Of a stretch of DNA of 51,414 nt, positions 1 through 51,414 are shown piece after piece (the first letter of the stretch is position 1; each line of letters starts with the position of its first letter). The stretch is taken from assembly GCA_029060065.1 (NCBI GenBank), contig JAIDUT010000073.1, positions 1-51,414 of the forward strand, read 5' to 3'. The notes under the pieces were generated by a model. The model worked only from the letters and a program-made list of their open reading frames with translations, was not told the DNA's origin and did not search any database. Both the position numbers and the translations under genes were made by a program. Source of the stretch: Clostridia bacterium. GTDB taxonomy: Bacteria > Bacillota > Clostridia > Christensenellales > UBA3700.

Positions 1-56
1 CTTTTTGTAGCGTGCAAGATTTCACAAAATCTTGCTAATTGATGGGGAGGTGTGAT

Positions 57-242
57 ATGGCAAAAGAAAAACCGCGCGCAGAAGTCGTAAGTTCTGACGA
101 ATCGACCGATGTTCCGAAAAAATTGACTTTGGAGGTTGAGATGTCGGATAAAGTCGAATTGGTCGTATGTGAAGTGTGCGGACACAAGAACGTAAAGAGT
201 GCAGGACTTTGCGCTATGTGTTCAAATTATTTAATTAATTAA
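57..242 (+). CDS. small zinc-ribbon protein (hypothetical)
   Basis: Track ORF 39..242. The best start is ATG 57, 7 nt after GGGAGG (44-49). The C-terminus has CxxC-N10-CxxC (CEVCGH...CAMCSN). No family recognised. Confidence 0.5.
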   Translation: MAKEKPRAEVVSSDESTDVPKKLTLEVEMSDKVELVVCEVCGHKNVKSAGLCAMCSNYLIN

Positions 243-254
243 AGGAGATAAAAA

Positions 255-1637
255 ATGTGTTTTAGAAAAAAAGAAGAATTTATACCCATCGACGCTCCTA
301 TAGCAGAGCAAGCAAGACCGTATTTAGAGCATAGGAGGCGTCTAAACGAATTAAATTTCGAGAATGCGCACGAAGTGGAAATTGCTATTTACTGTCTTAA
401 CGTAAATCCAACTTTGGTAAGAGATTTGGACGTCGCCAATGCAAGAGAATTGGCAATATTAAAAATTTGGATAGGAAAGGATTATTCAAATTATTTGTTG
501 TGCATAAAGAACAACATCGAACATATTGAGCTGTTGACATTGTATATTATCGGGAAGTTGCTAAAGACTCTCGGAGCAGGTAATGAAGGGATTTCGCTTC
601 TTGTAAGTTATGATAAAAAATTGTTGATAAATTATCAATACGAAACTAAAAGCGGGGAAACGATTTCCTACTTTGACAAAAATCTGGGAGTACCTACCTC
701 GCTTGTTGCAAAGGCAAATATTAAGCTCAAACTTGCCGATGCGCAAAAACTTGTCGAAAACATAGACGTAGCGCTGAAATACTTAGATATGGCGCTTGTG
801 TCCAACTTTATTACGGGAATTATAAACAAGACCGTGCGCGATACGATATTGAACTTTATAGATAAAAAGGGATTGTCGTTCTATGACTTGCCTCAATACT
901 ATACCGAAATAAACCAAGGTATTTTTGCAAAGTTGAAAGAGCAATTCGAGATATGCGGTATGACATTGACAGACTTCTCTTTGTCGGACATATCGGTTCC
1001 CAACAACACGGGCAAACTTTTGAGAGATCAGTTCTTTGCTATATCCGAAGCCGAACGTATTAAAAAACACGAGTACAAAATGGAGAAAGAGGCTTTGGAT
1101 TTATACGAGCGTAAGGCGTCAATACACGACAAGTATCCCGATTTTCCAATTACGCTCACCGAGGCAGAGAAGGATTTTGCTCTCAATCGCTATTTAACGC
1201 GTATGGGTAAGGATACGGCTTTGACGGCTGATATTAAAGATGAGGTATTGGAAAAACGCAAAGTAATCAACAAAGGCACCGTCACGACAGAACGCAAAAT
1301 TACCGCGCCGAAGTTTATTAAGAAATCCAACAAGACCCGTCTTATTTTCGGTGTTTCTGTAGCGGTATTATATTTAATTGCCTTAATATGCTTTGCAGGC
1401 GGAGCAAAATTAGGTTTTTCAATGTTGGCGGGCGTAACTTTGCTATCAGGTATAGTGGCTATTGTATGTTATAACAAACTCAAATACGGTGACAAGTCAG
1501 AGCAGATTGTAGATACGGGATACCGTCGTGAAAACGATATGTATATCAAACAACAAGAAGACGTAGATATTGTAGAAAACGCGAATATGAAGTCGGACGC
1601 GAGTGAAGAAGAGAATTGGGAGAAAAATAATGGTTAA
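255..1637 (+). CDS. hypothetical membrane-anchored protein, possibly SPFH/band-7 (YdjI-like)
   Basis: AAAGGAG SD lies before ATG 255. 460 aa with two C-terminal TM helices (LIFGVSVAVLYLIALICFAGG, FSMLAGVTLLSGIVAIVCY). The central segment (FEICGMTLTDFSLSDISVP...EAERIKKHEYKMEKEA) resembles SPFH-type proteins only loosely. Confidence 0.45.
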   Translation: MCFRKKEEFIPIDAPIAEQARPYLEHRRRLNELNFENAHEVEIAIYCLNVNPTLVRDLDVANARELAILKIWIGKDYSNYLLCIKNNIEHIELLTLYIIGKLLKTLGAGNEGISLLVSYDKKLLINYQYETKSGETISYFDKNLGVPTSLVAKANIKLKLADAQKLVENIDVALKYLDMALVSNFITGIINKTVRDTILNFIDKKGLSFYDLPQYYTEINQGIFAKLKEQFEICGMTLTDFSLSDISVPNNTGKLLRDQFFAISEAERIKKHEYKMEKEALDLYERKASIHDKYPDFPITLTEAEKDFALNRYLTRMGKDTALTADIKDEVLEKRKVINKGTVTTERKITAPKFIKKSNKTRLIFGVSVAVLYLIALICFAGGAKLGFSMLAGVTLLSGIVAIVCYNKLKYGDKSEQIVDTGYRRENDMYIKQQEDVDIVENANMKSDASEEENWEKNNG

Positions 1638-2130
1638 TAATGCAAAACAAGATAAAAAAGCAAAGATTATAATTTTGGTAGTGACGCTTGCTCTGACGAT
1701 ACTATTCGCTACGCTTGGGGCTGTATTGCCCGGTAGAAATATGGCGCCAGATTCGTCAAACAATAATAACAGTAACAACAATAATAACGGTAACGGCGGT
1801 AATAGTAGCGGTACAAGTCATCATGTGAGCGGTACGCTTTATGTTAATAGTTACAAGACCGTATCTTTGTCGGGAACTTTCGTATATTACAGTTTTACGC
1901 CAAGTAGCTCCGGAACGTATGTGTTTACTTCTGTGTCGAATTATGACACTTACGCAACGTTGTATAATTCATCTTGGGGCACATTAACTTCTGACGACGA
2001 CAGTGGGGACGGTAGTAATTTTGGAATATCGTACTATTTGTCGTCCGGAAATACCTATTATTTAGGAGTTAGGTTATATAGCAGTAGCTCGGGACCAGAA
2101 ACGGTATCGTTATACGTTAGCCGATACTAA
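1630..2130 (+). CDS. membrane-anchored secreted protein with Asn-rich linker and pre-peptidase C-terminal (PPC)-like domain
   Basis: Track ORF 1603..2130 starts at GTG. ATG 1630 has a GGGAGA SD and overlaps the upstream stop (ATGGTTAA). It has an N-terminal TM helix (IIILVVTLALTILFATLGAV), an SNNNNSNNNNNGNGGNSS linker, then GTYVFTS..YDTYATLYNSSWGTLTSDDDSGDGSNF..YLSSGNTYYLGVRLY, typical of PPC beta-sandwich domains. Confidence 0.5.
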   Translation: MVNNAKQDKKAKIIILVVTLALTILFATLGAVLPGRNMAPDSSNNNNSNNNNNGNGGNSSGTSHHVSGTLYVNSYKTVSLSGTFVYYSFTPSSSGTYVFTSVSNYDTYATLYNSSWGTLTSDDDSGDGSNFGISYYLSSGNTYYLGVRLYSSSSGPETVSLYVSRY

Positions 2131-2150
2131 TAATAACAAAAACAACTTAG

Positions 2151-2182
2151 ATGCGTGTCCAAAAGTGACGCGCATTTTTTTT
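2151..2182 (+). terminator. rho-independent terminator of the 57..2130 operon
   Basis: ATGCGTGTC (2151-2159) pairs with GACGCGCAT (2167-2175) with one G-U pair, followed by T8. Confidence 0.8.
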
Positions 2183-2195
2183 GGGATAAAAGGGT

Positions 2196-2220
2196 AAAAA
2201 AATACAATGCTTTCGCATTG
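2196..2220 (-). terminator. rho-independent terminator (minus strand) for the 26-codon ORF unit
   Basis: The minus strand reads CAATGC-GAAA-GCATTG, then TATTTTTTTAC. On the + strand this is the A-run 2196-2202 and the stem 2205-2220. Confidence 0.65.
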
Positions 2221-2272
2221 CCTCATAATTCTCCTTTGTGATAAGCTCAAACTTTCTCAATAATTTTCCCGA

Positions 2273-2353
2273 TTACCAAAATCTTAAGTTTAAGCCGTAT
2301 TTTGTTACAAATTCTTTCCATTCTTCCTTCCATTCTTTGAAAAATTTCTTCAT
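2273..2353 (-). CDS. unannotated 26-aa small protein MKKFFKEWKEEWKEFVTKYGLNLRFW
   Basis: Not in the ORF track (<60 aa). An AAAGGAGG SD lies 8 nt upstream of the ATG. It has its own TTGACA-17-TAATAT promoter and its own terminator. The peptide is amphipathic and Lys/Glu/Trp-rich. Confidence 0.45.
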   Translation of the reverse strand: MKKFFKEWKEEWKEFVTKYGLNLRFW

Positions 2354-2384
2354 GGTTTTTACCTCCTTTATTATTTTCGCCTAC

Positions 2385-2413
2385 ATATTAGCACCGCGAT
2401 TTTTATTTGTCAA
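2385..2413 (-). promoter_or_regulatory. sigma-A type promoter for the small ORF
   Basis: The minus strand reads TTGACA (2413-2408), a 17-nt spacer, then TAATAT (2390-2385). Confidence 0.6.
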
Positions 2414-2620
2414 TAATTTTATGTAAAAATTTTTCAAAAAATTAAATTTGATTTATTATATCAATATTTTTGACATATGAAAAAGCTTTTATTCATTATA
2501 AATTTATAATATATCAATATATTTATAATATATTTACCTAAAAATATAATTTTATCCGTATTTTACGCGAGTAAATTTAATATCATTCAAAAGAATTTCT
2601 CTTTAAGAGTATAAAAATCG

Positions 2621-2649
2621 TTGACAATAGTTGAAAGTTTTCTTATAAT
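2621..2649 (+). promoter_or_regulatory. consensus sigma-A promoter of the TetR-family gene
   Basis: TTGACA (2621-2626), a 17-nt spacer, then TATAAT (2644-2649). Confidence 0.75.
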
Positions 2650-2653
2650 ATTA

Positions 2654-2668
2654 TTGAACAATGTTCAA
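2654..2668. promoter_or_regulatory. palindromic operator candidate TTGAACA-A-TGTTCAA
   Basis: Perfect 7+1+7 palindrome lying 5 nt after the -10 box, so it covers the expected TSS. This is the typical layout for TetR autorepression. Confidence 0.6.
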
Positions 2669-2683
2669 ATATGGAGAGTGTTT

Positions 2684-3256
2684 ATGAAGGTAACAAAAGA
2701 TGCTATTATCGACGAGGCGATAGCCATACTCGAAGAAAAGGGTGATGACCCGCAAAAACTCACGATAAGAGAACTTGCCGGCAGACTTGGCATAGGCGTG
2801 GGACTTGTCAATTATCATTTCGGTTCGAAAGAAGTGCTTGTCAATCGCTGTGTCAAGAAGATGATTATGTCGATAGTCGAAGAATTTCACAAGGTAAGAA
2901 CTTCGCTTGCGTTTATGAAACCTAAGGAAAAGCTCAATTATCTGTGTCTTATGACCTTTGATTATTTGTATACTAAGCCCAACGTGTCAAAAGTTGCGTT
3001 AATATACGACCTTGGCAATACGTCCAACGACGATACCACGTCGGAACTTATCGACGCGTATATACCTATCGTTAAGGATTGCAAACCTGCCTACGACGAC
3101 CAAAAGGCATATCTTATAGCTTCAAGGGTAATTTATATCATTGAACAGTCTTTTTTGCGTACAGACGTGATTAGATTGCGTAGCGGAGTGGATTTGAGAA
3201 ATTCCGAAGAGAGAAAAGAGTATCTTGAGAATTTGCTCAAAGACATGATTAAGTAA
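2684..3256 (+). CDS. TetR/AcrR family transcriptional regulator
   Basis: ATG 2684 lies after GGAGAG (2673-2678); the track start 2621 is the -35 box TTG. The N-terminal HTH is LTIRELAGRLGIGVGLVNYHFGSKE. Confidence 0.85.
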   Translation: MKVTKDAIIDEAIAILEEKGDDPQKLTIRELAGRLGIGVGLVNYHFGSKEVLVNRCVKKMIMSIVEEFHKVRTSLAFMKPKEKLNYLCLMTFDYLYTKPNVSKVALIYDLGNTSNDDTTSELIDAYIPIVKDCKPAYDDQKAYLIASRVIYIIEQSFLRTDVIRLRSGVDLRNSEERKEYLENLLKDMIK

Positions 3257-3267
3257 CGAGGTGAGTT

Positions 3268-4068
3268 ATGCCGTCTATATATGCTCACTATTTATTTGGG
3301 GAGAAAAGTATATCTAAATTTCCCCAAGATTTACAAAAAATTGTCAACGAAAACCGCAAGTTTTACGACCTCGGTACCTCCGGAGGTGACTTGGTGTTCT
3401 ATTACAAGCCGTATAAGAAAAACGAAGTACGCAGTTACGGCTCTAAGTTGCACAGGGAAAACATGAGGGCGCAACTTGAGGCATTTAGAGAAAAGGCGAT
3501 AGACAGTTGCGCAAAAGAGCGCGATATTGCCTACCTTGCGGGGTATTATACTCACTTCATTCTCGACTCGCGTACGCACCCGTTTATTGAAAAGATGCAA
3601 TCCGACGGAGTAGCAAAGCACTTCGTAATAGAGCAGGATTACGATAGGAAATTATTGATAAAATACGGAGAGGATCCCTTTAGCAATAAGTATCTTCGCT
3701 TTCAAATAAACGATTTGTCTACGCAAGAAGTCGTCGCAAAGTATTTGAATACTTCGCCTAAGAATATAAAAAAGACTTTGAATGACCGCAAGAAATTTCT
3801 TAAGTGTATATCCAAACAGAATAAACTTTGGCGCTCGTTTGTAATTTTCTTATTCAACGTGTCGGGAAATAGTGCCGGACTAGACGTTTTGATACAAAAG
3901 GAAGAAAACGACAAGTGCGCTGAAGTACGCAATACGCTAGACAAACTTGTAACCGAGGCGTTGTCGGAAGTGGAGAAAACGGCGGGAGAATTTTGGAATT
4001 TCATAGTTGACGGAAAAGGACTTGGCGATAGATTCGATTGCGACTTTTATCTCCGCCAAGTCGATTAA
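3268..4068 (+). CDS. zinc-dependent phospholipase C-like family protein (hypothetical)
   Basis: GAGGTG SD. The N-terminus (YAHYLFG) and the YYTHFILDSRTHP His-rich motifs resemble the Zn-dependent PLC-like fold. It is co-oriented with the TetR gene, 11 nt downstream. Confidence 0.45.
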   Translation: MPSIYAHYLFGEKSISKFPQDLQKIVNENRKFYDLGTSGGDLVFYYKPYKKNEVRSYGSKLHRENMRAQLEAFREKAIDSCAKERDIAYLAGYYTHFILDSRTHPFIEKMQSDGVAKHFVIEQDYDRKLLIKYGEDPFSNKYLRFQINDLSTQEVVAKYLNTSPKNIKKTLNDRKKFLKCISKQNKLWRSFVIFLFNVSGNSAGLDVLIQKEENDKCAEVRNTLDKLVTEALSEVEKTAGEFWNFIVDGKGLGDRFDCDFYLRQVD

Positions 4069-4185
4069 GTCGATAATTGTAAAATTTTGCCAAATTTATT
4101 TTTAGATTTTTGTAAGGGCTATTTACAGAGAATATTCTTTATGATATGCTTTATTAGGTAACGTTGACGCTTAAAGGAGGACTTT

Positions 4186-4872
4186 ATGGAATACAAAGTA
4201 TTTGTAGTAGAAGACGACGAGAGTATAAGAGGACTATACGAGATAGCTTTTCAAGACAAATTCGACTGCTTGAGTTTTGTCAGAGCCGAGGATATGTTCC
4301 AAGCGTTAAAGGCAGATACTCCCGATATAATTATTTTGGATTTGATGTTGCCGGGAATGGACGGACTTCAGGCGCTATCGCTTCTCAAGCAAGACGCGCA
4401 GACGAGAGATATACCTGTCATAATAGCAAGCGCTAAGGGCGATGAAAGCGTCAAGGTGAGAGGTTTGGACGCAGGTGCAGACGATTATATTGCAAAGCCT
4501 TTCGGCATGCTGGAACTGATTGCGAGAGTTAAAGCAAACTTGCGCAAGTCCGGCGGTAGAAAAGGCGACGAAGACGTTATTGAATGCGGTAGTATTAAGA
4601 TAAACAATGCAGAACACGCGGTTTACGTCGATTCGCAACTTGTCAATCTCACGTTAAAGGAGTATAATTTGCTGTCATTACTTGTCAAGAATGCCGATTG
4701 CGTCGTTACAAGAGAGAAGATTCTATCCGAAGTATGGGATTATGAATTCGTGGGCGAAACGCGTACGCTTGATATGCACGTTAAGTCGTTGAGGTCAAAA
4801 CTCGCTGAGTTTTCCGACAAGCAATTTATTGCGACTATTCGCGGAGTGGGATATAAGTTTATTAAAAGTTGA
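4186..4872 (+). CDS. OmpR/PhoB-family response regulator
   Basis: AAAGGAGG SD. Receiver domain (VFVVEDDESI, IIILDLMLPGMDG, AKGD) plus a winged-helix output domain (LTLKEYNLLSLL...IRGVGYKF). Confidence 0.9.
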   Translation: MEYKVFVVEDDESIRGLYEIAFQDKFDCLSFVRAEDMFQALKADTPDIIILDLMLPGMDGLQALSLLKQDAQTRDIPVIIASAKGDESVKVRGLDAGADDYIAKPFGMLELIARVKANLRKSGGRKGDEDVIECGSIKINNAEHAVYVDSQLVNLTLKEYNLLSLLVKNADCVVTREKILSEVWDYEFVGETRTLDMHVKSLRSKLAEFSDKQFIATIRGVGYKFIKS

Positions 4873-4873
4873 T

Positions 4874-4902
4874 TTGCTATTTTCTAAAAATAGTATTATA
4901 AT
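4874..4902 (+). promoter_or_regulatory. sigma-A promoter abutting the release-factor-like gene (predicted leaderless mRNA)
   Basis: TTGCTA (4874-4879), a 17-nt spacer, then TATAAT (4897-4902). The ATG at 4909 starts 7 nt after the last -10 base, and there is no SD. Confidence 0.55.
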
Positions 4903-4908
4903 AATCAT

Positions 4909-5916
4909 ATGTACGGAATTTACGACGATATTATATCCTCGGCAGAGAGGGCGCTTGATAGTTTTGAAGAAACAAAAGAACTTTTGGAATATCCCGAAGT
5001 ACAGGCGGACAAGGCATATTATTTGTCTATTTTATCAAAGTACAATAATCTGAAAATTATAAAGGACAAGCATACCGCGCTTATATCCGCGCTCGAAGAG
5101 GAAAAGGCGGTGTCGGATATGCTTTCAGACGCAAGTTCCGACGATGAGCGAGCGGTAATATACGAGGAGATTTCTTCTTTGAAAAGAAGCGCGTCGAAGA
5201 TATCGTCGTCGCTTTCGGATGCTCTTGGCTGTAAGCGCGCAGAGGAGCGAGCATATTGCAGATTCAAATTCAAAGAGAATTACTCTAATTTCGGCGTAGC
5301 TTTATTTTCTCTCATTAAAACTGATTTGTTGTCGCGCGGAGCCAAGGTTGAGGAGGAAACCGTCGTAACCTCAAAAGGCGGTTATACGCAGGAAATATCT
5401 TTCATAGCAGAGGGAGCTGACGTCATTACTCGACTTAGCCCGCTTTCGGGCGCGCACAAGGTTTATACCTCTCAGTCTAAGAGCGAAGAATTGCGCTTTG
5501 CGGTGACCCCGTCGGCAAAGATTGATAAGGTAGAGGAGAACGACTTGAAGATAGACGTTTTTCACTCTTCGGGCGCAGGCGGTCAGAACGTAAATAAGGT
5601 CGAAACGGCTATACGCATAACGCACATACCCACTGGACTTGTAGTCGTCTGTCAAGACGAGCGGTCGCAACTTAAGAATAAAAAACGCGCGCTGGCTACT
5701 ATTGAAAAGAAGTTGAAAGAGAGGAGCGAGCAAGCGGAGAAAAAACGCATGGAAGCCGATATCTGCGCGCAACATTCCCAAAAGAACACGCCGATATCTT
5801 TTGACGCGCTTAGTAATACTATGAGCGATACGCGTCTAAAAGCGTTTTCAAAAATTCCTTTTCCGCTTGACGAAGGACAATTCACTCAATATATAAACGG
5901 GCTTATAGCATTATGA
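4909..5916 (+). CDS. divergent class-I peptide chain release factor-like protein (GGQ present, codon-recognition loop absent)
   Basis: FHSSGAGGQNVNKVETAIRITHIPTGLVVVCQDERSQLKNK is a canonical RF-1/GGQ domain. The N-terminal helical domain aligns to RF1 domain 1. The PxT/SPF region is replaced by HKVYTSQSKSEELRFAVTPSA. Confidence 0.75.
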   Translation: MYGIYDDIISSAERALDSFEETKELLEYPEVQADKAYYLSILSKYNNLKIIKDKHTALISALEEEKAVSDMLSDASSDDERAVIYEEISSLKRSASKISSSLSDALGCKRAEERAYCRFKFKENYSNFGVALFSLIKTDLLSRGAKVEEETVVTSKGGYTQEISFIAEGADVITRLSPLSGAHKVYTSQSKSEELRFAVTPSAKIDKVEENDLKIDVFHSSGAGGQNVNKVETAIRITHIPTGLVVVCQDERSQLKNKKRALATIEKKLKERSEQAEKKRMEADICAQHSQKNTPISFDALSNTMSDTRLKAFSKIPFPLDEGQFTQYINGLIAL

Positions 5917-8300
5917 TACAAAGAATTACTGCAGATACAAAAAAGATAGCGTTATCTTCAAATCGAACTATCTACAAGACAGAGGGCTTTATTACGCTTA
6001 CGCGCAGAATAATGTCCATTGATGCTTTTATTTCCCGTGTTGCAGAAGGTATTTTTAGCTCGAATATAACTCTTCCCGACGGCTGTTGCATAGCGCAGAC
6101 GGAGGACGGACTCTATACGCTTTTCTTACTTTGCAAAGGTATAGATAAAAGGTTAAAGGGCGGAGATATCGTATTTTATAAATTCTTAAGCGCTAATTCT
6201 ACCGAGGGCGGAATCGACAGACGGCTGAGCGATTATATTTCCTCGGGCAGTAAAATTACGCTTGTATTACGCGAAACTAACGATACGGCGCAAGAAGAGG
6301 ATTTAACTAGATTGTATCTTGTGTCAGGCTCCGACGGCATAGTCAACTTTCCTTATCTTAACGAAACGCAACGAAAAATCGTCGAAACCGAGGACGCCAA
6401 CATGCTCGTGCAGGGTATTGCCGGAAGCGGTAAGACCAACGTGTGCGTTGAAAAAATCGTATATTGCGCTTGTCGTAACTATCGTGGCGCTGTGTTATAC
6501 ACAACGTTTTCTCGCGGACTTTTGAGCGAAACGCGTAACCGTGTAGAACTGTTTTCAAAAAATATCGACGGCTTTATTTCCGCATATGAGAGCGGGCGCG
6601 TCGTGTTCCTCGACGCAGACCATAAAAAAGCCGTGGAAAACAAACTGGGTATTCTCTTTTCCGTAGACGAGGACGGCGAAATCATATCCGCATTAAAGCG
6701 TATTGCTAAATTTCTAAAACAAAAGGTAGAGTATCGACTAATTGAAGATCTATACGCAGATATGTTTGAAGCAAAGCGCGTAGCAGGCGAAAGCGTATTT
6801 TTGAAAGAGTATTTAGGCTCGGGAAAAAATTATCGACTTTCCGGCGCGTTGGAAAAGATAAAAAATATTGCGCCTGAGATAATTTATAAAGAGATATACG
6901 GAATGATTTTCGGTAAGTACGAACTTGACGCGCCGAGCGATATGATGAGCAGACAGGAGTACGTTGACGCTAGAAGCGACAGCTTTACACCGCGCGAATG
7001 CGACACTATCTATTCCGTTGCTCTCGATTACTCCGAGTTTTTGAAGAAGCGCGGTTATACGGACAATAATCTTATGAGCCGTGAGATTTTAAGTAAAGTT
7101 TCGACGCCGACGTATTCGGTAGGCGTAATCGATGAAGCGCAGGACTTTACGCAGGTAAATCTATGCCTTATGAAAAAGTTGTGTCGAAAACTATTTTGCG
7201 TAGGCGACGCTTTGCAGATGATAAATCCGTCGTATTTCAATTTCGGATATTTGAAGCGTTTAATGTACGGCGACGTTACGGGCGTCAACGAGTTGAGGCA
7301 CAATTATCGCAGTACTCAAAGAATTGAAAGAATAGCCGAAAAACTCGGAGAAATGAATATGCAGAGGTTCGGCACACACAGCTTCGTATTGAAGGGAGAA
7401 AGCGTACCTTCTCCACTGCCTTCGGGAGCGGTTGTAGTAAAGGATAGAAATTTCGTTTACTCGCTGGGCGATAAGAAGTTCGAAAACGTAACCGTAGTTG
7501 TAGCCTCGCAGAAAAAGAAAGAAGAGCTCAAAAAGTTTTTGGGTAAGATAGAGATATTAACCGTAGCCGAAGCAAAGGGCTTGGAGCGCAATACCGTAAT
7601 ACTTGTAGACGTATTAAGCGACAACGCCGACAAGTGGCGATATCTTCACAATATGTCGCTCAATAGAAAGAAAGCCGACGAAAATTCCGTGTTCAGGTAT
7701 TACTTCAATCTATTCTACGTAGGTATTTCCCGCGCTAAGCAGTATTTATTCGTCGCCGAGTCAAATTATCCGGAATCTTTCAACAACTTATTTAACGAAT
7801 GTTTTGAGCGAAAGAATAAGGAAGGCGCTCTTGCGTATCTAAGAGAGATTGCAGGCAGATTAGAGATAGACGACGATGAATTCATCGAGCGTATAGAAAA
7901 GTTCTGTTCGCTAGAGCAGTACGAAAATGCAAGGAACACTGCGGACAGGCTATCGACAGAAGAGGCGCGTAAGAAGCAACTTATTTATATATCTATTCAC
8001 GAAAATTACTTGCGTTACGGAAAGATAAGGGACGCTGGAATAGAGTATTGGCGACAGGGTATGGACGCAGAGGCTCGCGAAATGTTCACCCGTTCGGGAG
8101 ATACGGAGTTGTTTCCGTTAATGGACGCGTGTCTGCAGGGCGGTGGAGTACTCAATCCCGAAATCGTACGATTCTATCCGTTAATAGAGGATAACGAAGT
8201 AGCAAAGAAAATTATAATCGACACGCTAAATAAAGACAGCAATGAAATAGCGGTAAAATTAAAAACCGCAAACAATAATTTGAAGAGGAAAAGACAATGA
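5913..8300 (+). CDS. UvrD/Rep/HelD-like superfamily-1 helicase with unknown N-terminal domain and helical C-terminal extension
   Basis: ATGA overlap with the upstream stop. SF1 motifs are LNETQRKIV, GIAGSGKT (Walker A), VIDEAQDF (Walker B), VGDALQMI, NYRSTQRI, AEAKGLERNTVILV and YVGISRAKQYLFV. Confidence 0.8.
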   Translation: MIQRITADTKKIALSSNRTIYKTEGFITLTRRIMSIDAFISRVAEGIFSSNITLPDGCCIAQTEDGLYTLFLLCKGIDKRLKGGDIVFYKFLSANSTEGGIDRRLSDYISSGSKITLVLRETNDTAQEEDLTRLYLVSGSDGIVNFPYLNETQRKIVETEDANMLVQGIAGSGKTNVCVEKIVYCACRNYRGAVLYTTFSRGLLSETRNRVELFSKNIDGFISAYESGRVVFLDADHKKAVENKLGILFSVDEDGEIISALKRIAKFLKQKVEYRLIEDLYADMFEAKRVAGESVFLKEYLGSGKNYRLSGALEKIKNIAPEIIYKEIYGMIFGKYELDAPSDMMSRQEYVDARSDSFTPRECDTIYSVALDYSEFLKKRGYTDNNLMSREILSKVSTPTYSVGVIDEAQDFTQVNLCLMKKLCRKLFCVGDALQMINPSYFNFGYLKRLMYGDVTGVNELRHNYRSTQRIERIAEKLGEMNMQRFGTHSFVLKGESVPSPLPSGAVVVKDRNFVYSLGDKKFENVTVVVASQKKKEELKKFLGKIEILTVAEAKGLERNTVILVDVLSDNADKWRYLHNMSLNRKKADENSVFRYYFNLFYVGISRAKQYLFVAESNYPESFNNLFNECFERKNKEGALAYLREIAGRLEIDDDEFIERIEKFCSLEQYENARNTADRLSTEEARKKQLIYISIHENYLRYGKIRDAGIEYWRQGMDAEAREMFTRSGDTELFPLMDACLQGGGVLNPEIVRFYPLIEDNEVAKKIIIDTLNKDSNEIAVKLKTANNNLKRKRQ

Positions 8301-9031
8301 ACGAAAATTCCATTAAAGAACTTATTGACAGTTTTATAGAGTATCGCAACCTTATTGCGCCTTTGCAGGACAGTTTGCATTTGGTAAGCAAGACCTACGA
8401 AGAGATAAGGAACGACCTTGACGACCTTAACAAAAGTTTTTCCGGCAATGCCGTAAATCAGCTAGAAAAAGTTCACGCTACAATCAACGCGCAAGCGAAG
8501 AGCGGGCAGGAACTTAGCAGGAGAATTGAAGAGTATTCTCAATCAGGCGAGAAATACGCGCAGGCAGTCAAGGATATGTCTTCGAGATTTTCCGAAGTTG
8601 TCAACAAGATTGATACGCTAAGCGAAATCGAAAAAACTGCGCAAAGTCAACTAGAGCGAATAGATACGCTTATATCGGAAAAGCGTTCTTCGTACGACCT
8701 CAGGGGATTGCAGAAATCGCTGGACAGTTACAATACCAACGTCGAGAAGATAAGCGATTTTATCAATAAGGATATAGCGTCCGTATTAAAGCAAAACGCA
8801 GAAAAGATAGAGGCTATTCGCAAAGAAAACGAGGAGCTTTCGGCGGTTGTCGCCGAGCAAGGCAAGAATATAGCCATTCTCGTCACCGAGTTTTCAAATA
8901 CTTCCGCGCTACTGAAGAAGTTGGTAGAGGGTAGTACCGTCAACGAGGAGTACTTGTTCGATGCATTCGATAAATGGGCGTCTGACAGAAAGGTGAAAAT
9001 CAAGAAAAAAGACAGTGTTGCTAAAGATTAA
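8297..9031 (+). CDS. coiled-coil protein (hypothetical)
   Basis: ATGA overlap with the helicase stop, and a GAGGAAAAG SD. 244 aa, heptad-rich and Glu/Lys/Ser-rich, with no TM helix and no recognisable motif. Confidence 0.5.
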   Translation: MNENSIKELIDSFIEYRNLIAPLQDSLHLVSKTYEEIRNDLDDLNKSFSGNAVNQLEKVHATINAQAKSGQELSRRIEEYSQSGEKYAQAVKDMSSRFSEVVNKIDTLSEIEKTAQSQLERIDTLISEKRSSYDLRGLQKSLDSYNTNVEKISDFINKDIASVLKQNAEKIEAIRKENEELSAVVAEQGKNIAILVTEFSNTSALLKKLVEGSTVNEEYLFDAFDKWASDRKVKIKKKDSVAKD

Positions 9032-9056
9032 AATAGGATAAATCAATTTAGAGAAT

Positions 9057-11153
9057 ATGGCGCAATCGATAGAAGATAGCTTGCTTCAAGCTATAAAAAA
9101 AGACGATATAAAGGCGTTCGACGCTTTAATGGAAAAAGCTCAGTGCGGGGCATACCGACTGGGTAGATTTCCCGTGCTTTCACTTTTGTATCTTTATAAA
9201 TCGCGCAAGATACTTTCTGCATATGAAGAGATGTTCCTGAAGACGACAAACTCCGTTACGCTAAGCGAACCTGCGGAAATTTCCAAGAAATTTTCCGCTA
9301 AGGCAGGTAAGTGTCTGAGATTGTATTTCAATGAAGTTGTATCTCCCCTTGAAATGCTGTTGATATTGGACAAAACAAAGCATTTGAAGAAAGTATATCC
9401 AATGACCAACTTATCTTCGGCGGTCAAGGAACGACTTAAATCTATTTATTACATCAGGTATTCGTTGAGCGTGAAATTCGAGGGCAACGAAATTATTATA
9501 GAAAGACGACCGTTAACTTATCGCGAAAAGAAAAGGCTGGCTACTATATGTTTAAGCGCGGTTTTAGTAATCTTAATTGTCATCGGCGCGTCAGTTACCA
9601 CGTCTATTATTTCGCCTAAACGTCTTGATAAATATATAGACTTAAGCTCTAACGAGGAGTTTATCCTTGAACATGACGTATATGTGCCGAGGAACTATTC
9701 TATAGAAGAAATCAACTGCAGTATTGTCGGCAATGGGCATAAGCTGATTTTCCGTAAAGGAGCGACTATTAAGACATTCAATGGGAAGATGTCGGATTTG
9801 ACAATAGAATGTTCGGGCAATGCGATAATTAATACGATTTCTCAATACGCTACTCTTGAAAATGTTACGGTAAACGTAAATGCCAATGTTACTACGGCAA
9901 AGAGCAACGCATTTGTCGCAATGACCAACTACGGTTCTATAGACGGAATTAAGGTTAACGTGAGCGGAAGGCTTACTACGGCAAAAGAAGTTGACGGAGA
10001 AATTACAATAGGCGGAATAGTTTACGGTAACGCGGGAACTGTTAAAAACTGCGTAGTCAACTATTCTCGATTCTCGCTTGACGGAAGGGCTAATACGAGC
10101 GCCAACTCCTCTTTCGGTGGAATGGTGGGCATCAATGTCGGAAATGTGCAGGGTTGCTCCGTCACTGGTAAAATTACCGCAGATACCTTTGACGTTGTCG
10201 GCGTATGCTTGGTCAATAACTACGTGATTTCAGATACCGTCAATAAAGCCGATATATCGCAGACTTCAGCCAATGCAGGTTGGAGCCCAATCGCTTGCGG
10301 TATTGTGTCAAGAAACTATTATTTAGTTAAAAACTGCGAAAACTTAGGAAGTATTTCAGCGACTTCAAATTGCGGACAGATAGGGGCAGACGATGTAGCG
10401 CCCTCCGCTACGTCGGCAGGCATAGCTTATCTAAACGGAGTATATAAAAACGGCATTAACGCTTCAATTGAGAAATGTAAGAATAGCGGTGAGATTTCCG
10501 CTATCAGCAACGGCGAAGTGTATATAGGCGGAATTACCGCAACTTCATACGGATATATTTACAATTCTATTAACAGCGGTAATATCACCGTAAAGGCTCA
10601 TACCGTATACGCAGGCGGAATTTTGGGCTTCAGCCAAGTGGCAATCGATTCCGGCTACATTTATTTTTCTACCGTGGATAGTTGCATAAGTCAAGGCAAA
10701 ATCAACGTGAAGTCAGACGATACAGCTTACGTTGGGGGTATAGTCGGACAAATAGCCGAAATGGAAATCGAGCAATATAAGGTTGACGAAGACGGTAATT
10801 TTATAAAAGACGAGAACAATCAATATGTAACGGAAACCGTATTCCGTGGCGGTCGTGTGAAAAACTGCTATTTCACGGGAGAGTATACTTCCGAGGTCAA
10901 GTATTTTGGCAATATCGTCGGGGCATGCGGAGCAAATATATATCGAGAGAACTCATATACTTCGGGTACATCCGAGCATAGAAATTTTGAAGATAATTAT
11001 TATTTGGCTAATTCATTTAGCGCATTTGGAGCGACGGTATCGGGCGACGACATTGCTAACGCAGTCGAAGATAAGGGCGCGACTTCTGCGACGCTAGAAG
11101 AGATACTAAATTCAAAGGCGTACAAATCCATAATTGACAATTTCGATAACTAG
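9057..11153 (+). CDS. single-pass membrane protein with extracellular GLUG-motif repeat domain
   Basis: About 165 aa of cytoplasmic N-terminus, a TM helix (LATICLSAVLVILIVIGASV), then repeated xNCxxxGxI...GGIVG units (VKNCVVN, VQGCSVTGKI, VKNCENLGSI, IEKCKNSGEI..YIGGITA, YAGGILGF, YVGGIVGQ, VKNCYFTGEY). Confidence 0.6.
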   Translation: MAQSIEDSLLQAIKKDDIKAFDALMEKAQCGAYRLGRFPVLSLLYLYKSRKILSAYEEMFLKTTNSVTLSEPAEISKKFSAKAGKCLRLYFNEVVSPLEMLLILDKTKHLKKVYPMTNLSSAVKERLKSIYYIRYSLSVKFEGNEIIIERRPLTYREKKRLATICLSAVLVILIVIGASVTTSIISPKRLDKYIDLSSNEEFILEHDVYVPRNYSIEEINCSIVGNGHKLIFRKGATIKTFNGKMSDLTIECSGNAIINTISQYATLENVTVNVNANVTTAKSNAFVAMTNYGSIDGIKVNVSGRLTTAKEVDGEITIGGIVYGNAGTVKNCVVNYSRFSLDGRANTSANSSFGGMVGINVGNVQGCSVTGKITADTFDVVGVCLVNNYVISDTVNKADISQTSANAGWSPIACGIVSRNYYLVKNCENLGSISATSNCGQIGADDVAPSATSAGIAYLNGVYKNGINASIEKCKNSGEISAISNGEVYIGGITATSYGYIYNSINSGNITVKAHTVYAGGILGFSQVAIDSGYIYFSTVDSCISQGKINVKSDDTAYVGGIVGQIAEMEIEQYKVDEDGNFIKDENNQYVTETVFRGGRVKNCYFTGEYTSEVKYFGNIVGACGANIYRENSYTSGTSEHRNFEDNYYLANSFSAFGATVSGDDIANAVEDKGATSATLEEILNSKAYKSIIDNFDN

Positions 11154-11162
11154 TAATATAAT
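11134..11162 (+). promoter_or_regulatory. consensus sigma-A promoter for the histidine kinase, embedded in the 3' end of the GLUG gene
   Basis: TTGACA (11134-11139), a 17-nt spacer, then TATAAT (11157-11162). The ATG at 11172 lies 9 nt after the -10 box, with no SD. Confidence 0.55.
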
Positions 11163-11171
11163 ATAACTGAT

Positions 11172-12911
11172 ATGAAAAACAAGATTTTGAGAAGAGTTAT
11201 ATTGATAATGACGGTAGCGGTGTTCGTTACCGTTGCTTTGACTTTCTTTCTTTTCAATATCTATACTATCAATTCTATAAAAGATTTTCTTCAACCTGAG
11301 ACGGAGTTTATTGCGGACAAGCTCAAAGACGTAGACAGTTTTGACGACATAAGTTCTTTACTTGGGGACGAGAATGAAAAAGAAGACGTATTTAAGATAG
11401 TAGTCTTTGACTTTAATAAAAACGCAGTTTACGTAAACACGCCCGTTGATTTAGATTTGGGACGCAGAGTTGTCAGACATTTAGATAAAGCCGTAAGCGA
11501 CGGAGATAATTTTTTCTTAGGCAGTACGTATCAATCGGGTATGGCTATCAACTATGCCGTTAAAGTAAATAATGAGAACATAGAGGGCGGTTATCTCATT
11601 CTTATGTGTTCCATAGACGTTATCTACAATACGGGACCGTATTTTCTTATCGTCGGCATTGCCGTGCTAATTTGGGCGGGCGTAATACTTTTGTCATACT
11701 TTGCGTTGACGCTCAATATGAAGTTCGCGACGATACCTTTTGAAAAACTCGAAGGCATACTTGTAGATATTAATAACGGCGAGTATACGCCAATGCAAGT
11801 GCCGGAAAAACTCAACTTTCCGGAGTTTAAGGCGGTTTTGACTAAGGTCGACGACGTAGCCGGCGAAATTGCCAAAAACCTTGTCAATTTGCAATACGAG
11901 CAGAAGAAGTCGTCAATACTTCTTCACTCTGTCAATCAAGGCATTATCGTCGTATCTCCCAGCGGAAGAATAGTTCTTAACAACAACGTGGCATTGCAGA
12001 TATTCGGCAAAGAAAACGACGCAGTCGGCGTTGACCTTGGTTATCTTGTAGACAATGAAGATTTACTTGCTTCGCTTAAGCAATCGCTTGAAGATAAGAA
12101 ATGTTACGTAGGCGAAGTTGGCATAGGCGAAGAGATATACAGAGTTGAGACAAGTTTTGATACCGTAGAGGACGAAGTAATTGCCGGCGACGTAATGGTG
12201 ATAATATTAACCAACGTAACTATCGAGGTCAACAACGCAAAGATTAGAAGCGAGTTTTTTGCCAACGCTTCTCACGAACTCAAGACACCGCTGACGGCAA
12301 TCAGCGGATATTCCGAGCTTATGACAATGGAGGGCGTATCGCAAAAACAGCTTGACGTGTGCATAAGGGAAATCAATTCCAACGCAGGTAGAATGAAGAC
12401 TCTCATAGACGACATGCTTAAACTCTCCAAATTGGATGCAGATATGGACAACGAAGAGCAATCGACTACGGATATGGCAAAACTCTGCGAAGAAGTCGTA
12501 ATGGACCTTAAGGGTGTCGCCGACAGCAAGGGAGTACGGCTTGAAGTGTCAGGAAAAGCCAAATTATTATGCAGACCTAAGATGATTGCAACGCTTGTGA
12601 CCAATTTGGTCAACAATGCTATCAAGTACAACAAAGACGGCGGATACGTAAAGATATGTTTAAGCGAAAGTAAAGACGGAGTTACGCTTAAAGTCAAAGA
12701 TAACGGTATAGGTATCGCAAAAGAGCATCAAAGCAGACTTTTCGAGAGGTTCTATAAAGTCGATGCGTCGCGCACTTACATCAACGAAAGTTCTACCGGA
12801 CTTGGACTTGCTATAGTAAAAAGAATTGCCGTTATTCACGGCGCGAAGATTTCGCTCAAGAGTGAATTGGGAGAGGGAAGCGAGTTTGCGGTTGTATTTC
12901 CAAGCCGTTAA
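11172..12911 (+). CDS. sensor histidine kinase (PhoR/VicK-like)
   Basis: Two TM helices flank a periplasmic-type loop. H-box FFANASHELKTPLTAISGYSE, N-box NLVNNAIKYN, G-boxes DNGIGI and GLGLAIVKRI. Confidence 0.9.
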   Translation: MKNKILRRVILIMTVAVFVTVALTFFLFNIYTINSIKDFLQPETEFIADKLKDVDSFDDISSLLGDENEKEDVFKIVVFDFNKNAVYVNTPVDLDLGRRVVRHLDKAVSDGDNFFLGSTYQSGMAINYAVKVNNENIEGGYLILMCSIDVIYNTGPYFLIVGIAVLIWAGVILLSYFALTLNMKFATIPFEKLEGILVDINNGEYTPMQVPEKLNFPEFKAVLTKVDDVAGEIAKNLVNLQYEQKKSSILLHSVNQGIIVVSPSGRIVLNNNVALQIFGKENDAVGVDLGYLVDNEDLLASLKQSLEDKKCYVGEVGIGEEIYRVETSFDTVEDEVIAGDVMVIILTNVTIEVNNAKIRSEFFANASHELKTPLTAISGYSELMTMEGVSQKQLDVCIREINSNAGRMKTLIDDMLKLSKLDADMDNEEQSTTDMAKLCEEVVMDLKGVADSKGVRLEVSGKAKLLCRPKMIATLVTNLVNNAIKYNKDGGYVKICLSESKDGVTLKVKDNGIGIAKEHQSRLFERFYKVDASRTYINESSTGLGLAIVKRIAVIHGAKISLKSELGEGSEFAVVFPSR

Positions 12912-13019
12912 ATATGCTTAAACTGCATACATGACTTGAAAAATAAAATAAGTACAAACTAACCGCTATAGGTTAGAAGTATAATTGAATTTGAAAATAA
13001 ATAATACGAGGTATAAATA

Positions 13020-13973
13020 ATGAGTTATCCTATGAAATTGATACCTGCCACCGTTGAAGCAGTATGGGGCGGTACAAGACTTATGGACGGTAAGTGGAAT
13101 AAAAAAGGACTTGGCGCAAATATTGCCGAGAGTTGGGAACTTGCGTGCCATGAAAAGGGCGAGAGCGTGGTCGTGAACGGCGAATTTTCATCTCGCAAAT
13201 TATCCGGCGTTTTGCAAGATAATCCTGAATTTTTGGGAAAGAAAGGTAAGGAGTTCTCATTCTTTCCAATACTCGTTAAACTCATTGACAGCAAGAGCAA
13301 TCTCTCTATTCAGGTTCACCCCGACGACGAGTACGCTTTGAGGGAAGAGGGCGAATACGGTAAGACGGAGATGTGGTATATCGTCGACGCAAAGAAAGGC
13401 GGAGGCGTATATTGCGGTTTCAAAGAGCCTATCTCAAAAGAGCAACTTGCTAAAGCGTTGACGGAGGGGAATATTACTGACTATCTCAATTTTATCGAAG
13501 TGGAGAAGGGCGATTGTCTGTTTATACCTGCGGGAACGGTACACGCGATTTGCGGAGGAATATTACTTTGCGAAGTTCAGCAAAATTCTTCAATAACTTA
13601 TAGGTTATACGATTATGACAGAGTTGATGACAATGGCAACAAAAGACAGTTGCATATTGACAAAGCCATAGAGGTGACGGATACTTCAAAGGTTGTTAAA
13701 GCCAACGAGAATTCCGTAAGAGCGGATGGAAATACGCTTACGCTTGCAAGTTGCAAGTACTTTACGGCAAGCGAAATTACATGCGAAGAAGAATATTCTT
13801 TTGAAGTCGACGGCGATTCGTTCGTATCAATGACAGTTGTGGACGGTAGCGGAGCTATTATGGCGAAAGGCGACTGTATTTCACTAGACTTGGGCGATAC
13901 GGTATTCTTGCCGGCAGGTCTTGGTAAAGTGGATGTATACGGAAATCTAAAAGCAATCAGCGCTAAGGTGTGA
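13020..13973 (+). CDS. manA: mannose-6-phosphate isomerase, class I
   Basis: LSIQVHPDDEYA, GKTEMWYI and LFIPAGTVHAI are the cupin/PMI type I signature motifs. Confidence 0.85.
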   Translation: MSYPMKLIPATVEAVWGGTRLMDGKWNKKGLGANIAESWELACHEKGESVVVNGEFSSRKLSGVLQDNPEFLGKKGKEFSFFPILVKLIDSKSNLSIQVHPDDEYALREEGEYGKTEMWYIVDAKKGGGVYCGFKEPISKEQLAKALTEGNITDYLNFIEVEKGDCLFIPAGTVHAICGGILLCEVQQNSSITYRLYDYDRVDDNGNKRQLHIDKAIEVTDTSKVVKANENSVRADGNTLTLASCKYFTASEITCEEEYSFEVDGDSFVSMTVVDGSGAIMAKGDCISLDLGDTVFLPAGLGKVDVYGNLKAISAKV

Positions 13974-13975
13974 CA

Positions 13976-14971
13976 ATGCAGACAAAGATAGTAACTCTAG
14001 AGCAAGGGCTTGAAGAAGCAGTCCGATTAATTAAAAGCGGTGAGGTCGTGGCTTTCCCGACGGAAACGGTTTACGGACTTGGCGCCAATGCGTTTGACCC
14101 AAATGCCGTACGCAAGATATTCGAGGCAAAGGGCAGACCTATGGACAACCCTCTCATTGCGCATATAGCGGATATTTCTTGGATAGATAGACTTGCCGTT
14201 GATATTTCCGACAACGCAAGAGCTGTGATAGAAGCATTTATGCCAGGACCTATCACCGTAATTCTCAAGAGGTCAAAGGAAGTACCCGACGAGGTTACTG
14301 CAGGGCTTGATACGGTGGGAATACGCTTTCCTAAGCACAGTGTGGCAAGGGAATTCATAAAAGCTTGCGGAGTACCTCTGTCGGCTCCGTCGGCTAATAC
14401 TTCCACAAAGATTTCGCCCACAAGCGCTCAGCATGTTTTTGATGATATGCAAGGCAGAATACCGCTTATACTGCAAGGTGGAGAATGCGAAGTAGGCATA
14501 GAGTCCACTATAGTCGATATGACGGTAGACGTTCCGACCATATTGCGTCCCGGCGCTATTACGGCAGATATGCTTGTTCAAGTTCTTGGCAAGGTCAAAA
14601 ATTTTGACGGTAAGATAATAGTAGCCAAAGCCCCGGGAATGAAGTATAAGCATTATGCTCCGAGTTGCGAAATGGTAGTAGCGACAAGCGAAGAAATCGC
14701 TTCGTACGAGTACGGTAGACAATTTGGAATTGGCAATAATCCCGTTATAATCGCTAAAAACGACTTCTTGCAGGGGCTTGACGACCCTGACTTTTTCCAT
14801 TTTATCCGTCTCGGCAGTAGCGACGAGGACGCAATGCGTAATATCTATCGAGCTATGCACGAAGCGCAGGAAAAGTATAACTATATTATCTGTCAAGATT
14901 TTGGAGAGGAAGGAATAGGCGCGTCGATAATGAACAGAGTAAACAAAGCCAGCGGAGGTAAACGTATATGA
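13976..14971 (+). CDS. tsaC: L-threonylcarbamoyladenylate synthase (Sua5/YwlC type)
   Basis: FPTETVYGLGANAFD, KIFEAKGRPMDNPLIAH and SAPSANTS, plus a Sua5 C-terminal domain. GTG 13970 is an alternative start. Confidence 0.85.
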   Translation: MQTKIVTLEQGLEEAVRLIKSGEVVAFPTETVYGLGANAFDPNAVRKIFEAKGRPMDNPLIAHIADISWIDRLAVDISDNARAVIEAFMPGPITVILKRSKEVPDEVTAGLDTVGIRFPKHSVAREFIKACGVPLSAPSANTSTKISPTSAQHVFDDMQGRIPLILQGGECEVGIESTIVDMTVDVPTILRPGAITADMLVQVLGKVKNFDGKIIVAKAPGMKYKHYAPSCEMVVATSEEIASYEYGRQFGIGNNPVIIAKNDFLQGLDDPDFFHFIRLGSSDEDAMRNIYRAMHEAQEKYNYIICQDFGEEGIGASIMNRVNKASGGKRI

Positions 14972-15417
14972 AGATTTTGTTTGTATGTACGGGCAATACG
15001 TGCCGTTCGCCTATGGCGCAAGCAATATTGCAAGAGAAGATAGATAAAGAGGGTTTGACGGACTTTGAAGCCGACAGCGCCGGTATTTTTTGCGGATACG
15101 GCGAGCCTATGAGCGGACATACGGCTCAGATAATCGACGATATGGGGTTATTCTTTACCCATACCTCCCAACCTGTTACGCCTAATTTGCTTTCTAATTG
15201 CGATATGGTCGTCACGATGACGAAAGAGCATAAAAATATGCTTGTCGGTCACGTTGAAGAAAGTAAACTCTTTAGTTTTGACGAACTTACAGGCAATGGG
15301 GATATTGCCGACCCATACGGCGGAGATAGCGCGGATTACCTTGCAGTAGAAATGCAGTTGCGACGAGGTATGGACGCAGTGGTAGCAAAGGCAAAATCAT
15401 TACTTGAAATGCAATAA
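14968..15417 (+). CDS. ywlE: low-molecular-weight protein phosphatase (YwlE-like Arg/Tyr phosphatase)
   Basis: The CX5R P-loop is ILFVCTGNTCRSPMAQ. ATGA overlap with tsaC. The tsaC-ywlE-rpiB order matches the Bacillus ywl locus. Confidence 0.8.
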   Translation: MKILFVCTGNTCRSPMAQAILQEKIDKEGLTDFEADSAGIFCGYGEPMSGHTAQIIDDMGLFFTHTSQPVTPNLLSNCDMVVTMTKEHKNMLVGHVEESKLFSFDELTGNGDIADPYGGDSADYLAVEMQLRRGMDAVVAKAKSLLEMQ

Positions 15418-15484
15418 TTTACAAAGTAATTAGTAAAATTTTTATTAATTGTTGTATATTATAAAGAAATAAAAAAATTAGGAC

Positions 15485-15513
15485 TTGCATAATTTTGGAA
15501 ATTATGCTACAAT
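15485..15513 (+). promoter_or_regulatory. sigma-A promoter upstream of rpiB and the V-ATPase genes, with a 9-bp inverted repeat filling the spacer
   Basis: TTGCAT (15485-15490), a 17-nt spacer, then TACAAT (15508-15513). GCATAATTT (15487-15495) pairs with AAATTATGC (15499-15507). Confidence 0.6.
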
Positions 15514-15546
15514 ATTTCAGTACAAAAATATAGTTTAGGAGTACTT

Positions 15547-15996
15547 ATGAAGATTGCAATAGGATGTGACCACGGCGGTATAGTTTTGAAACCAATCGTA
15601 AAAAAGGTTTTAGAAGAAAATGATATTGAAATAATCGATATGGGATGTTTCGATACCAAGTCGGTGGATTATCCCGATTACGCGTTGAGCGTTGCGGAAG
15701 CGGTATCTAAAGGCGAGGTTGACAGGGGTATTATCCTTTGCGGAACGGGTATAGGAATAAGCATAGCCGCTAATAAAGTCAAAGGCGTGAGAGCCGCGGT
15801 ATGTCACGATTTGTTTACCGCGCAAATGTGCGCTCAACATAACGACGCAAATATCCTTTCTATCGGCGGAAGAGTGGTTAGTGAAGAACTCGCAGGTCAA
15901 ATGGTACAGACTTGGCTTGATACCCCGTTTGAGGGCGGAAGACATAATAGTAGAGTTGCGAAGATAAGCGAGATAGAGAATAAGTATTTCAAATAA
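15547..15996 (+). CDS. rpiB: ribose-5-phosphate isomerase B
   Basis: MKIAIGCDHGG and ILCGTGIGISIAANKVKGVRAA are the RpiB/LacAB signature. Confidence 0.9.
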   Translation: MKIAIGCDHGGIVLKPIVKKVLEENDIEIIDMGCFDTKSVDYPDYALSVAEAVSKGEVDRGIILCGTGIGISIAANKVKGVRAAVCHDLFTAQMCAQHNDANILSIGGRVVSEELAGQMVQTWLDTPFEGGRHNSRVAKISEIENKYFK

Positions 15997-16014
15997 TTCG
16001 ACGGAGATGTGAGT

Positions 16015-16341
16015 ATGATTGAAGAGATGATAGACAGTATTATCGAAGCTGAGGACAAAGCGCAAGAAATTGTCAAAGCATCGGTCAACGAGTCGAATAA
16101 TATCGTGAGCGAGGCAAAAGTCAAAGCCGACGCTTTGATTGTAAACGCCAAGGATGAACAGTACGCTAAAGAACAATCGGCTATAGAGGCGGGAGAAAAG
16201 AAAGGCGCGGAGTTGAGGCAGGCTCAACTTGAAGAAGCTCAGAAGCAGGCTGACGCTATGATTGCTACGCTGGAAAAGAATAAGAAGAAAGTCACTGTAA
16301 GTATTATCAAAGAGTTAAAAGGTAAGTATGGCATTAAGTAA
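16015..16341 (+). CDS. ntpF: V-type ATPase peripheral-stalk coiled-coil subunit (position of E. hirae NtpF)
   Basis: About 108 aa, all-helical and Ala/Glu/Lys-rich. It is the first gene of an operon whose order matches ntpFIKECGABD. ATG 16015 lies after ACGGAGA. Confidence 0.6.
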   Translation: MIEEMIDSIIEAEDKAQEIVKASVNESNNIVSEAKVKADALIVNAKDEQYAKEQSAIEAGEKKGAELRQAQLEEAQKQADAMIATLEKNKKKVTVSIIKELKGKYGIK

Positions 16342-18328
16342 TATGCAGAAGTTGCTTTTGATAGGCAACGTCGCAGAGCGTAATACTTTGATTAAAAAAC
16401 TGCACAAGTTGGGTTGCGCAGAAGTCGTTGCTACGCAAAAAATCGACAAGATGCAGGCGGTGGATATTCAACAGGACATTGACGAAAACAAGGTTAAACT
16501 TGCCAAGTTGGAATTTTGCTTAGCTACCGTCAAAGAATATAAGGCTACTGCGAAAAAACTTGCTAAAGAGCACAAGATAGACTATACCCACGTCAAAGGC
16601 AGAGGTATGTTTGCGGTAAAACCTATAATTACTTATGAGAGTTTTGAAGAGTTGAAAAATACCCAAGCAGATATTTTTTCGCAGATAGAAGAACTCAAGG
16701 CTTGCAAAGACGAGATAATTTCCTTAAAAACAGAAAAGCAGAAGCAAAATACTACGCTTGCGTCAATGGCGCCATATAAGAATATGGGCATTGCTTTTTC
16801 GCGTTTTAAGGATACCAAAACCGTCAACGTTTTGCTTGGCGAAGTTAAGAATGAAAAACTTTCTCTATTGGAAAGCATAAGGCAAAATGGCGGAGAGTAT
16901 GAAGTGTTTAGCGGAGAGCCCGTCAGCGGTGTTGCGATAGTAATACCAAAGGAAAAGAGAGAAGATATTCAAGAAACTTTGACCCAAGTTGACTTTGCAG
17001 TATGTTCGGTCAATGAAGATAAGACGGCAAGCCATATTATCGAAGAGTGTTATTCCAATATTGATAATATAGAAAAACAAAGCGACAGACTTGTCGAAAA
17101 AATTATGACCTTTGAGAGTATAATTGAAGACGTCAAGAAATTGTATGATTATATTACTCTTGAAGTGGCAAAGGAGCAGAGCAGAAACAATACGCAAGTT
17201 ACGCAGGCTACCTATTATCTGGAAGCATGGCTACCGCAGAGCGAAGCGCAAAGAGTGGAAAAAGAGTTGACGGACTCTCCGCTCTCGCTTGCATTTTTGA
17301 TAAGAGATCCGCTTGAAGGCGAAGACGTGCCTACGTTTGCGGTAAATAACGGAGTGGTTGCGCCGTACGAGAGCGTAACGAATATGTATTCCGTACCTTT
17401 CTATAAGGAGATAGACCCAAATCCGGGAGTAGCGTTTTTCTTCTTCCTGATGTTCGGAATGATGTTATCCGACGCGGGCTACGGATTGTTGCTTACGTTG
17501 GGCGCAGGTTTAATTCTTGCCATAAGAAGACCGCCAAAGGGACAGCTTAATCTTGTAAAGATTATATTTATGGGCGGTATTTCGACAATTATCTGGGGAT
17601 TTTTGTTCGGCTCATACTTTGGATTGAGTGCAAATAAAATGGGTATTTGGTATTGGTTTAACCCGATAGAAGACCCTATGCCTCTTTTGGTAGTTTGTCT
17701 TGCTATAGGCTTGATACAGATGTTCGTAGGTATGGCAATCAATATGGTTGCGTTGATAAGAAAGGGCGAAAAGTTGTGGGGTATATCCTCGGCATTCAGT
17801 TGGTACTTCTTAGCGCTTGGCATAGGCGGTATTTACTTGGCAAGCAAGGTTGGAAGTTGGATGAAGTACGTCGGTATCGTACTCCTTGTAGCGGGAATTG
17901 TACTTCTTATGCTCTCGGGGACATTCGGCAAAAAAGGCGCAAAGAAAATCAGCGGAGCATTTTCGTCGTTGTACGGTATTATCAATTTCTTCTCCGACTT
18001 GATGAGTTATACTCGTATCTTCGGTCTTGGCTTGGCGACTGGCGTTATAGCAATGGTATTTAATGAGATTGCAAAGATAATGTACGGTATGTTGCCAAAA
18101 TTCTTGGGAGTGATAGCGGTAATAGCTATATGTATCATAGGTCATACGTTCAACGTAGCCATCAACGCGCTCGGCGCATACGTGCACAATTCAAGATTGC
18201 AATTCGTCGAATACTTCGGCAAGTTCTATACCGGCGGTGGGGAGCTGTTTGCGCCACTTGGCAGTCAAATGAAGTACTACGCGATAGGAACGCCGGAAGA
18301 GAAAAAGGCTAAGAAAGCAAAGGCGTAG
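16328..18328 (+). CDS. ntpI: V-type ATPase subunit I (membrane a-subunit)
   Basis: 666 aa with a soluble N-terminal half and a multi-TM C-terminal half containing the conserved region MSYTRIFGLGLATGVIA and HTFNVAINALGAYVHNSRLQFVEYFGKFY. Confidence 0.9.
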   Translation: MALSNMQKLLLIGNVAERNTLIKKLHKLGCAEVVATQKIDKMQAVDIQQDIDENKVKLAKLEFCLATVKEYKATAKKLAKEHKIDYTHVKGRGMFAVKPIITYESFEELKNTQADIFSQIEELKACKDEIISLKTEKQKQNTTLASMAPYKNMGIAFSRFKDTKTVNVLLGEVKNEKLSLLESIRQNGGEYEVFSGEPVSGVAIVIPKEKREDIQETLTQVDFAVCSVNEDKTASHIIEECYSNIDNIEKQSDRLVEKIMTFESIIEDVKKLYDYITLEVAKEQSRNNTQVTQATYYLEAWLPQSEAQRVEKELTDSPLSLAFLIRDPLEGEDVPTFAVNNGVVAPYESVTNMYSVPFYKEIDPNPGVAFFFFLMFGMMLSDAGYGLLLTLGAGLILAIRRPPKGQLNLVKIIFMGGISTIIWGFLFGSYFGLSANKMGIWYWFNPIEDPMPLLVVCLAIGLIQMFVGMAINMVALIRKGEKLWGISSAFSWYFLALGIGGIYLASKVGSWMKYVGIVLLVAGIVLLMLSGTFGKKGAKKISGAFSSLYGIINFFSDLMSYTRIFGLGLATGVIAMVFNEIAKIMYGMLPKFLGVIAVIAICIIGHTFNVAINALGAYVHNSRLQFVEYFGKFYTGGGELFAPLGSQMKYYAIGTPEEKKAKKAKA

Positions 18329-18428
18329 TAAGTGATGTTGAGGAGGTATAGGCTACGCAAGTAGGCGTTAATCTCAAAAACATCTTAGATTTTAGATAAG
18401 ATAGAATAAATAAAAGATAAAAAAATAA

Positions 18429-18935
<507 letters not shown>

Positions 18936-18950
18936 TAGTAAAGGTAAATT

Positions 18951-19532
18951 ATGAACAACAAAGAAGCAATTATCCAAAAGATAATAGACGACGCTAACGC
19001 AGTGGCTGGCGCTAAAATAGCGGAGGCTAACGATACGGCAAGTCAAGTTTTAGCGAGAGCGCAAAGACAGGTTGACAGATTCAATGAGAGTAATTCAGGT
19101 AGGACTGACAAACTGTATCAAGAAGCGTTGGAGCGGAGCCAAGTCGTCGCAAATCTAGACATTAAAAAGCTCTTGCAAGGCAAGAAAAAGGAAATCATCG
19201 ACAAGGCGTTCGATGAGGCTTTGGACGCTATCAAGGCGGATAAAAAGACTTATCTCGCGCTTGTAGAGGGGATGATAATGTCTTGCTGTGAGGACGGGGA
19301 CGAAGTCGTTGTCGCAATGGAAGACGATAAAGTTATAACAAAGAAGTTGATTGCCGACATTGCAAAAAAGAGTAAGAAGTCGTTAAAGAAGAGCGAAGAG
19401 TTTGGAGATTTCAAAGGCGGAGTAATTTTGTCGGGTAAGAATTACGACAAAAACCTTACTTTGGAATTGGAACTTTCTTTGATTAAAGAAAAAATCGAGA
19501 GCAATATCGATTCGATTTTGTTTGGGGAGTAA
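18951..19532 (+). CDS. ntpE: V-type ATPase subunit E
   Basis: 193 aa. N-terminal long helix (IIQKIIDDANAVAGAKIAEAND) plus a C-terminal globular domain. Operon position also supports the call. Confidence 0.8.
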   Translation: MNNKEAIIQKIIDDANAVAGAKIAEANDTASQVLARAQRQVDRFNESNSGRTDKLYQEALERSQVVANLDIKKLLQGKKKEIIDKAFDEALDAIKADKKTYLALVEGMIMSCCEDGDEVVVAMEDDKVITKKLIADIAKKSKKSLKKSEEFGDFKGGVILSGKNYDKNLTLELELSLIKEKIESNIDSILFGE

Positions 19533-19538
19533 AGACTG

Positions 19539-20510
19539 ATGGCAAAAAATAGCTTGGTCTATTCAAATGCAAGAGTTAAGGCTTTGGAAAATACTTTCTT
19601 GACCAACGAAAAGATTGTGCGTATGGCGTACAGCGATTCTTTGGAGGAGGGTATCAAAGTGCTTATGGAAAGTTCTTACGGCGGAGGTATGATCGCCGAC
19701 GCCAAGGACTATGACGAAATCTTGCAGGCGGAAGATAGAAAGGTGAGCGAATTTGTATTCGACGCTATGCCGGACGGACAAGGCATGGAAACCTTTGCCG
19801 TTAAGTCTGACTATCACAACCTTAAAGCTATAGTCAAGGGCAAATATATGCGACTTGACAATATTGATTTTATGTTAATGCCAAAGGGCAATCTCGACCC
19901 CAAGGAAATCAAAGATATGATATACACCGACGACTATTCGACGCTGAGCGAGAGTATGCAAAAAGCTCTTTTGACAATCGACAGCGCAAGAGCCGACGGT
20001 AATACGTCGCCGAGATTTATAGACTTGACGCTTGATAAGGCTTGCTATAGCGATATTATGGCAATGCTTAAGAAAGCTAAAAATAAGTTCATGACTACTT
20101 ATTGGCAGACAAATATCGATATGATGAATATTTCCGCTTTCGTTAGAGCAAGTAAGGCGGGCGACATAGAGGTATTCAAGGAGAGCTTTATTGACGGAGG
20201 TAAACTTGACGTATACTTCTTCAACACAGAGTTGCAAGCAGTAATTGATAAGTTGGCGTTTTCGCCTTATCCGCAAATCGCAGAAGCTCTTAAATCGGGA
20301 GATTTCGTGTCCTTTGAGAGGATTTGGGACAATACCCTTATCAATATATTCAAAGAAGGTCGTAACGATATCTTTTCGGTAGCCCCCATAGCAGGGTTCT
20401 ACGTAGCTAAGAAAATCGAGATAAAGATAGTGAGAATGATATGTATCCTTCTCAAAAACGACGTAGATAAAGACGTCATAAAAGACAGATTGAGGGAATT
20501 GTATGCGTGA
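19539..20510 (+). CDS. ntpC: V-type ATPase subunit C (d-type)
   Basis: 323 aa and all-helical. N-terminus YSNARVKALENTFL. Operon position between E and G. Confidence 0.8.
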   Translation: MAKNSLVYSNARVKALENTFLTNEKIVRMAYSDSLEEGIKVLMESSYGGGMIADAKDYDEILQAEDRKVSEFVFDAMPDGQGMETFAVKSDYHNLKAIVKGKYMRLDNIDFMLMPKGNLDPKEIKDMIYTDDYSTLSESMQKALLTIDSARADGNTSPRFIDLTLDKACYSDIMAMLKKAKNKFMTTYWQTNIDMMNISAFVRASKAGDIEVFKESFIDGGKLDVYFFNTELQAVIDKLAFSPYPQIAEALKSGDFVSFERIWDNTLINIFKEGRNDIFSVAPIAGFYVAKKIEIKIVRMICILLKNDVDKDVIKDRLRELYA

Positions 20511-20829
20511 AGGCAAGATAGCGGTAGTTGGAGATAAAGATTTGATTTTGGCGTTTAAGGCTATCAGTATGGAAGTCTTTTGCGCCGATACCAAAGAAGA
20601 GGGCGAAGCTATTATAAAGAAACTCGCCAAAACTCATTCTGTTATATTTATTACGGAAAATCTAGCTGAGCAAATGGATTCTTTGCTCGCAAAATATAAG
20701 ACCAAGGCTTATCCGGCAATAATACCTATACCAAACGGTGGCAAGTCTAACGGCTACGGTATGCAAGGAATTAAGGCAGACGTGGAGAGAGCTATCGGTA
20801 CAGACATATTGTTTAATAAGGAAGATTGA
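20503..20829 (+). CDS. ntpG: V-type ATPase subunit F (position of E. hirae NtpG)
   Basis: 108 aa. [22 protein letters not shown]-like N-terminus, then VIFITENLA. Confidence 0.8.
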
Positions 20830-20831
20830 TT

Positions 20832-22595
20832 ATGCAACAAGAAGTAGGAAGAGTTATCAAAGTTTCCGGACCGCTGATTGTAGCGGAAGGTATGCGCAAC
20901 TGCAAGATGTTTGACGTTGTCAGAGTCGGCGAAGAAAACCTCATCGGCGAAATTATAGAACTTCGCGACGATAGAGCGTCTATTCAGGTCTATGAAGAAA
21001 CGAGCGGATTGGGTACGGGCGCAAAGGTAATATCTACCGGCGCTCCGCTGAGCGTTGAACTTGGACCCGGAATTATCGAGGGTATTTACGACGGTATTCA
21101 AAGACCTCTTCAAAAACTCGTGGAAATGACGGGCGACAGAATAGGCAGAGGCGTGGAAATATCGGCGATTGACCACAAGAAGCGTTGGAACTTTGAGGCT
21201 AAGAAGTCCAAAGGCGACAGCGTAGTCGCAGGCGATATTCTCGGCGTAGTGCAAGAGACCAAAGTCGTAGAACATAGAATCATGGTACCTGTCGGCGTTG
21301 AGGGTAAGATCAAATCTATATCTTCCGGAGAACATACGGTAGACGACGCTGTGTGCGTAATCACAACTTCTAAAGGCGATGTCAAGGTGACGATGTGCCA
21401 AAAGTGGGCTGTCAGAATAGGCAGACCTTTCAAGAGCAAAATGTATCCTGTCGCTCCTCTTGTGACAGGACAACGTACTATAGATACTTTCTTTCCGGTA
21501 GCGAAAGGTGGCGCGGCTTGTATTCCGGGACCTTTCGGAAGCGGAAAGACCGTAGTTCAGCACCAACTTGCGAAGTGGTCGGACGCGGATATAATCGTAT
21601 ACGTAGGTTGCGGTGAGCGCGGTAATGAGATGACGGATGTTCTCAACGAGTTCCCTGAACTTATCGACCCAAAGACGGGCGAAGCGCTTATGAAGAGAAC
21701 TGTGCTTATCGCTAATACTTCCGATATGCCGGTTGCGGCTCGTGAAGCGTCGATGTATACCGGCATAACAATTGCCGAATACTTTAGAGATATGGGATAT
21801 AACGTAGCTATAATGGCTGATTCGTCTTCTAGATGGGCAGAGGCTTTGAGAGAAATGTCGAGCCGTCTTGAAGAAATGCCGGGCGATGAAGGTTATCCTG
21901 CATATCTTGCGTCAAGACTTGCAAGTTATTATGAAAGAGCGGGTATCGTCAAGGCTATGGGCAGTGACGAGCGAGTGGGTTCGGTTACGGCAATCAGCGC
22001 CGTATCGCCTCCGGGCGGTGACTTGTCCGAGCCTGTTACGCAGGCTACTTTGAGAATCGTCAAAGTATTCTGGGGCTTGAGTTCTTCTTTGGCATACGCA
22101 AGACACTTCCCTGCTATAGATTGGCTACAAAGTTATTCTTTGTACGTAGATAGACTTGGCGAGTGGTACGGAAAGAATACCGAGAGAACTTGGAACGATA
22201 ACCGTCAGCAAGCTATGACGATATTGCAAGAAGAGGCAAACCTTGACGAGATAGTTCGTCTTGTCGGCGTAGACGCATTGAGTTATGAAGACAGATTGAC
22301 AATGGAAACCGCTAAGTCTATAAGAGAAGATTACTTGCAACAGGACGCTTTCGATGACGTCGATACCTTTGCAAGTCTATCCAAACAGTATAAGATGCTT
22401 AATCTTATATTGGAATGTTATAGATGCTCGCAGGAAGCTCTTAAAAAGGGCGCAGACTTCGACGATATCATTGCAATACCTGCAAGAGAGGCTATCGGTA
22501 GAATGAAGTTTATACCTGAGAGCGAAATTGCAAAATTTGACGAGATTTACGACAATATGAAAGCTCAGCTTGATAAGCTCGCTTACGTAGACTAA
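20832..22595 (+). CDS. ntpA: V-type ATPase catalytic subunit A
   Basis: GPFGSGKTV Walker [15 protein letters not shown] and [18 protein letters not shown] 20832; the track start 20826 is TTG. Confidence 0.95.
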
Positions 22596-22604
22596 GGAGA
22601 GAAT

Positions 22605-24005
22605 ATGTTAAAGGAATATAAGTCAATTAGAGAAATCGTAGGACCGCTTATGCTTGTTGACGGCGTTGACGGCGTAGCTTACAACGAACTTGTCGAAATC
22701 AAAGGCAAGGACGGAAGCATAAGAAGAGGTAAGGTGCTTGAAGTCAACAGAGATAAGGCGCTTATTCAGCTTTTTGAGGGTGCGCAAGGCTTGCAAATGT
22801 CCACTTCAAAGGCAAGATTTTTAGGCAGAAGTTTGGAACTTGCCGTATCTGAAGATATGCTGGGCAGAGTTTTTGACGGTATGGGCAATCCCAAGGACGG
22901 CGGAGCGCCGATAATTCCCGACATGAAACTCGATATCAACGGCCAACCTATAAATCCTGCCGCAAGAGATTATCCCGACGAGTTTATTCAGACGGGTATA
23001 TCAGCTATCGACGGACTTAACACCTTGGTAAGAGGACAAAAACTTCCGGTATTCTCGGCGTCAGGCTTACCGCACGCAGAACTTGCGGCGCAAATCGCAC
23101 GTCAAGCTAAAGTGCTTAACAATGACGAAAAATTCGCAGTCGTATTCGCCGCGCTTGGAATTACTTACGAAGAAGCTGAATTCTTTATGCAAGACTTCCG
23201 TAAGACGGGCGCAATAGAAAGAGCCGTAATGTTTATCAACCTCGCCAACGACCCGGCAATCGAGAGAATATCAACTCCTAAGATGGCTTTGACAGCCGCG
23301 GAGTATCTAGCATTTGAAAAAGGTATGCATGTGCTTGTAATAATGACTGATATTACTAATTATTGCGAAGCGCTAAGAGAAATCTCTGCCGCAAGAAAAG
23401 AAGTGCCGGGCAGAAGAGGTTATCCCGGTTATCTCTATACCGACCTTGCTACGATGTATGAGAGAGCGGGCAGAATAAGGGGCAAAGCCGGTAGTATTAC
23501 TCAAATACCGATACTTACTATGCCCGAAGATGATAAAACGCACCCAATCCCCGATTTGACGGGTTATATAACCGAAGGTCAAATAATCTTTGGTAGAGAA
23601 CTCTACAAAAAAGGTTATACGCCACCTATCGACGTTCTCCCGTCGCTTAGCCGTCTAAAACAAAAGGGAATTGGCGAAGGTAAGACGAGAGAAGACCATT
23701 CAGGTAATATGAACCAGCTCTTTGCCGCGTACGCTAAAGGTAAGGAGTGCAAAGAACTGTCGGCTATACTCGGCGATGCTGCGCTCACTCCGCTTGACAG
23801 ACAGTACGCATCTTTTGCAGAAGAGTTTGAGAAGAGATATATTAACCAAGGCTTCTATACCAATAGAACCATTGACGAAACCTTGCAGATAGGTTGGGAA
23901 CTCTTGACGCTCTTGCCAAGGTCCGAGATGAAGCGTATTAAGGATAAGTACCTTGAGATGTACTATGACCCAATCAAGGCAAAGCTAGAGGAAGAAAAGA
24001 AGTAA
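22605..24005 (+). CDS. ntpB: V-type ATPase subunit B
   Basis: [41 protein letters not shown] and [15 protein letters not shown]. Confidence 0.95.
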
Positions 24006-24016
24006 TATTTGCAAAC

Positions 24017-24029
24017 TGAACAATGTTCA
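24017..24029. promoter_or_regulatory. TGAACAATGTTCA palindrome (copy of the TetR-promoter operator core)
   Basis: Identical 13-mer to 2655-2667. It lies 12 nt after the ntpB stop, within AAACTGAACAATGTTCAA. Confidence 0.45.
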
Positions 24030-24149
24030 ATTATGTGCAGGCAACATAATACAATCATTAATACATCTTTAATTAATATATAGACGAATATAAGTTAATG
24101 ATTGATAAATAAGTAAAAATATTGCATATGTGTCGATAAAATAAGAAAC

Positions 24150-24162
24150 TGAACGCTGTTCA
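24150..24162. promoter_or_regulatory. TGAACGCTGTTCA palindrome (second, degenerate copy)
   Basis: TGAAC-N3-GTTCA with the same AAACTGAAC..TGTTCAA flanks as the 24017 copy. It lies 33 nt upstream of the ntpD ATG. Confidence 0.4.
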
Positions 24163-24194
24163 AATAGTAAATCGGCATAATATAAGGCAGGCAA

Positions 24195-24830
24195 ATGGCA
24201 GAAAGACTAAACGTAAACCCCACTAGAATGGAGTTGAAAAGATTGAAGACGCGTCTTAAAATGGCGGTAAGAGGACACAAACTTTTGAAGGATAAATCGG
24301 ATGAAATGATTAGACGGTTTATGGAGTTTGCCAACCAAAATAAAGCGCTTAGAGAACAAGTCGAAGTTGAATTAAAGTCGGCTTTGACTACTTTTGTCGT
24401 AGCTAAAGCGGTAAGCGACGACGCTGTTATTCAAGAAGCCGTCGCAATGCCTTCAAAGAGCGTCAAGATAGAGCTTGACAGCCAAAACGTAATGAGCGTA
24501 GAAGTTCCGTTGATTAGCGTCAAGGCAAGCGGAGATGGCGATAAGTATCCGTATTCGTTTTCTGCAGTCACTGCTGAACTTGACAATTCAGTGGAAGTGA
24601 TGAACGGACTTTTGGAGAGAATGGTAAAACTCGCCGAGGTGGAAAAGACCTGTAATATGCTCGCAATCGAGATAGAAAAGACAAGACGTCGCGTAAATGC
24701 CTTAGAATACGTCATGATACCGCAACTTCAAGAAACCATCAAGTTTATAACTATGAAACTTGACGAGAATGAGAGAAGTACGATAGTTAGACTTGTCAAA
24801 GTCAAGGCGATGATAGCCGAGGAGGTCTAG
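24195..24830 (+). CDS. ntpD: V-type ATPase subunit D
   Basis: NPTRMELKRLKTRLKMAVRGHKLLKDK and RRVNALEYVMIPQL are the subunit D signature. Confidence 0.9.
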   Translation: MAERLNVNPTRMELKRLKTRLKMAVRGHKLLKDKSDEMIRRFMEFANQNKALREQVEVELKSALTTFVVAKAVSDDAVIQEAVAMPSKSVKIELDSQNVMSVEVPLISVKASGDGDKYPYSFSAVTAELDNSVEVMNGLLERMVKLAEVEKTCNMLAIEIEKTRRRVNALEYVMIPQLQETIKFITMKLDENERSTIVRLVKVKAMIAEEV

Positions 24831-25040
24831 ATGTCCAAGACGCTAAAAGACCTTTGCTTTTTGACGGGAGTAGTATTGCCACATTTGGCATTGATACTTT
24901 ATTTTGTCGTCCAGAACGAAGAGCATAAAAAGGCGTTTTTTCAAAGTATGTTTTACGGCATAGTTCTTTGGGTTGTTTTGGGAGTCGCAATTGGCTTGGG
25001 TATGTTCGAACCGTCGGTATTCGGTCCAACTACAAATTAA
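24831..25040 (+). CDS. small two-TM membrane protein (hypothetical)
   Basis: The ATG directly follows the ntpD TAG, with a GAGGAGG SD inside the ntpD end. Two hydrophobic helices (LTGVVLPHLALILYFVV, YGIVLWVVLGVAIGLGMF). Confidence 0.5.
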   Translation: MSKTLKDLCFLTGVVLPHLALILYFVVQNEEHKKAFFQSMFYGIVLWVVLGVAIGLGMFEPSVFGPTTN

Positions 25041-25080
25041 AAATAGATGTTTTAGTTAGAAGATATTATCTTGAAGCATT

Positions 25081-25980
25081 ATGACCATACAACAGTTAAA
25101 GTATATAATAAAATCGGCTGAAATAGGCTCAATAACAGAGACGGCAAAAGCGTTGTATATCTCACAACCGAGTTTGTCGGGCGCAATCAAAGAAGTTGAA
25201 AATGAAGTAGGTTTTACTATTTTTACTAGGTGCAGAGCAGGTATTGCGCTAACTAAAGAGGGAATGGAGTTCTTAGGTTACGCGCGACAGGTAGTACAGC
25301 AGATGGAACTTCTTGAATCGAAATACATTTCCAATCAGCCTGCAAAACAGCGGTTTTGTATATCCACACAGCACTATACTTTTACTTCCAACGCTTTTGT
25401 AGAACTTGTTCAGCAATTTGGGCAAGAAAGGTTTGAATTTATACTGAATGAAACGCAAACGCACCAAATTATTAAGGACGTTAGAAACCGATTTAGCGAT
25501 ATAGGAATTCTATTTATAAGCAATGGTAATGAGAGTATCTTGAAAAAGGTTTTAGAAGAAAACGATTTGTCTTTTTATGAATTATTTACCGCATCGCCAC
25601 ATGTGTTTCTCAAAAAAAATCATCCGCTTGCTACTAAGAAGTCATTAACTTTAGAGGATTTGCGACCGTATCCTAAATTGAGTTTTGTTCAGGGTAATTA
25701 TGAATCTGTTTATTTTGCAGAAGAACTCTTTAGTAATGAGCCGTCAGAAAAAAGTATAAAAGTCAGCGACCGCGCCGCTATCGTTAATTTTATGATAGGA
25801 TTAGACGGTTACACAATATCCAGCGGAATTTTCCCAAAGTATTTGCAAGGAGATACTATTATTTCTATTCCTCTTGACGAACCTGAAGTTATGCGTATCG
25901 GATATATAAAAAACAATGACAAAGAATTGTCGGAACTTGCAAAAATCTATATCGAGGCTTTGAAAAAGTATAAAAACTGA
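25081..25980 (+). CDS. LysR-family transcriptional regulator
   Basis: The N-terminal wHTH is LKYIIKSAEIGSITETAKALYISQPSLSGAIKEVENEVGFTIFTR. Confidence 0.85.
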   Translation: MTIQQLKYIIKSAEIGSITETAKALYISQPSLSGAIKEVENEVGFTIFTRCRAGIALTKEGMEFLGYARQVVQQMELLESKYISNQPAKQRFCISTQHYTFTSNAFVELVQQFGQERFEFILNETQTHQIIKDVRNRFSDIGILFISNGNESILKKVLEENDLSFYELFTASPHVFLKKNHPLATKKSLTLEDLRPYPKLSFVQGNYESVYFAEELFSNEPSEKSIKVSDRAAIVNFMIGLDGYTISSGIFPKYLQGDTIISIPLDEPEVMRIGYIKNNDKELSELAKIYIEALKKYKN

Positions 25981-26067
25981 TATAGAATTTTCCTATGTCA
26001 AAGCATAAATTATAAGTATTACCTATTACCATTTCTCCCGTGATACAATATGACGGAGAGGAGGCGA

Positions 26068-26655
26068 ATGATGTCGGGATATATAATAGGTAATTTTTTT
26101 ATTTACGCGCTAATAAATGCGATTACACCGGGACCGGGGAATATATTGGCGCTTAATACCGTCAGTAACTATGGCTGGAAAAAAGGTAAGCCACTTTTTT
26201 TCGGTATATTTATCGGTTACTACGTTGTGCAAATCATTTGCGCTATATTCGTCTATGGCGTGAGCACTTTTTTACCCAACGTACTTGGAATAATGAAATA
26301 TATAGGCGCTGTCTATATATTTGTACTCGCAATTCATATAGCGTTTAGCAAACCGAAAATTGACAATTCTCAAAAGTCAACGTCATTTCTAAAAGGCTTT
26401 TTTCTGCAATTTGTCAACGTGAAAATCTATCTATTCGGTATTACTGCATTGACAGGATACGTTATTGAGTACTATAAATCGTTCGTAGCTTTACTCGCTT
26501 TTGAGCTCGTTATAGCGACTATAGGTTCAATAGCAACGTTGATTTGGATAGGATTGGGTATGCTACTCAAAAAAGTTTATCTAAAATATTATTTGCCTAT
26601 CAATATCATACTTGCGCTTTTATTGTTGGAATGTATATACAGTATGTTGAAATAA
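26068..26655 (+). CDS. LysE/RhtB-family amino-acid exporter (EamB-like)
   Basis: GAGAGGAGG SD. INAITPGPGNILALN N-terminal motif and six TM helices. Confidence 0.7.
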   Translation: MMSGYIIGNFFIYALINAITPGPGNILALNTVSNYGWKKGKPLFFGIFIGYYVVQIICAIFVYGVSTFLPNVLGIMKYIGAVYIFVLAIHIAFSKPKIDNSQKSTSFLKGFFLQFVNVKIYLFGITALTGYVIEYYKSFVALLAFELVIATIGSIATLIWIGLGMLLKKVYLKYYLPINIILALLLLECIYSMLK

Positions 26656-26679
26656 AATCATAAATTGGAGGTAGACACT

Positions 26680-27771
26680 ATGAGAAATACGTTTAATTTT
26701 TCCGCAGGACCTGCAGTCATGCCGGAACAAGTATTGCAAGATGTGGCAGACGAAACGTTAAATTACAAAGGTAGCGGTATGTCTGTTATGGAAATCAGCC
26801 ATCGTTCTTCTTTATTTCAAAGCATTATTGACGAAACGGAAGAGAACTTAAGAAAACTAATGAATATACCCAATGATTACGAAGTGTTGTTTTTGCAAGG
26901 AGGAACTACGCTTCAATTTGCGATGATTCCAATGAATTTTATGCGTAATCGTAAAGCAGAGTATATATTGACTGGATATTGGGCAAAAAAGGCTTACGAG
27001 GAAGCTACATTGTTTGGGGACGTCAATATTGTAGCATCGTCAGAAGACAGGAATTTCTCATATATTCCCGATTGTAGCGATTTGGACATTGACAATAAAT
27101 CAGATTATTTGTATATGTGTGAAAACAATACGATTTACGGAACTAAATTCCACACAAAACCTAATAGCAAAGGCAAGATTTTAATAAACGATATTTCGTC
27201 GAGTTTTTTGTCCGAGCCTATGAATGTGTCTGACTATGATATGCTCTTTGGAGGTATACAAAAAAATCTCGGTCCGGCAGGTCTGGTAATAGCAATTATA
27301 CGTAAAGATTTGATTTCCGAATTCGTATTGAAGGGAACGCCTACGATGCTTAGGTATAAAACTCATGCGGATAAAGGCTCAATGTACAATACTCCTCCCA
27401 CATATAATATCTATATCGTTGGAAAAGTCATTAAGTGGATTCAATCCTCGGGGAGCTTAGAAAAAATGAGAGAATATAACGAGAAAAAAGCCAATATTCT
27501 TTATGATTATTTAGATAAAAGTAAAATGTTTTATGGATTGGCAGATAAAGAGAGTCGCTCATTGATGAACGTCACTTTCCGCACTAATTCAAAGGAATTA
27601 GATTCAAATTTTGTTGAACTGGCAAGCCGTAACAATATTATTAGTATCAAAGGACATAGGGTAATCGGCGGTATGAGAGCAAGTCTTTATAACGCTATGC
27701 CAGTTGAAGGCGTTGAGCATTTGGTCAAGTTTATGGAAGCATTTGAAAAAGAAGGAGGGAAAAAGTTATAG
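26680..27771 (+). CDS. serC: phosphoserine aminotransferase
   Basis: GGAGG SD. FNFSAGPAVMPEQVL, FLQGGTTLQF and IQKNLGPAG. Confidence 0.9.
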   Translation: MRNTFNFSAGPAVMPEQVLQDVADETLNYKGSGMSVMEISHRSSLFQSIIDETEENLRKLMNIPNDYEVLFLQGGTTLQFAMIPMNFMRNRKAEYILTGYWAKKAYEEATLFGDVNIVASSEDRNFSYIPDCSDLDIDNKSDYLYMCENNTIYGTKFHTKPNSKGKILINDISSSFLSEPMNVSDYDMLFGGIQKNLGPAGLVIAIIRKDLISEFVLKGTPTMLRYKTHADKGSMYNTPPTYNIYIVGKVIKWIQSSGSLEKMREYNEKKANILYDYLDKSKMFYGLADKESRSLMNVTFRTNSKELDSNFVELASRNNIISIKGHRVIGGMRASLYNAMPVEGVEHLVKFMEAFEKEGGKKL

Positions 27772-27866
27772 TTATAAAATAGCTTTTCATTTATATGTCT
27801 TTTTATGTTTACATTTTATCGCGCGTAATGTATAATAATATAGAAAATTTATTAAGGAAGGTTGAT

Positions 27867-29837
27867 ATGGAGAAGAAAAAGTTTTATATCACTACACCTA
27901 TTTATTATCCTAGCGGTAAGTGGCACATAGGCACTTGTTATACTACGATTATCTGCGACGCTTTGGCAAGATATAAGCGTATGCAAGGATACGACGTATT
28001 CTATCTTACGGGTACGGACGAACACGGTCAAAAGATTCAAAAGGTTGCAGGTTCTCACGGCGTGCCTGTAAAGCAATATATTGACGGCGTAGTAGACGAG
28101 CTTAAAAGACTTTGGGACTTGCTGGATATATCTTACGACAAGTTTATTCGCACGACTGACGATTATCATGAGAAAGCCGTGCAGAAGATTTTCCAAAAGC
28201 TCTATGACAAGGGGGATATATACAAGAGCGCCTATGAGGGGTGGTATTGTACGCCTTGCGAAGCCTTTTGGACAAAGACGCAACTCGTAGACGGCAAATG
28301 CCCCGACTGCGGAAGAGAAGTTGAGCTTACCAAAGAAGAGAGTTATTTCTTTAAGCTCAGCAAGTATCAGGACAAAATTCAAAAACTTATTGAGGAAGAC
28401 AAGGAGTTTTTGCAACCTATTACCCGTCAAAACGAGATGCTCAACAACTTTATTAAACCGGGACTTCAAGACTTATGCGTATCGCGTACTTCATTTGATT
28501 GGGGTATTAAAGTTCCTTTCGACCCAAAGCACGTAGTGTACGTATGGATTGACGCGCTCACCAACTATATTACGGCGCTCGGCTACGGCGGTGAGGACGA
28601 AGAACTTTTCAAGAAGTATTGGCCCGCCGACGTGCATATGATGGGCAAGGAAATTATCCGCTTCCATTCGATAATATGGCCTGCAATTCTTATGGCGCTT
28701 GATTTGCCGTTGCCGAAGAAAGTATACGGTCACGGCTGGCTCATGTTCAACAATGATAAGATGAGCAAGTCCAAGGGCAATATTGTAGACCCGTTTATTC
28801 TCTGTGAGAGATACGGCGTTGACGCGTTGAGATATTATTTGTTGAGAGAAGTGCCTTTCGGTCAGGACGGCAATTTTACCAACGAAATATTCCTCAAACT
28901 TCGCAACAGCGACCTTGCCAACGACCTTGGCAACTTAGTATCGAGAGTTACGGCGATGGTAGCGCAATACTTTGACGGAGTAATACCTGCGCCTATAGAT
29001 AGCAACGAAATCGATAAAGACTTGATTGCAATGGCGGAGAAGATGTATCCCACCGTTACGGCGTATATGGATGAGATGAGAGCGCCAGAGGCTTTGGATA
29101 CCATTTTCAAGGTAATTCAAAGGGCAAATAAGTATATCGACGAATGTACGCCTTGGATACTTGCCAAGAGCGACGAGGGAAGAGAAAGGCTAAAGACGGT
29201 ACTTTACAACCTCTGCGAAACAATTAGAATGACGTCGGTTATTCTTCAACCTTTCCTCACTAAGACGCCTGTAAAGATATTCGAGAAGTTGGGTATCAAA
29301 GACGGTATGGGACTGACAGGCTTTGACTCTTTGGAGAAATTCGGAGCAAAGATACACGGATTAAAGGTGGACAAGGGCGAGCAACTTTTCCAAAGAATAG
29401 ATATTGCCAAAGAACTAAAGGTAATGGACGAAATCTTAGAACAAGAAAAGAAAAAAGCCAAAGAGCAGAAAAAGGAGAAAGAAAAAGTGGAAAACGTAGT
29501 TACGCTACAACAGATAGGAATAGAGGATTTTGCCAAGATAGAACTCAAGGTGGGTACTGTCTTGGAGTGCAAAAAGGTGGAGAAAGCCGACAAGTTGCTT
29601 TGTTCGCAAATTGACGTGGGAGAAGAGAATCCCCGCACTATAGTCAGCGGTATCGCCAAATATTATACGCCCGAAGATATGGTAGGTAAGCAGGTAATCG
29701 TAGTTACCAACTTGAAGCCTGCAAAACTAAGGGGAATAGAATCTCAAGGCATGGTATTATGCGCCGAGGACGAAAACGGCGATTTGGCATTGATTGCACC
29801 TATCAAGTCCGTTAAGTCGGGTAGTATCGTAGGATAA
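27867..29837 (+). CDS. metG: methionine--tRNA ligase with C-terminal tRNA-binding (EMAP/Trbp111-like) domain
   Basis: AAGGAAGG SD before ATG 27867. FYITTPIYYPSGKWHIG, Zn knuckles CTPCEAFW..CPDCGRE, KMSKSKGN, and C-terminal VGTVLECKKVEKADKLL. Confidence 0.95.
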   Translation: MEKKKFYITTPIYYPSGKWHIGTCYTTIICDALARYKRMQGYDVFYLTGTDEHGQKIQKVAGSHGVPVKQYIDGVVDELKRLWDLLDISYDKFIRTTDDYHEKAVQKIFQKLYDKGDIYKSAYEGWYCTPCEAFWTKTQLVDGKCPDCGREVELTKEESYFFKLSKYQDKIQKLIEEDKEFLQPITRQNEMLNNFIKPGLQDLCVSRTSFDWGIKVPFDPKHVVYVWIDALTNYITALGYGGEDEELFKKYWPADVHMMGKEIIRFHSIIWPAILMALDLPLPKKVYGHGWLMFNNDKMSKSKGNIVDPFILCERYGVDALRYYLLREVPFGQDGNFTNEIFLKLRNSDLANDLGNLVSRVTAMVAQYFDGVIPAPIDSNEIDKDLIAMAEKMYPTVTAYMDEMRAPEALDTIFKVIQRANKYIDECTPWILAKSDEGRERLKTVLYNLCETIRMTSVILQPFLTKTPVKIFEKLGIKDGMGLTGFDSLEKFGAKIHGLKVDKGEQLFQRIDIAKELKVMDEILEQEKKKAKEQKKEKEKVENVVTLQQIGIEDFAKIELKVGTVLECKKVEKADKLLCSQIDVGEENPRTIVSGIAKYYTPEDMVGKQVIVVTNLKPAKLRGIESQGMVLCAEDENGDLALIAPIKSVKSGSIVG

Positions 29838-29852
29838 ACTCAAAGGAAACGT

Positions 29853-30626
29853 ATGATTATTGATTCTCACGCGCATTTGAGCGACGAAAGATTGATTGGC
29901 AGAGTGGGCGAAATTTCCGATAGTTTATTGCTAAGCGGTCTGGAGAGTGTCTTTGAAGTTGGCTTTGATTTGCAATCATCTAAAAGCGCAATCCGACTTG
30001 CTAGAGAGTACGACAATATCTATGCAATAATAGGTACGCATCCGCACGAAGCCAAATATTACGACGCGCAAACTGAAGAATTTTATATACAAAACGCTTG
30101 CAATAAGAAAGTGCTTGCGATTGGCGAGATAGGACTTGATTATTTCTATGATAAGTCGGATAGGGACGTTCAACGCGACGTATTTGCAAGACAAATCCAA
30201 CTTGCAGATAAAGTCGGATTGCCTATAGTATTGCATATCCGCGACGCTTACGGCGACGCAATAGAAATATTGGATGCTCATAGGGATAAGCTAAATCACG
30301 GCGTTTTATTGCATTGTTATTCGGGAAGCGCGGAGATGATAAAGCAATTCAATAAATATAATTGCTATTACGCTCTGGGCGGAGCGATAACTTTTAAGAA
30401 CGCAAAGAAAGACGACGTAATCATGGCTTTACCCGAGGATAGGCTTTTGGTAGAAACGGATTGCCCGTATATGACGCCCGTACCGTACAGAGGTCAAACT
30501 AATGAGCCGAAGTTGGTCAATCTCGTAGTCGATAAGATAGCTTCGATAAAGGGCGTAGAGCGAGAGAAAATAGAAAGTATAACTTATGAAAACACAAAGA
30601 GATTGTTTTTCAAATACTGCAAATGA
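29853..30626 (+). CDS. tatD: TatD-family metal-dependent hydrolase/DNase
   Basis: IDSHAHL, GEIGLDY, LHIRDA, LHCYSG and ETDCPYM. Confidence 0.9.
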   Translation: MIIDSHAHLSDERLIGRVGEISDSLLLSGLESVFEVGFDLQSSKSAIRLAREYDNIYAIIGTHPHEAKYYDAQTEEFYIQNACNKKVLAIGEIGLDYFYDKSDRDVQRDVFARQIQLADKVGLPIVLHIRDAYGDAIEILDAHRDKLNHGVLLHCYSGSAEMIKQFNKYNCYYALGGAITFKNAKKDDVIMALPEDRLLVETDCPYMTPVPYRGQTNEPKLVNLVVDKIASIKGVEREKIESITYENTKRLFFKYCK

Positions 30627-30635
30627 GGTGACGTT

Positions 30636-31238
30636 ATGCAAAATAAATACGTTTATACAGTAGACAATAACGTGTATATAAATTTAACCAATCGTTGTTC
30701 TAACCGCTGTGAGTTTTGCGTTAGATATTACGACAAACCTATCTACGGCGATTTATGGATAAAGGACGAGCCTACGGCTGATATAGTGATTGATATACTT
30801 GAAAAAGAGTACAATCTGGCTGATTACGGCGAAGTCGTATTTTGCGGATACGGAGAGCCTACGTATCGCTTTGACGCAATAGAAAAGATAAGCGATTACG
30901 TACACTCAAAAGGCGCAAAAACCAGAATTAATACCAACGGTCAGGCAAACGAGATACTTGGTCAGGATATTAGCGAGAGAATCTCAAAATGTATAGATAC
31001 TATCAATATTTCGCTCAACGCTACAGACGCTGTTAAGTACGATAAGATATGCCACAGCGACTTTGGCGAGAGAGCCTTTGACATAATGCTTGACTTTGCC
31101 AAAAAGTGTGTAAATCACGGCGCAAATGTAGTGCTAAGCGTTGTAGACGTAATAGGTCAGGAAGAGATAGCTAAGGCAAGAGAGATTGCAAAGTCAGTGG
31201 GAGCAAAGTTGAGAGTAAGAGAGTTGCTTGAAAAATAA
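30636..31238 (+). CDS. TatD-associated radical SAM protein
   Basis: CX3CX2C motif (NRCSNRCEFCV). About 200 aa, immediately downstream of tatD, as in the described TatD-associated radical SAM family. Confidence 0.75.
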   Translation: MQNKYVYTVDNNVYINLTNRCSNRCEFCVRYYDKPIYGDLWIKDEPTADIVIDILEKEYNLADYGEVVFCGYGEPTYRFDAIEKISDYVHSKGAKTRINTNGQANEILGQDISERISKCIDTINISLNATDAVKYDKICHSDFGERAFDIMLDFAKKCVNHGANVVLSVVDVIGQEEIAKAREIAKSVGAKLRVRELLEK

Positions 31239-31254
31239 AAAGGAGTAAGTTATT

Positions 31255-31776
31255 ATGTATACGCAAAATGAAATATTATGGAAAAGTAGAACAAGCGGAC
31301 ACAAGACTGTAACTATGCTTTTGACGTGTTTGGCAGTTTTGGTTTTGTCACTTGTGGGCGGAGTAATTTCTTCTTCAAAAGATAACGACGTTTTGAAGAT
31401 AGTTTTGATGATTATAGCGGTATTGGCAATAATCGCCTGTCTTGTGACAGTATGTCTGGCAAAACTGACAGACCTAAAATGGAACGTGTCGAATCTTATA
31501 TTCTTTTTAACGGAAGACGGGTTTTATTTTACAGGCGTAGTCAATCAAGATTCTTATTTTTATGCCGAATGGTCAGAGATAGTAGGTTATTCCGTAACTA
31601 CAGGTAAAAACGGCAAAGCCACTGTAACCGTGAATTTCAACGGGATTGCCGACGCCGGATCATACGGAAAGATCAAGCATCTTAAAATGGTCGGTATTTT
31701 AGGTGTCGAGGAACTTTGTAAGATCTTTGAAACGCATGGAATCAATCAAATCGAATACAGCAAGAACATAAAATAG
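31255..31776 (+). CDS. hypothetical membrane protein (2 TM + small soluble domain)
   Basis: AAGGAG SD. Two TM helices (VTMLLTCLAVLVLSLVGGVI, VLMIIAVLAIIACLVTVCLA). No motif recognised. Confidence 0.4.
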   Translation: MYTQNEILWKSRTSGHKTVTMLLTCLAVLVLSLVGGVISSSKDNDVLKIVLMIIAVLAIIACLVTVCLAKLTDLKWNVSNLIFFLTEDGFYFTGVVNQDSYFYAEWSEIVGYSVTTGKNGKATVTVNFNGIADAGSYGKIKHLKMVGILGVEELCKIFETHGINQIEYSKNIK

Positions 31777-31777
31777 T

Positions 31778-32608
31778 ATGAGCGATATAAAACAAATACT
31801 GCAAGATCACAACTTTAGATTCAATAAGCAGTTCGGGCAGAACTTTATCACCGATACCAATCTTTTGCAGGCAATGGTAAAGGATAGCGGAGTAAATGAT
31901 ACGGACGTTGTCGTCGAGATAGGAGCAGGCGCAGGAACGCTTACCAGAGAGCTCGCCAAATCTGCCGGCAAAGTTTTAGCATTTGAGATTGATCGCAATC
32001 TTGTGCCGATACTTGGGCAAACGCTCAAAGGTATGGAAGATAAGGTCGAGGTAGTTTTCAAAGATATTCAAAAAGTCAGCGATGACGAACTTGACGAACT
32101 TTTGGATGGCAAAGACTACAAGGTTGTTGCCAACCTTCCTTACTACATTACCACGCCTATAATTATGAGATTTTTGGAGCGAAAACACCGTCCTGAAAGT
32201 ATTACAGTTATGATACAAAAAGAAGTTGGAGTACGTTTGACTTCTACGTCAACAGACGGAGATTATGGCGTAATTACTCTTGCCATTGCCTTAGAAGGCA
32301 AGGCAAAGATTATGCGCGAAGTGCCGAGATACATGTTTACGCCACAGCCAAACGTAGATAGTTGTATTGTGCGTATAGACCTTGACGATACCTATTCTCA
32401 CGTAGACAAAGCAAAAGTCAAGAAAGTGATTAAATGCGCTTTTGCGATGCGCAGAAAGACGCTTGTCAACAATCTTATGAGCGGGCTTGGCGTGAGTAGG
32501 GAAGTAGCCAACAAAGCGCTCTTTGATATGGAATTGGACGAGAGAATAAGAGGCGAAGTATTGGATATAGACCAATATATCAAGTTGAGCGAGTTACTGT
32601 TGGGATAG
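31778..32608 (+). CDS. rsmA: 16S rRNA (adenine1518/1519-N6)-dimethyltransferase
   Basis: FGQNFITD, VVEIGAGAGTLT and ANLPYYITTPI. Confidence 0.9.
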   Translation: MSDIKQILQDHNFRFNKQFGQNFITDTNLLQAMVKDSGVNDTDVVVEIGAGAGTLTRELAKSAGKVLAFEIDRNLVPILGQTLKGMEDKVEVVFKDIQKVSDDELDELLDGKDYKVVANLPYYITTPIIMRFLERKHRPESITVMIQKEVGVRLTSTSTDGDYGVITLAIALEGKAKIMREVPRYMFTPQPNVDSCIVRIDLDDTYSHVDKAKVKKVIKCAFAMRRKTLVNNLMSGLGVSREVANKALFDMELDERIRGEVLDIDQYIKLSELLLG

Positions 32609-32612
32609 TGTT

Positions 32613-33614
32613 ATGGATAAGAAGTTTTATAATAAAATAATTAAATTGATACCCTCCGATACTCTGAAAGCGTTTCTAAACGAAAGCAAGTTTAGATTTG
32701 AAGAGAAAGATTTGCTTGCTATCATAAATAATTATTCCCGTAATTACAATGAGAAAATTGCGCTACTTGAAGAAGCGGTAGTTTGTCTTGCGGATAAATC
32801 AGCAGTATTTCACGCGAAAAAACTTATTGACTTGCACAAGCGTATTTATGACGGTTTTATGCAACCGGATCAAGATTGTGTGTATGATATAACTATAATA
32901 GAAAGTGATAATTCTCCGGATGATAGACGATTTATCACAAAGACGTTTGAAGACGCTAAAATTCTCATTAAAAATTATAAAAAGCGTTATGGTGACGGAT
33001 TTTATACGAATAGCACGTCAGGCGCTTTAATAGACGGTAAGTACGTCTACTATAAAATTTACAAGTCCACTGCCATTGCTCCGAAAAAGCCGTCGGATAT
33101 TCACAAAAAGGTTGGTCAGGTCGGAGAGTGTCTTTTAGGAAAAAAATTAGAAATTCTTGACGTAGATTTGTATTACTACGGTATTACGGACGTGTATGGT
33201 TGTAAAAACAAAGACTGTGACGAAGATTGCAAAAGCCAATGTATAATGATGCACCAATACTATATAAAATTTCCTGCATTTCTGGAGCAGTATCAATTAG
33301 TTGCGTTTAAGGGGTGGGATAAAATAAACTATGGTATTTTGCCATATAAAATGAAAGACGGCGACGATGATTCCTACGTAATAAATTTGGACGATAACGG
33401 TTTTATAGCAAATAGAGAAAAGTTAGAAGGACTTGATGACTACCGTATTTTCGACGATCATTGCCATCCGTCATATTTTGATATTTACGTACCTGAGCGA
33501 CAAGACGTGCCGGACAATATATACGAGAATTACTTGTATGCCGTTGAGATACTAAAAGAGTTAGGCTACAACAGCGACGGTTCCGAAAATATACGCCGGT
33601 ACGTTATAAAATAG
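32613..33614 (+). CDS. hypothetical protein
   Basis: 333-aa ORF with a Cys cluster (CKNKDCDEDCKSQC). No family recognised. Confidence 0.35.
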   Translation: MDKKFYNKIIKLIPSDTLKAFLNESKFRFEEKDLLAIINNYSRNYNEKIALLEEAVVCLADKSAVFHAKKLIDLHKRIYDGFMQPDQDCVYDITIIESDNSPDDRRFITKTFEDAKILIKNYKKRYGDGFYTNSTSGALIDGKYVYYKIYKSTAIAPKKPSDIHKKVGQVGECLLGKKLEILDVDLYYYGITDVYGCKNKDCDEDCKSQCIMMHQYYIKFPAFLEQYQLVAFKGWDKINYGILPYKMKDGDDDSYVINLDDNGFIANREKLEGLDDYRIFDDHCHPSYFDIYVPERQDVPDNIYENYLYAVEILKELGYNSDGSENIRRYVIK

Positions 33615-33619
33615 TATCG

Positions 33620-34231
33620 CTAAATATTAGAATAGTCTATCTTTCTATTCTTAAAATAGTATTCTTTATCTTTATCGTTAATATCTCTTAATACTTTACA
33701 AGGATTGCCGACGGCGACTGAGTTGGACGGAATATCTTTTGTCACAACGCTACCTGCGCCTATTACGGTATTATCGCCTATTGTAATCCCCGGCAGTACT
33801 ATTACTCCTGCGCCAAGCCAACAATTCTTGCCGATATGTATCGGCGCATTGAATTGATAACCTTGTTCTCTAAGCATAGGCAATATTGGGTGTCCCGCTG
33901 TGGCAAGTACGACGTTGGGACCGAACATTGTATTGTCGCCGACGTAGATATGCGTATCGTCGACCATAGTCAAGTTGAAATTAGCGTACACGTCATTGCC
34001 GAAGTGGCAGTGCTTACCGCCGAAGTTGGAGTGAAAAGGCGGTTCGATATAACAGTTTTCGCCTATTTCGGCAAACATTTCTTTTAACATTTGTTGGCGT
34101 TTTTTGCTCTCGGTAGGGCGAGTAAGGTTGAAGTCGTAAAGTTTATCCAAACACTTATTTTGTTCCTCAGCGATTTGCGGGTCGCCGGGGAAGTACAATT
34201 CTCCGCAGTGCATTTTATCTTTAATGGTCAT
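33620..34231 (-). CDS. maa: maltose/galactoside O-acetyltransferase (left-handed beta-helix)
   Basis: Mac N-terminal domain (GELYFPGDPQIAEEQNKCLDKLYDFN) plus hexapeptide repeats (IGKNCWLGAGVIVLPGITIGDNTVIGAGSVV). Confidence 0.8.
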   Translation of the reverse strand: MTIKDKMHCGELYFPGDPQIAEEQNKCLDKLYDFNLTRPTESKKRQQMLKEMFAEIGENCYIEPPFHSNFGGKHCHFGNDVYANFNLTMVDDTHIYVGDNTMFGPNVVLATAGHPILPMLREQGYQFNAPIHIGKNCWLGAGVIVLPGITIGDNTVIGAGSVVTKDIPSNSVAVGNPCKVLRDINDKDKEYYFKNRKIDYSNI

Positions 34232-34356
34232 CTTGCATTATCCTCATATAATCTATATTGAATATATTATATCATAGTATTTGTATCTAAGTAAAGATAT
34301 AATTTTTGCATATTACGTCCGTTCGTCGCATAAGTTATCGTGTACGGAGGTAGAAT

Positions 34357-35271
34357 ATGGTAATTTTGAAAAAAATAGTTATTATGACAGAACACGGCAA
34401 AAGTAATTGCTCGGGTATAGTCAAATTTGAAAACTTTGCGGGCAGGACAAGTTGCTTCGTCAGAATTTTAGGTATGAAAGGCAGTGGAGTAATTTGTATA
34501 AAGTGCGGAGACGATATTATGTACTTGGGTAATCTTTTTGACGGAGAGCATAAGTTTAATGCGCTTTACGACCTCAATAAGACAATACAAATCGTAGTTG
34601 TCGCAGACGGCAGTGTGGTTAGCATGGGAAGCAACAAGGGAAGATTTTCTCCCAACGCTTTGATGATAGACATACATAGATACTACGCTAGAATGCCACA
34701 GAGAATAGACGACACGACCGAAGCGGTAGAAATAGTCGAACAAATTGCTTCACAGCAGAATCATGCTGAAGAAAGCTGTAGAGCTGACGCTCAAGAGAAT
34801 TCTATAGAAGATGCTGTCGCAGAGGTAGGACAAGAGCCGGCAGTTCTAAGCAACGCCGAAGAAACTACGTTCGTACGCGAAGATAAGGTCGAGAAGATTA
34901 CTCGCAACAAACAAGATAAAAAGGTAAGTCAAACTAAGACGGCAGAACCGTTCTATAAAAAGATAGAGAAGAACTTGAACGAATTGTTCGAGGTGCATGA
35001 AAAGGACGAAGAATTGACTTTACTTATTCCCGATAGCAAGTGGGCGAGAGTGCCTATCGAGGGTGACGGATACTACGTGGTAGGCGTGATAGAAAGCGAC
35101 GGCGTACCCAATATAATTTGTTACGGAGTGCCCGACAAAGACGATTCTAATCCACCGCAAAACAGTAACGACTGCAGACAGTGGATGGAGATAGAGAAAG
35201 GCGGAAGAGGATATTGGATGATGTATCAGTCGGCGGTAAGCGGAGAAACGTTGACTACGACAATTATATAA
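34357..35271 (+). CDS. hypothetical protein
   Basis: GGAGG SD. 304 aa with an acidic low-complexity middle region and a conserved-looking C-terminus (YYVVGVIESDGVPNIICYGVP...YWMMYQS). No family recognised. Confidence 0.35.
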   Translation: MVILKKIVIMTEHGKSNCSGIVKFENFAGRTSCFVRILGMKGSGVICIKCGDDIMYLGNLFDGEHKFNALYDLNKTIQIVVVADGSVVSMGSNKGRFSPNALMIDIHRYYARMPQRIDDTTEAVEIVEQIASQQNHAEESCRADAQENSIEDAVAEVGQEPAVLSNAEETTFVREDKVEKITRNKQDKKVSQTKTAEPFYKKIEKNLNELFEVHEKDEELTLLIPDSKWARVPIEGDGYYVVGVIESDGVPNIICYGVPDKDDSNPPQNSNDCRQWMEIEKGGRGYWMMYQSAVSGETLTTTII

Positions 35272-35285
35272 TCTATATAAAGATG

Positions 35286-35316
35286 AAAAGAGATAACTTC
35301 GGTTATCTCTTTTTAC
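35286..35316 (+). terminator. rho-independent terminator
   Basis: AAAAGAGATAAC (35286-35297), a TTCG loop, GTTATCTCTTTT (35302-35313), then a T-run. Confidence 0.8.
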
Positions 35317-35337
35317 TTTGTCAGCGTAAAATATAAG

Positions 35338-35366
35338 TTGCAAAAGTTAGGTATTTATTATACAAT
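35338..35366 (+). promoter_or_regulatory. sigma-A promoter abutting the GNAT gene (predicted leaderless mRNA)
   Basis: TTGCAA (35338-35343), a 17-nt spacer, TACAAT (35361-35366), 6 nt, then ATG 35373. No SD. Confidence 0.55.
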
Positions 35367-35372
35367 TATAAT

Positions 35373-35786
35373 ATGGAATGTAAGACTTTTGATTATTTAC
35401 CTCAAGAAGCGAGAAATATACGAGTAGAGGTATTTGTTAAGGAACAAGGCTTTGAGTATGAGTTCGATAGTTTTGACGAAAAAGCTACGCATATAATTAT
35501 CTTTGACAACAATAAAGCCGTAGCGACTTGCAGATATTTTAATCAAGACGGGTATTATTTGATAGGGCGAATTGCAGTAATCAAAGAATACAGGGGCTTA
35601 GGTCTTGGAGCAAAGTTACTTGAATTTGCTAAACTTCAAATTGATAAACTTGGCGGAAAAGAGATAAGAATACATGCGCAAAAGCGCGTAGAAGGCTTCT
35701 ATATAAAACAAGGCTATGAAGCGTTTGGGGAAACGGACTTTGACGAAGGATGTGAACACGTCTGGTTAAGACGCAGTATAAATTAG
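35373..35786 (+). CDS. GNAT-family N-acetyltransferase
   Basis: The acetyl-CoA binding motif is IAVIKEYRGLGLGAKLLE. Confidence 0.75.
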   Translation: MECKTFDYLPQEARNIRVEVFVKEQGFEYEFDSFDEKATHIIIFDNNKAVATCRYFNQDGYYLIGRIAVIKEYRGLGLGAKLLEFAKLQIDKLGGKEIRIHAQKRVEGFYIKQGYEAFGETDFDEGCEHVWLRRSIN

Positions 35787-35809
35787 AAAAATATGATAAG
35801 GCGGTGCGT

Positions 35810-36763
35810 ATGAAAGTCGAAAGAATCGAAGCAATTCCACTTGACAAAAAGACTGCTGAAAAGTATGCAATACAAATTGCTAAACATCAGGTTAAACAAG
35901 AAATAAAAAAAGTAAAGTATCTTGGCGGAGGTTCGTTCGGTCGGGCTTACGGCATAGAGTTGGAGGACGGTAAGAAAATCGTAGTCAAGTTCTTGCGGGC
36001 TAACGATATGCTCGATAAAGAAATATACGACTTAAAATTGCTTGCGGATAATTGTCCCGTAAAGATTCCCAAAGTTTTGTTTGTTCAAAAAGCCGATGAC
36101 AGCATTCCCGTAGACTGTTACGGAATGGAACTTATTGAGGGTAAAAATGCAATGATGGCTTTTGGAATGTTGCTCCAAAGTAAGCGCAAGCGGGAAAAAT
36201 TTGCCGATGAAGTCACTTCCGCATTACATCAAATCCATTGTAATAAGAACCAGAAATTCGGCGATACTCTTTCACCCGATTGTGAAGATTGGATGGACTA
36301 TTATAAACCGTTTGCAAAAGCGGTGTTGGACAAAGCCGAAGAAATGTATAATTCAAATGTGCTTTCCGAAAAAATCATTACTGCGATGCGTACGGCATGG
36401 AGTAAATTCGATATTATCTTTTCCGAAAAGGTTGAAGAAGCGTGTCTAATACACGGCGATTTGAACGTTGCTAATATTATGGTCGGGAAGAATAATAAAG
36501 TAAGCGGTTTTATCGACCCGCTCAATTCTATGTACGCAGACAGAGAATACGACCTATTTCAATTTGACAACCTTACAGGTAAGAGATTTAATTTGCGCAA
36601 TGCGTATATTAAAAAATACGGCGCAAGCAAATTGTGCGACGTTAAATGCGCATTTTACGCTCTATGGAACGAAGTTTACTGCTTAATTAAAACGGGCGTA
36701 CTCGTAAACTTTATCATGAACCCGCTTATTAGGAATATGCATAAAAGGCTTGCTGAGCTATAA
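35810..36763 (+). CDS. aminoglycoside phosphotransferase/fructosamine-kinase-like (APH fold) protein kinase family
   Basis: GGGSFGRAYGI Gly-loop, VVKF Lys, catalytic IHGDLNVANIMV, and FIDP. Confidence 0.65.
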   Translation: MKVERIEAIPLDKKTAEKYAIQIAKHQVKQEIKKVKYLGGGSFGRAYGIELEDGKKIVVKFLRANDMLDKEIYDLKLLADNCPVKIPKVLFVQKADDSIPVDCYGMELIEGKNAMMAFGMLLQSKRKREKFADEVTSALHQIHCNKNQKFGDTLSPDCEDWMDYYKPFAKAVLDKAEEMYNSNVLSEKIITAMRTAWSKFDIIFSEKVEEACLIHGDLNVANIMVGKNNKVSGFIDPLNSMYADREYDLFQFDNLTGKRFNLRNAYIKKYGASKLCDVKCAFYALWNEVYCLIKTGVLVNFIMNPLIRNMHKRLAEL

Positions 36764-36814
36764 TTTAGCTAGCGTAGAAATACGCACGCAATAATAAATA
36801 AGTTAACTATTAAT

Positions 36815-36855
36815 AAAATTAAGAAAGCGTGATTTAATTACGCTTTCTTAATTTT
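36815..36855. terminator. bidirectional rho-independent terminator between convergent genes
   Basis: A perfect 16-bp stem: AAAATTAAGAAAGCGT (36815-36830) pairs with ACGCTTTCTTAATTTT (36840-36855). A/T runs lie on both sides. Confidence 0.85.
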
Positions 36856-36887
36856 GTTTTATGGTAGCTATAGTAATAAGATTGTTG

Positions 36888-37829
36888 TTATTTCTTGCGT
36901 TTGATTGCTTTCAAAGTTTTTTGCACTATGTCGTCTACCGTCAAGTGGAATCTTTGCGCAAGGTATGGCATTTTGCCTACTTCGCCAAATTCGTCTTGCA
37001 CGCCTACGCTTTCCATCGGAACGGGGCAGTTGTTAACTACGACTTCTGCTACGGCAGAGTATAGGCCGTTGCGGATATTGTGGTTTTCGGCTACGACGAG
37101 TGCGCCTGTGCTTTTTGCAACTTTGATAATAGCTTGTTCGTCGATAGGCTTCCAAGTAAACACGTTGAGTACGCCCACGCTCATTCCCATACCCTTAAAT
37201 ATTTTGCTTGCTTCGATTGCCTTGCTTACCATAATGCCTGACGCGATTATCGTTGCGTCCTTGCCGTTGACTACGCTCTTTGCTTTGAGTAGGTCAAAGG
37301 TTTCGCCCTCTTGATATACGGTTTCTGCCTTCTTGCGTTGCATTCTTATATACGTTGCGCCATCGTATGCGATAATTTGTGGCATGAGTGCTTTGAGCAT
37401 AGTAGCGTCCGTAGGTTCTACGCAAAGCATATTTGGTATTCCGCGCATAATTCCCATATCTTCAAAAGGCATATGAGTACCGCCGTTGATTTCTGCGCAG
37501 ATACCAGGGTCCGTACCTACTATCTTAACGTTTTGTTTGCTGTACGCGACGCTAATGAATATCTGGTCATAGCATCTTCTTGTCGCGAAAGTGCCGAAAG
37601 AAGAGCAGAAGGGAATTTTACCGCAAGTAGCAAGTCCGGCTGATACGCCCACCATGTTTGCTTCAGCGATACCCACGTTGAAAAATCTATCGGGGTAGGC
37701 TTTTTTGAAAGCACCTGTCTTAATACAGTTCATTAGGTCGGCTTCGACGACTACGATTTTGTCGTTGGTCTTTGCCTCTTCTACCAAAGAGTTGCAATAT
37801 ACTTCTCTCAATTCCAAACTATCTTGCAT
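36888..37829 (-). CDS. transketolase, C-terminal (pyrimidine-binding) subunit
   Basis: FFNVGIAEANMVGVSAGLA and FATRRCYDQI. 313 aa, directly downstream of the N-terminal subunit. Confidence 0.9.
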   Translation of the reverse strand: MQDSLELREVYCNSLVEEAKTNDKIVVVEADLMNCIKTGAFKKAYPDRFFNVGIAEANMVGVSAGLATCGKIPFCSSFGTFATRRCYDQIFISVAYSKQNVKIVGTDPGICAEINGGTHMPFEDMGIMRGIPNMLCVEPTDATMLKALMPQIIAYDGATYIRMQRKKAETVYQEGETFDLLKAKSVVNGKDATIIASGIMVSKAIEASKIFKGMGMSVGVLNVFTWKPIDEQAIIKVAKSTGALVVAENHNIRNGLYSAVAEVVVNNCPVPMESVGVQDEFGEVGKMPYLAQRFHLTVDDIVQKTLKAIKRKK

Positions 37830-37830
37830 A

Positions 37831-38655
37831 TTACTTGTCCTCCTTTCCGCAGAATTCGCGCCATTGCTCTTCGGTGATTGACATAGAGTGACATCCCGCG
37901 CCTTTGCTGGATACCCAATCTACGCCGTAGCCCTTGATAGTATCAAGGACAATCAAAGAGGTCTTGTCCTTAACGGAAAGGGCATTGTTTATAGCGTTTT
38001 CAATAGCCTCTATGTCGTGACCGTTAATTCTTTGAGTGTGTAAGTTGAAAGCATTGCCTTTTTCGTCAAGCGGTTCTAAGGCGTTGATGTCCGCCGTCAT
38101 ACCGTCGATTTGCATACCGTTGTTGTCTATGAAAATTACGAGATTGCCAAGTCGCATATTGCCCGCGTACATAAGCGCTTCCCAAACTTGACCTTCTTGG
38201 CTTTCGCCGTCGCCGAGTATGCAAAATACCTTGTAATCTTTTTTGTCTATTCTTCCTGCAAGAGCCATACCTACTGCCGCGCTCAAGCCCTGACCGAGCG
38301 AGCCTGCCGTCATATCTATGCCGACGGTCTTGTTCATATCGCAGTGAGAGGGGAGATTGGTCCCCGGTTGGTTAAGGGTCTTAATCTCTTCCATTGGGAA
38401 ATACCCCTTTTCGGCAAGTACGCTGTAAAGCGCAGGACCTGCGTGACCTTTGCTCATAATTATTCTGTCCCTGTTGGGGTCTTTGGGATTTTTGGGGTCT
38501 ACTTTTGCAATATCGTAATATAAAACTGCTAGAAGGTCAACTATGCTCAACGCGCCTCCTATGTGTCCCACGCCCAATCTTCCTATCATCTCGACGGTAA
38601 TCTTTCGTACGTCAAGCGCTTTGGATTGGAGGTATTCCAACTTTTGTTTCTCCAT
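37831..38655 (-). CDS. transketolase, N-terminal (TPP-binding) subunit
   Basis: AAGGAG SD before ATG 38655. GHIGGALS, SKGHAGPALY and ILGDGESQEGQVWEA. Confidence 0.9.
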   Translation of the reverse strand: MEKQKLEYLQSKALDVRKITVEMIGRLGVGHIGGALSIVDLLAVLYYDIAKVDPKNPKDPNRDRIIMSKGHAGPALYSVLAEKGYFPMEEIKTLNQPGTNLPSHCDMNKTVGIDMTAGSLGQGLSAAVGMALAGRIDKKDYKVFCILGDGESQEGQVWEALMYAGNMRLGNLVIFIDNNGMQIDGMTADINALEPLDEKGNAFNLHTQRINGHDIEAIENAINNALSVKDKTSLIVLDTIKGYGVDWVSSKGAGCHSMSITEEQWREFCGKEDK

Positions 38656-38944
38656 AAACACTCCTTAAAACTCTGTAAATAACTTTTAAGCTATACCGAC
38701 TTTCGTCGATATAATTTTGTACTGACTTTATTTTAACACTATTTGCAATAAATAAAAAGTGTTTTTAAGGTAGTTTGAGCAAAAAGATTTACAAATTTTT
38801 TTTTATTTTCTTTGCGTTGAATAATAGTTTGTTTTAAGTTAGCGTTTTAATAAAGATATTGCAAAAATCTTAACGAACAGCTGTGTTAAAAAAAATCGCA
38901 TTGGCAATACTCCTCTTGATATAAAAAAATATGGAGGGAATATA

Positions 38945-40183
38945 ATGAATCCTTTTGAACTTAAACCTATGCCACAGGACAAGCAATTTTGCGATTGGTC
39001 TTGTCTTAACTCAAAGCCTTACGATAAGGAAGAAGTAAGTCCTTATACTAAGCTTCGCATAATTCTTATGAACGGAACGGAATATGAATCCGTAAATTTT
39101 TTGCACCGTTTCTCACGTAGTTGCGACAACAACGATATTCGCAGACAACTTGCCGCAACCAGAAGAGTAGAGCAACAACAGCAAAAGCGTATCGCCAATC
39201 TCAAGCCTCTCAATGAGAACATCTTGGAGCATACGATTGGCTATGAACATTTGGCTGTTGATTTGACCTGCTTGCTTGCTGAAAGAGAGAAGAACGGCTA
39301 CGTCAAGCAAGCGCTTGATTTTGCGCTTTTGGAGGATTTTGACCACCTATACAGATACGCCGACCTTTTGGAAATGGAGCAAGGCGTCAAGGCTCAAAGA
39401 CTAGTGGGCGAATACGTCGAGATTATGCCGGGCAGACCTACGATTGCCGAGCATAGACACCCATACGACAGCATAAAATATCATATCGACAGCAAGTCTA
39501 GCGATATGCTCACAGTGCTTAATACTATGATAATTACCGCCGCAGAGCAACAGACTATGAATTATTATATGAACCAAGGCGCGTTCTATGACCAATCGAC
39601 TCTTGGCAGACAGCTCTATACTGAGATTGCTATGATAGAAGAACAGCACGTAACGCAATACGGGTCATTGTTGGATACCAACTGCACTTGGCTTGAAAAT
39701 TCGCTTATGCACGAGTATTGCGAAGCATATCTTTATTATTCTTGCTATATGGACGAAACCGACAAACGTATTAAGGGGCTGTGGGAACAACTCTTTGAGC
39801 AGGAAGTTGCGCATTTGCATACCTCGGCGCAAATGCTCAAGAAGTATGAGAAGAAAGATTGGCAACAAGTTATACCAATCGGCGAATTCCCTGAACTTTT
39901 GGCTTTCCATTCTTGCAAAGACTACGTTCGTCAACAGCTTGAGAGCGTTAGACTTACGTCTGATAGAGAGAACTATATCAACGTAAATGAATTGCCTAAG
40001 AATAGCGATTTCTTTAACTATCAGAGTATCGTAAATCCAAAGACTGCAAACGTAGCTTCTCACAAGGTAATCGACGATTATATCGATAAGAAGGGTATCG
40101 ATTATCGCTATCAAATTGCAGAGCATCCTATCGACGCGTTGAGAGATAGACACAAGGATAATACCATCGTAGGTTTGAGATAG
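38945..40183 (+). CDS. ferritin-like di-iron carboxylate superfamily protein (hypothetical)
   Basis: GGAGGG SD. 412 aa and helical, with two ExxH motifs (MIEEQHVTQY, EQEVAHLH) plus upstream acidic helices. The family was not identified. Confidence 0.35.
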   Translation: MNPFELKPMPQDKQFCDWSCLNSKPYDKEEVSPYTKLRIILMNGTEYESVNFLHRFSRSCDNNDIRRQLAATRRVEQQQQKRIANLKPLNENILEHTIGYEHLAVDLTCLLAEREKNGYVKQALDFALLEDFDHLYRYADLLEMEQGVKAQRLVGEYVEIMPGRPTIAEHRHPYDSIKYHIDSKSSDMLTVLNTMIITAAEQQTMNYYMNQGAFYDQSTLGRQLYTEIAMIEEQHVTQYGSLLDTNCTWLENSLMHEYCEAYLYYSCYMDETDKRIKGLWEQLFEQEVAHLHTSAQMLKKYEKKDWQQVIPIGEFPELLAFHSCKDYVRQQLESVRLTSDRENYINVNELPKNSDFFNYQSIVNPKTANVASHKVIDDYIDKKGIDYRYQIAEHPIDALRDRHKDNTIVGLR

Positions 40184-40185
40184 GT

Positions 40186-40347
40186 GTTCGGCTCAAAGGG
40201 AGGCTAGGCAAATCTAAAATGCGTCTTTTCCGCCAATCTAACTCTTGGCTCACGTTGACGTACAGCAAGTACGATGACGCTCACCAAAAGTTATCTTGAC
40301 AAAAAATTCGCTATTTTATTTTTTGCCTATCTCCCTTTTCGCCGAAC
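40186..40347. repeat. long imperfect palindrome (about 160-nt rod-like hairpin)
   Basis: The outer arm GTTCGGCTCAAAGGGAGGCTAGGCAAA (40186-40212) pairs with TTTGCCTATCTCCCTTTTCGCCGAAC (40322-40347). Inner pairings are TAAAATGCG/CGCTATTTTA, TAACTCTTGG/CCAAAAGTTA and CGTAC/GTACG. Confidence 0.6.
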
Positions 40348-40471
40348 GTAAAGCTAGAAGTGAGTTAGGAGAGGGGAGTGTGCGCGGGGTAGGGTAGTTA
40401 TTCGTTAAATACGCTTGAGCGATGCTCTACTAAATTTAAGCGAATTTCCTGTTGCGTATAAAATATCTGTA

Positions 40472-40551
40472 CATATCAGCATATATACATATCAATAAAT
40501 TAATATATGAGCATACTTGCATATGAATATATTCGCATATTTACATATGCA
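40472..40551. repeat. degenerate 8-bp tandem repeat (CATATNNN), 10 units
   Basis: The units are CATATCAG CATATATA CATATCAA TAAATTAA TATATGAG CATACTTG CATATGAA TATATTCG CATATTTA CATATGCA. Confidence 0.6.
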
Positions 40552-40677
40552 GTTCAATGAAAATGACAAGGACTTCCGCTTGTCGGTTGGTTTACGTTGT
40601 TTTTAGTTTTAATTTGTTATTACCCTATTGTTATTTATATAAATTTATTTGACTTAAATACTTTGCTTGCTCTTTAC

Positions 40678-40706
40678 TTGATTTTGACGGTTCAATATGA
40701 TAAAAT
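40678..40706 (+). promoter_or_regulatory. proS promoter (extended -10)
   Basis: TTGATT (40678-40683), a 17-nt spacer ending in TGA, then TAAAAT (40701-40706). The AAAGAGG SD and ATG 40737 follow. Confidence 0.55.
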
Positions 40707-40736
40707 GTCTACGAATTTATTAAAAGAGGTAAATTT

Positions 40737-42458
40737 ATGTTATTGAGCAAGTTGGTGTGCGAGCGTACGAAAGAAGCTCCGCAAGACGCAAAAATCAAAA
40801 GCCATATCCTTTTGTCAAGAGCAGGTTTTATTAAGCAAGTGGCAAACGGCATTTATACTATGACTATGCCCTGCCAGAAGATGAGCCAAAAGATACAGGC
40901 TATCATTCGTCAAGAAATGGACGCCTTGGACGGTCAAGAAGTTCTCTTCCCTGTAGTAATGCCTAGAGAGATTTGGGATAAGTCGGGCAGATATTCGTCT
41001 ATAGGAAGCGAAATGGTGCGTTTTAAGGACAGAGCTGACAGAGATATGCTCTTGGGTATGACGCATGAAGAAGCGGCTGTACACCTTGCCAATCATATAG
41101 TAAGTTCTTACAATCAACTACCTATGATGATATATCAATTACAGACCAAGTTCCGTGACGAAGCTAGGTCGCGCGGAGGACTTATAAGAGTAAGAGAGTT
41201 TACTATGAAAGACGCCTACTCTTTCCACTCAACAAAAGAGGACTTAGAGCAGTATTATGACAAGATGTTTGACGCGTATTACCGTATTTTCAGAAGAATC
41301 GGTCTAAAGAACTTTATCGACATAAAGTCTGATAGCGGTATGATGGGCGGTAGCATTGCGCACGAATTCATGCTCCTGACCGAAGTCGGAGAGGATAGCA
41401 TAGTGCTCTGCAACGACTGCGAATATAGAGCTAATATGGAAGTAGCAGAGGGAGTAATAGATACTCCAAATAATGATGTCAAACCGTTGGAGTTGGTATT
41501 TACAGGCGAGGATAAGACTATTGAGGAAGTCGGCAAAAGATTGAACGTAGAACATAATCTCACTTGTAAAGCCGTAGTATTTGCAGTAAAGGGCAACGCC
41601 GACGAATTGGTGATAGCTTTCACAAGAGGAGATTTAGAGGTCAACGAAGCAAAACTCAAAAAGGCTTTGCTCAAGGACATAGTACCTTATGACGGCGGAG
41701 TAAGCGAAGTTTTGGCTTGCGGTAATATCGGACCTTTGGGACTTGACAAGAGTATTATTACGGTATTTGATAAGTCGCTGGAGAATATCAATTCTTTGGT
41801 AATAGGCGCTAATAAAGCAGAGTATCACTATACCGGCTTTAATTTCAAGAGAGATTTGCCCAATGCAAAATTTGTCGATATATCCAAGACCAGAAGCGGA
41901 GATAAATGTCCGATATGCGGAGGTAAGTTGAGAGTAGAGAACGGCATCGAGATAGGTAATATCTTCCAACTCGGCACTAAGTACACCAAGTCTATGGATA
42001 TGACGGTACACGGCGCAGACGGCGTGGAGTTTAACCCAATAATGGGCTGTTACGGAATAGGCGTAGGCAGAGCTATTGCGTCTATTGCTCAAGAATCAAG
42101 CGACGATAAAGGTCTGATTTTACCTATGAGCGTAGCTCCGTGGCAAGTTCATATCTGTCCGTTAAGACTCGACGACGAGAACGTCAACGCAAAAGCGTAT
42201 GAGTTGTATAACAACCTAACCAAGCAAGGAGTGGACGTGCTCTTTGACGACAGAAGCGTAGGAGCAGGCGTAAAGTTCAACGACGCGGATCTTATGGGTA
42301 TGCCTATAAGAATAGTCATTTCACCGAAGAGTCTTGTGAGCGACGAGGTAGAAATTACTTTAAGAGCCACTAAGGAATGTAAAAAGATACCTTATGCAAA
42401 TGCAATCGACGAAATCAGCGCGATAATAAAAGCGCAGATGGAAGAGTTAAAGGGATAA
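40737..42458 (+). CDS. proS: proline--tRNA ligase (bacterial type with INS editing domain)
   Basis: SHILLSRAGFIKQVANGIY, LGMTHEE, FRDEARSRGGLIRVREFTMKDAYSF and GCYGIGVGR. Confidence 0.95.
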   Translation: MLLSKLVCERTKEAPQDAKIKSHILLSRAGFIKQVANGIYTMTMPCQKMSQKIQAIIRQEMDALDGQEVLFPVVMPREIWDKSGRYSSIGSEMVRFKDRADRDMLLGMTHEEAAVHLANHIVSSYNQLPMMIYQLQTKFRDEARSRGGLIRVREFTMKDAYSFHSTKEDLEQYYDKMFDAYYRIFRRIGLKNFIDIKSDSGMMGGSIAHEFMLLTEVGEDSIVLCNDCEYRANMEVAEGVIDTPNNDVKPLELVFTGEDKTIEEVGKRLNVEHNLTCKAVVFAVKGNADELVIAFTRGDLEVNEAKLKKALLKDIVPYDGGVSEVLACGNIGPLGLDKSIITVFDKSLENINSLVIGANKAEYHYTGFNFKRDLPNAKFVDISKTRSGDKCPICGGKLRVENGIEIGNIFQLGTKYTKSMDMTVHGADGVEFNPIMGCYGIGVGRAIASIAQESSDDKGLILPMSVAPWQVHICPLRLDDENVNAKAYELYNNLTKQGVDVLFDDRSVGAGVKFNDADLMGMPIRIVISPKSLVSDEVEITLRATKECKKIPYANAIDEISAIIKAQMEELKG

Positions 42459-42460
42459 AA

Positions 42461-42784
42461 TTATAAATACGATATACCCATGAAAGCCATTGCCAGATAG
42501 CAAACCAGCGCTAGCAAAGTCATCATACAGTAAATCACAAAACCTAAAATGGAGTATCTAAAGCACAACTTGCCAAGCGAGTTGTGTCTTTTTTTAATAA
42601 TAGTTCCCACTATTGCGCCTACGGGCGGTAGAAGTATCGACAATACAGTCAAGAACCTAATGAGTATAACGTGGTGTTTGTCAAATATATTTTTGTCGCT
42701 AAAGGTACGCAAATGTTCTCCGCACGTCGGGCAGAGAACCATATCTTCATCTATTTGCGAGTTGCATTTCGGACAAGTTTTCAT
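42461..42784 (-). CDS. zinc-ribbon membrane protein (hypothetical)
   Basis: N-terminal CPKC..N13..CPTC zinc ribbon followed by two TM helices. Confidence 0.5.
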   Translation of the reverse strand: MKTCPKCNSQIDEDMVLCPTCGEHLRTFSDKNIFDKHHVILIRFLTVLSILLPPVGAIVGTIIKKRHNSLGKLCFRYSILGFVIYCMMTLLALVCYLAMAFMGISYL

Positions 42785-42792
42785 ATAAATAC

Positions 42793-43965
42793 CTATGCCA
42801 TATTCCTTTGGATTACGAATGGGGCTATTTTACCGCTTGAGTTGCTGTCTGCGCCGTAATTGACTATTTGAAGCTCTATTCTGTCACTATAGACGTCTAC
42901 GTCAAGACCTTGATATATTTTAGGTTTCAAATCGTTGGTCATATTGCCGTACAAATAACTCATAGAACCCATAAAGCAAGTTACGAAAGATTTATTGCCG
43001 TCATCGTCGTAATATTGCGTTACGCGTTGTGTAGTATCGTCTTTTATATAACAGGTTATATCTAAAGTATTACCGTCGGCATCTATCATAGTACCGTCGG
43101 AGTGGTCGTGACCGTATAGCCATATCAAGTTAGGGAAAGAAAGCAATTTCTCTTGCATATACTGCGACATACTTTCCTCAACGCCCTTGCCGGTACGCAA
43201 ATTTGCTGAAGAAGCGAGAGGAATGTGCGCAATCAAAAATACCGTTTGGTCTTTGCCGATTGATTGCAATTTGCTTACAAGCCAATCTACGCTTCCTTTG
43301 GTGTATGTGTAATTGGTACGTTGCAATATGCCGAGCAAATCGGCGGGATGCGGATTAAGACCTATGAAATGGAATCCTTTTATTTGATAATGGTATCCAA
43401 GTAAATAATCTCCGTTGCCACCGCTTTGACCTTTGTTGTCATAAAATTCGTAATAGGCGTCGTCATCTGACAGTTCGCCGATGCGGTCTTTCATAATGTA
43501 TCCGTAGAAATCAGCAGAGTTATAGTCGTAATAATATCCTTCCGTAGTCGTTACTTTGGACGAGGGGTATTTATTGAGCCCTGCGCTATAGTCGTGATTA
43601 CCGCATACGAATAAGGAATTTTTGGTAATTTTATCGGTATAATCGAGTATTTGGTCGTAGATAGAGTAGGTAAGCGACTGCTTAGGCGAGGCGCTGGAAG
43701 TAAGATCTCCGCCAAGGACTAAGGCGTCGTAATACTTGCCTTGCATTTGACCGAGGGTATCTTTTACGTTTGGTTTGAGCTTAGTGTTGACTGCGTTAAA
43801 ATAACTGTCTTTAGAATGCAAATCGCTAATACATCCTATACTCAACAACGTGCCTTTGGTATTTTTAACAGGAGGATTTTTCTCCGCGCAAGATGGCAAA
43901 AATACCGTTAATAGCAAAACGCAGAGTATGGTCATAACGCAAAATAAAAAAACAACCTTTCTCAT
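42793..43965 (-). CDS. secreted calcineurin-like metallophosphoesterase (lipoprotein)
   Basis: AAGGAG SD. Signal peptide with lipobox LPSC. Motifs are ISDLHS, GGDLT, GNHDY and GHDH. Confidence 0.75.
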   Translation of the reverse strand: MRKVVFLFCVMTILCVLLLTVFLPSCAEKNPPVKNTKGTLLSIGCISDLHSKDSYFNAVNTKLKPNVKDTLGQMQGKYYDALVLGGDLTSSASPKQSLTYSIYDQILDYTDKITKNSLFVCGNHDYSAGLNKYPSSKVTTTEGYYYDYNSADFYGYIMKDRIGELSDDDAYYEFYDNKGQSGGNGDYLLGYHYQIKGFHFIGLNPHPADLLGILQRTNYTYTKGSVDWLVSKLQSIGKDQTVFLIAHIPLASSANLRTGKGVEESMSQYMQEKLLSFPNLIWLYGHDHSDGTMIDADGNTLDITCYIKDDTTQRVTQYYDDDGNKSFVTCFMGSMSYLYGNMTNDLKPKIYQGLDVDVYSDRIELQIVNYGADSNSSGKIAPFVIQRNMA

Positions 43966-44018
43966 AATATCTCCTTAATAAAATTATATCATGTACGCGA
44001 ATATTTTGCAATACGTTA

Positions 44019-44047
44019 TTGCAATAGAGTGATATTTTTGATAAAAT
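44019..44047 (+). promoter_or_regulatory. sigma-A promoter abutting the ACT-domain gene (predicted leaderless mRNA)
   Basis: TTGCAA (44019-44024), a 17-nt spacer ending in TGA, TAAAAT (44042-44047), 6 nt, then ATG 44054. No SD. The -35 box lies inside the palindrome TATTGCAATA (44017-44026). Confidence 0.55.
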
Positions 44048-44053
44048 AAAAAT

Positions 44054-44419
44054 ATGTTATTAGAAGTACTCCAAGATAATTTTTGCGTATGTAAAATCAA
44101 TAGTGTAAGTCAAGCGGATATGCAAAGCGACTTTTTCTTTCTTGCCAAGACAGACGGCGAGGTATCTTTGGTATGCAAGGAGCAAGACGCTCCTAAAAAT
44201 TGCGTAGCGATAGAAAAAGATTGGCGAGGCATACGAGTAGTCGGAGCACTGGATTTTGCTTTGGTGGGTATACTTTCTCGACTTTCGACTATTTTGGCAA
44301 ACGCAGGCATACCTATCTTTGCCGTGTCTACTTACGATACCGATTACATTTTAGTTAAGGAAAATTGTTTCGACAAAGCATTGAGCGTACTTAAAGACAA
44401 CGGATATTTTGTAAAATAA
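44054..44419 (+). CDS. ACT-domain protein
   Basis: 121 aa. FCVCKI...FFFLAKTDGEVSLVC...WRGIRVVGALDFALVGILSRLSTILANAGIPIFAVSTYDTDYILV fits the small ACT_7-type regulatory fold. Confidence 0.5.
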   Translation: MLLEVLQDNFCVCKINSVSQADMQSDFFFLAKTDGEVSLVCKEQDAPKNCVAIEKDWRGIRVVGALDFALVGILSRLSTILANAGIPIFAVSTYDTDYILVKENCFDKALSVLKDNGYFVK

Positions 44420-44512
44420 AAAATATTTATAATTTTATTGCGTCACAGCGTAAATTACTTTATAATTAAATTAATATCAAAAGGCAAAGTCTTTTGTAGA
44501 TAAGGGGAAATT

Positions 44513-45061
44513 ATGGAAGAAAGTAAAAAGAAGATTATCAAGCAGAGCGTAATGATTGCCGTAGCGACAGTCTTTATCATTCTCGGCATTTTGTCGATAA
44601 TTCAAGCCACCGGTAGCAATGCGGGACTTGGCTATGTCAGCGCAATTCCCAACGTTATTTTGAAGTACGCCGTTGTCATTATCACCAATGCAATAGGTAT
44701 TATGCTAATGTCAACGTCGGCAGGTACGTTTGAGGGTAAAGTCAAGAATATCTTTTCAATCGCAGTGTGCGTATACAGCACTATTATGACGATACCGCTT
44801 TTATTAGCGTTCGTACTTATGTTTCCTGTAGGCGCGGGCTCGACGCTTCCGGCTTTCTTGGACGATATGGTAAGAGAAATCGTTGTAGCTTTTCAAGACT
44901 TGGTAGGCAACAACGGTTGGCAATTCGTAATCTATACGCTCGGCGTAATTATGAGCATAATATTCTTAGCCGTGCCGATTTTATCCACATATTGTACGGT
45001 TAAAGAGATTGATTTGATTAAATTAATTAAAGAAAAAGTCGTAAAAAAAGACCGCGTATAA
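44513..45061 (+). CDS. hypothetical polytopic membrane protein
   Basis: AAGGGGA SD and 4-5 predicted TM helices. No motif recognised. Confidence 0.4.
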   Translation: MEESKKKIIKQSVMIAVATVFIILGILSIIQATGSNAGLGYVSAIPNVILKYAVVIITNAIGIMLMSTSAGTFEGKVKNIFSIAVCVYSTIMTIPLLLAFVLMFPVGAGSTLPAFLDDMVREIVVAFQDLVGNNGWQFVIYTLGVIMSIIFLAVPILSTYCTVKEIDLIKLIKEKVVKKDRV

Positions 45062-45071
45062 CGCGGTTTTT
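45051..45071. terminator. bidirectional rho-independent terminator
   Basis: ACCGCGT-ATA-ACGCGGT, followed by T5 and preceded by an A-run. The stop codon lies inside the hairpin. Confidence 0.75.
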
Positions 45072-45075
45072 ATAT

Positions 45076-45525
45076 TTAATCGCTTTCGCCCAATAAATAG
45101 TCGGTCGTAACTCCAAAGTAGCAGGCGAGAGTTACTATTGCATTGGCATTTGGCGGACATTTTCCGTTCTCCCAATGATTGATTGAAGTCTTAGTTAAGT
45201 TTGTCTTTTTCGCAAGTTGAAATTGAGATAAGTTCTTTTGAGTTCTCAACTCCTTTAATCTTTTGTTAAATACTGACAAATCTACGTAAAAGTCGTCTGC
45301 GCGGTGAAGCATTGAATTATCATCGCTTACTTTTAATACGTAATCGGTGCTAACTTGAAAATAGCGAGATAAAATAATAATAGCATCGGCGCACGGAGTA
45401 AGCGAGCCTATTTCCCATAAACTTATTATGTTTTTACTATATCCAATTTCTGTACCCAATTGATTTTGCGATAATTTATTCTCTTTGCGTAATTTTCTTA
45501 TGTTAGATATAAATTTTACTTTCAT
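45076..45525 (-). CDS. XRE-family regulator with two tandem HTH domains
   Basis: Two Cro/C1-type HTH domains: LRKENKLSQNQLGTEIGYSKNIISLWEIG and LRTQKNLSQFQLAKKTNLTKTSINHWENG. Confidence 0.8.
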   Translation of the reverse strand: MKVKFISNIRKLRKENKLSQNQLGTEIGYSKNIISLWEIGSLTPCADAIIILSRYFQVSTDYVLKVSDDNSMLHRADDFYVDLSVFNKRLKELRTQKNLSQFQLAKKTNLTKTSINHWENGKCPPNANAIVTLACYFGVTTDYLLGESD

Positions 45526-45560
45526 AAGCAAATCTTCACATTATTTGCACCAACAAACAA

Positions 45561-45590
45561 TTGACATTCCAAGAATATGCACCTTATAAT
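45561..45590 (+). promoter_or_regulatory. sigma-A promoter of the 120-aa ORF divergent from the XRE gene
   Basis: TTGACA (45561-45566), an 18-nt spacer, then TATAAT (45585-45590). The track's TTG start at 45561 is the -35 box. Confidence 0.6.
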
Positions 45591-45608
45591 ATAATAAAGG
45601 ACAAAAAT

Positions 45609-45971
45609 ATGGAAAGATATTCACCGCAAGCGTTGATGTTTTCATTGCTTGCATTGCAAACTCAGGCGAAGATTGAAAATGATAAAAGCATTGGCGGTAT
45701 ACAGAAAGAAGTTTTGGAGAAGAGAAAGAACTTATTGCGTAATGCAATAGAGAATGATAAACCGTTAATGAACTTGTTTATCGGAGTAGACATAGCGCAA
45801 AGTGAATTTCAAACCGCTATCGTAACGCATTATTATAAAGAGGGCTTTATTTATGGCGCTCAACTTATGCTTGAAATTTGCGGTTACGAAAATAAAGGCA
45901 GTAACGATGAAAAATTAGATAAATTATTAAATTATTTAGATAGTTCTGATTTAGATAAAATAAATCGATAG
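45609..45971 (+). CDS. hypothetical helical protein
   Basis: ATG 45609 lies after AAAGGA. 120 aa with no motif recognised. It is divergent from the tandem-HTH regulator. Confidence 0.4.
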   Translation: MERYSPQALMFSLLALQTQAKIENDKSIGGIQKEVLEKRKNLLRNAIENDKPLMNLFIGVDIAQSEFQTAIVTHYYKEGFIYGAQLMLEICGYENKGSNDEKLDKLLNYLDSSDLDKINR

Positions 45972-46655
45972 CGCGAACAAACATTGCGCGGTGTAGTAGC
46001 TCAATATTATATAGTAGTCGTGACTTTTGGGCAATTTAAGCGTCGGCGCAAACCAAGACAATCCCAAAACGCTATCTGATGAGATAAAGAGTACGCAACC
46101 TATTAAATTGAGTAGAGTAAATGCGTTGACGCCTCTTACTATCATAAGGTTGATTGAGGAAGTGAGTATCAAGTTAAGCGCTAGATAATATATTGTCAGC
46201 ATTACGTTTTGCGCTTTGCTTGATGTGAGCACTTTGCAAGCAAAAATGATATATACGATTGGCAAAACGATGAGAGTGGGAAGCAGATAGAGTTTGAATG
46301 GCTCCAAGGTGAGGAAGTTGAACATATAGCAAAGGTGTCCGAGGAAGAAGAACGCTACGCCAACCATTTGTATAAGATTCTTTCTTTTTGGATGGGAATT
46401 ACAGTCGTAAAGACATAGGAATATATCGCCTATCAGTCCTAGTATAAGTCCAAATATCACGACAAGGGAGTAAGATTTTTCTTTGCCGTCGTGTTGAGAT
46501 AGATAGAAAGCAAGTATGCCCACGCCAACAAAGCAAAGCGACCCGCAAGTCTTTGCTATCAATTCAAAGTCGTAATTGCCTTTATTACGAGAAAACGACT
46601 TTACTATGCCAAGGACTATACAGACCGCCACCAAAACATACATTACTACTTCCAT
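45951..46655 (-). CDS. polytopic membrane protein, possibly YhhN/lysoplasmalogenase family
   Basis: 234 aa with about 8 TM helices. The size and topology fit YhhN, but no diagnostic motif was verified. The start is supported by the promoter geometry. Confidence 0.35.
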   Translation of the reverse strand: MEVVMYVLVAVCIVLGIVKSFSRNKGNYDFELIAKTCGSLCFVGVGILAFYLSQHDGKEKSYSLVVIFGLILGLIGDIFLCLYDCNSHPKRKNLIQMVGVAFFFLGHLCYMFNFLTLEPFKLYLLPTLIVLPIVYIIFACKVLTSSKAQNVMLTIYYLALNLILTSSINLMIVRGVNAFTLLNLIGCVLFISSDSVLGLSWFAPTLKLPKSHDYYIILSYYTAQCLFALSIYFI

Positions 46656-46661
46656 ACTTTC

Positions 46662-46690
46662 ATTAAACTATAAATTATAAAAAATGTCAA
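46662..46690 (-). promoter_or_regulatory. sigma-A promoter abutting the YhhN-like gene (predicted leaderless mRNA)
   Basis: The minus strand reads TTGACA (46690-46685), a 17-nt spacer, TTTAAT (46667-46662), 6 nt, then ATG (46655). No SD. Confidence 0.5.
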
Positions 46691-46879
46691 TACCCATAGG
46701 TTTACTTTTTTAACAAACAAAAGTATATTATACGAAATTTTGTCCGTTATTGTTGGCGATAATGTTTATATTTCTATTCATTGTGATTTTTCTAACTATC
46801 TATAATATTATAATTATTATATTATATCAATATTATATATGCTATTGCGACGTTCTCGAAAGGCTAACGTCTTAACCTA

Positions 46880-46908
46880 TTGACTTATTATTTGGTGTAT
46901 GCTATAAT
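46880..46908 (+). promoter_or_regulatory. luxS promoter (extended -10)
   Basis: TTGACT (46880-46885), a 17-nt spacer ending in TGC, then TATAAT (46903-46908). The GGAGAG SD and ATG 46943 follow. Confidence 0.7.
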
Positions 46909-46942
46909 CTTGGCATTATAATTCTAAGGCTATGGAGAGTAT

Positions 46943-47386
46943 ATGGACAACATAAAATCTTTTGAACTTGACCACGATGCTATGACCCCGGGATTTTACT
47001 GTCTTGGCGAGGCAAACGGAGTATATACCTACGATATGCGCTTCAAGTATCCCAACAAGGGAGATTATATATCCTATTCCGCTTTGCATTCTATAGAGCA
47101 TCTATTTGCGGTAGTTATTCGCAATAGCGAAATAAAGGACAAAGTCGTCTATTTCGGACCTATGGGCTGTCGCACGGGATGTTATTTATTGCTATTTGGC
47201 ATACAGGAAAAAGAAGCAAAACAAGTGACAATAGAGTGCCTGAAAAAATGCTTGACGCTTGACTACGTGCCGGGGACTACGCAAAAGGAATGCGGTAATT
47301 ATAAAGAACATAATCTGGAGGAGGCAAAAAAAGAGATTGCTCAGTATCTCGAGGTACTTACTGATAATCCATGTAATATCGACTGA
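46943..47386 (+). CDS. luxS: S-ribosylhomocysteine lyase
   Basis: FELDH, the HSIEHLFA (HxxEH) metal site, and GPMGCRTGCY. Confidence 0.9.
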   Translation: MDNIKSFELDHDAMTPGFYCLGEANGVYTYDMRFKYPNKGDYISYSALHSIEHLFAVVIRNSEIKDKVVYFGPMGCRTGCYLLLFGIQEKEAKQVTIECLKKCLTLDYVPGTTQKECGNYKEHNLEEAKKEIAQYLEVLTDNPCNID

Positions 47387-47403
47387 AGCTAAGAGGTAAA
47401 GTT

Positions 47404-48771
47404 ATGGAAAGACAAGAAATATTAAATTGTATAGAAATTCAAAAAAAGAATAACGCTTTATTGGATTATAAGAAGAGAATAAAGGTCTTGAAGAAGTTAT
47501 ACAATAATATATTACTTCTCAAGAATGATATTTATCGCGCGCTAAAAGCCGACCTAAATAAGAGCGAGATAGAGAGCCAAACAACGGAAGTGGGCATGGT
47601 ACTTAGCGAAATATCCTATATGATAAAGCATATAAAGAAGTTTTCGCGCCCCAAGAATGTCGGAGGTTCGCTTATTCATTTCCCGTCAAAGAGCTGGAGC
47701 ATACCTTGTCCGTACGGTTGCGTACTCATTATGAGCCCGTGGAACTATCCATTTATGCTTTCTTTAGACCCATTGGTCGACGCGATTTCCGCAGGAAATA
47801 GCGTGGTGCTTAAGCCAAGCAGATATTCGAGCAATACCACTAATGTTATACAAAAACTCGTTGAGATGACTTTTGAAAAAGACGAAGTCATAGTAGTGAG
47901 TGGCGGTAGGGAAGAAAACGCATTTTTGCTTGAGCAAGACTTCGACTACATATTCTATACGGGTAGTACCGCAGTAGGAAAACTCGTAATGCAAAAGGCT
48001 TCGGAGAAGTTTACGCCCGTCACTTTGGAAATGGGCGGAAAAAGTCCTTGCATAGTCGATAAGACCGCCAATATACCTCTTTCGGCAAGACGCATAGTCT
48101 TTGGTAAGTTCCTCAACTGCGGACAGACTTGCGTAGCGCCTGACTTTGTTTATTGCGACAAATCTATCAAAGATAGACTTGTTGAAGAACTCAAAAAGCA
48201 AATTACTATCCAATATACCGACGACCAACTCGCCAATGAAGATTATCCTAAGATGATCAACCAAAAGCATTTTGACATGGTGAGAAGTTATATTGATAAG
48301 GATAGGGTGCTCTTTGGCGGAAATGTCGATGAGGAAAAACTTAAAATTCAACCTACGATATTAGACTCTGATTTCGACAGACTTGAGATGAGCCAAGAGG
48401 TATTCGGTCCAATTTTACCTATCGTAACTTTTGATAATTTAGACGAGGCAATCGCCAAAGTCAATTCCATGTCTACGCCTCTTGCGCTGTATTACTTCTC
48501 GGAAGATAAAGACAGTCAAAGCAAGGTCAAGACGTATTGCAAATTCGGCGGTGGCTGTATAAACGATACTATCATGCACATTGCGTCGTCTACTTTGCCT
48601 TTTGGCGGACTTAAGCATAGCGGTATGGGAGCATATCACGGGAAAGCGGGGTTTGATACCTTTACTCATTACAAGAGTATAATCGACAAAAAGACTTGGT
48701 TTGATATGCCTACGCGTTATCAGCCATATAACGATGCAAAGTATAAACTTATAAAGTTCTTTATGAAATAG
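47404..48771 (+). CDS. NAD(P)-dependent aldehyde dehydrogenase (class 3-like)
   Basis: LEMGGKSP with the catalytic Glu, FLNCGQTCVAPD with the catalytic Cys, and EVFGPILPI. Confidence 0.85.
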   Translation: MERQEILNCIEIQKKNNALLDYKKRIKVLKKLYNNILLLKNDIYRALKADLNKSEIESQTTEVGMVLSEISYMIKHIKKFSRPKNVGGSLIHFPSKSWSIPCPYGCVLIMSPWNYPFMLSLDPLVDAISAGNSVVLKPSRYSSNTTNVIQKLVEMTFEKDEVIVVSGGREENAFLLEQDFDYIFYTGSTAVGKLVMQKASEKFTPVTLEMGGKSPCIVDKTANIPLSARRIVFGKFLNCGQTCVAPDFVYCDKSIKDRLVEELKKQITIQYTDDQLANEDYPKMINQKHFDMVRSYIDKDRVLFGGNVDEEKLKIQPTILDSDFDRLEMSQEVFGPILPIVTFDNLDEAIAKVNSMSTPLALYYFSEDKDSQSKVKTYCKFGGGCINDTIMHIASSTLPFGGLKHSGMGAYHGKAGFDTFTHYKSIIDKKTWFDMPTRYQPYNDAKYKLIKFFMK

Positions 48772-48811
48772 CCCCGATACGTCAATTACTTTCAAAAGAA
48801 GAGGAGAAATT

Positions 48812-49012
48812 ATGTCAAACAATAGTCCATTTTGCACATGTAAGGATACCAAGTGTCCGTTGCACCCGACAAACCATGACAAAGGCTGTTCGCTGTGTAT
48901 AGCAAAAAATCTCCAATCAAGGGAAATACCCAGTTGCTTTTTCAACTTGGCAGATCCCGATATGAAAAGGCAAGGGTATACATTTGAGGACTTTGTAAAG
49001 TTGTTCAAATAA
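48812..49012 (+). CDS. small cysteine-rich protein (hypothetical)
   Basis: AAGAGGAG SD. 66 aa with CTCKDTKCPLHPTNHDKGCSLC, consistent with a metal-binding module. Confidence 0.45.
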   Translation: MSNNSPFCTCKDTKCPLHPTNHDKGCSLCIAKNLQSREIPSCFFNLADPDMKRQGYTFEDFVKLFK

Positions 49013-49043
49013 CGTCAATTTATCTCATTATATAATATTTATT

Positions 49044-49075
49044 AAACACGCAAAAATTTGCGTGTTTTTTATTTT
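49044..49075 (+). terminator. rho-independent terminator
   Basis: AAACACGCAAA pairs with TTTGCGTGTTT, followed by TTTTTTATTTT. Confidence 0.8.
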
Positions 49076-49123
49076 ACTATAAAGACTTCTATAATTTGTT
49101 AACATTTTCTAATTTTTCTAAAA

Positions 49124-49241
49124 AAAGTATACTTTTACTGAATAAACTTGTTTTTTCACGAAAATGCGATTTTTTCTCAAATACATTATAATTCAAGTGT
49201 TAAAATATTGCAATACATTATGGTCAGTAAAAGTATACTTT
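49124..49241. repeat. perfect 18-bp inverted repeat pair flanking an 82-bp segment
   Basis: AAAGTATACTTTTACTGA (49124-49141) and TCAGTAAAAGTATACTTT (49224-49241) are exact reverse complements. Confidence 0.85.
49185..49213 (-). promoter_or_regulatory. sigma-A promoter inside the inverted-repeat-bounded segment, facing away from the surface-protein gene
   Basis: The minus strand reads TTGCAA (49213-49208), a 17-nt spacer, then TATAAT (49190-49185). Confidence 0.55.
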
Positions 49242-49291
49242 ATTTGGAATGCGCCGAAAAAGCCATTTTGATTAGCCGAAAATCGACTTCA

Positions 49292-49321
49292 GTCATTTTG
49301 ACAACTACATGTCATTTTGAC
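49292..49321. promoter_or_regulatory. two copies of palindrome GTCATTTTGAC
   Basis: GTCA-N3-TGAC occurs at 49292-49302 and 49311-49321, 19 bp start-to-start. Both lie between the inverted repeat and the lipoprotein start codon. Confidence 0.45.
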
Positions 49322-49372
49322 TGCAGTGGAGAAACTCAACAGCTTAAAAAGTATACCAAAAGAGGAAAACAT

Positions 49373-51414
49373 ATGAACTCAAAGACATTAAGAACAAGAT
49401 ACTTAAAATCTGCGTTACTGATAATAACAATTTGCTTAATATTAGGAGCGATAAGCGCATGCTTGCCGTTTAATGTATCAATACCCGAATTGGACGACAA
49501 TTCAATTAGCGATACAGCTATGACTATTACGCAGAATACAAGCGACGGATTAGGCGAGTTTAACAACGGATGTTCTTATATCTACACAGATAAGACTTTA
49601 ATTGACAATTATAGGGCAGACGATCCCGATACGCCTTATGATTTATCAACTCATCAAGTAGCAAAGACAGACAGCAACAGAGGTACGCAAGATAACCCAT
49701 ACGTTATATCCACTACTGATGATTGGGAAACTTTTGCCAAGATGATGGGACCGTCTACCTCGGATAGAGGCTTAAATAAATATTTTGTACTTGCAGATGA
49801 TTTAGATTTTGACGGCGTCGAGTTCCACCCAATACCAATCTTCAAAGGTACGTTTTACGGAATGGGACATCAACTTCTCAATATCACCACAAGTAGCACT
49901 ACTTGGACATATTGGAACGGCTCAGCTTGGACGACTATCGGAACTTACACCTCAGCAGGTTTTGGAGTTTTTTGCAGGACAGATAGCGCGACTATTACCG
50001 ATTTGATTTTGCAAGATTATTTTATTACGGGAATGCCAAATGCCGTTGCATTGACTTGGAGTAACTATCACGGCGCATTAGTGGGAGTAACTTGCGGTAA
50101 CGACTCAATTCTTAACTGCCATTTGCAAGGAGAGATAAACGGCGGAACTGTTACTTATGCCAATTACGGATGGTGCGGTGGAATCGTAGGATTAGTACAT
50201 AATGCTTTATCTAGCGGAAATCCTACGGCTACCATATATCGCTGTAGCGTAAATACGATTATGGTAATCAGTACTAACGCAAAAACGAATTTCCATTGCG
50301 GGGGAATAATAGGAGACCCCAATTCCGGAGTGAATGTGCATATCTATGATTGCGCGAGTTATCTTAATTTTATAAACGCAACAAGACTTGGCTATATTGG
50401 CAGTGTTGCGGGATATTTAAGAGAGAATGGAAGAGTAGATATTGAAGATTGCGTTACAGTGCTTCGTTCTGCTTATAATACTCAATATTCAAATGGGGCA
50501 CTATATGCTTTCAATTCTGCAAAAACCGTAAAAAACGTTTATGTCGACGCAGTTATCGGAACAAGCACTGCAATGAATTCTGCATCCGGCAATCCAACGA
50601 CTTCTTCCAACGTCCACATCGGACCTTACGTAAATACTACTCCTATTTCGCCGGCGCCTACTAAACATACAACTACTGCAAACTTATTAAGTACTGCGCA
50701 GGCAGACGTTGGGGTTCATCTACCGTCGCAAATATGGGATGCTACAAAAATATCCGAACAAGTTACTCCTGATAATTCACCAGTGCGCAACTACTTATTA
50801 GCGTTTATCAATTTCCGCAATTTGAACAACGGCGGTAATAATGAAGAGAAAGTAGGTCTTGAAGATGGGGTTGGTTACATTGTTGGGGATAGCCTTCCTA
50901 CAAATACTACTAATACGAATTTTTCTAGTTGGATATCTGCAAATAAGTCGAGTAGTCACGTATTCAAAGGTTGGACGGACGACCCTAAAGGCGAAAGCGA
51001 GCCGTTTACAGAATTGCCGGCAGGCTTTTTCGGCAACGTCACTTTATACGCGGTATGGGGCTTACCGGACAGCTACGTAACATCAAACATAAAGACAAGT
51101 CTTACTTCAGATAAGACATTAATAGAATACGACAGCGTGGAGAGCATAACTCTAACCGCTAAAGTTACGCATACCTCGCCGTCAAGCGGAGCAATGACCA
51201 ATCCGTCAGTTACGTATAATTTCGTGCAAGACGGAGATAACAAAACTACTTCGGAGGATGTAAAAAGTAGCGGAGTACTGTCTGTCAAGACAGTAAAGGA
51301 CAGCGGAAAATATACGTTTAAGTATAGACTTACAGACGGTCTAGAGCCGTTATGGTATTATGACGGAACGCCGAGCAATAGTGTAGACATCAAGATAGAG
51401 AAAGGTAAGTGGGA
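49373..51414 (+). CDS. large surface lipoprotein with GLUG-type repeats and a Listeria-Bacteroides (InlB B-repeat-like) module; 3' end outside the window
   Basis: Not in the ORF track (no stop within the window). I read the frame codon by codon from ATG 49373 (SD AAAGAGGAAAA) to 51412 and found no stop. The signal peptide has lipobox ISAC. GLUG-like units are ILNCHLQGEI..WCGGIVGL and IYRCSV..HCGGIIGD. A later module reads HVFKGWTDDPKGESEPFTELPAGFFGNVTLYAVWG. Confidence 0.7.
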   Translation, partial: MNSKTLRTRYLKSALLIITICLILGAISACLPFNVSIPELDDNSISDTAMTITQNTSDGLGEFNNGCSYIYTDKTLIDNYRADDPDTPYDLSTHQVAKTDSNRGTQDNPYVISTTDDWETFAKMMGPSTSDRGLNKYFVLADDLDFDGVEFHPIPIFKGTFYGMGHQLLNITTSSTTWTYWNGSAWTTIGTYTSAGFGVFCRTDSATITDLILQDYFITGMPNAVALTWSNYHGALVGVTCGNDSILNCHLQGEINGGTVTYANYGWCGGIVGLVHNALSSGNPTATIYRCSVNTIMVISTNAKTNFHCGGIIGDPNSGVNVHIYDCASYLNFINATRLGYIGSVAGYLRENGRVDIEDCVTVLRSAYNTQYSNGALYAFNSAKTVKNVYVDAVIGTSTAMNSASGNPTTSSNVHIGPYVNTTPISPAPTKHTTTANLLSTAQADVGVHLPSQIWDATKISEQVTPDNSPVRNYLLAFINFRNLNNGGNNEEKVGLEDGVGYIVGDSLPTNTTNTNFSSWISANKSSSHVFKGWTDDPKGESEPFTELPAGFFGNVTLYAVWGLPDSYVTSNIKTSLTSDKTLIEYDSVESITLTAKVTHTSPSSGAMTNPSVTYNFVQDGDNKTTSEDVKSSGVLSVKTVKDSGKYTFKYRLTDGLEPLWYYDGTPSNSVDIKIEKGKW

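Follow-up and report, generated by a model that had tools for sequence, protein, structure and literature searches.

A conserved four-gene operon joining a release factor 1 paralogue to an SF1 helicase in uncultured gut Clostridia

The operon described here codes for a paralogue of release factor 1 (RF1), a UvrD-type SF1 helicase, a coiled-coil protein and a membrane protein with a GLUG-type beta-helix, and a large lineage of uncultured Christensenellales-type Clostridia from the gut inherits it as one block. No described system matches this cassette, and no description of such an operon was found in the literature searched. Judged from its sequence the RF paralogue is not a decoding release factor, since the elements which read the stop codon have been lost. 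The cassette suggests a new means of making ribosomes release unfinished proteins. The reading we prefer, with a probability of about 35%, is a membrane-tethered and helicase-coupled complex which would release peptides independently of a stop codon, either in ribosome rescue or in translation abort. That the paralogue targets the ribosome we infer solely from its homology to RF1.

The operon

The window is the whole stretch of 51,414 nucleotides that was analysed. Its positions 4874-11153 contain a promoter and four co-directional genes (Table 1), and the four open reading frames have the limits given in a first-pass annotation made from the letters of the DNA. The ATGA stop/start overlaps reported there are present in the sequence, at 5913-5916 between the RF-like and helicase genes and at 8297-8300 between the helicase and coiled-coil genes, and so is the gap of 25 nt between the coiled-coil gene and the membrane-protein gene. 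The core claim of that annotation, a new self-contained operon of RF paralogue, helicase, coiled-coil and GLUG genes, is upheld by the co-conserved loci presented below and by the lack of a literature description. By this analysis the cassette is an operon of four genes that stands on its own, and its first gene is leaderless by prediction.

The promoter is composed of TTGCTA (4874-4879), a 17-nt spacer and TATAAT (4897-4902). Boxes and spacer are thus present as annotated, but such a match is by itself insignificant in AT-rich DNA, where the scan gave 24 matches compared to 18.2 in shuffled sequences. The -10 box and the ATG at 4909 are 6 nt apart and an in-frame TAG (4891-4893) rules out an upstream start; from these two features the mRNA of the RF-like gene is predicted to be leaderless and to lack a Shine-Dalgarno sequence. 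A -10 hexamer 5-7 nt before the RF-like ATG is found in 53/75 homologous loci versus 52/699 flanking ORFs, and 49 of those 53 have the extended TG. A consistent Shine-Dalgarno sequence precedes just one gene of the cassette, that of the coiled-coil protein (70/75 loci), and this pattern contradicts the fixed stoichiometry proposed earlier.

Table 1. Position of the cassette features in the window
Feature	Residues (aa)	Position	Strand	Basis
Promoter TTGCTA-17-TATAAT		4874..4902	+	sequence, promoter scan
RF1 paralogue	335 aa	4909..5916	+	Pfam RF-1, alignment to E. coli RF1
SF1 (UvrD/PcrA-type) ATPase-translocase	795 aa	5913..8300	+	Pfam UvrD-helicase, UvrD_C
Helicase, unique N-terminal alpha/beta domain	1-146	5913-6350	+	AF2 pLDDT 80-90
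Helicase, motor core	149-618	6357-7766	+	Pfam UvrD-helicase, UvrD_C
Helicase, C-terminal helical domain	620-795	7770-8297	+	
Helicase, basic tail KRKRQ		8283-8297	+	
Helical bundle / coiled-coil protein	244 aa	8297..9031	+	compositional coiled-coil matches only
Single-pass type-II membrane protein	698 aa	9057..11153	+	AF2, Foldseek, family profile
Membrane protein, cytoplasmic helical-repeat (ankyrin-like) domain	1-138	9057-9470	+	Foldseek DARPin/ANK, probability ~0.7
Membrane protein, TM helix	~155-185	9519-9611	+	AF2 model
Membrane protein, extracellular GLUG-type beta-helix	200-680	9654-11096	+	Foldseek 7uvl_P, probability 1.00

Conservation and genomic surroundings

The four genes are found, in unchanged order, in every informative locus (both flanks readable) of 80 species-level genomes (298 detected). 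The arrangement is found again in 76 independent loci, a recurrence which makes it more than a product of chance; 75 loci are co-directional and one is divergent-adjacent (L068, in which the RF-like gene is inverted and adjacency is kept), and the genes are co-conserved in all of them. The RF-helicase junction overlaps in 51/75 loci, in 38 of these as ATGA, and the helicase-coiled-coil junction in 60/75, and there is no conserved fifth gene across the loci. The first-pass annotation had named a neighbourhood search from the RF-like protein as a check on the grouping of RF-like, helicase and coiled-coil genes, and a lack of co-conservation as one way to refute it; the trio turned out to be co-conserved, and the cassette was recovered in 6/6 look-ups seeded with this protein.

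Nearly all hosts are uncultured gut MAGs of the Christensenellales type. The identity of all four proteins falls gradually and in parallel, down to 42% for the helicase and ~25% for the RF-like protein. All four genes are under purifying selection, with dN/dS values of 0.04-0.16. The gradual parallel decay together with the strong purifying selection looks like vertical descent.

The flanks vary between loci and carry housekeeping genes (V-ATPase, MetRS, ProRS, Sua5, FTHFS, PFOR, EF-G). In the sub-lineage of the window, and only there, the cassette as a whole has moved to a place inside a response-regulator/kinase pair. The GC content of the region is unremarkable, no defence or mobile genes were seen in the flanks, and searches of plasmids, phages and IMG/VR gave no full-length relatives; defence libraries lack the cassette as well. 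Phyletic distribution and context speak rather against a typical mobile defence system, and the distribution is more in keeping with a housekeeping or stress role specific to the lineage.

The four proteins

The RF paralogue keeps all four RF1-like domains, and its alignment covers residues 5-292 of E. coli RF1. The Pfam RF-1 match is clear (1.3e-29) and PCRF falls under its cut-off; the profile scores are 129 bits for prfA (cut-off 423), 81 for prfH (167) and 43 for ArfB (100). The GGQ motif is at aa 224-226 (5578-5586), and the release-factor-type centre G[AK]GGQ[NH][IV]N is found in 74/77 family members. A deletion has removed the PxT decoding loop (aa 183-195, 5455-5493) and the tip of alpha5 is replaced (aa 123-131, 5275-5301) by residues which are not conserved in the family; nor is the strand reading the third base conserved relative to canonical RF1. 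A PxT or SPF motif occurs in 1/77 family members versus 79/80 canonical RF1 controls. Identity in the far group is 47% for the GGQ domain and 14-20% for the other domains; that the GGQ region should be conserved best is to be expected only where the protein still catalyses in the ribosomal peptidyl-transferase centre.

Every SF1 motif listed in the first-pass annotation was located in the helicase: GSGKT (aa 171-175), DEAQD (407-411), GDALQ (431-435), NYRST (464-468), AKGLE (554-558) and YVGISRA (602-608). All motor motifs are without variation in 41 sequences, and 79-80 of 80 contain them. By Pfam the UvrD core extends over aa 149-617; outside it lie the two additional domains noticed before, an N-terminal one of ~148 aa and an extension of ~175 aa at the C-terminus, neither of which has a sequence match. 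The best solved relative is PcrA (4e-08), with a match confined to the N-terminal portion of the core. AF2 models the N-terminal domain with a pLDDT of 80-90 and the rest poorly; the Foldseek matches of this low-confidence model to Upf1 and Senataxin carry no weight.

For the coiled-coil protein all database and profile matches are compositional, including the weak ones to SMC/JetC/LmuB-type coiled coils. The alignment of 41 sequences has a mean column identity of 56% with invariant residues at both ends, and a basic C-terminal tail, DKWAsDRKVKIKKK (8969-9010, net charge ~+4.3), is conserved.

The membrane protein is modelled by AF2 with a mean pLDDT of 87.9, and in this confident model the ankyrin-like domain, the TM helix and the beta-helix would together form a membrane tether. 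A single hydrophobic segment is present in 68/70 homologues (median start aa 162). The GLUG assignment made earlier needs some modification: Pfam Glug is below significance on the protein of the window itself but significant on 9/41 homologues, and the GLUG-type beta-helix resembles that of the IgA1-protease both by structure (Table 1) and by the family profile, which matches 7uvl at 4.6e-06. The extracellular domain is the fastest evolving one, with a length varying from 448 to 1082 aa.

Models for the function

In the preferred model the four proteins would assemble at the membrane as one tethered complex. Its anchor would be the type-II membrane protein, through the cytoplasmic ankyrin-like domain and with the fast-evolving beta-helix facing outward, and the coiled-coil protein, probably abundant, would serve as adaptor or scaffold. 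With ATP the SF1 motor would engage a nucleic acid, of which the mRNA in a stalled or unwanted translation complex is the most plausible. The RF paralogue, which appears to keep the ribosome-binding architecture and the GGQ centre without the stop-codon-reading elements, would enter the A site and hydrolyse peptidyl-tRNA without a stop codon. The conserved basic C-termini of the helicase and the coiled-coil protein might probe an empty mRNA channel, or else bind RNA or membrane. The outcome would be a helicase-coupled, codon-independent release of nascent chains, serving rescue and quality control or a regulated translation abort. Two points count against this model: UvrD-type SF1A helicases usually work on DNA and not on mRNA, and a 480-aa extracellular beta-helix has no evident use for a rescue factor.

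Of the readings that follow, an abortive-infection type of defence and a transcription-translation module had been put forward in the first-pass annotation, and both are speculative. The first is an envelope-sensing system against phages or in other conflicts, in which the beta-helix senses phage adsorption or envelope breach, the coiled coil relays the signal, the helicase attacks or tracks the invading nucleic acid and the codon-blind RF paralogue aborts translation, as abortive infection or local shut-off. The rapid evolution and variable length of the extracellular domain would fit, a release factor acting without regard to codons would be toxic once let loose, and the best defence-library profile matches of the helicase are GajB models (1.8e-21, partial). 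GajB of Gabija likewise has a compact UvrD-like core and is the top helicase family of that library, but no more than parts of the core are matched, GajA (the OLD-family ATPase/TOPRIM nuclease) is absent from every locus and the context is no defence island. Membrane protein, coiled coil and helicase also recall Zorya, with its membrane-embedded sensor, long coiled coil and cytoplasmic helicase effector. This is an analogy only: MotA/MotB-like proteins are absent, the membrane protein has one TM helix, and the only link is a compositional ZorA3 match of the coiled-coil protein (2.7e-05). PADLOC has no match for the RF-like or the membrane protein and only weak compositional ones for the coiled-coil protein; with the housekeeping flanks, the absence of the cassette from phage, plasmid and viral collections and its apparently vertical descent, we hold this reading to be unlikely. 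Distinctly unlikely is a module for transcription-translation conflicts, possibly at membrane-tethered (transertion) complexes, in which the SF1 ATPase removes or backtracks a stalled RNA polymerase and the RF paralogue frees the trailing ribosome. UvrD-family ATPases (HelD, HelR, UvrD, PcrA) are known to act on RNA polymerase, HelD and HelR being motors which clear a stalled macromolecular machine, and membrane anchoring could suit transertion. HelD and HelR share with the cassette helicase the build of a UvrD-like SF1 ATPase in which lineage-specific accessory domains replace the classical 2B domain. The profile matches are however weak (6e-08 and 2e-03), with 31 bits against a cut-off of 419 for HelD and 16.5 against 750 for HelR, and the N-terminal domain is predicted to be alpha/beta and not a secondary-channel coiled coil, so the label HelD-like given earlier has to be abandoned. 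No RNA-polymerase-related gene is linked to the cassette, and we know of no linkage between HelD and a release factor.

The DNA-helicase type of the core, with PcrA/UvrD as best solved relatives, and the weak SMC/JetC/LmuB-type matches would also agree with a membrane-associated DNA transaction (repair, uptake or segregation), in which the RF-like protein has a non-ribosomal, structural or regulatory part. We regard this as very unlikely: the GGQ region is the best conserved part of the RF-like protein, the coiled-coil matches are compositional, and the cassette has no linked gene for a nuclease, a recombinase or DNA uptake. Canonical RF1 (prfA) is the best overall homologue of the paralogue, domains 1-4 align and the GGQ context is nearly identical, so one might take the gene for the divergent housekeeping RF1 of the lineage, with the helicase as an incidental neighbour. 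This has next to no chance of being right. The decoding loop and alpha5 tip speak against it, as do the prfA score and the very fast evolution of the non-catalytic domains, which is unlike canonical RF1. UAG is common as a stop codon (10/34 genes of the window), and the helicase adjoins the paralogue in 76/76 loci versus 0/80 canonical PxT-bearing RF1 loci. A canonical prfA is expected elsewhere in the cassette genomes.

Related systems

The proposed stop-codon-independent release complex has a close parallel in PrfH-RtcB2, in which a class-I RF paralogue rescues ribosomes without normal termination (PMC1586002, PMC9304027, PMC12829566). Both have an intact GGQ, a non-canonical decoding region and an operon shared with a nucleic-acid enzyme. 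PrfH is however only ~200 aa without domain 1, compared to 335 aa and four domains here; its partner is RtcB and not an SF1 helicase with coiled-coil and membrane proteins, and the prfH model stays below its cut-off on the paralogue. The distribution of PrfH-RtcB is sporadic and horizontally spread (PMC6514570), whereas the cassette looks lineage-specific and vertically inherited. The eukaryotic surveillance complex of UPF1 with eRF1/eRF3 is an analogy only: it too ties an SF1 helicase functionally to a release factor against aberrant translation complexes, but the eRF1 fold is unrelated to that of bacterial RFs, UPF1 is SF1B and the cassette helicase SF1A, and there is no homology.

ArfB/YaeJ (ICT1) and mtRF-R (C12orf65)-MTRES1 carry out GGQ-dependent, stop-codon-independent hydrolysis of peptidyl-tRNA. 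ArfB/YaeJ and mtRF-R are small proteins of ~140-166 aa with the GGQ domain only, and to our knowledge neither ArfB nor mtRF-R has a helicase or membrane component. The ArfB model also stays below its cut-off on the RF paralogue. ArfB uses its own basic C-terminal tail as a sensor, whereas in the cassette the basic tails are found on the partners, the helicase and the coiled-coil protein, and not on the RF-like protein.

The cassette and its genes

Four co-directional genes make up the cassette, coding for a release factor (RF)-like protein, a helicase, a coiled-coil protein and a membrane protein. The coordinates and lengths which the first-pass annotation gave for the four open reading frames were reproduced exactly, and the two ATGA stop/start overlaps, the 25-nt gap before the fourth gene and the promoter which it reported were all found in the sequence. 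Every one of the six SF1 motifs claimed for the helicase could likewise be located in the protein from the window.

Features of the window, with identity of the homologues in other loci to the window proteins
Feature	Position	Length	Match or remark	Identity across loci
Open reading frame	255-1637	460 aa	no Pfam match at 1e-05
OmpR-type response regulator	4186-4872
Promoter TTGCTA-17-TATAAT	4874-4902		upstream of RF-like gene; sequence scan
In-frame TAG	4891-4893		upstream of RF-like ATG
-10 hexamer	4897-4902		part of the promoter
RF-like protein	4909-5916	335 aa	Pfam RF-1 domain 1.3e-29, PCRF domain sub-threshold	89 to about 25%
SF1 UvrD-type helicase	5913-8300	795 aa	Pfam UvrD N- and C-terminal helicase domains, aa 149-617	94 to 42%
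Basic C-terminus, helicase	8283-8297		lysine/arginine-rich, conserved
Coiled-coil protein	8297-9031	244 aa	Pfam: coiled-coil noise only	96 to 33%
Basic C-terminus, coiled-coil protein	8969-9010		lysine/arginine-rich, conserved
Membrane protein	9057-11153	698 aa	Pfam: no match for window copy	80 to about 25%
Promoter TTGACA-17-TATAAT	11134-11162		perfect consensus
Presumptive histidine kinase	11172-12911
V/A-type ATPase operon	16328-24830		complete-looking; subunits I, K/c, E, C, A, B, D
Open reading frame	32613-33614	333 aa	no Pfam match at 1e-05
Open reading frame	38945-40183	412 aa	no Pfam match at 1e-05

Conservation of the four genes as a unit

The cassette is a co-inherited four-gene unit. 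A scan with the helicase alignment as query, using one genome per GTDB species, detected a relative in 298 genomes. The best 80 of these are almost all metagenome-assembled genomes labelled Christensenella, Christensenellaceae, Christensenellales or Clostridia, sampled from mouse, human, rabbit, goat, sheep and rumen, and none of the 80 records carries a cultured-isolate label. When the four window proteins were compared with the loci from these 80 genomes, the order RF-like, helicase, coiled-coil, membrane protein was found to be kept in 75. In one more locus, L068, the RF-like gene is inverted (8832-9821, minus strand) yet adjacent to the helicase gene, and in the remaining loci the cassette is interrupted by contig ends. 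In two distant genomes (L054, 3417-4433, and L072, 8553-9512) the RF-like gene lies 341-485 nt from the helicase gene, still adjacent to it. RNase PH adjoins the RF-like gene in L068 and L072.

The junctions are conserved as well: the RF-like and helicase genes overlap in 51 of 75 loci (by ATGA in 38 of those 51), the helicase and coiled-coil genes overlap in 60 of 75, and the coiled-coil and membrane-protein genes are separated or overlapped by 30 nt or less in 61 of 70. Identity to the window proteins declines in parallel for all four across the loci, and all four genes are under purifying selection, with dN/dS of 0.04-0.16 for each in unsaturated pairs. No conserved fifth gene was found across the loci, the commonest flanking cluster being present in only 12.

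Co-conservation of the RF-like gene with the helicase gene was the test which the first-pass annotation set for its operon, and besides the 75 ordered loci six look-ups starting from RF-like proteins bear it out. Each of the six contained the four genes (about 335, 790, 238 and 650-800 aa), flanked by unrelated housekeeping genes such as FTHFS and purE, PFOR and a sigma factor, EF-G, or ThiF and MgtC. Relatives of the RF-like protein form at least 120 clusters of 63-99% identity, each about 335 aa, from uncultured "Clostridia bacterium" genomes, where they are annotated as "hypothetical" or "PCRF domain-containing"; the helicase has 847 relatives, the top 120 at 70-94% identity. Since the helicase served as query in the genome scan, the search for an RF-like gene without a helicase rests on the six look-ups and on 15 clusters. 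These 15 are representatives, out of about 111 which lack the stop-codon-reading PxT tripeptide, with 50% identity or more to proteins linked to a cassette. About 96 of the 111 clusters (50% identity) have no close relative among the cassette-linked proteins analyzed. A metagenome scan from the RF side, with 34 divergent PxT-less representatives as query, returned canonical RF1 genes only, because the GGQ region, where the chosen patterns sit, is common to both kinds of protein; the scan is a negative control, then, and not a test of the divergent clusters. In the 80 canonical RF1 loci which it provided, a cassette-type helicase was nearby in none. One of them, L096 (2037-2969), holds the sole RF gene of the control set without a simple PxT/SPF match, and here too the helicase is absent nearby.

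A few cassette contigs are found in bins named for unrelated taxa, namely L081 (Ruminococcus bicirculans in the title), L059 and L065 (Bacteroidaceae) and L080 (Lachnospiraceae). These names probably reflect errors of binning or labelling rather than horizontal transfer.

Expression signals

At the RF-like gene the -10 hexamer stops 6 nt short of the ATG, there is no Shine-Dalgarno sequence, and the in-frame TAG excludes an upstream start. In 53 of 75 loci a -10 sequence ends 5-7 nt before the ATG of the RF-like gene (at exactly 6 nt in 46, with an extended TG in 49), compared with 52 of 699 flanking open reading frames and 0-3 of about 75 for each other cassette gene. This conserved geometry predicts an operon with its own promoter and a leaderless first gene; exceptions such as L041 and L042 have an RF-like gene with a leader and a Shine-Dalgarno sequence. 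No terminator-like site was found on the plus strand within the cassette. The overlaps had been taken to indicate a fixed stoichiometry of the products. A Shine-Dalgarno sequence is consistently present before just one cassette gene, that for the coiled-coil protein (70 of 75 loci), which makes equal amounts of the subunits unlikely.

The RF-like protein

The RF-like protein aligns to residues 5-292 of E. coli RF1, which span domains 1 to 3 and the beginning of domain 4; for the remainder of domain 4 the match to the RF1 C-terminus was made by eye only. The best curated score is that of the prfA model (TIGR00019; 129.1 bits, cut-off 423.25); PrfH (TIGR03072; 80.6 bits, cut-off 166.65) and ArfB (NF006718; 42.6 bits, cut-off 100), which covers the GGQ core alone, stay below their cut-offs as well. 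The GGQ lies at aa 224-226 in domain 3. A release-factor-type centre G[AK]GGQ[NH][IV]N is present in 74 of 77 family members, and the surrounding region is near-invariant family-wide (G.GGQN.NKVETA.R.TH.PTG..V.CQDERSQ..NK). The PxT loop and the following strand, which reads the third base (RVPATESQGRIHTSA in E. coli), are replaced by a shorter, unconserved stretch at aa 183-195, and the tip of alpha5 (GTGGDEA) is not kept. PxT or SPF occurs in one of the 77 family members versus 79 of the 80 canonical RF1 controls. In the comparison with the far group, domain 3 is 47% identical and domains 1, 2 and 4 are 14-20% identical. The protein is thus predicted to be an RF1 paralogue which is catalytically intact but decoding-deficient.

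About 111 of the best 150 hits in a library clustered at 50% lack PxT, so the family is large and fast-evolving. Possible fusions among the RF hits were rejected: the longer hits P0266, P0277 and P0312 are canonical RF1 with assembly duplications or chimeras, and P0258 belongs to the family but has had its start mis-called. The genes of the window end with TAA (16), TAG (10) and TGA (8); since TAG is in use as a stop, a real RF1 is presumably needed elsewhere in the genome.

The helicase

Walker A, Walker B (DExQD) and motifs III, IV, V and VI are all present in the helicase and invariant among 41 sequences of 41-94% identity. PF00580 and PF13361 both score above their cut-offs, and by these features the protein is a member of the SF1 UvrD/Rep/PcrA-type superfamily with an intact motor. 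The spacing of motifs IV and V is only about 90 residues, which means that the UvrD-type 2B domain is missing. Orthology to PcrA, UvrD or Rep was rejected, since the scores of 56, 45 and 43 bits fall far below the cut-offs (911-1144) and a full-length match containing 2B is absent.

The N-terminal 140 residues are predicted by AF2 to form a mixed alpha/beta domain (pLDDT 80-90). For the last 175 residues, which are helical and have a conserved basic end, there are faint hints of TPR. Neither domain has a credible relative in profile searches of PDB sequences and Pfam (best E-value 0.057). The structure model, built from a 15-sequence alignment, has a pLDDT of 53 and is unreliable outside the N-terminal domain; its Foldseek matches (TIP60, Upf1, Senataxin, UvrD, nsp13) have TM-scores of 0.1 or less and were discarded as meaningless.

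The coiled-coil and membrane proteins

The coiled-coil protein is helical throughout, with its invariant residues grouped at both ends and a conserved tail W-A-x-x-R-K-V-K-x-K-K. Composition accounts for its hits to SMC, JetC, LmuB, ZorA, MCP, apolipoprotein and tape-measure proteins. In about 75 homologues the last 15 residues have a net charge of about +4.6 in the helicase and +4.3 in the coiled-coil protein; these basic tails recall, as a likeness only, the mRNA-channel-probing tails of SmpB, ArfA and ArfB.

The AF2 model of the membrane protein is confident (mean pLDDT 87.9) and predicts a helical-repeat domain (aa 1-138), one transmembrane helix (about aa 155-185) and a beta-helix (aa 200-680), in other words an anchor in the membrane with a large domain outside the cell. 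The earlier GLUG label holds. The beta-helix matches the GLUG domain of IgA1 protease with a Foldseek probability of 1.00, the family profile matches 7uvl at 4.6e-06, and Pfam Glug (PF07581) is found in 9 of 41 homologues, though not in the window copy; as modelled, the protein belongs to the GLUG family, with repeats forming a right-handed beta-helix. The N-terminal domain resembles DARPins and ANK domains (Foldseek probability 0.6-0.75, TM-score about 0.4 on target length), and Pfam Ank has no match in it or in the 41 homologues; a kinship with ankyrin/DARPin repeats is weakly suggested by the model.

A possible mechanism and its alternatives

We think that helicase-coupled, codon-independent peptide release is the best reading of the cassette, and would give it a probability of roughly one in three. 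GGQ catalysis depends on the ribosomal peptidyl-transferase centre, and the GGQ domain is the only strongly conserved one, for which reasons the RF-like protein would still act in the ribosomal A site, presumably without a stop codon. The helicase would provide target selection or remodelling, and the coiled-coil protein and the ANK-like domain would hold the complex at the membrane. In its full form, which we put forward only tentatively, the proposal is a new class of bacterial translation-surveillance machine with a logic like that of eukaryotic UPF1-eRF: the helicase would single out translation complexes in trouble, or remodel them, and bring to them an RF1 paralogue blind to stop codons, which hydrolyses the nascent chain, the whole being organized at the membrane by the coiled-coil adaptor and the ANK-TM-beta-helix anchor, and the surface domain might gate activity upon outside events.

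That the protein is trivially a divergent RF1 is hardly credible: prfA is its best curated model and the GGQ in domain 3 is common to both, but the cassette protein lacks the PxT loop and scores below the cut-off. Other rescue factors differ too. PrfH has about 200 aa and no domain 1, whereas domain 1 of the cassette protein aligns to RF1, and no RtcB, the operon partner of PrfH, was found in the window or any locus. ArfB is a protein of about 140 aa which consists of the GGQ domain alone and has a basic tail of its own at the C-terminus, whereas in the RF-like protein the tail carries a net charge of about -1. A Zorya-like, envelope-sensing defence is in our view unlikely. Zorya has a MotAB-like membrane motor, ZorA/ZorB, whereas the cassette membrane protein has one transmembrane helix and no MotA/ExbB domain; the ZorA3 match falls on the soluble coiled-coil protein, as a coiled-coil match, and PADLOC has no match for the RF-like or the membrane protein. 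Gabija combines the GajB helicase with GajA, an OLD-family nuclease; the cassette helicase has partial GajB profile matches only, and no GajA-like gene was found in any locus.

A module for conflicts between RNA polymerase and ribosome, which we find quite improbable, would suit the HelD-like label originally attached to the helicase. This label had to be given up: the scores are 31 bits against a cut-off of 419 for HelD (NF041464) and 16.5 against 750 for HelR (NF041254), and HelD/HelR insert an N-terminal coiled-coil arm into the RNA-polymerase secondary channel, whereas the N-terminus of the cassette helicase is predicted to be mixed alpha/beta. A DNA transaction at the membrane is about as improbable in our view; it would fit a UvrD-type motor, and it requires a non-ribosomal role for a protein with a release-factor-type GGQ centre. 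None of these models, peptide release included, accounts for the role of the extracellular beta-helix.

Canonical RF1, PrfH-RtcB, ArfB, HelD/HelR, Gabija and Zorya each have defining features which the cassette lacks. Conceptually closest are rescue modules with RF paralogues, and eukaryotic UPF1-eRF by analogy only. A 2019 survey of release-factor families has no helicase-linked bacterial RF (PMC6514570). The full-text literature searched contained no description of such a module, and the architecture of the system is without a described counterpart.

Class-I release-factor paralogues are rare, and to our knowledge each one that is understood (ArfB, PrfH, mtRF1, mtRF-R) revealed a distinct ribosome-rescue pathway. 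The family described here is unusual in having kept the whole RF1 body and the catalytic centre and lost stop-codon reading, and we know of no rescue, quality-control or defence system in which an RF1 paralogue is strictly coupled, as it is here, to an ATP-driven SF1 motor and a membrane anchor with a large extracellular domain. If the proposed mechanism is true, it would be a new bacterial way of ending translation without a stop codon and the first helicase-release-factor partnership in bacteria, possibly with control of translation by events at the cell surface. The proteins are small enough for heterologous reconstitution, so the question is directly testable. The cassette, found almost exclusively in abundant, uncultured gut bacteria of the Christensenellales type, is also a lineage marker for a poorly known part of the microbiome.

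Genomic surroundings

The context of the cassette is housekeeping-like. Its surroundings in the window are ordinary chromosome, with the V-type ATPase operon and genes for MetRS, TatD, ProRS, Sua5 and a TetR-family regulator; the GC content is unremarkable and no RNA genes were found in the window. Full-length relatives of the helicase were absent from PLSDB plasmids, INPHARED phages and IMG/VR. The response regulator and the presumptive histidine kinase flank the 6.3-kb cassette, a split arrangement which L006 and L047, the two closest relatives, share and no other locus does. The cassette thus seems to have been inserted whole into a two-component operon, and with so narrow a distribution of the arrangement a functional tie to the two-component system was rejected. 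The perfect consensus promoter overlaps the end of the membrane-protein gene and ends 9 nt before the ATG of the kinase gene at 11172; judged from this spacing, the kinase gene may be transcribed separately, with almost no leader.

Follow-up and report, generated by a model that had tools for sequence, protein, structure and literature searches.

In Bacteroides fragilis, dispersed promoter cassettes with one inverted-repeat consensus are reportedly flipped in trans by a small serine recombinase and rest mostly in the OFF orientation. In Clostridioides difficile, the tyrosine recombinase RecV controls the cwpV, flgB and cmrRST switches, the inverted repeats of which differ from one another. The hix and gix sites of the Hin and Gin systems are dyads of 26 bp that contain an A/T tract and have a crossover centre of 2 bp, and the architectural protein with which Sin works is HU/Hbsu, not Fis. 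Members of the Christensenellales abound in the gut and have rarely been brought into culture. The capsular-polysaccharide promoter invertons of B. fragilis, with the serine invertase Mpi, go back to Coyne et al. 2003, as cited in PMC11602134; the mpl (P35) lipoproteins of Mycoplasma penetrans have individual invertible promoters according to PMC2268961, which summarises Horino et al. 2003. The system analyzed here is functionally closest to these two (the Mpi system of B. fragilis and the mpl family of M. penetrans), its candidate enzyme being of neither system's family. Full-text searches of the literature yielded no description of invertons in Christensenellales.

The DNA under study (hereafter, the window) is a stretch of 51,414 nucleotides from a Clostridia bacterium of the order Christensenellales; G, C and L numbers are our handles for genomes, contigs and loci. 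We hold with good confidence that the segment 49116-49249 of the window belongs to a set of about 20 promoter invertons in the genome, that it is intact, and that it would be flipped, most likely, by a serine recombinase encoded on another contig (C65).

The element at 49116-49249 and its flanks

A preliminary description of the window, made from its letters, reported 18-bp perfect inverted repeats flanking 82 bp, and its coordinates and sequences are all exact: the arm AAAGTATACTTTTACTGA at 49124-49141 recurs at 49224-49241 as its exact reverse complement. Among loops of up to 150 nt, the window has no longer perfect inverted repeat, while the maximum arm in randomised windows (100 first-order Markov randomisations) was 10-14 nt. 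The second-longest short-range inverted repeat of the window, at 36815 (16-bp arms, 9-nt loop), is probably a terminator. The repeat can be extended to 26 nt on each side (49116-49141 and 49224-49249) at 92% complementarity (24/26), and the first 12 bases of the 18-nt arm, AAAGTATACTTT, are themselves a palindrome, referred to below as the core. The functional unit is a 27-bp dyad-symmetric site rather than the 18-bp arm, with its centre at the AT of GTATAC; the centres of the two sites are 106 bp apart. The half-site consensus derived from 54 elements reads, from the centre outwards, TACTTTTTTTGGAA for the outer and TACTTTTaCTGAC for the inner half, and half-sites of 13-14 bp around a 2-bp centre fit the dimer site of a serine recombinase. 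The features of the locus, in order, are as follows.

48812-49012, plus strand: DUF6485 gene, 66 aa, the upstream neighbour (ORF list; Pfam PF20095, E = 4e-29)
49044-49077, both strands: terminator, hairpin (49044-49067) and T run (terminator scan)
49078-49115, no strand: T-flank block between terminator and left site; belongs to the repeated unit, spacing being the only role seen
49116-49142, no strand: left recombination site, outer and inner half-sites TTCTAAAAAAAGTA and TACTTTTACTGAA around AT 49129/49130 (inverted repeat)
49143-49222, minus strand: invertible interior with -35 box TTGCAA (49213-49208), -10 box TATAAT (49190-49185) and predicted start at ~49178 (promoter scan)
49223-49249, no strand: right recombination site, GTCAGTAAAAGTA and TACTTTATTTGGAA (inverted repeat and half-site consensus)
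49250-49372, plus strand: leader, the 5' UTR in the ON state, with ribosome-binding site AAAGAGGAAAA; no fixed promoter found
49373-51414, plus strand: large lipoprotein gene, product MNSKTLRTRYLKSALLIITICLILGAISAC..., exceeding the contig end (ORF)

The minus-strand TTGCAA-17-TATAAT (10/12) was the top promoter-like site of the promoter scan in 48700-49500, and is presumably an active sigma-70-type promoter, judged by its match to the consensus. As the preliminary description had it, this promoter is currently directed at the terminator and away from the lipoprotein gene; the hairpin and its T run are found downstream of it on the minus strand, and the scan revealed no plus-strand promoter-like site in 49242-49372, i.e. 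from the right arm to the ATG at 49373. The terminator is predicted to serve both strands, ending the DUF6485 transcript on the plus strand and stopping the cassette transcript of the OFF orientation on the minus strand. When folded, the minus-strand RNA 49178-49030 ends in a 10-bp terminator hairpin (z = -2.5); the U tract of this minus-strand terminator is weak in the window copy (UUUAAUAAAU). The DUF6485 gene itself is outside the switch and marks the unique chromosomal side.

On the opposite side, the 123-nt leader is common to a paralog on contig C94 and, in part, to other paralogs, and no Rfam family scored above the gathering threshold for either the leader or the cassette. The lipoprotein gene comprises at least 880 codons on a longer ENA contig, which is identical to the window across the element and lengthens the frame, which again runs off the contig; no Pfam domain was matched in the window lipoprotein. 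Expression of the gene at 49373 probably has to wait for a recombinase encoded elsewhere to turn the cassette round.

A motif of ~30 nt (GTCATTTCGAsCGnAGTsGAGAAATCTCAA) is seen at 49283-49340 of the window and at many intergenic places in the genus (e.g. L096, L098, L154 and G000 C49, C66, C80), in leaders behind cassettes and also beside unrelated terminators. Spurious ORFs (such as MSFRPKWRNL and VISTEAEKS) result from the motif, which may represent a REP-like or an RNA element.

The cassette family and its inversion

The genome (1.57 Mb in 110 contigs) contains 21 occurrences of the 18-mer at up to two mismatches, with none for the reversed control, and 38 exact copies of the 12-nt core vs 0.34 expected. 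A search for this 18-mer at other surface genes had been proposed in the preliminary description, and the cassettes that it brought up do precede paralogous genes for large lipoproteins or secreted proteins. Six cassettes are complete (C6, C9, C21, C82, C89 and C94) and 29 contig ends lie in or at a cassette, which together give an estimate of ~20 cassettes in the genome. Two types of arm occur, a symmetric one with TACTGA at both inner sides, as in the window copy, and an asymmetric one with TACTGA beside the -35 box and TCTTGT at the far end. Every copy is placed in the same context, with a terminator flank on one side and, on the other, a leader carrying a ribosome-binding site and a signal-peptide/lipobox gene. 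The T-flank (~95 nt) is part of the repeat, as illustrated by the window segment 49044-49110 (query 745-811), which has 13 further matches in the same genome. A hairpin terminator is found ~55 nt from the core in 17 of the 20 copies, and with its position so maintained the T-flank is best read as a built-in insulator.

At least 15 large paralogs (550 to >855 aa, all exceeding contig ends) are located behind sister cassettes; they fall into three N-terminal subfamilies. Other cassette-controlled genes encode a zinc-ribbon membrane protein and a 351-aa lipoprotein. At two loci (G000 C70:88-300 and C25:5860-5971; orthologs L146, L201, L226, L168, L198 and L221, among which the orientation varies) the terminator side has no terminator and a gene is found instead, the products starting with MTKLYFDNPQG... 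and MENVKKLL..., the latter of which we take, by eye, to resemble an HD-domain phosphohydrolase. With a gene in place of the terminator, the cassette at these loci would toggle two divergent genes.

Within the T-flanks, a 15-bp palindrome TTCTAA-N3-TTAGAA was noticed by eye 22-36 nt outside the core in 14 of 20 G000 copies, with a degenerate copy in the window at ~49088-49102; it was not seen in the G013 and G016 T-flanks examined. We considered it as an accessory site for the recombinase and rejected this idea on account of its absence from those T-flanks and of its length, a dimer needing more.

The cassette family inverts, as observed in the orientations within the genome, in the contig breaks and at the same loci between assemblies. 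Judged from the gene flanks, three copies are ON (C6, C87 and C90), nine are OFF and six are broken or ambiguous; judged from the terminator flanks, 4-5 copies have the promoter directed to the gene side, away from the terminator, 13 have it directed at the terminator, and two are broken. Moreover, paralogous interiors placed on the same type of flank are found to align either way round. The assembly itself carries a record of this variation. Its k-mer length was 77, as deduced from the 16 contig pairs that overlap by exactly 77 nt, and seven contigs (C30, C62, C95, C68, C80, C105 and C38, of which C30 is 31.8 kb long) end exactly at the inner edge of the repeat, with 59-64 nt of genome-unique flank in each of the terminal 77-mers. 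A contig stops at this edge only if reads anchored in the flank continue in two ways, which points to a mixed orientation in the sampled population.

Comparison between assemblies leads to the same result. The flanks of L156 and L179 are 98% identical over 7.4 kb, and what L156 has of the interior (45 nt, to the contig end) equals, without a mismatch, the reverse complement of the corresponding end of the L179 interior. Likewise, L177 and its counterpart on G016:C16 share 96% identity over 1.1 kb, and their interiors match at 0.93 when inverted vs 0.71 in the same orientation. Overall, 9 of ~27 clusters of orthologous flanks (from G000, G013, G016 and metagenome contigs) are mixed in promoter direction. 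The pair L207 and L214 (G016 vs G013), also considered as a clean inversion, was rejected, the interiors being of different subtypes (0.63 vs 0.66 identity).

The inverton reading offered in the preliminary description is therefore borne out by inversion seen among members of the family, though none was seen at the window locus, where six of six independent assemblies (G000, G003, G001, G007, G013 and a JGI contig) are OFF. Since the family as a whole has ~80% of its copies OFF (18 of 22 in the lipoprotein cluster), chance would give six of six in roughly one case out of four, and the count is uninformative on flipping. The window copy would be expected to flip in view of its intact sites and promoter. 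In G001, G007 and the JGI contig the orthologous locus likewise has both sites intact; the G013 contig ends inside the interior and shows the left site alone. In the closest species (G003:C59, L094) the window-orthologous locus carries the asymmetric subtype with the TCTTGT end, the window copy being symmetric, a difference at an orthologous site which suggests that interiors have been exchanged between loci. A search for contigs encoding the DUF6485 protein matched the source contig alone, in which the element is identical, and the homologs from a search for related loci with the aldehyde dehydrogenase all came from other orders and shared no more than 57% identity.

The pairs of sites come in few lengths. 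Centre-to-centre distances of promoter-bearing pairs are 94-96 bp (n = 45), 104-106 bp (n = 12) and 135 bp (n = 4), and those of pairs adjacent to a recombinase gene (see below) are 115 bp (n = 9). The preliminary description had regarded 82 bp as short for a recombinase-mediated inversion; this reservation falls away, such distances being the norm of the family. The four classes correspond to ~9, 10, 11 and 13 helical turns at 10.45 bp, and near-integral numbers of turns suggest a requirement for both sites to be on one face of the helix. On the other hand, only four classes are known, and the quantisation could reflect descent from a few subfamilies instead of selection. As to the point of exchange, a C variant located four bases from the centre at L177 and G016:C16 stays with the gene-side outer half-site in both orientations, which places the exchange at the centre or in the inner half; the crossover would presumably fall at the central AT. 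Being palindromic, this AT leaves the sites without intrinsic polarity, so that the preference for inversion over deletion is unaccounted for by the site sequence.

Candidate recombinases

A search for tyrosine and serine invertases, also proposed in the preliminary description, identified three recombinases in the genome: two tyrosine enzymes (on C81 and C50) and one serine enzyme (on C65). None is encoded in the window, just as had been noted there. The caveat attached to that absence loses its force with the finding that the C65 serine recombinase tracks the sites across the genus.

The C65 gene (C65:62220-62828) encodes the sole small serine recombinase of the genome, a protein of ~200 aa. 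Its N-terminal resolvase catalytic domain matches PF00239 with 99.8 bits (Pfam cut-off 23.3) and contains the motif YARVS with the conserved serine, aligned with Sin and gamma-delta resolvase. The best solved structure is that of Sin (2r0q, E = 6e-28, residues 6-156), followed by the gamma-delta and Tn3 resolvases and then by Gin (3uj3/4m6f, residues 6-192, E = 1e-13). The protein scores 47.1 bits against the family of the Mpi master DNA invertase (NF009949), below the equivalog cut-off of 272, and is not a member of it.

The 18-mer sites are present in 18 of 23 species of the genus, and an ortholog of the C65 recombinase (at least 68% identity) in 17 of the 23, including 16 of the 18 species with the 18-mer. 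Beyond the genus, the 18-mer is multi-copy in only one sister genus, i.e. in 2 of the 150 genera sampled, with a lone match in a third. One species (G010) has the recombinase without the 18-mer, and in this case the variant cores GTGTAC and GTCTAC are found beside its two recombinase genes. Among the six species lacking the ortholog, sites are absent from four, one has a genome only 70% complete, and G006 has five arms only and no serine recombinase; four of the six carry only large (~500-aa) serine recombinases, and G009, also without the ortholog, has in addition one 168-aa serine recombinase frame. More distant homologs of the C65 protein (50-65% identity) are widespread in the order, including in genomes without cassette sites.

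A recombinase gene beside its own site is the classical arrangement. In 9 of 14 loci examined in other species, a pair of sites 115 bp apart is situated ~90-150 nt upstream of the recombinase gene (L236, L238, L239, L241, L242, L245, L246, L248 and L249). All nine belong to a sister clade of the genus, the recombinase of which is 68-74% identical to that of C65, and all nine pairs enclose a promoter (TTGAAT-like -35 and TATAAT-like -10) that faces the gene. With the recombinase gene behind a cassette of its own, the ability to switch would itself be phase-variable in this clade. Asymmetric centres (GTGTAC/GTACAC and GTCTAC/GTAGAC) were noted in some of these recombinase-adjacent sites.

The C65 serine recombinase is the most likely enzyme for the window cassette, presumably acting in trans; that it would catalyze the flip is suggested by its co-occurrence with the sites and by its adjacency to them, both of which are correlative. 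Directly upstream of the recombinase gene we noted three small ORFs (G000 C65:61195-61984, L011:464-1253), the products of which resemble, by eye, XRE-family helix-turn-helix proteins, and, between these ORFs and the recombinase gene, the palindromes TAGAAATTTCTA. The small ORFs and palindromes may control the recombinase.

The two tyrosine recombinases show other patterns. The XerS-like enzyme (C81:22713-23795) occurs in 23 of 23 species, including those without the 18-mer, and a perfect 18-8-18 palindrome TAGTAAACTATTCGCAAA, unrelated to the cassette sites, is found 156 nt upstream of its gene (L009:2673-2716); this is probably its dif-type site. The C50 enzyme is strain-specific, the genus offering no ortholog of it. 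Around the strain-specific integrase gene at 18495-19427 lie three copies of TTGAAAGTGTACTTTCAAAAA, one of them reversed (C50:13669, 19475 and 23382); their core resembles the cassette core, the arms differ, and they may serve a mobile element as attachment or operator sites.

Competing explanations and comparison with known systems

Of the competing explanations, one leaves the DNA of the window copy fixed: the minus-strand promoter would simply yield a terminated RNA of ~135 nt, an sRNA or a by-product, with the lipoprotein gene silent or transcribed by read-through. Much the same alternative had been raised in the preliminary description, and its transcript survives as a prediction, with a fold that ends at the hairpin (z = -2.5); the sRNA function is the less likely part, the terminator recurring across the family in the manner of an insulator. 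In fact, different branches of the genus have different T-flank sequences, of unchanged length and with the terminator retained, which suits an insulator better than an sRNA with a target, and Rfam offers no match. The same orientation in six of six orthologous assemblies speaks for a fixed copy, but is not significant at the OFF rate of the family, and the sites (in the window, 18/18 perfect and 24/26 extended) have stayed intact, as they have at the orthologous loci of G001, G007 and the JGI contig, which argues for selection on them. We consider a fixed copy unlikely. It is likewise unlikely, and a little more so, that the same switch is flipped by the XerS-like tyrosine recombinase and not by the serine enzyme. 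The multi-locus invertase of C. difficile is a tyrosine enzyme, and the cassette site can also be read as two ~11-bp arms around a 6-bp spacer GTATAC, which would fit such an enzyme. Tyrosine enzymes act as multi-locus invertases in M. penetrans as well (PMC2268961), and the XerS-like protein is the only other recombinase conserved in the genus. This very conservation, however, extends equally to the five species without the 18-mer, four of which are without a small serine recombinase; the XerS-like enzyme has the unrelated palindrome TAGTAAACTATTCGCAAA of its own, and its gene is never found beside a cassette, unlike the serine recombinase gene.

Two further explanations were weighed. A promoter-carrying MITE, with the arms as terminal inverted repeats and copies spread by transposition, would agree with elements that are multi-copy, short, bounded by inverted repeats and prone to break assemblies. 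We nevertheless regard it as very improbable: no target-site duplications or direct repeats are found outside the arms, the bases there being themselves inverted (TTCTAAAA / TTTGGAA); all copies sit in one asymmetric context of terminator flank and leader; orthologous loci retain both arms with the interior alone reversed; nothing matched in phage or plasmid collections; and a PF00239 search of the genome yielded the C65 recombinase only, with no IS607-type serine transposase. Finally, the arms are dyad-symmetric, as protein-binding sites are, and their spacings are in helical phase, as would be fitting for a pair of operators bound by a looping transcription regulator with no DNA rearrangement. 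This alternative, also raised in the preliminary description, does not hold up against interiors that are reverse-complemented at the same loci and contigs that branch at the site edges, and of all the explanations it has the slightest chance of being correct.

The reading of 49116-49249 as a promoter inverton flipped by the C65 recombinase implies the following sequence of events. In the OFF state, as assembled, transcription from the promoter would cross the left site and the T-flank and stop in the hairpin (49067-49044), giving a minus-strand RNA of ~135 nt that starts at ~49178 and leaving the lipoprotein gene silent. Dimers of the C65 recombinase bound to both sites would form a synapse over a DNA loop of ~100 bp, in which the strands would be exchanged at the central AT. 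In the ON state, the promoter would transcribe the right site, then the 123-nt leader and then the lipoprotein gene. With every copy served in trans by one enzyme, the selection of surface lipoproteins shown by a cell, out of at least 15, would keep changing.

A broader proposal, which we put forward tentatively and think rather doubtful when taken as a whole, is that the genus runs a hierarchically gated network of surface variation, with an enhancer-free Sin-like recombinase and ~20-25 ultra-short cassettes. As parts of this proposal, the quantised lengths would imply a tightly looped synapse, in which geometry and not the palindromic AT would enforce inversion; each cassette would have its own OFF-side terminator, with two loci toggling two genes; cells of the sister clade would alternate between 'able to switch' and 'locked'; and interiors seem to be exchanged between loci, as in the G003 subtype.

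The element is in all probability a real phase-variation switch, of a familiar kind and in a bacterial group for which the literature searches gave no description of it. If the proposed scheme is true, a 1.6-Mb genome spends ~20 switches on at least 15 large lipoprotein paralogs, which affects how the host, phages and metagenomic binning see strains. Cassettes account for ~13% of all contig ends in this assembly and are thus a practical cause of fragmented assemblies in the group. The compact system, a pair of sites ~100 bp apart and one enzyme of 200 aa, would also suit as a model for very-short-loop inversion.

With respect to its enzyme, the system is close to Sin (Tn552 bin3 and staphylococcal plasmids), a small serine recombinase of Bacillota with the closest solved structure; however, Sin acts on directly repeated res sites with an accessory site, and here the sites are inverted and ~100 bp apart. 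Hin/hix and Gin/gix share with it a serine enzyme of ~190-200 aa with a C-terminal helix-turn-helix. In those systems the inverted segment measures kilobases, there is one locus, and supercoiling and a Fis-bound enhancer are required, in contrast to the ~20 loci of ~100 bp described here, with their palindromic central dinucleotide and a candidate enzyme that is nearer to Sin than to Gin. The RecV system of C. difficile is similar in its host phylum (Bacillota), in its short promoter or regulatory invertons, in the use of one recombinase in trans and in a cell-wall protein target, but it has a tyrosine enzyme, differing repeats and far fewer copies, as opposed to a serine candidate, a common core and ~20 copies. 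According to PMC2268961, the mpl family of M. penetrans resembles it in that a small genome harbours a large lipoprotein family at several loci, each with its own short invertible promoter; the candidate enzymes named there are tyrosine recombinases near the mpl genes, and organisms and sites are unrelated. The likeness to the Mpi system of B. fragilis extends to many cassettes with one repeat consensus, one surface structure for each, a single serine recombinase in trans and a predominance of the OFF state. The differences are that the present system belongs to Bacillota (Christensenellales), has an unrelated site and cassettes about half as long (94-106 bp centre-to-centre), targets lipoproteins rather than polysaccharide operons, has a terminator built in on the OFF side, and would rely on an enzyme outside the Mpi family.
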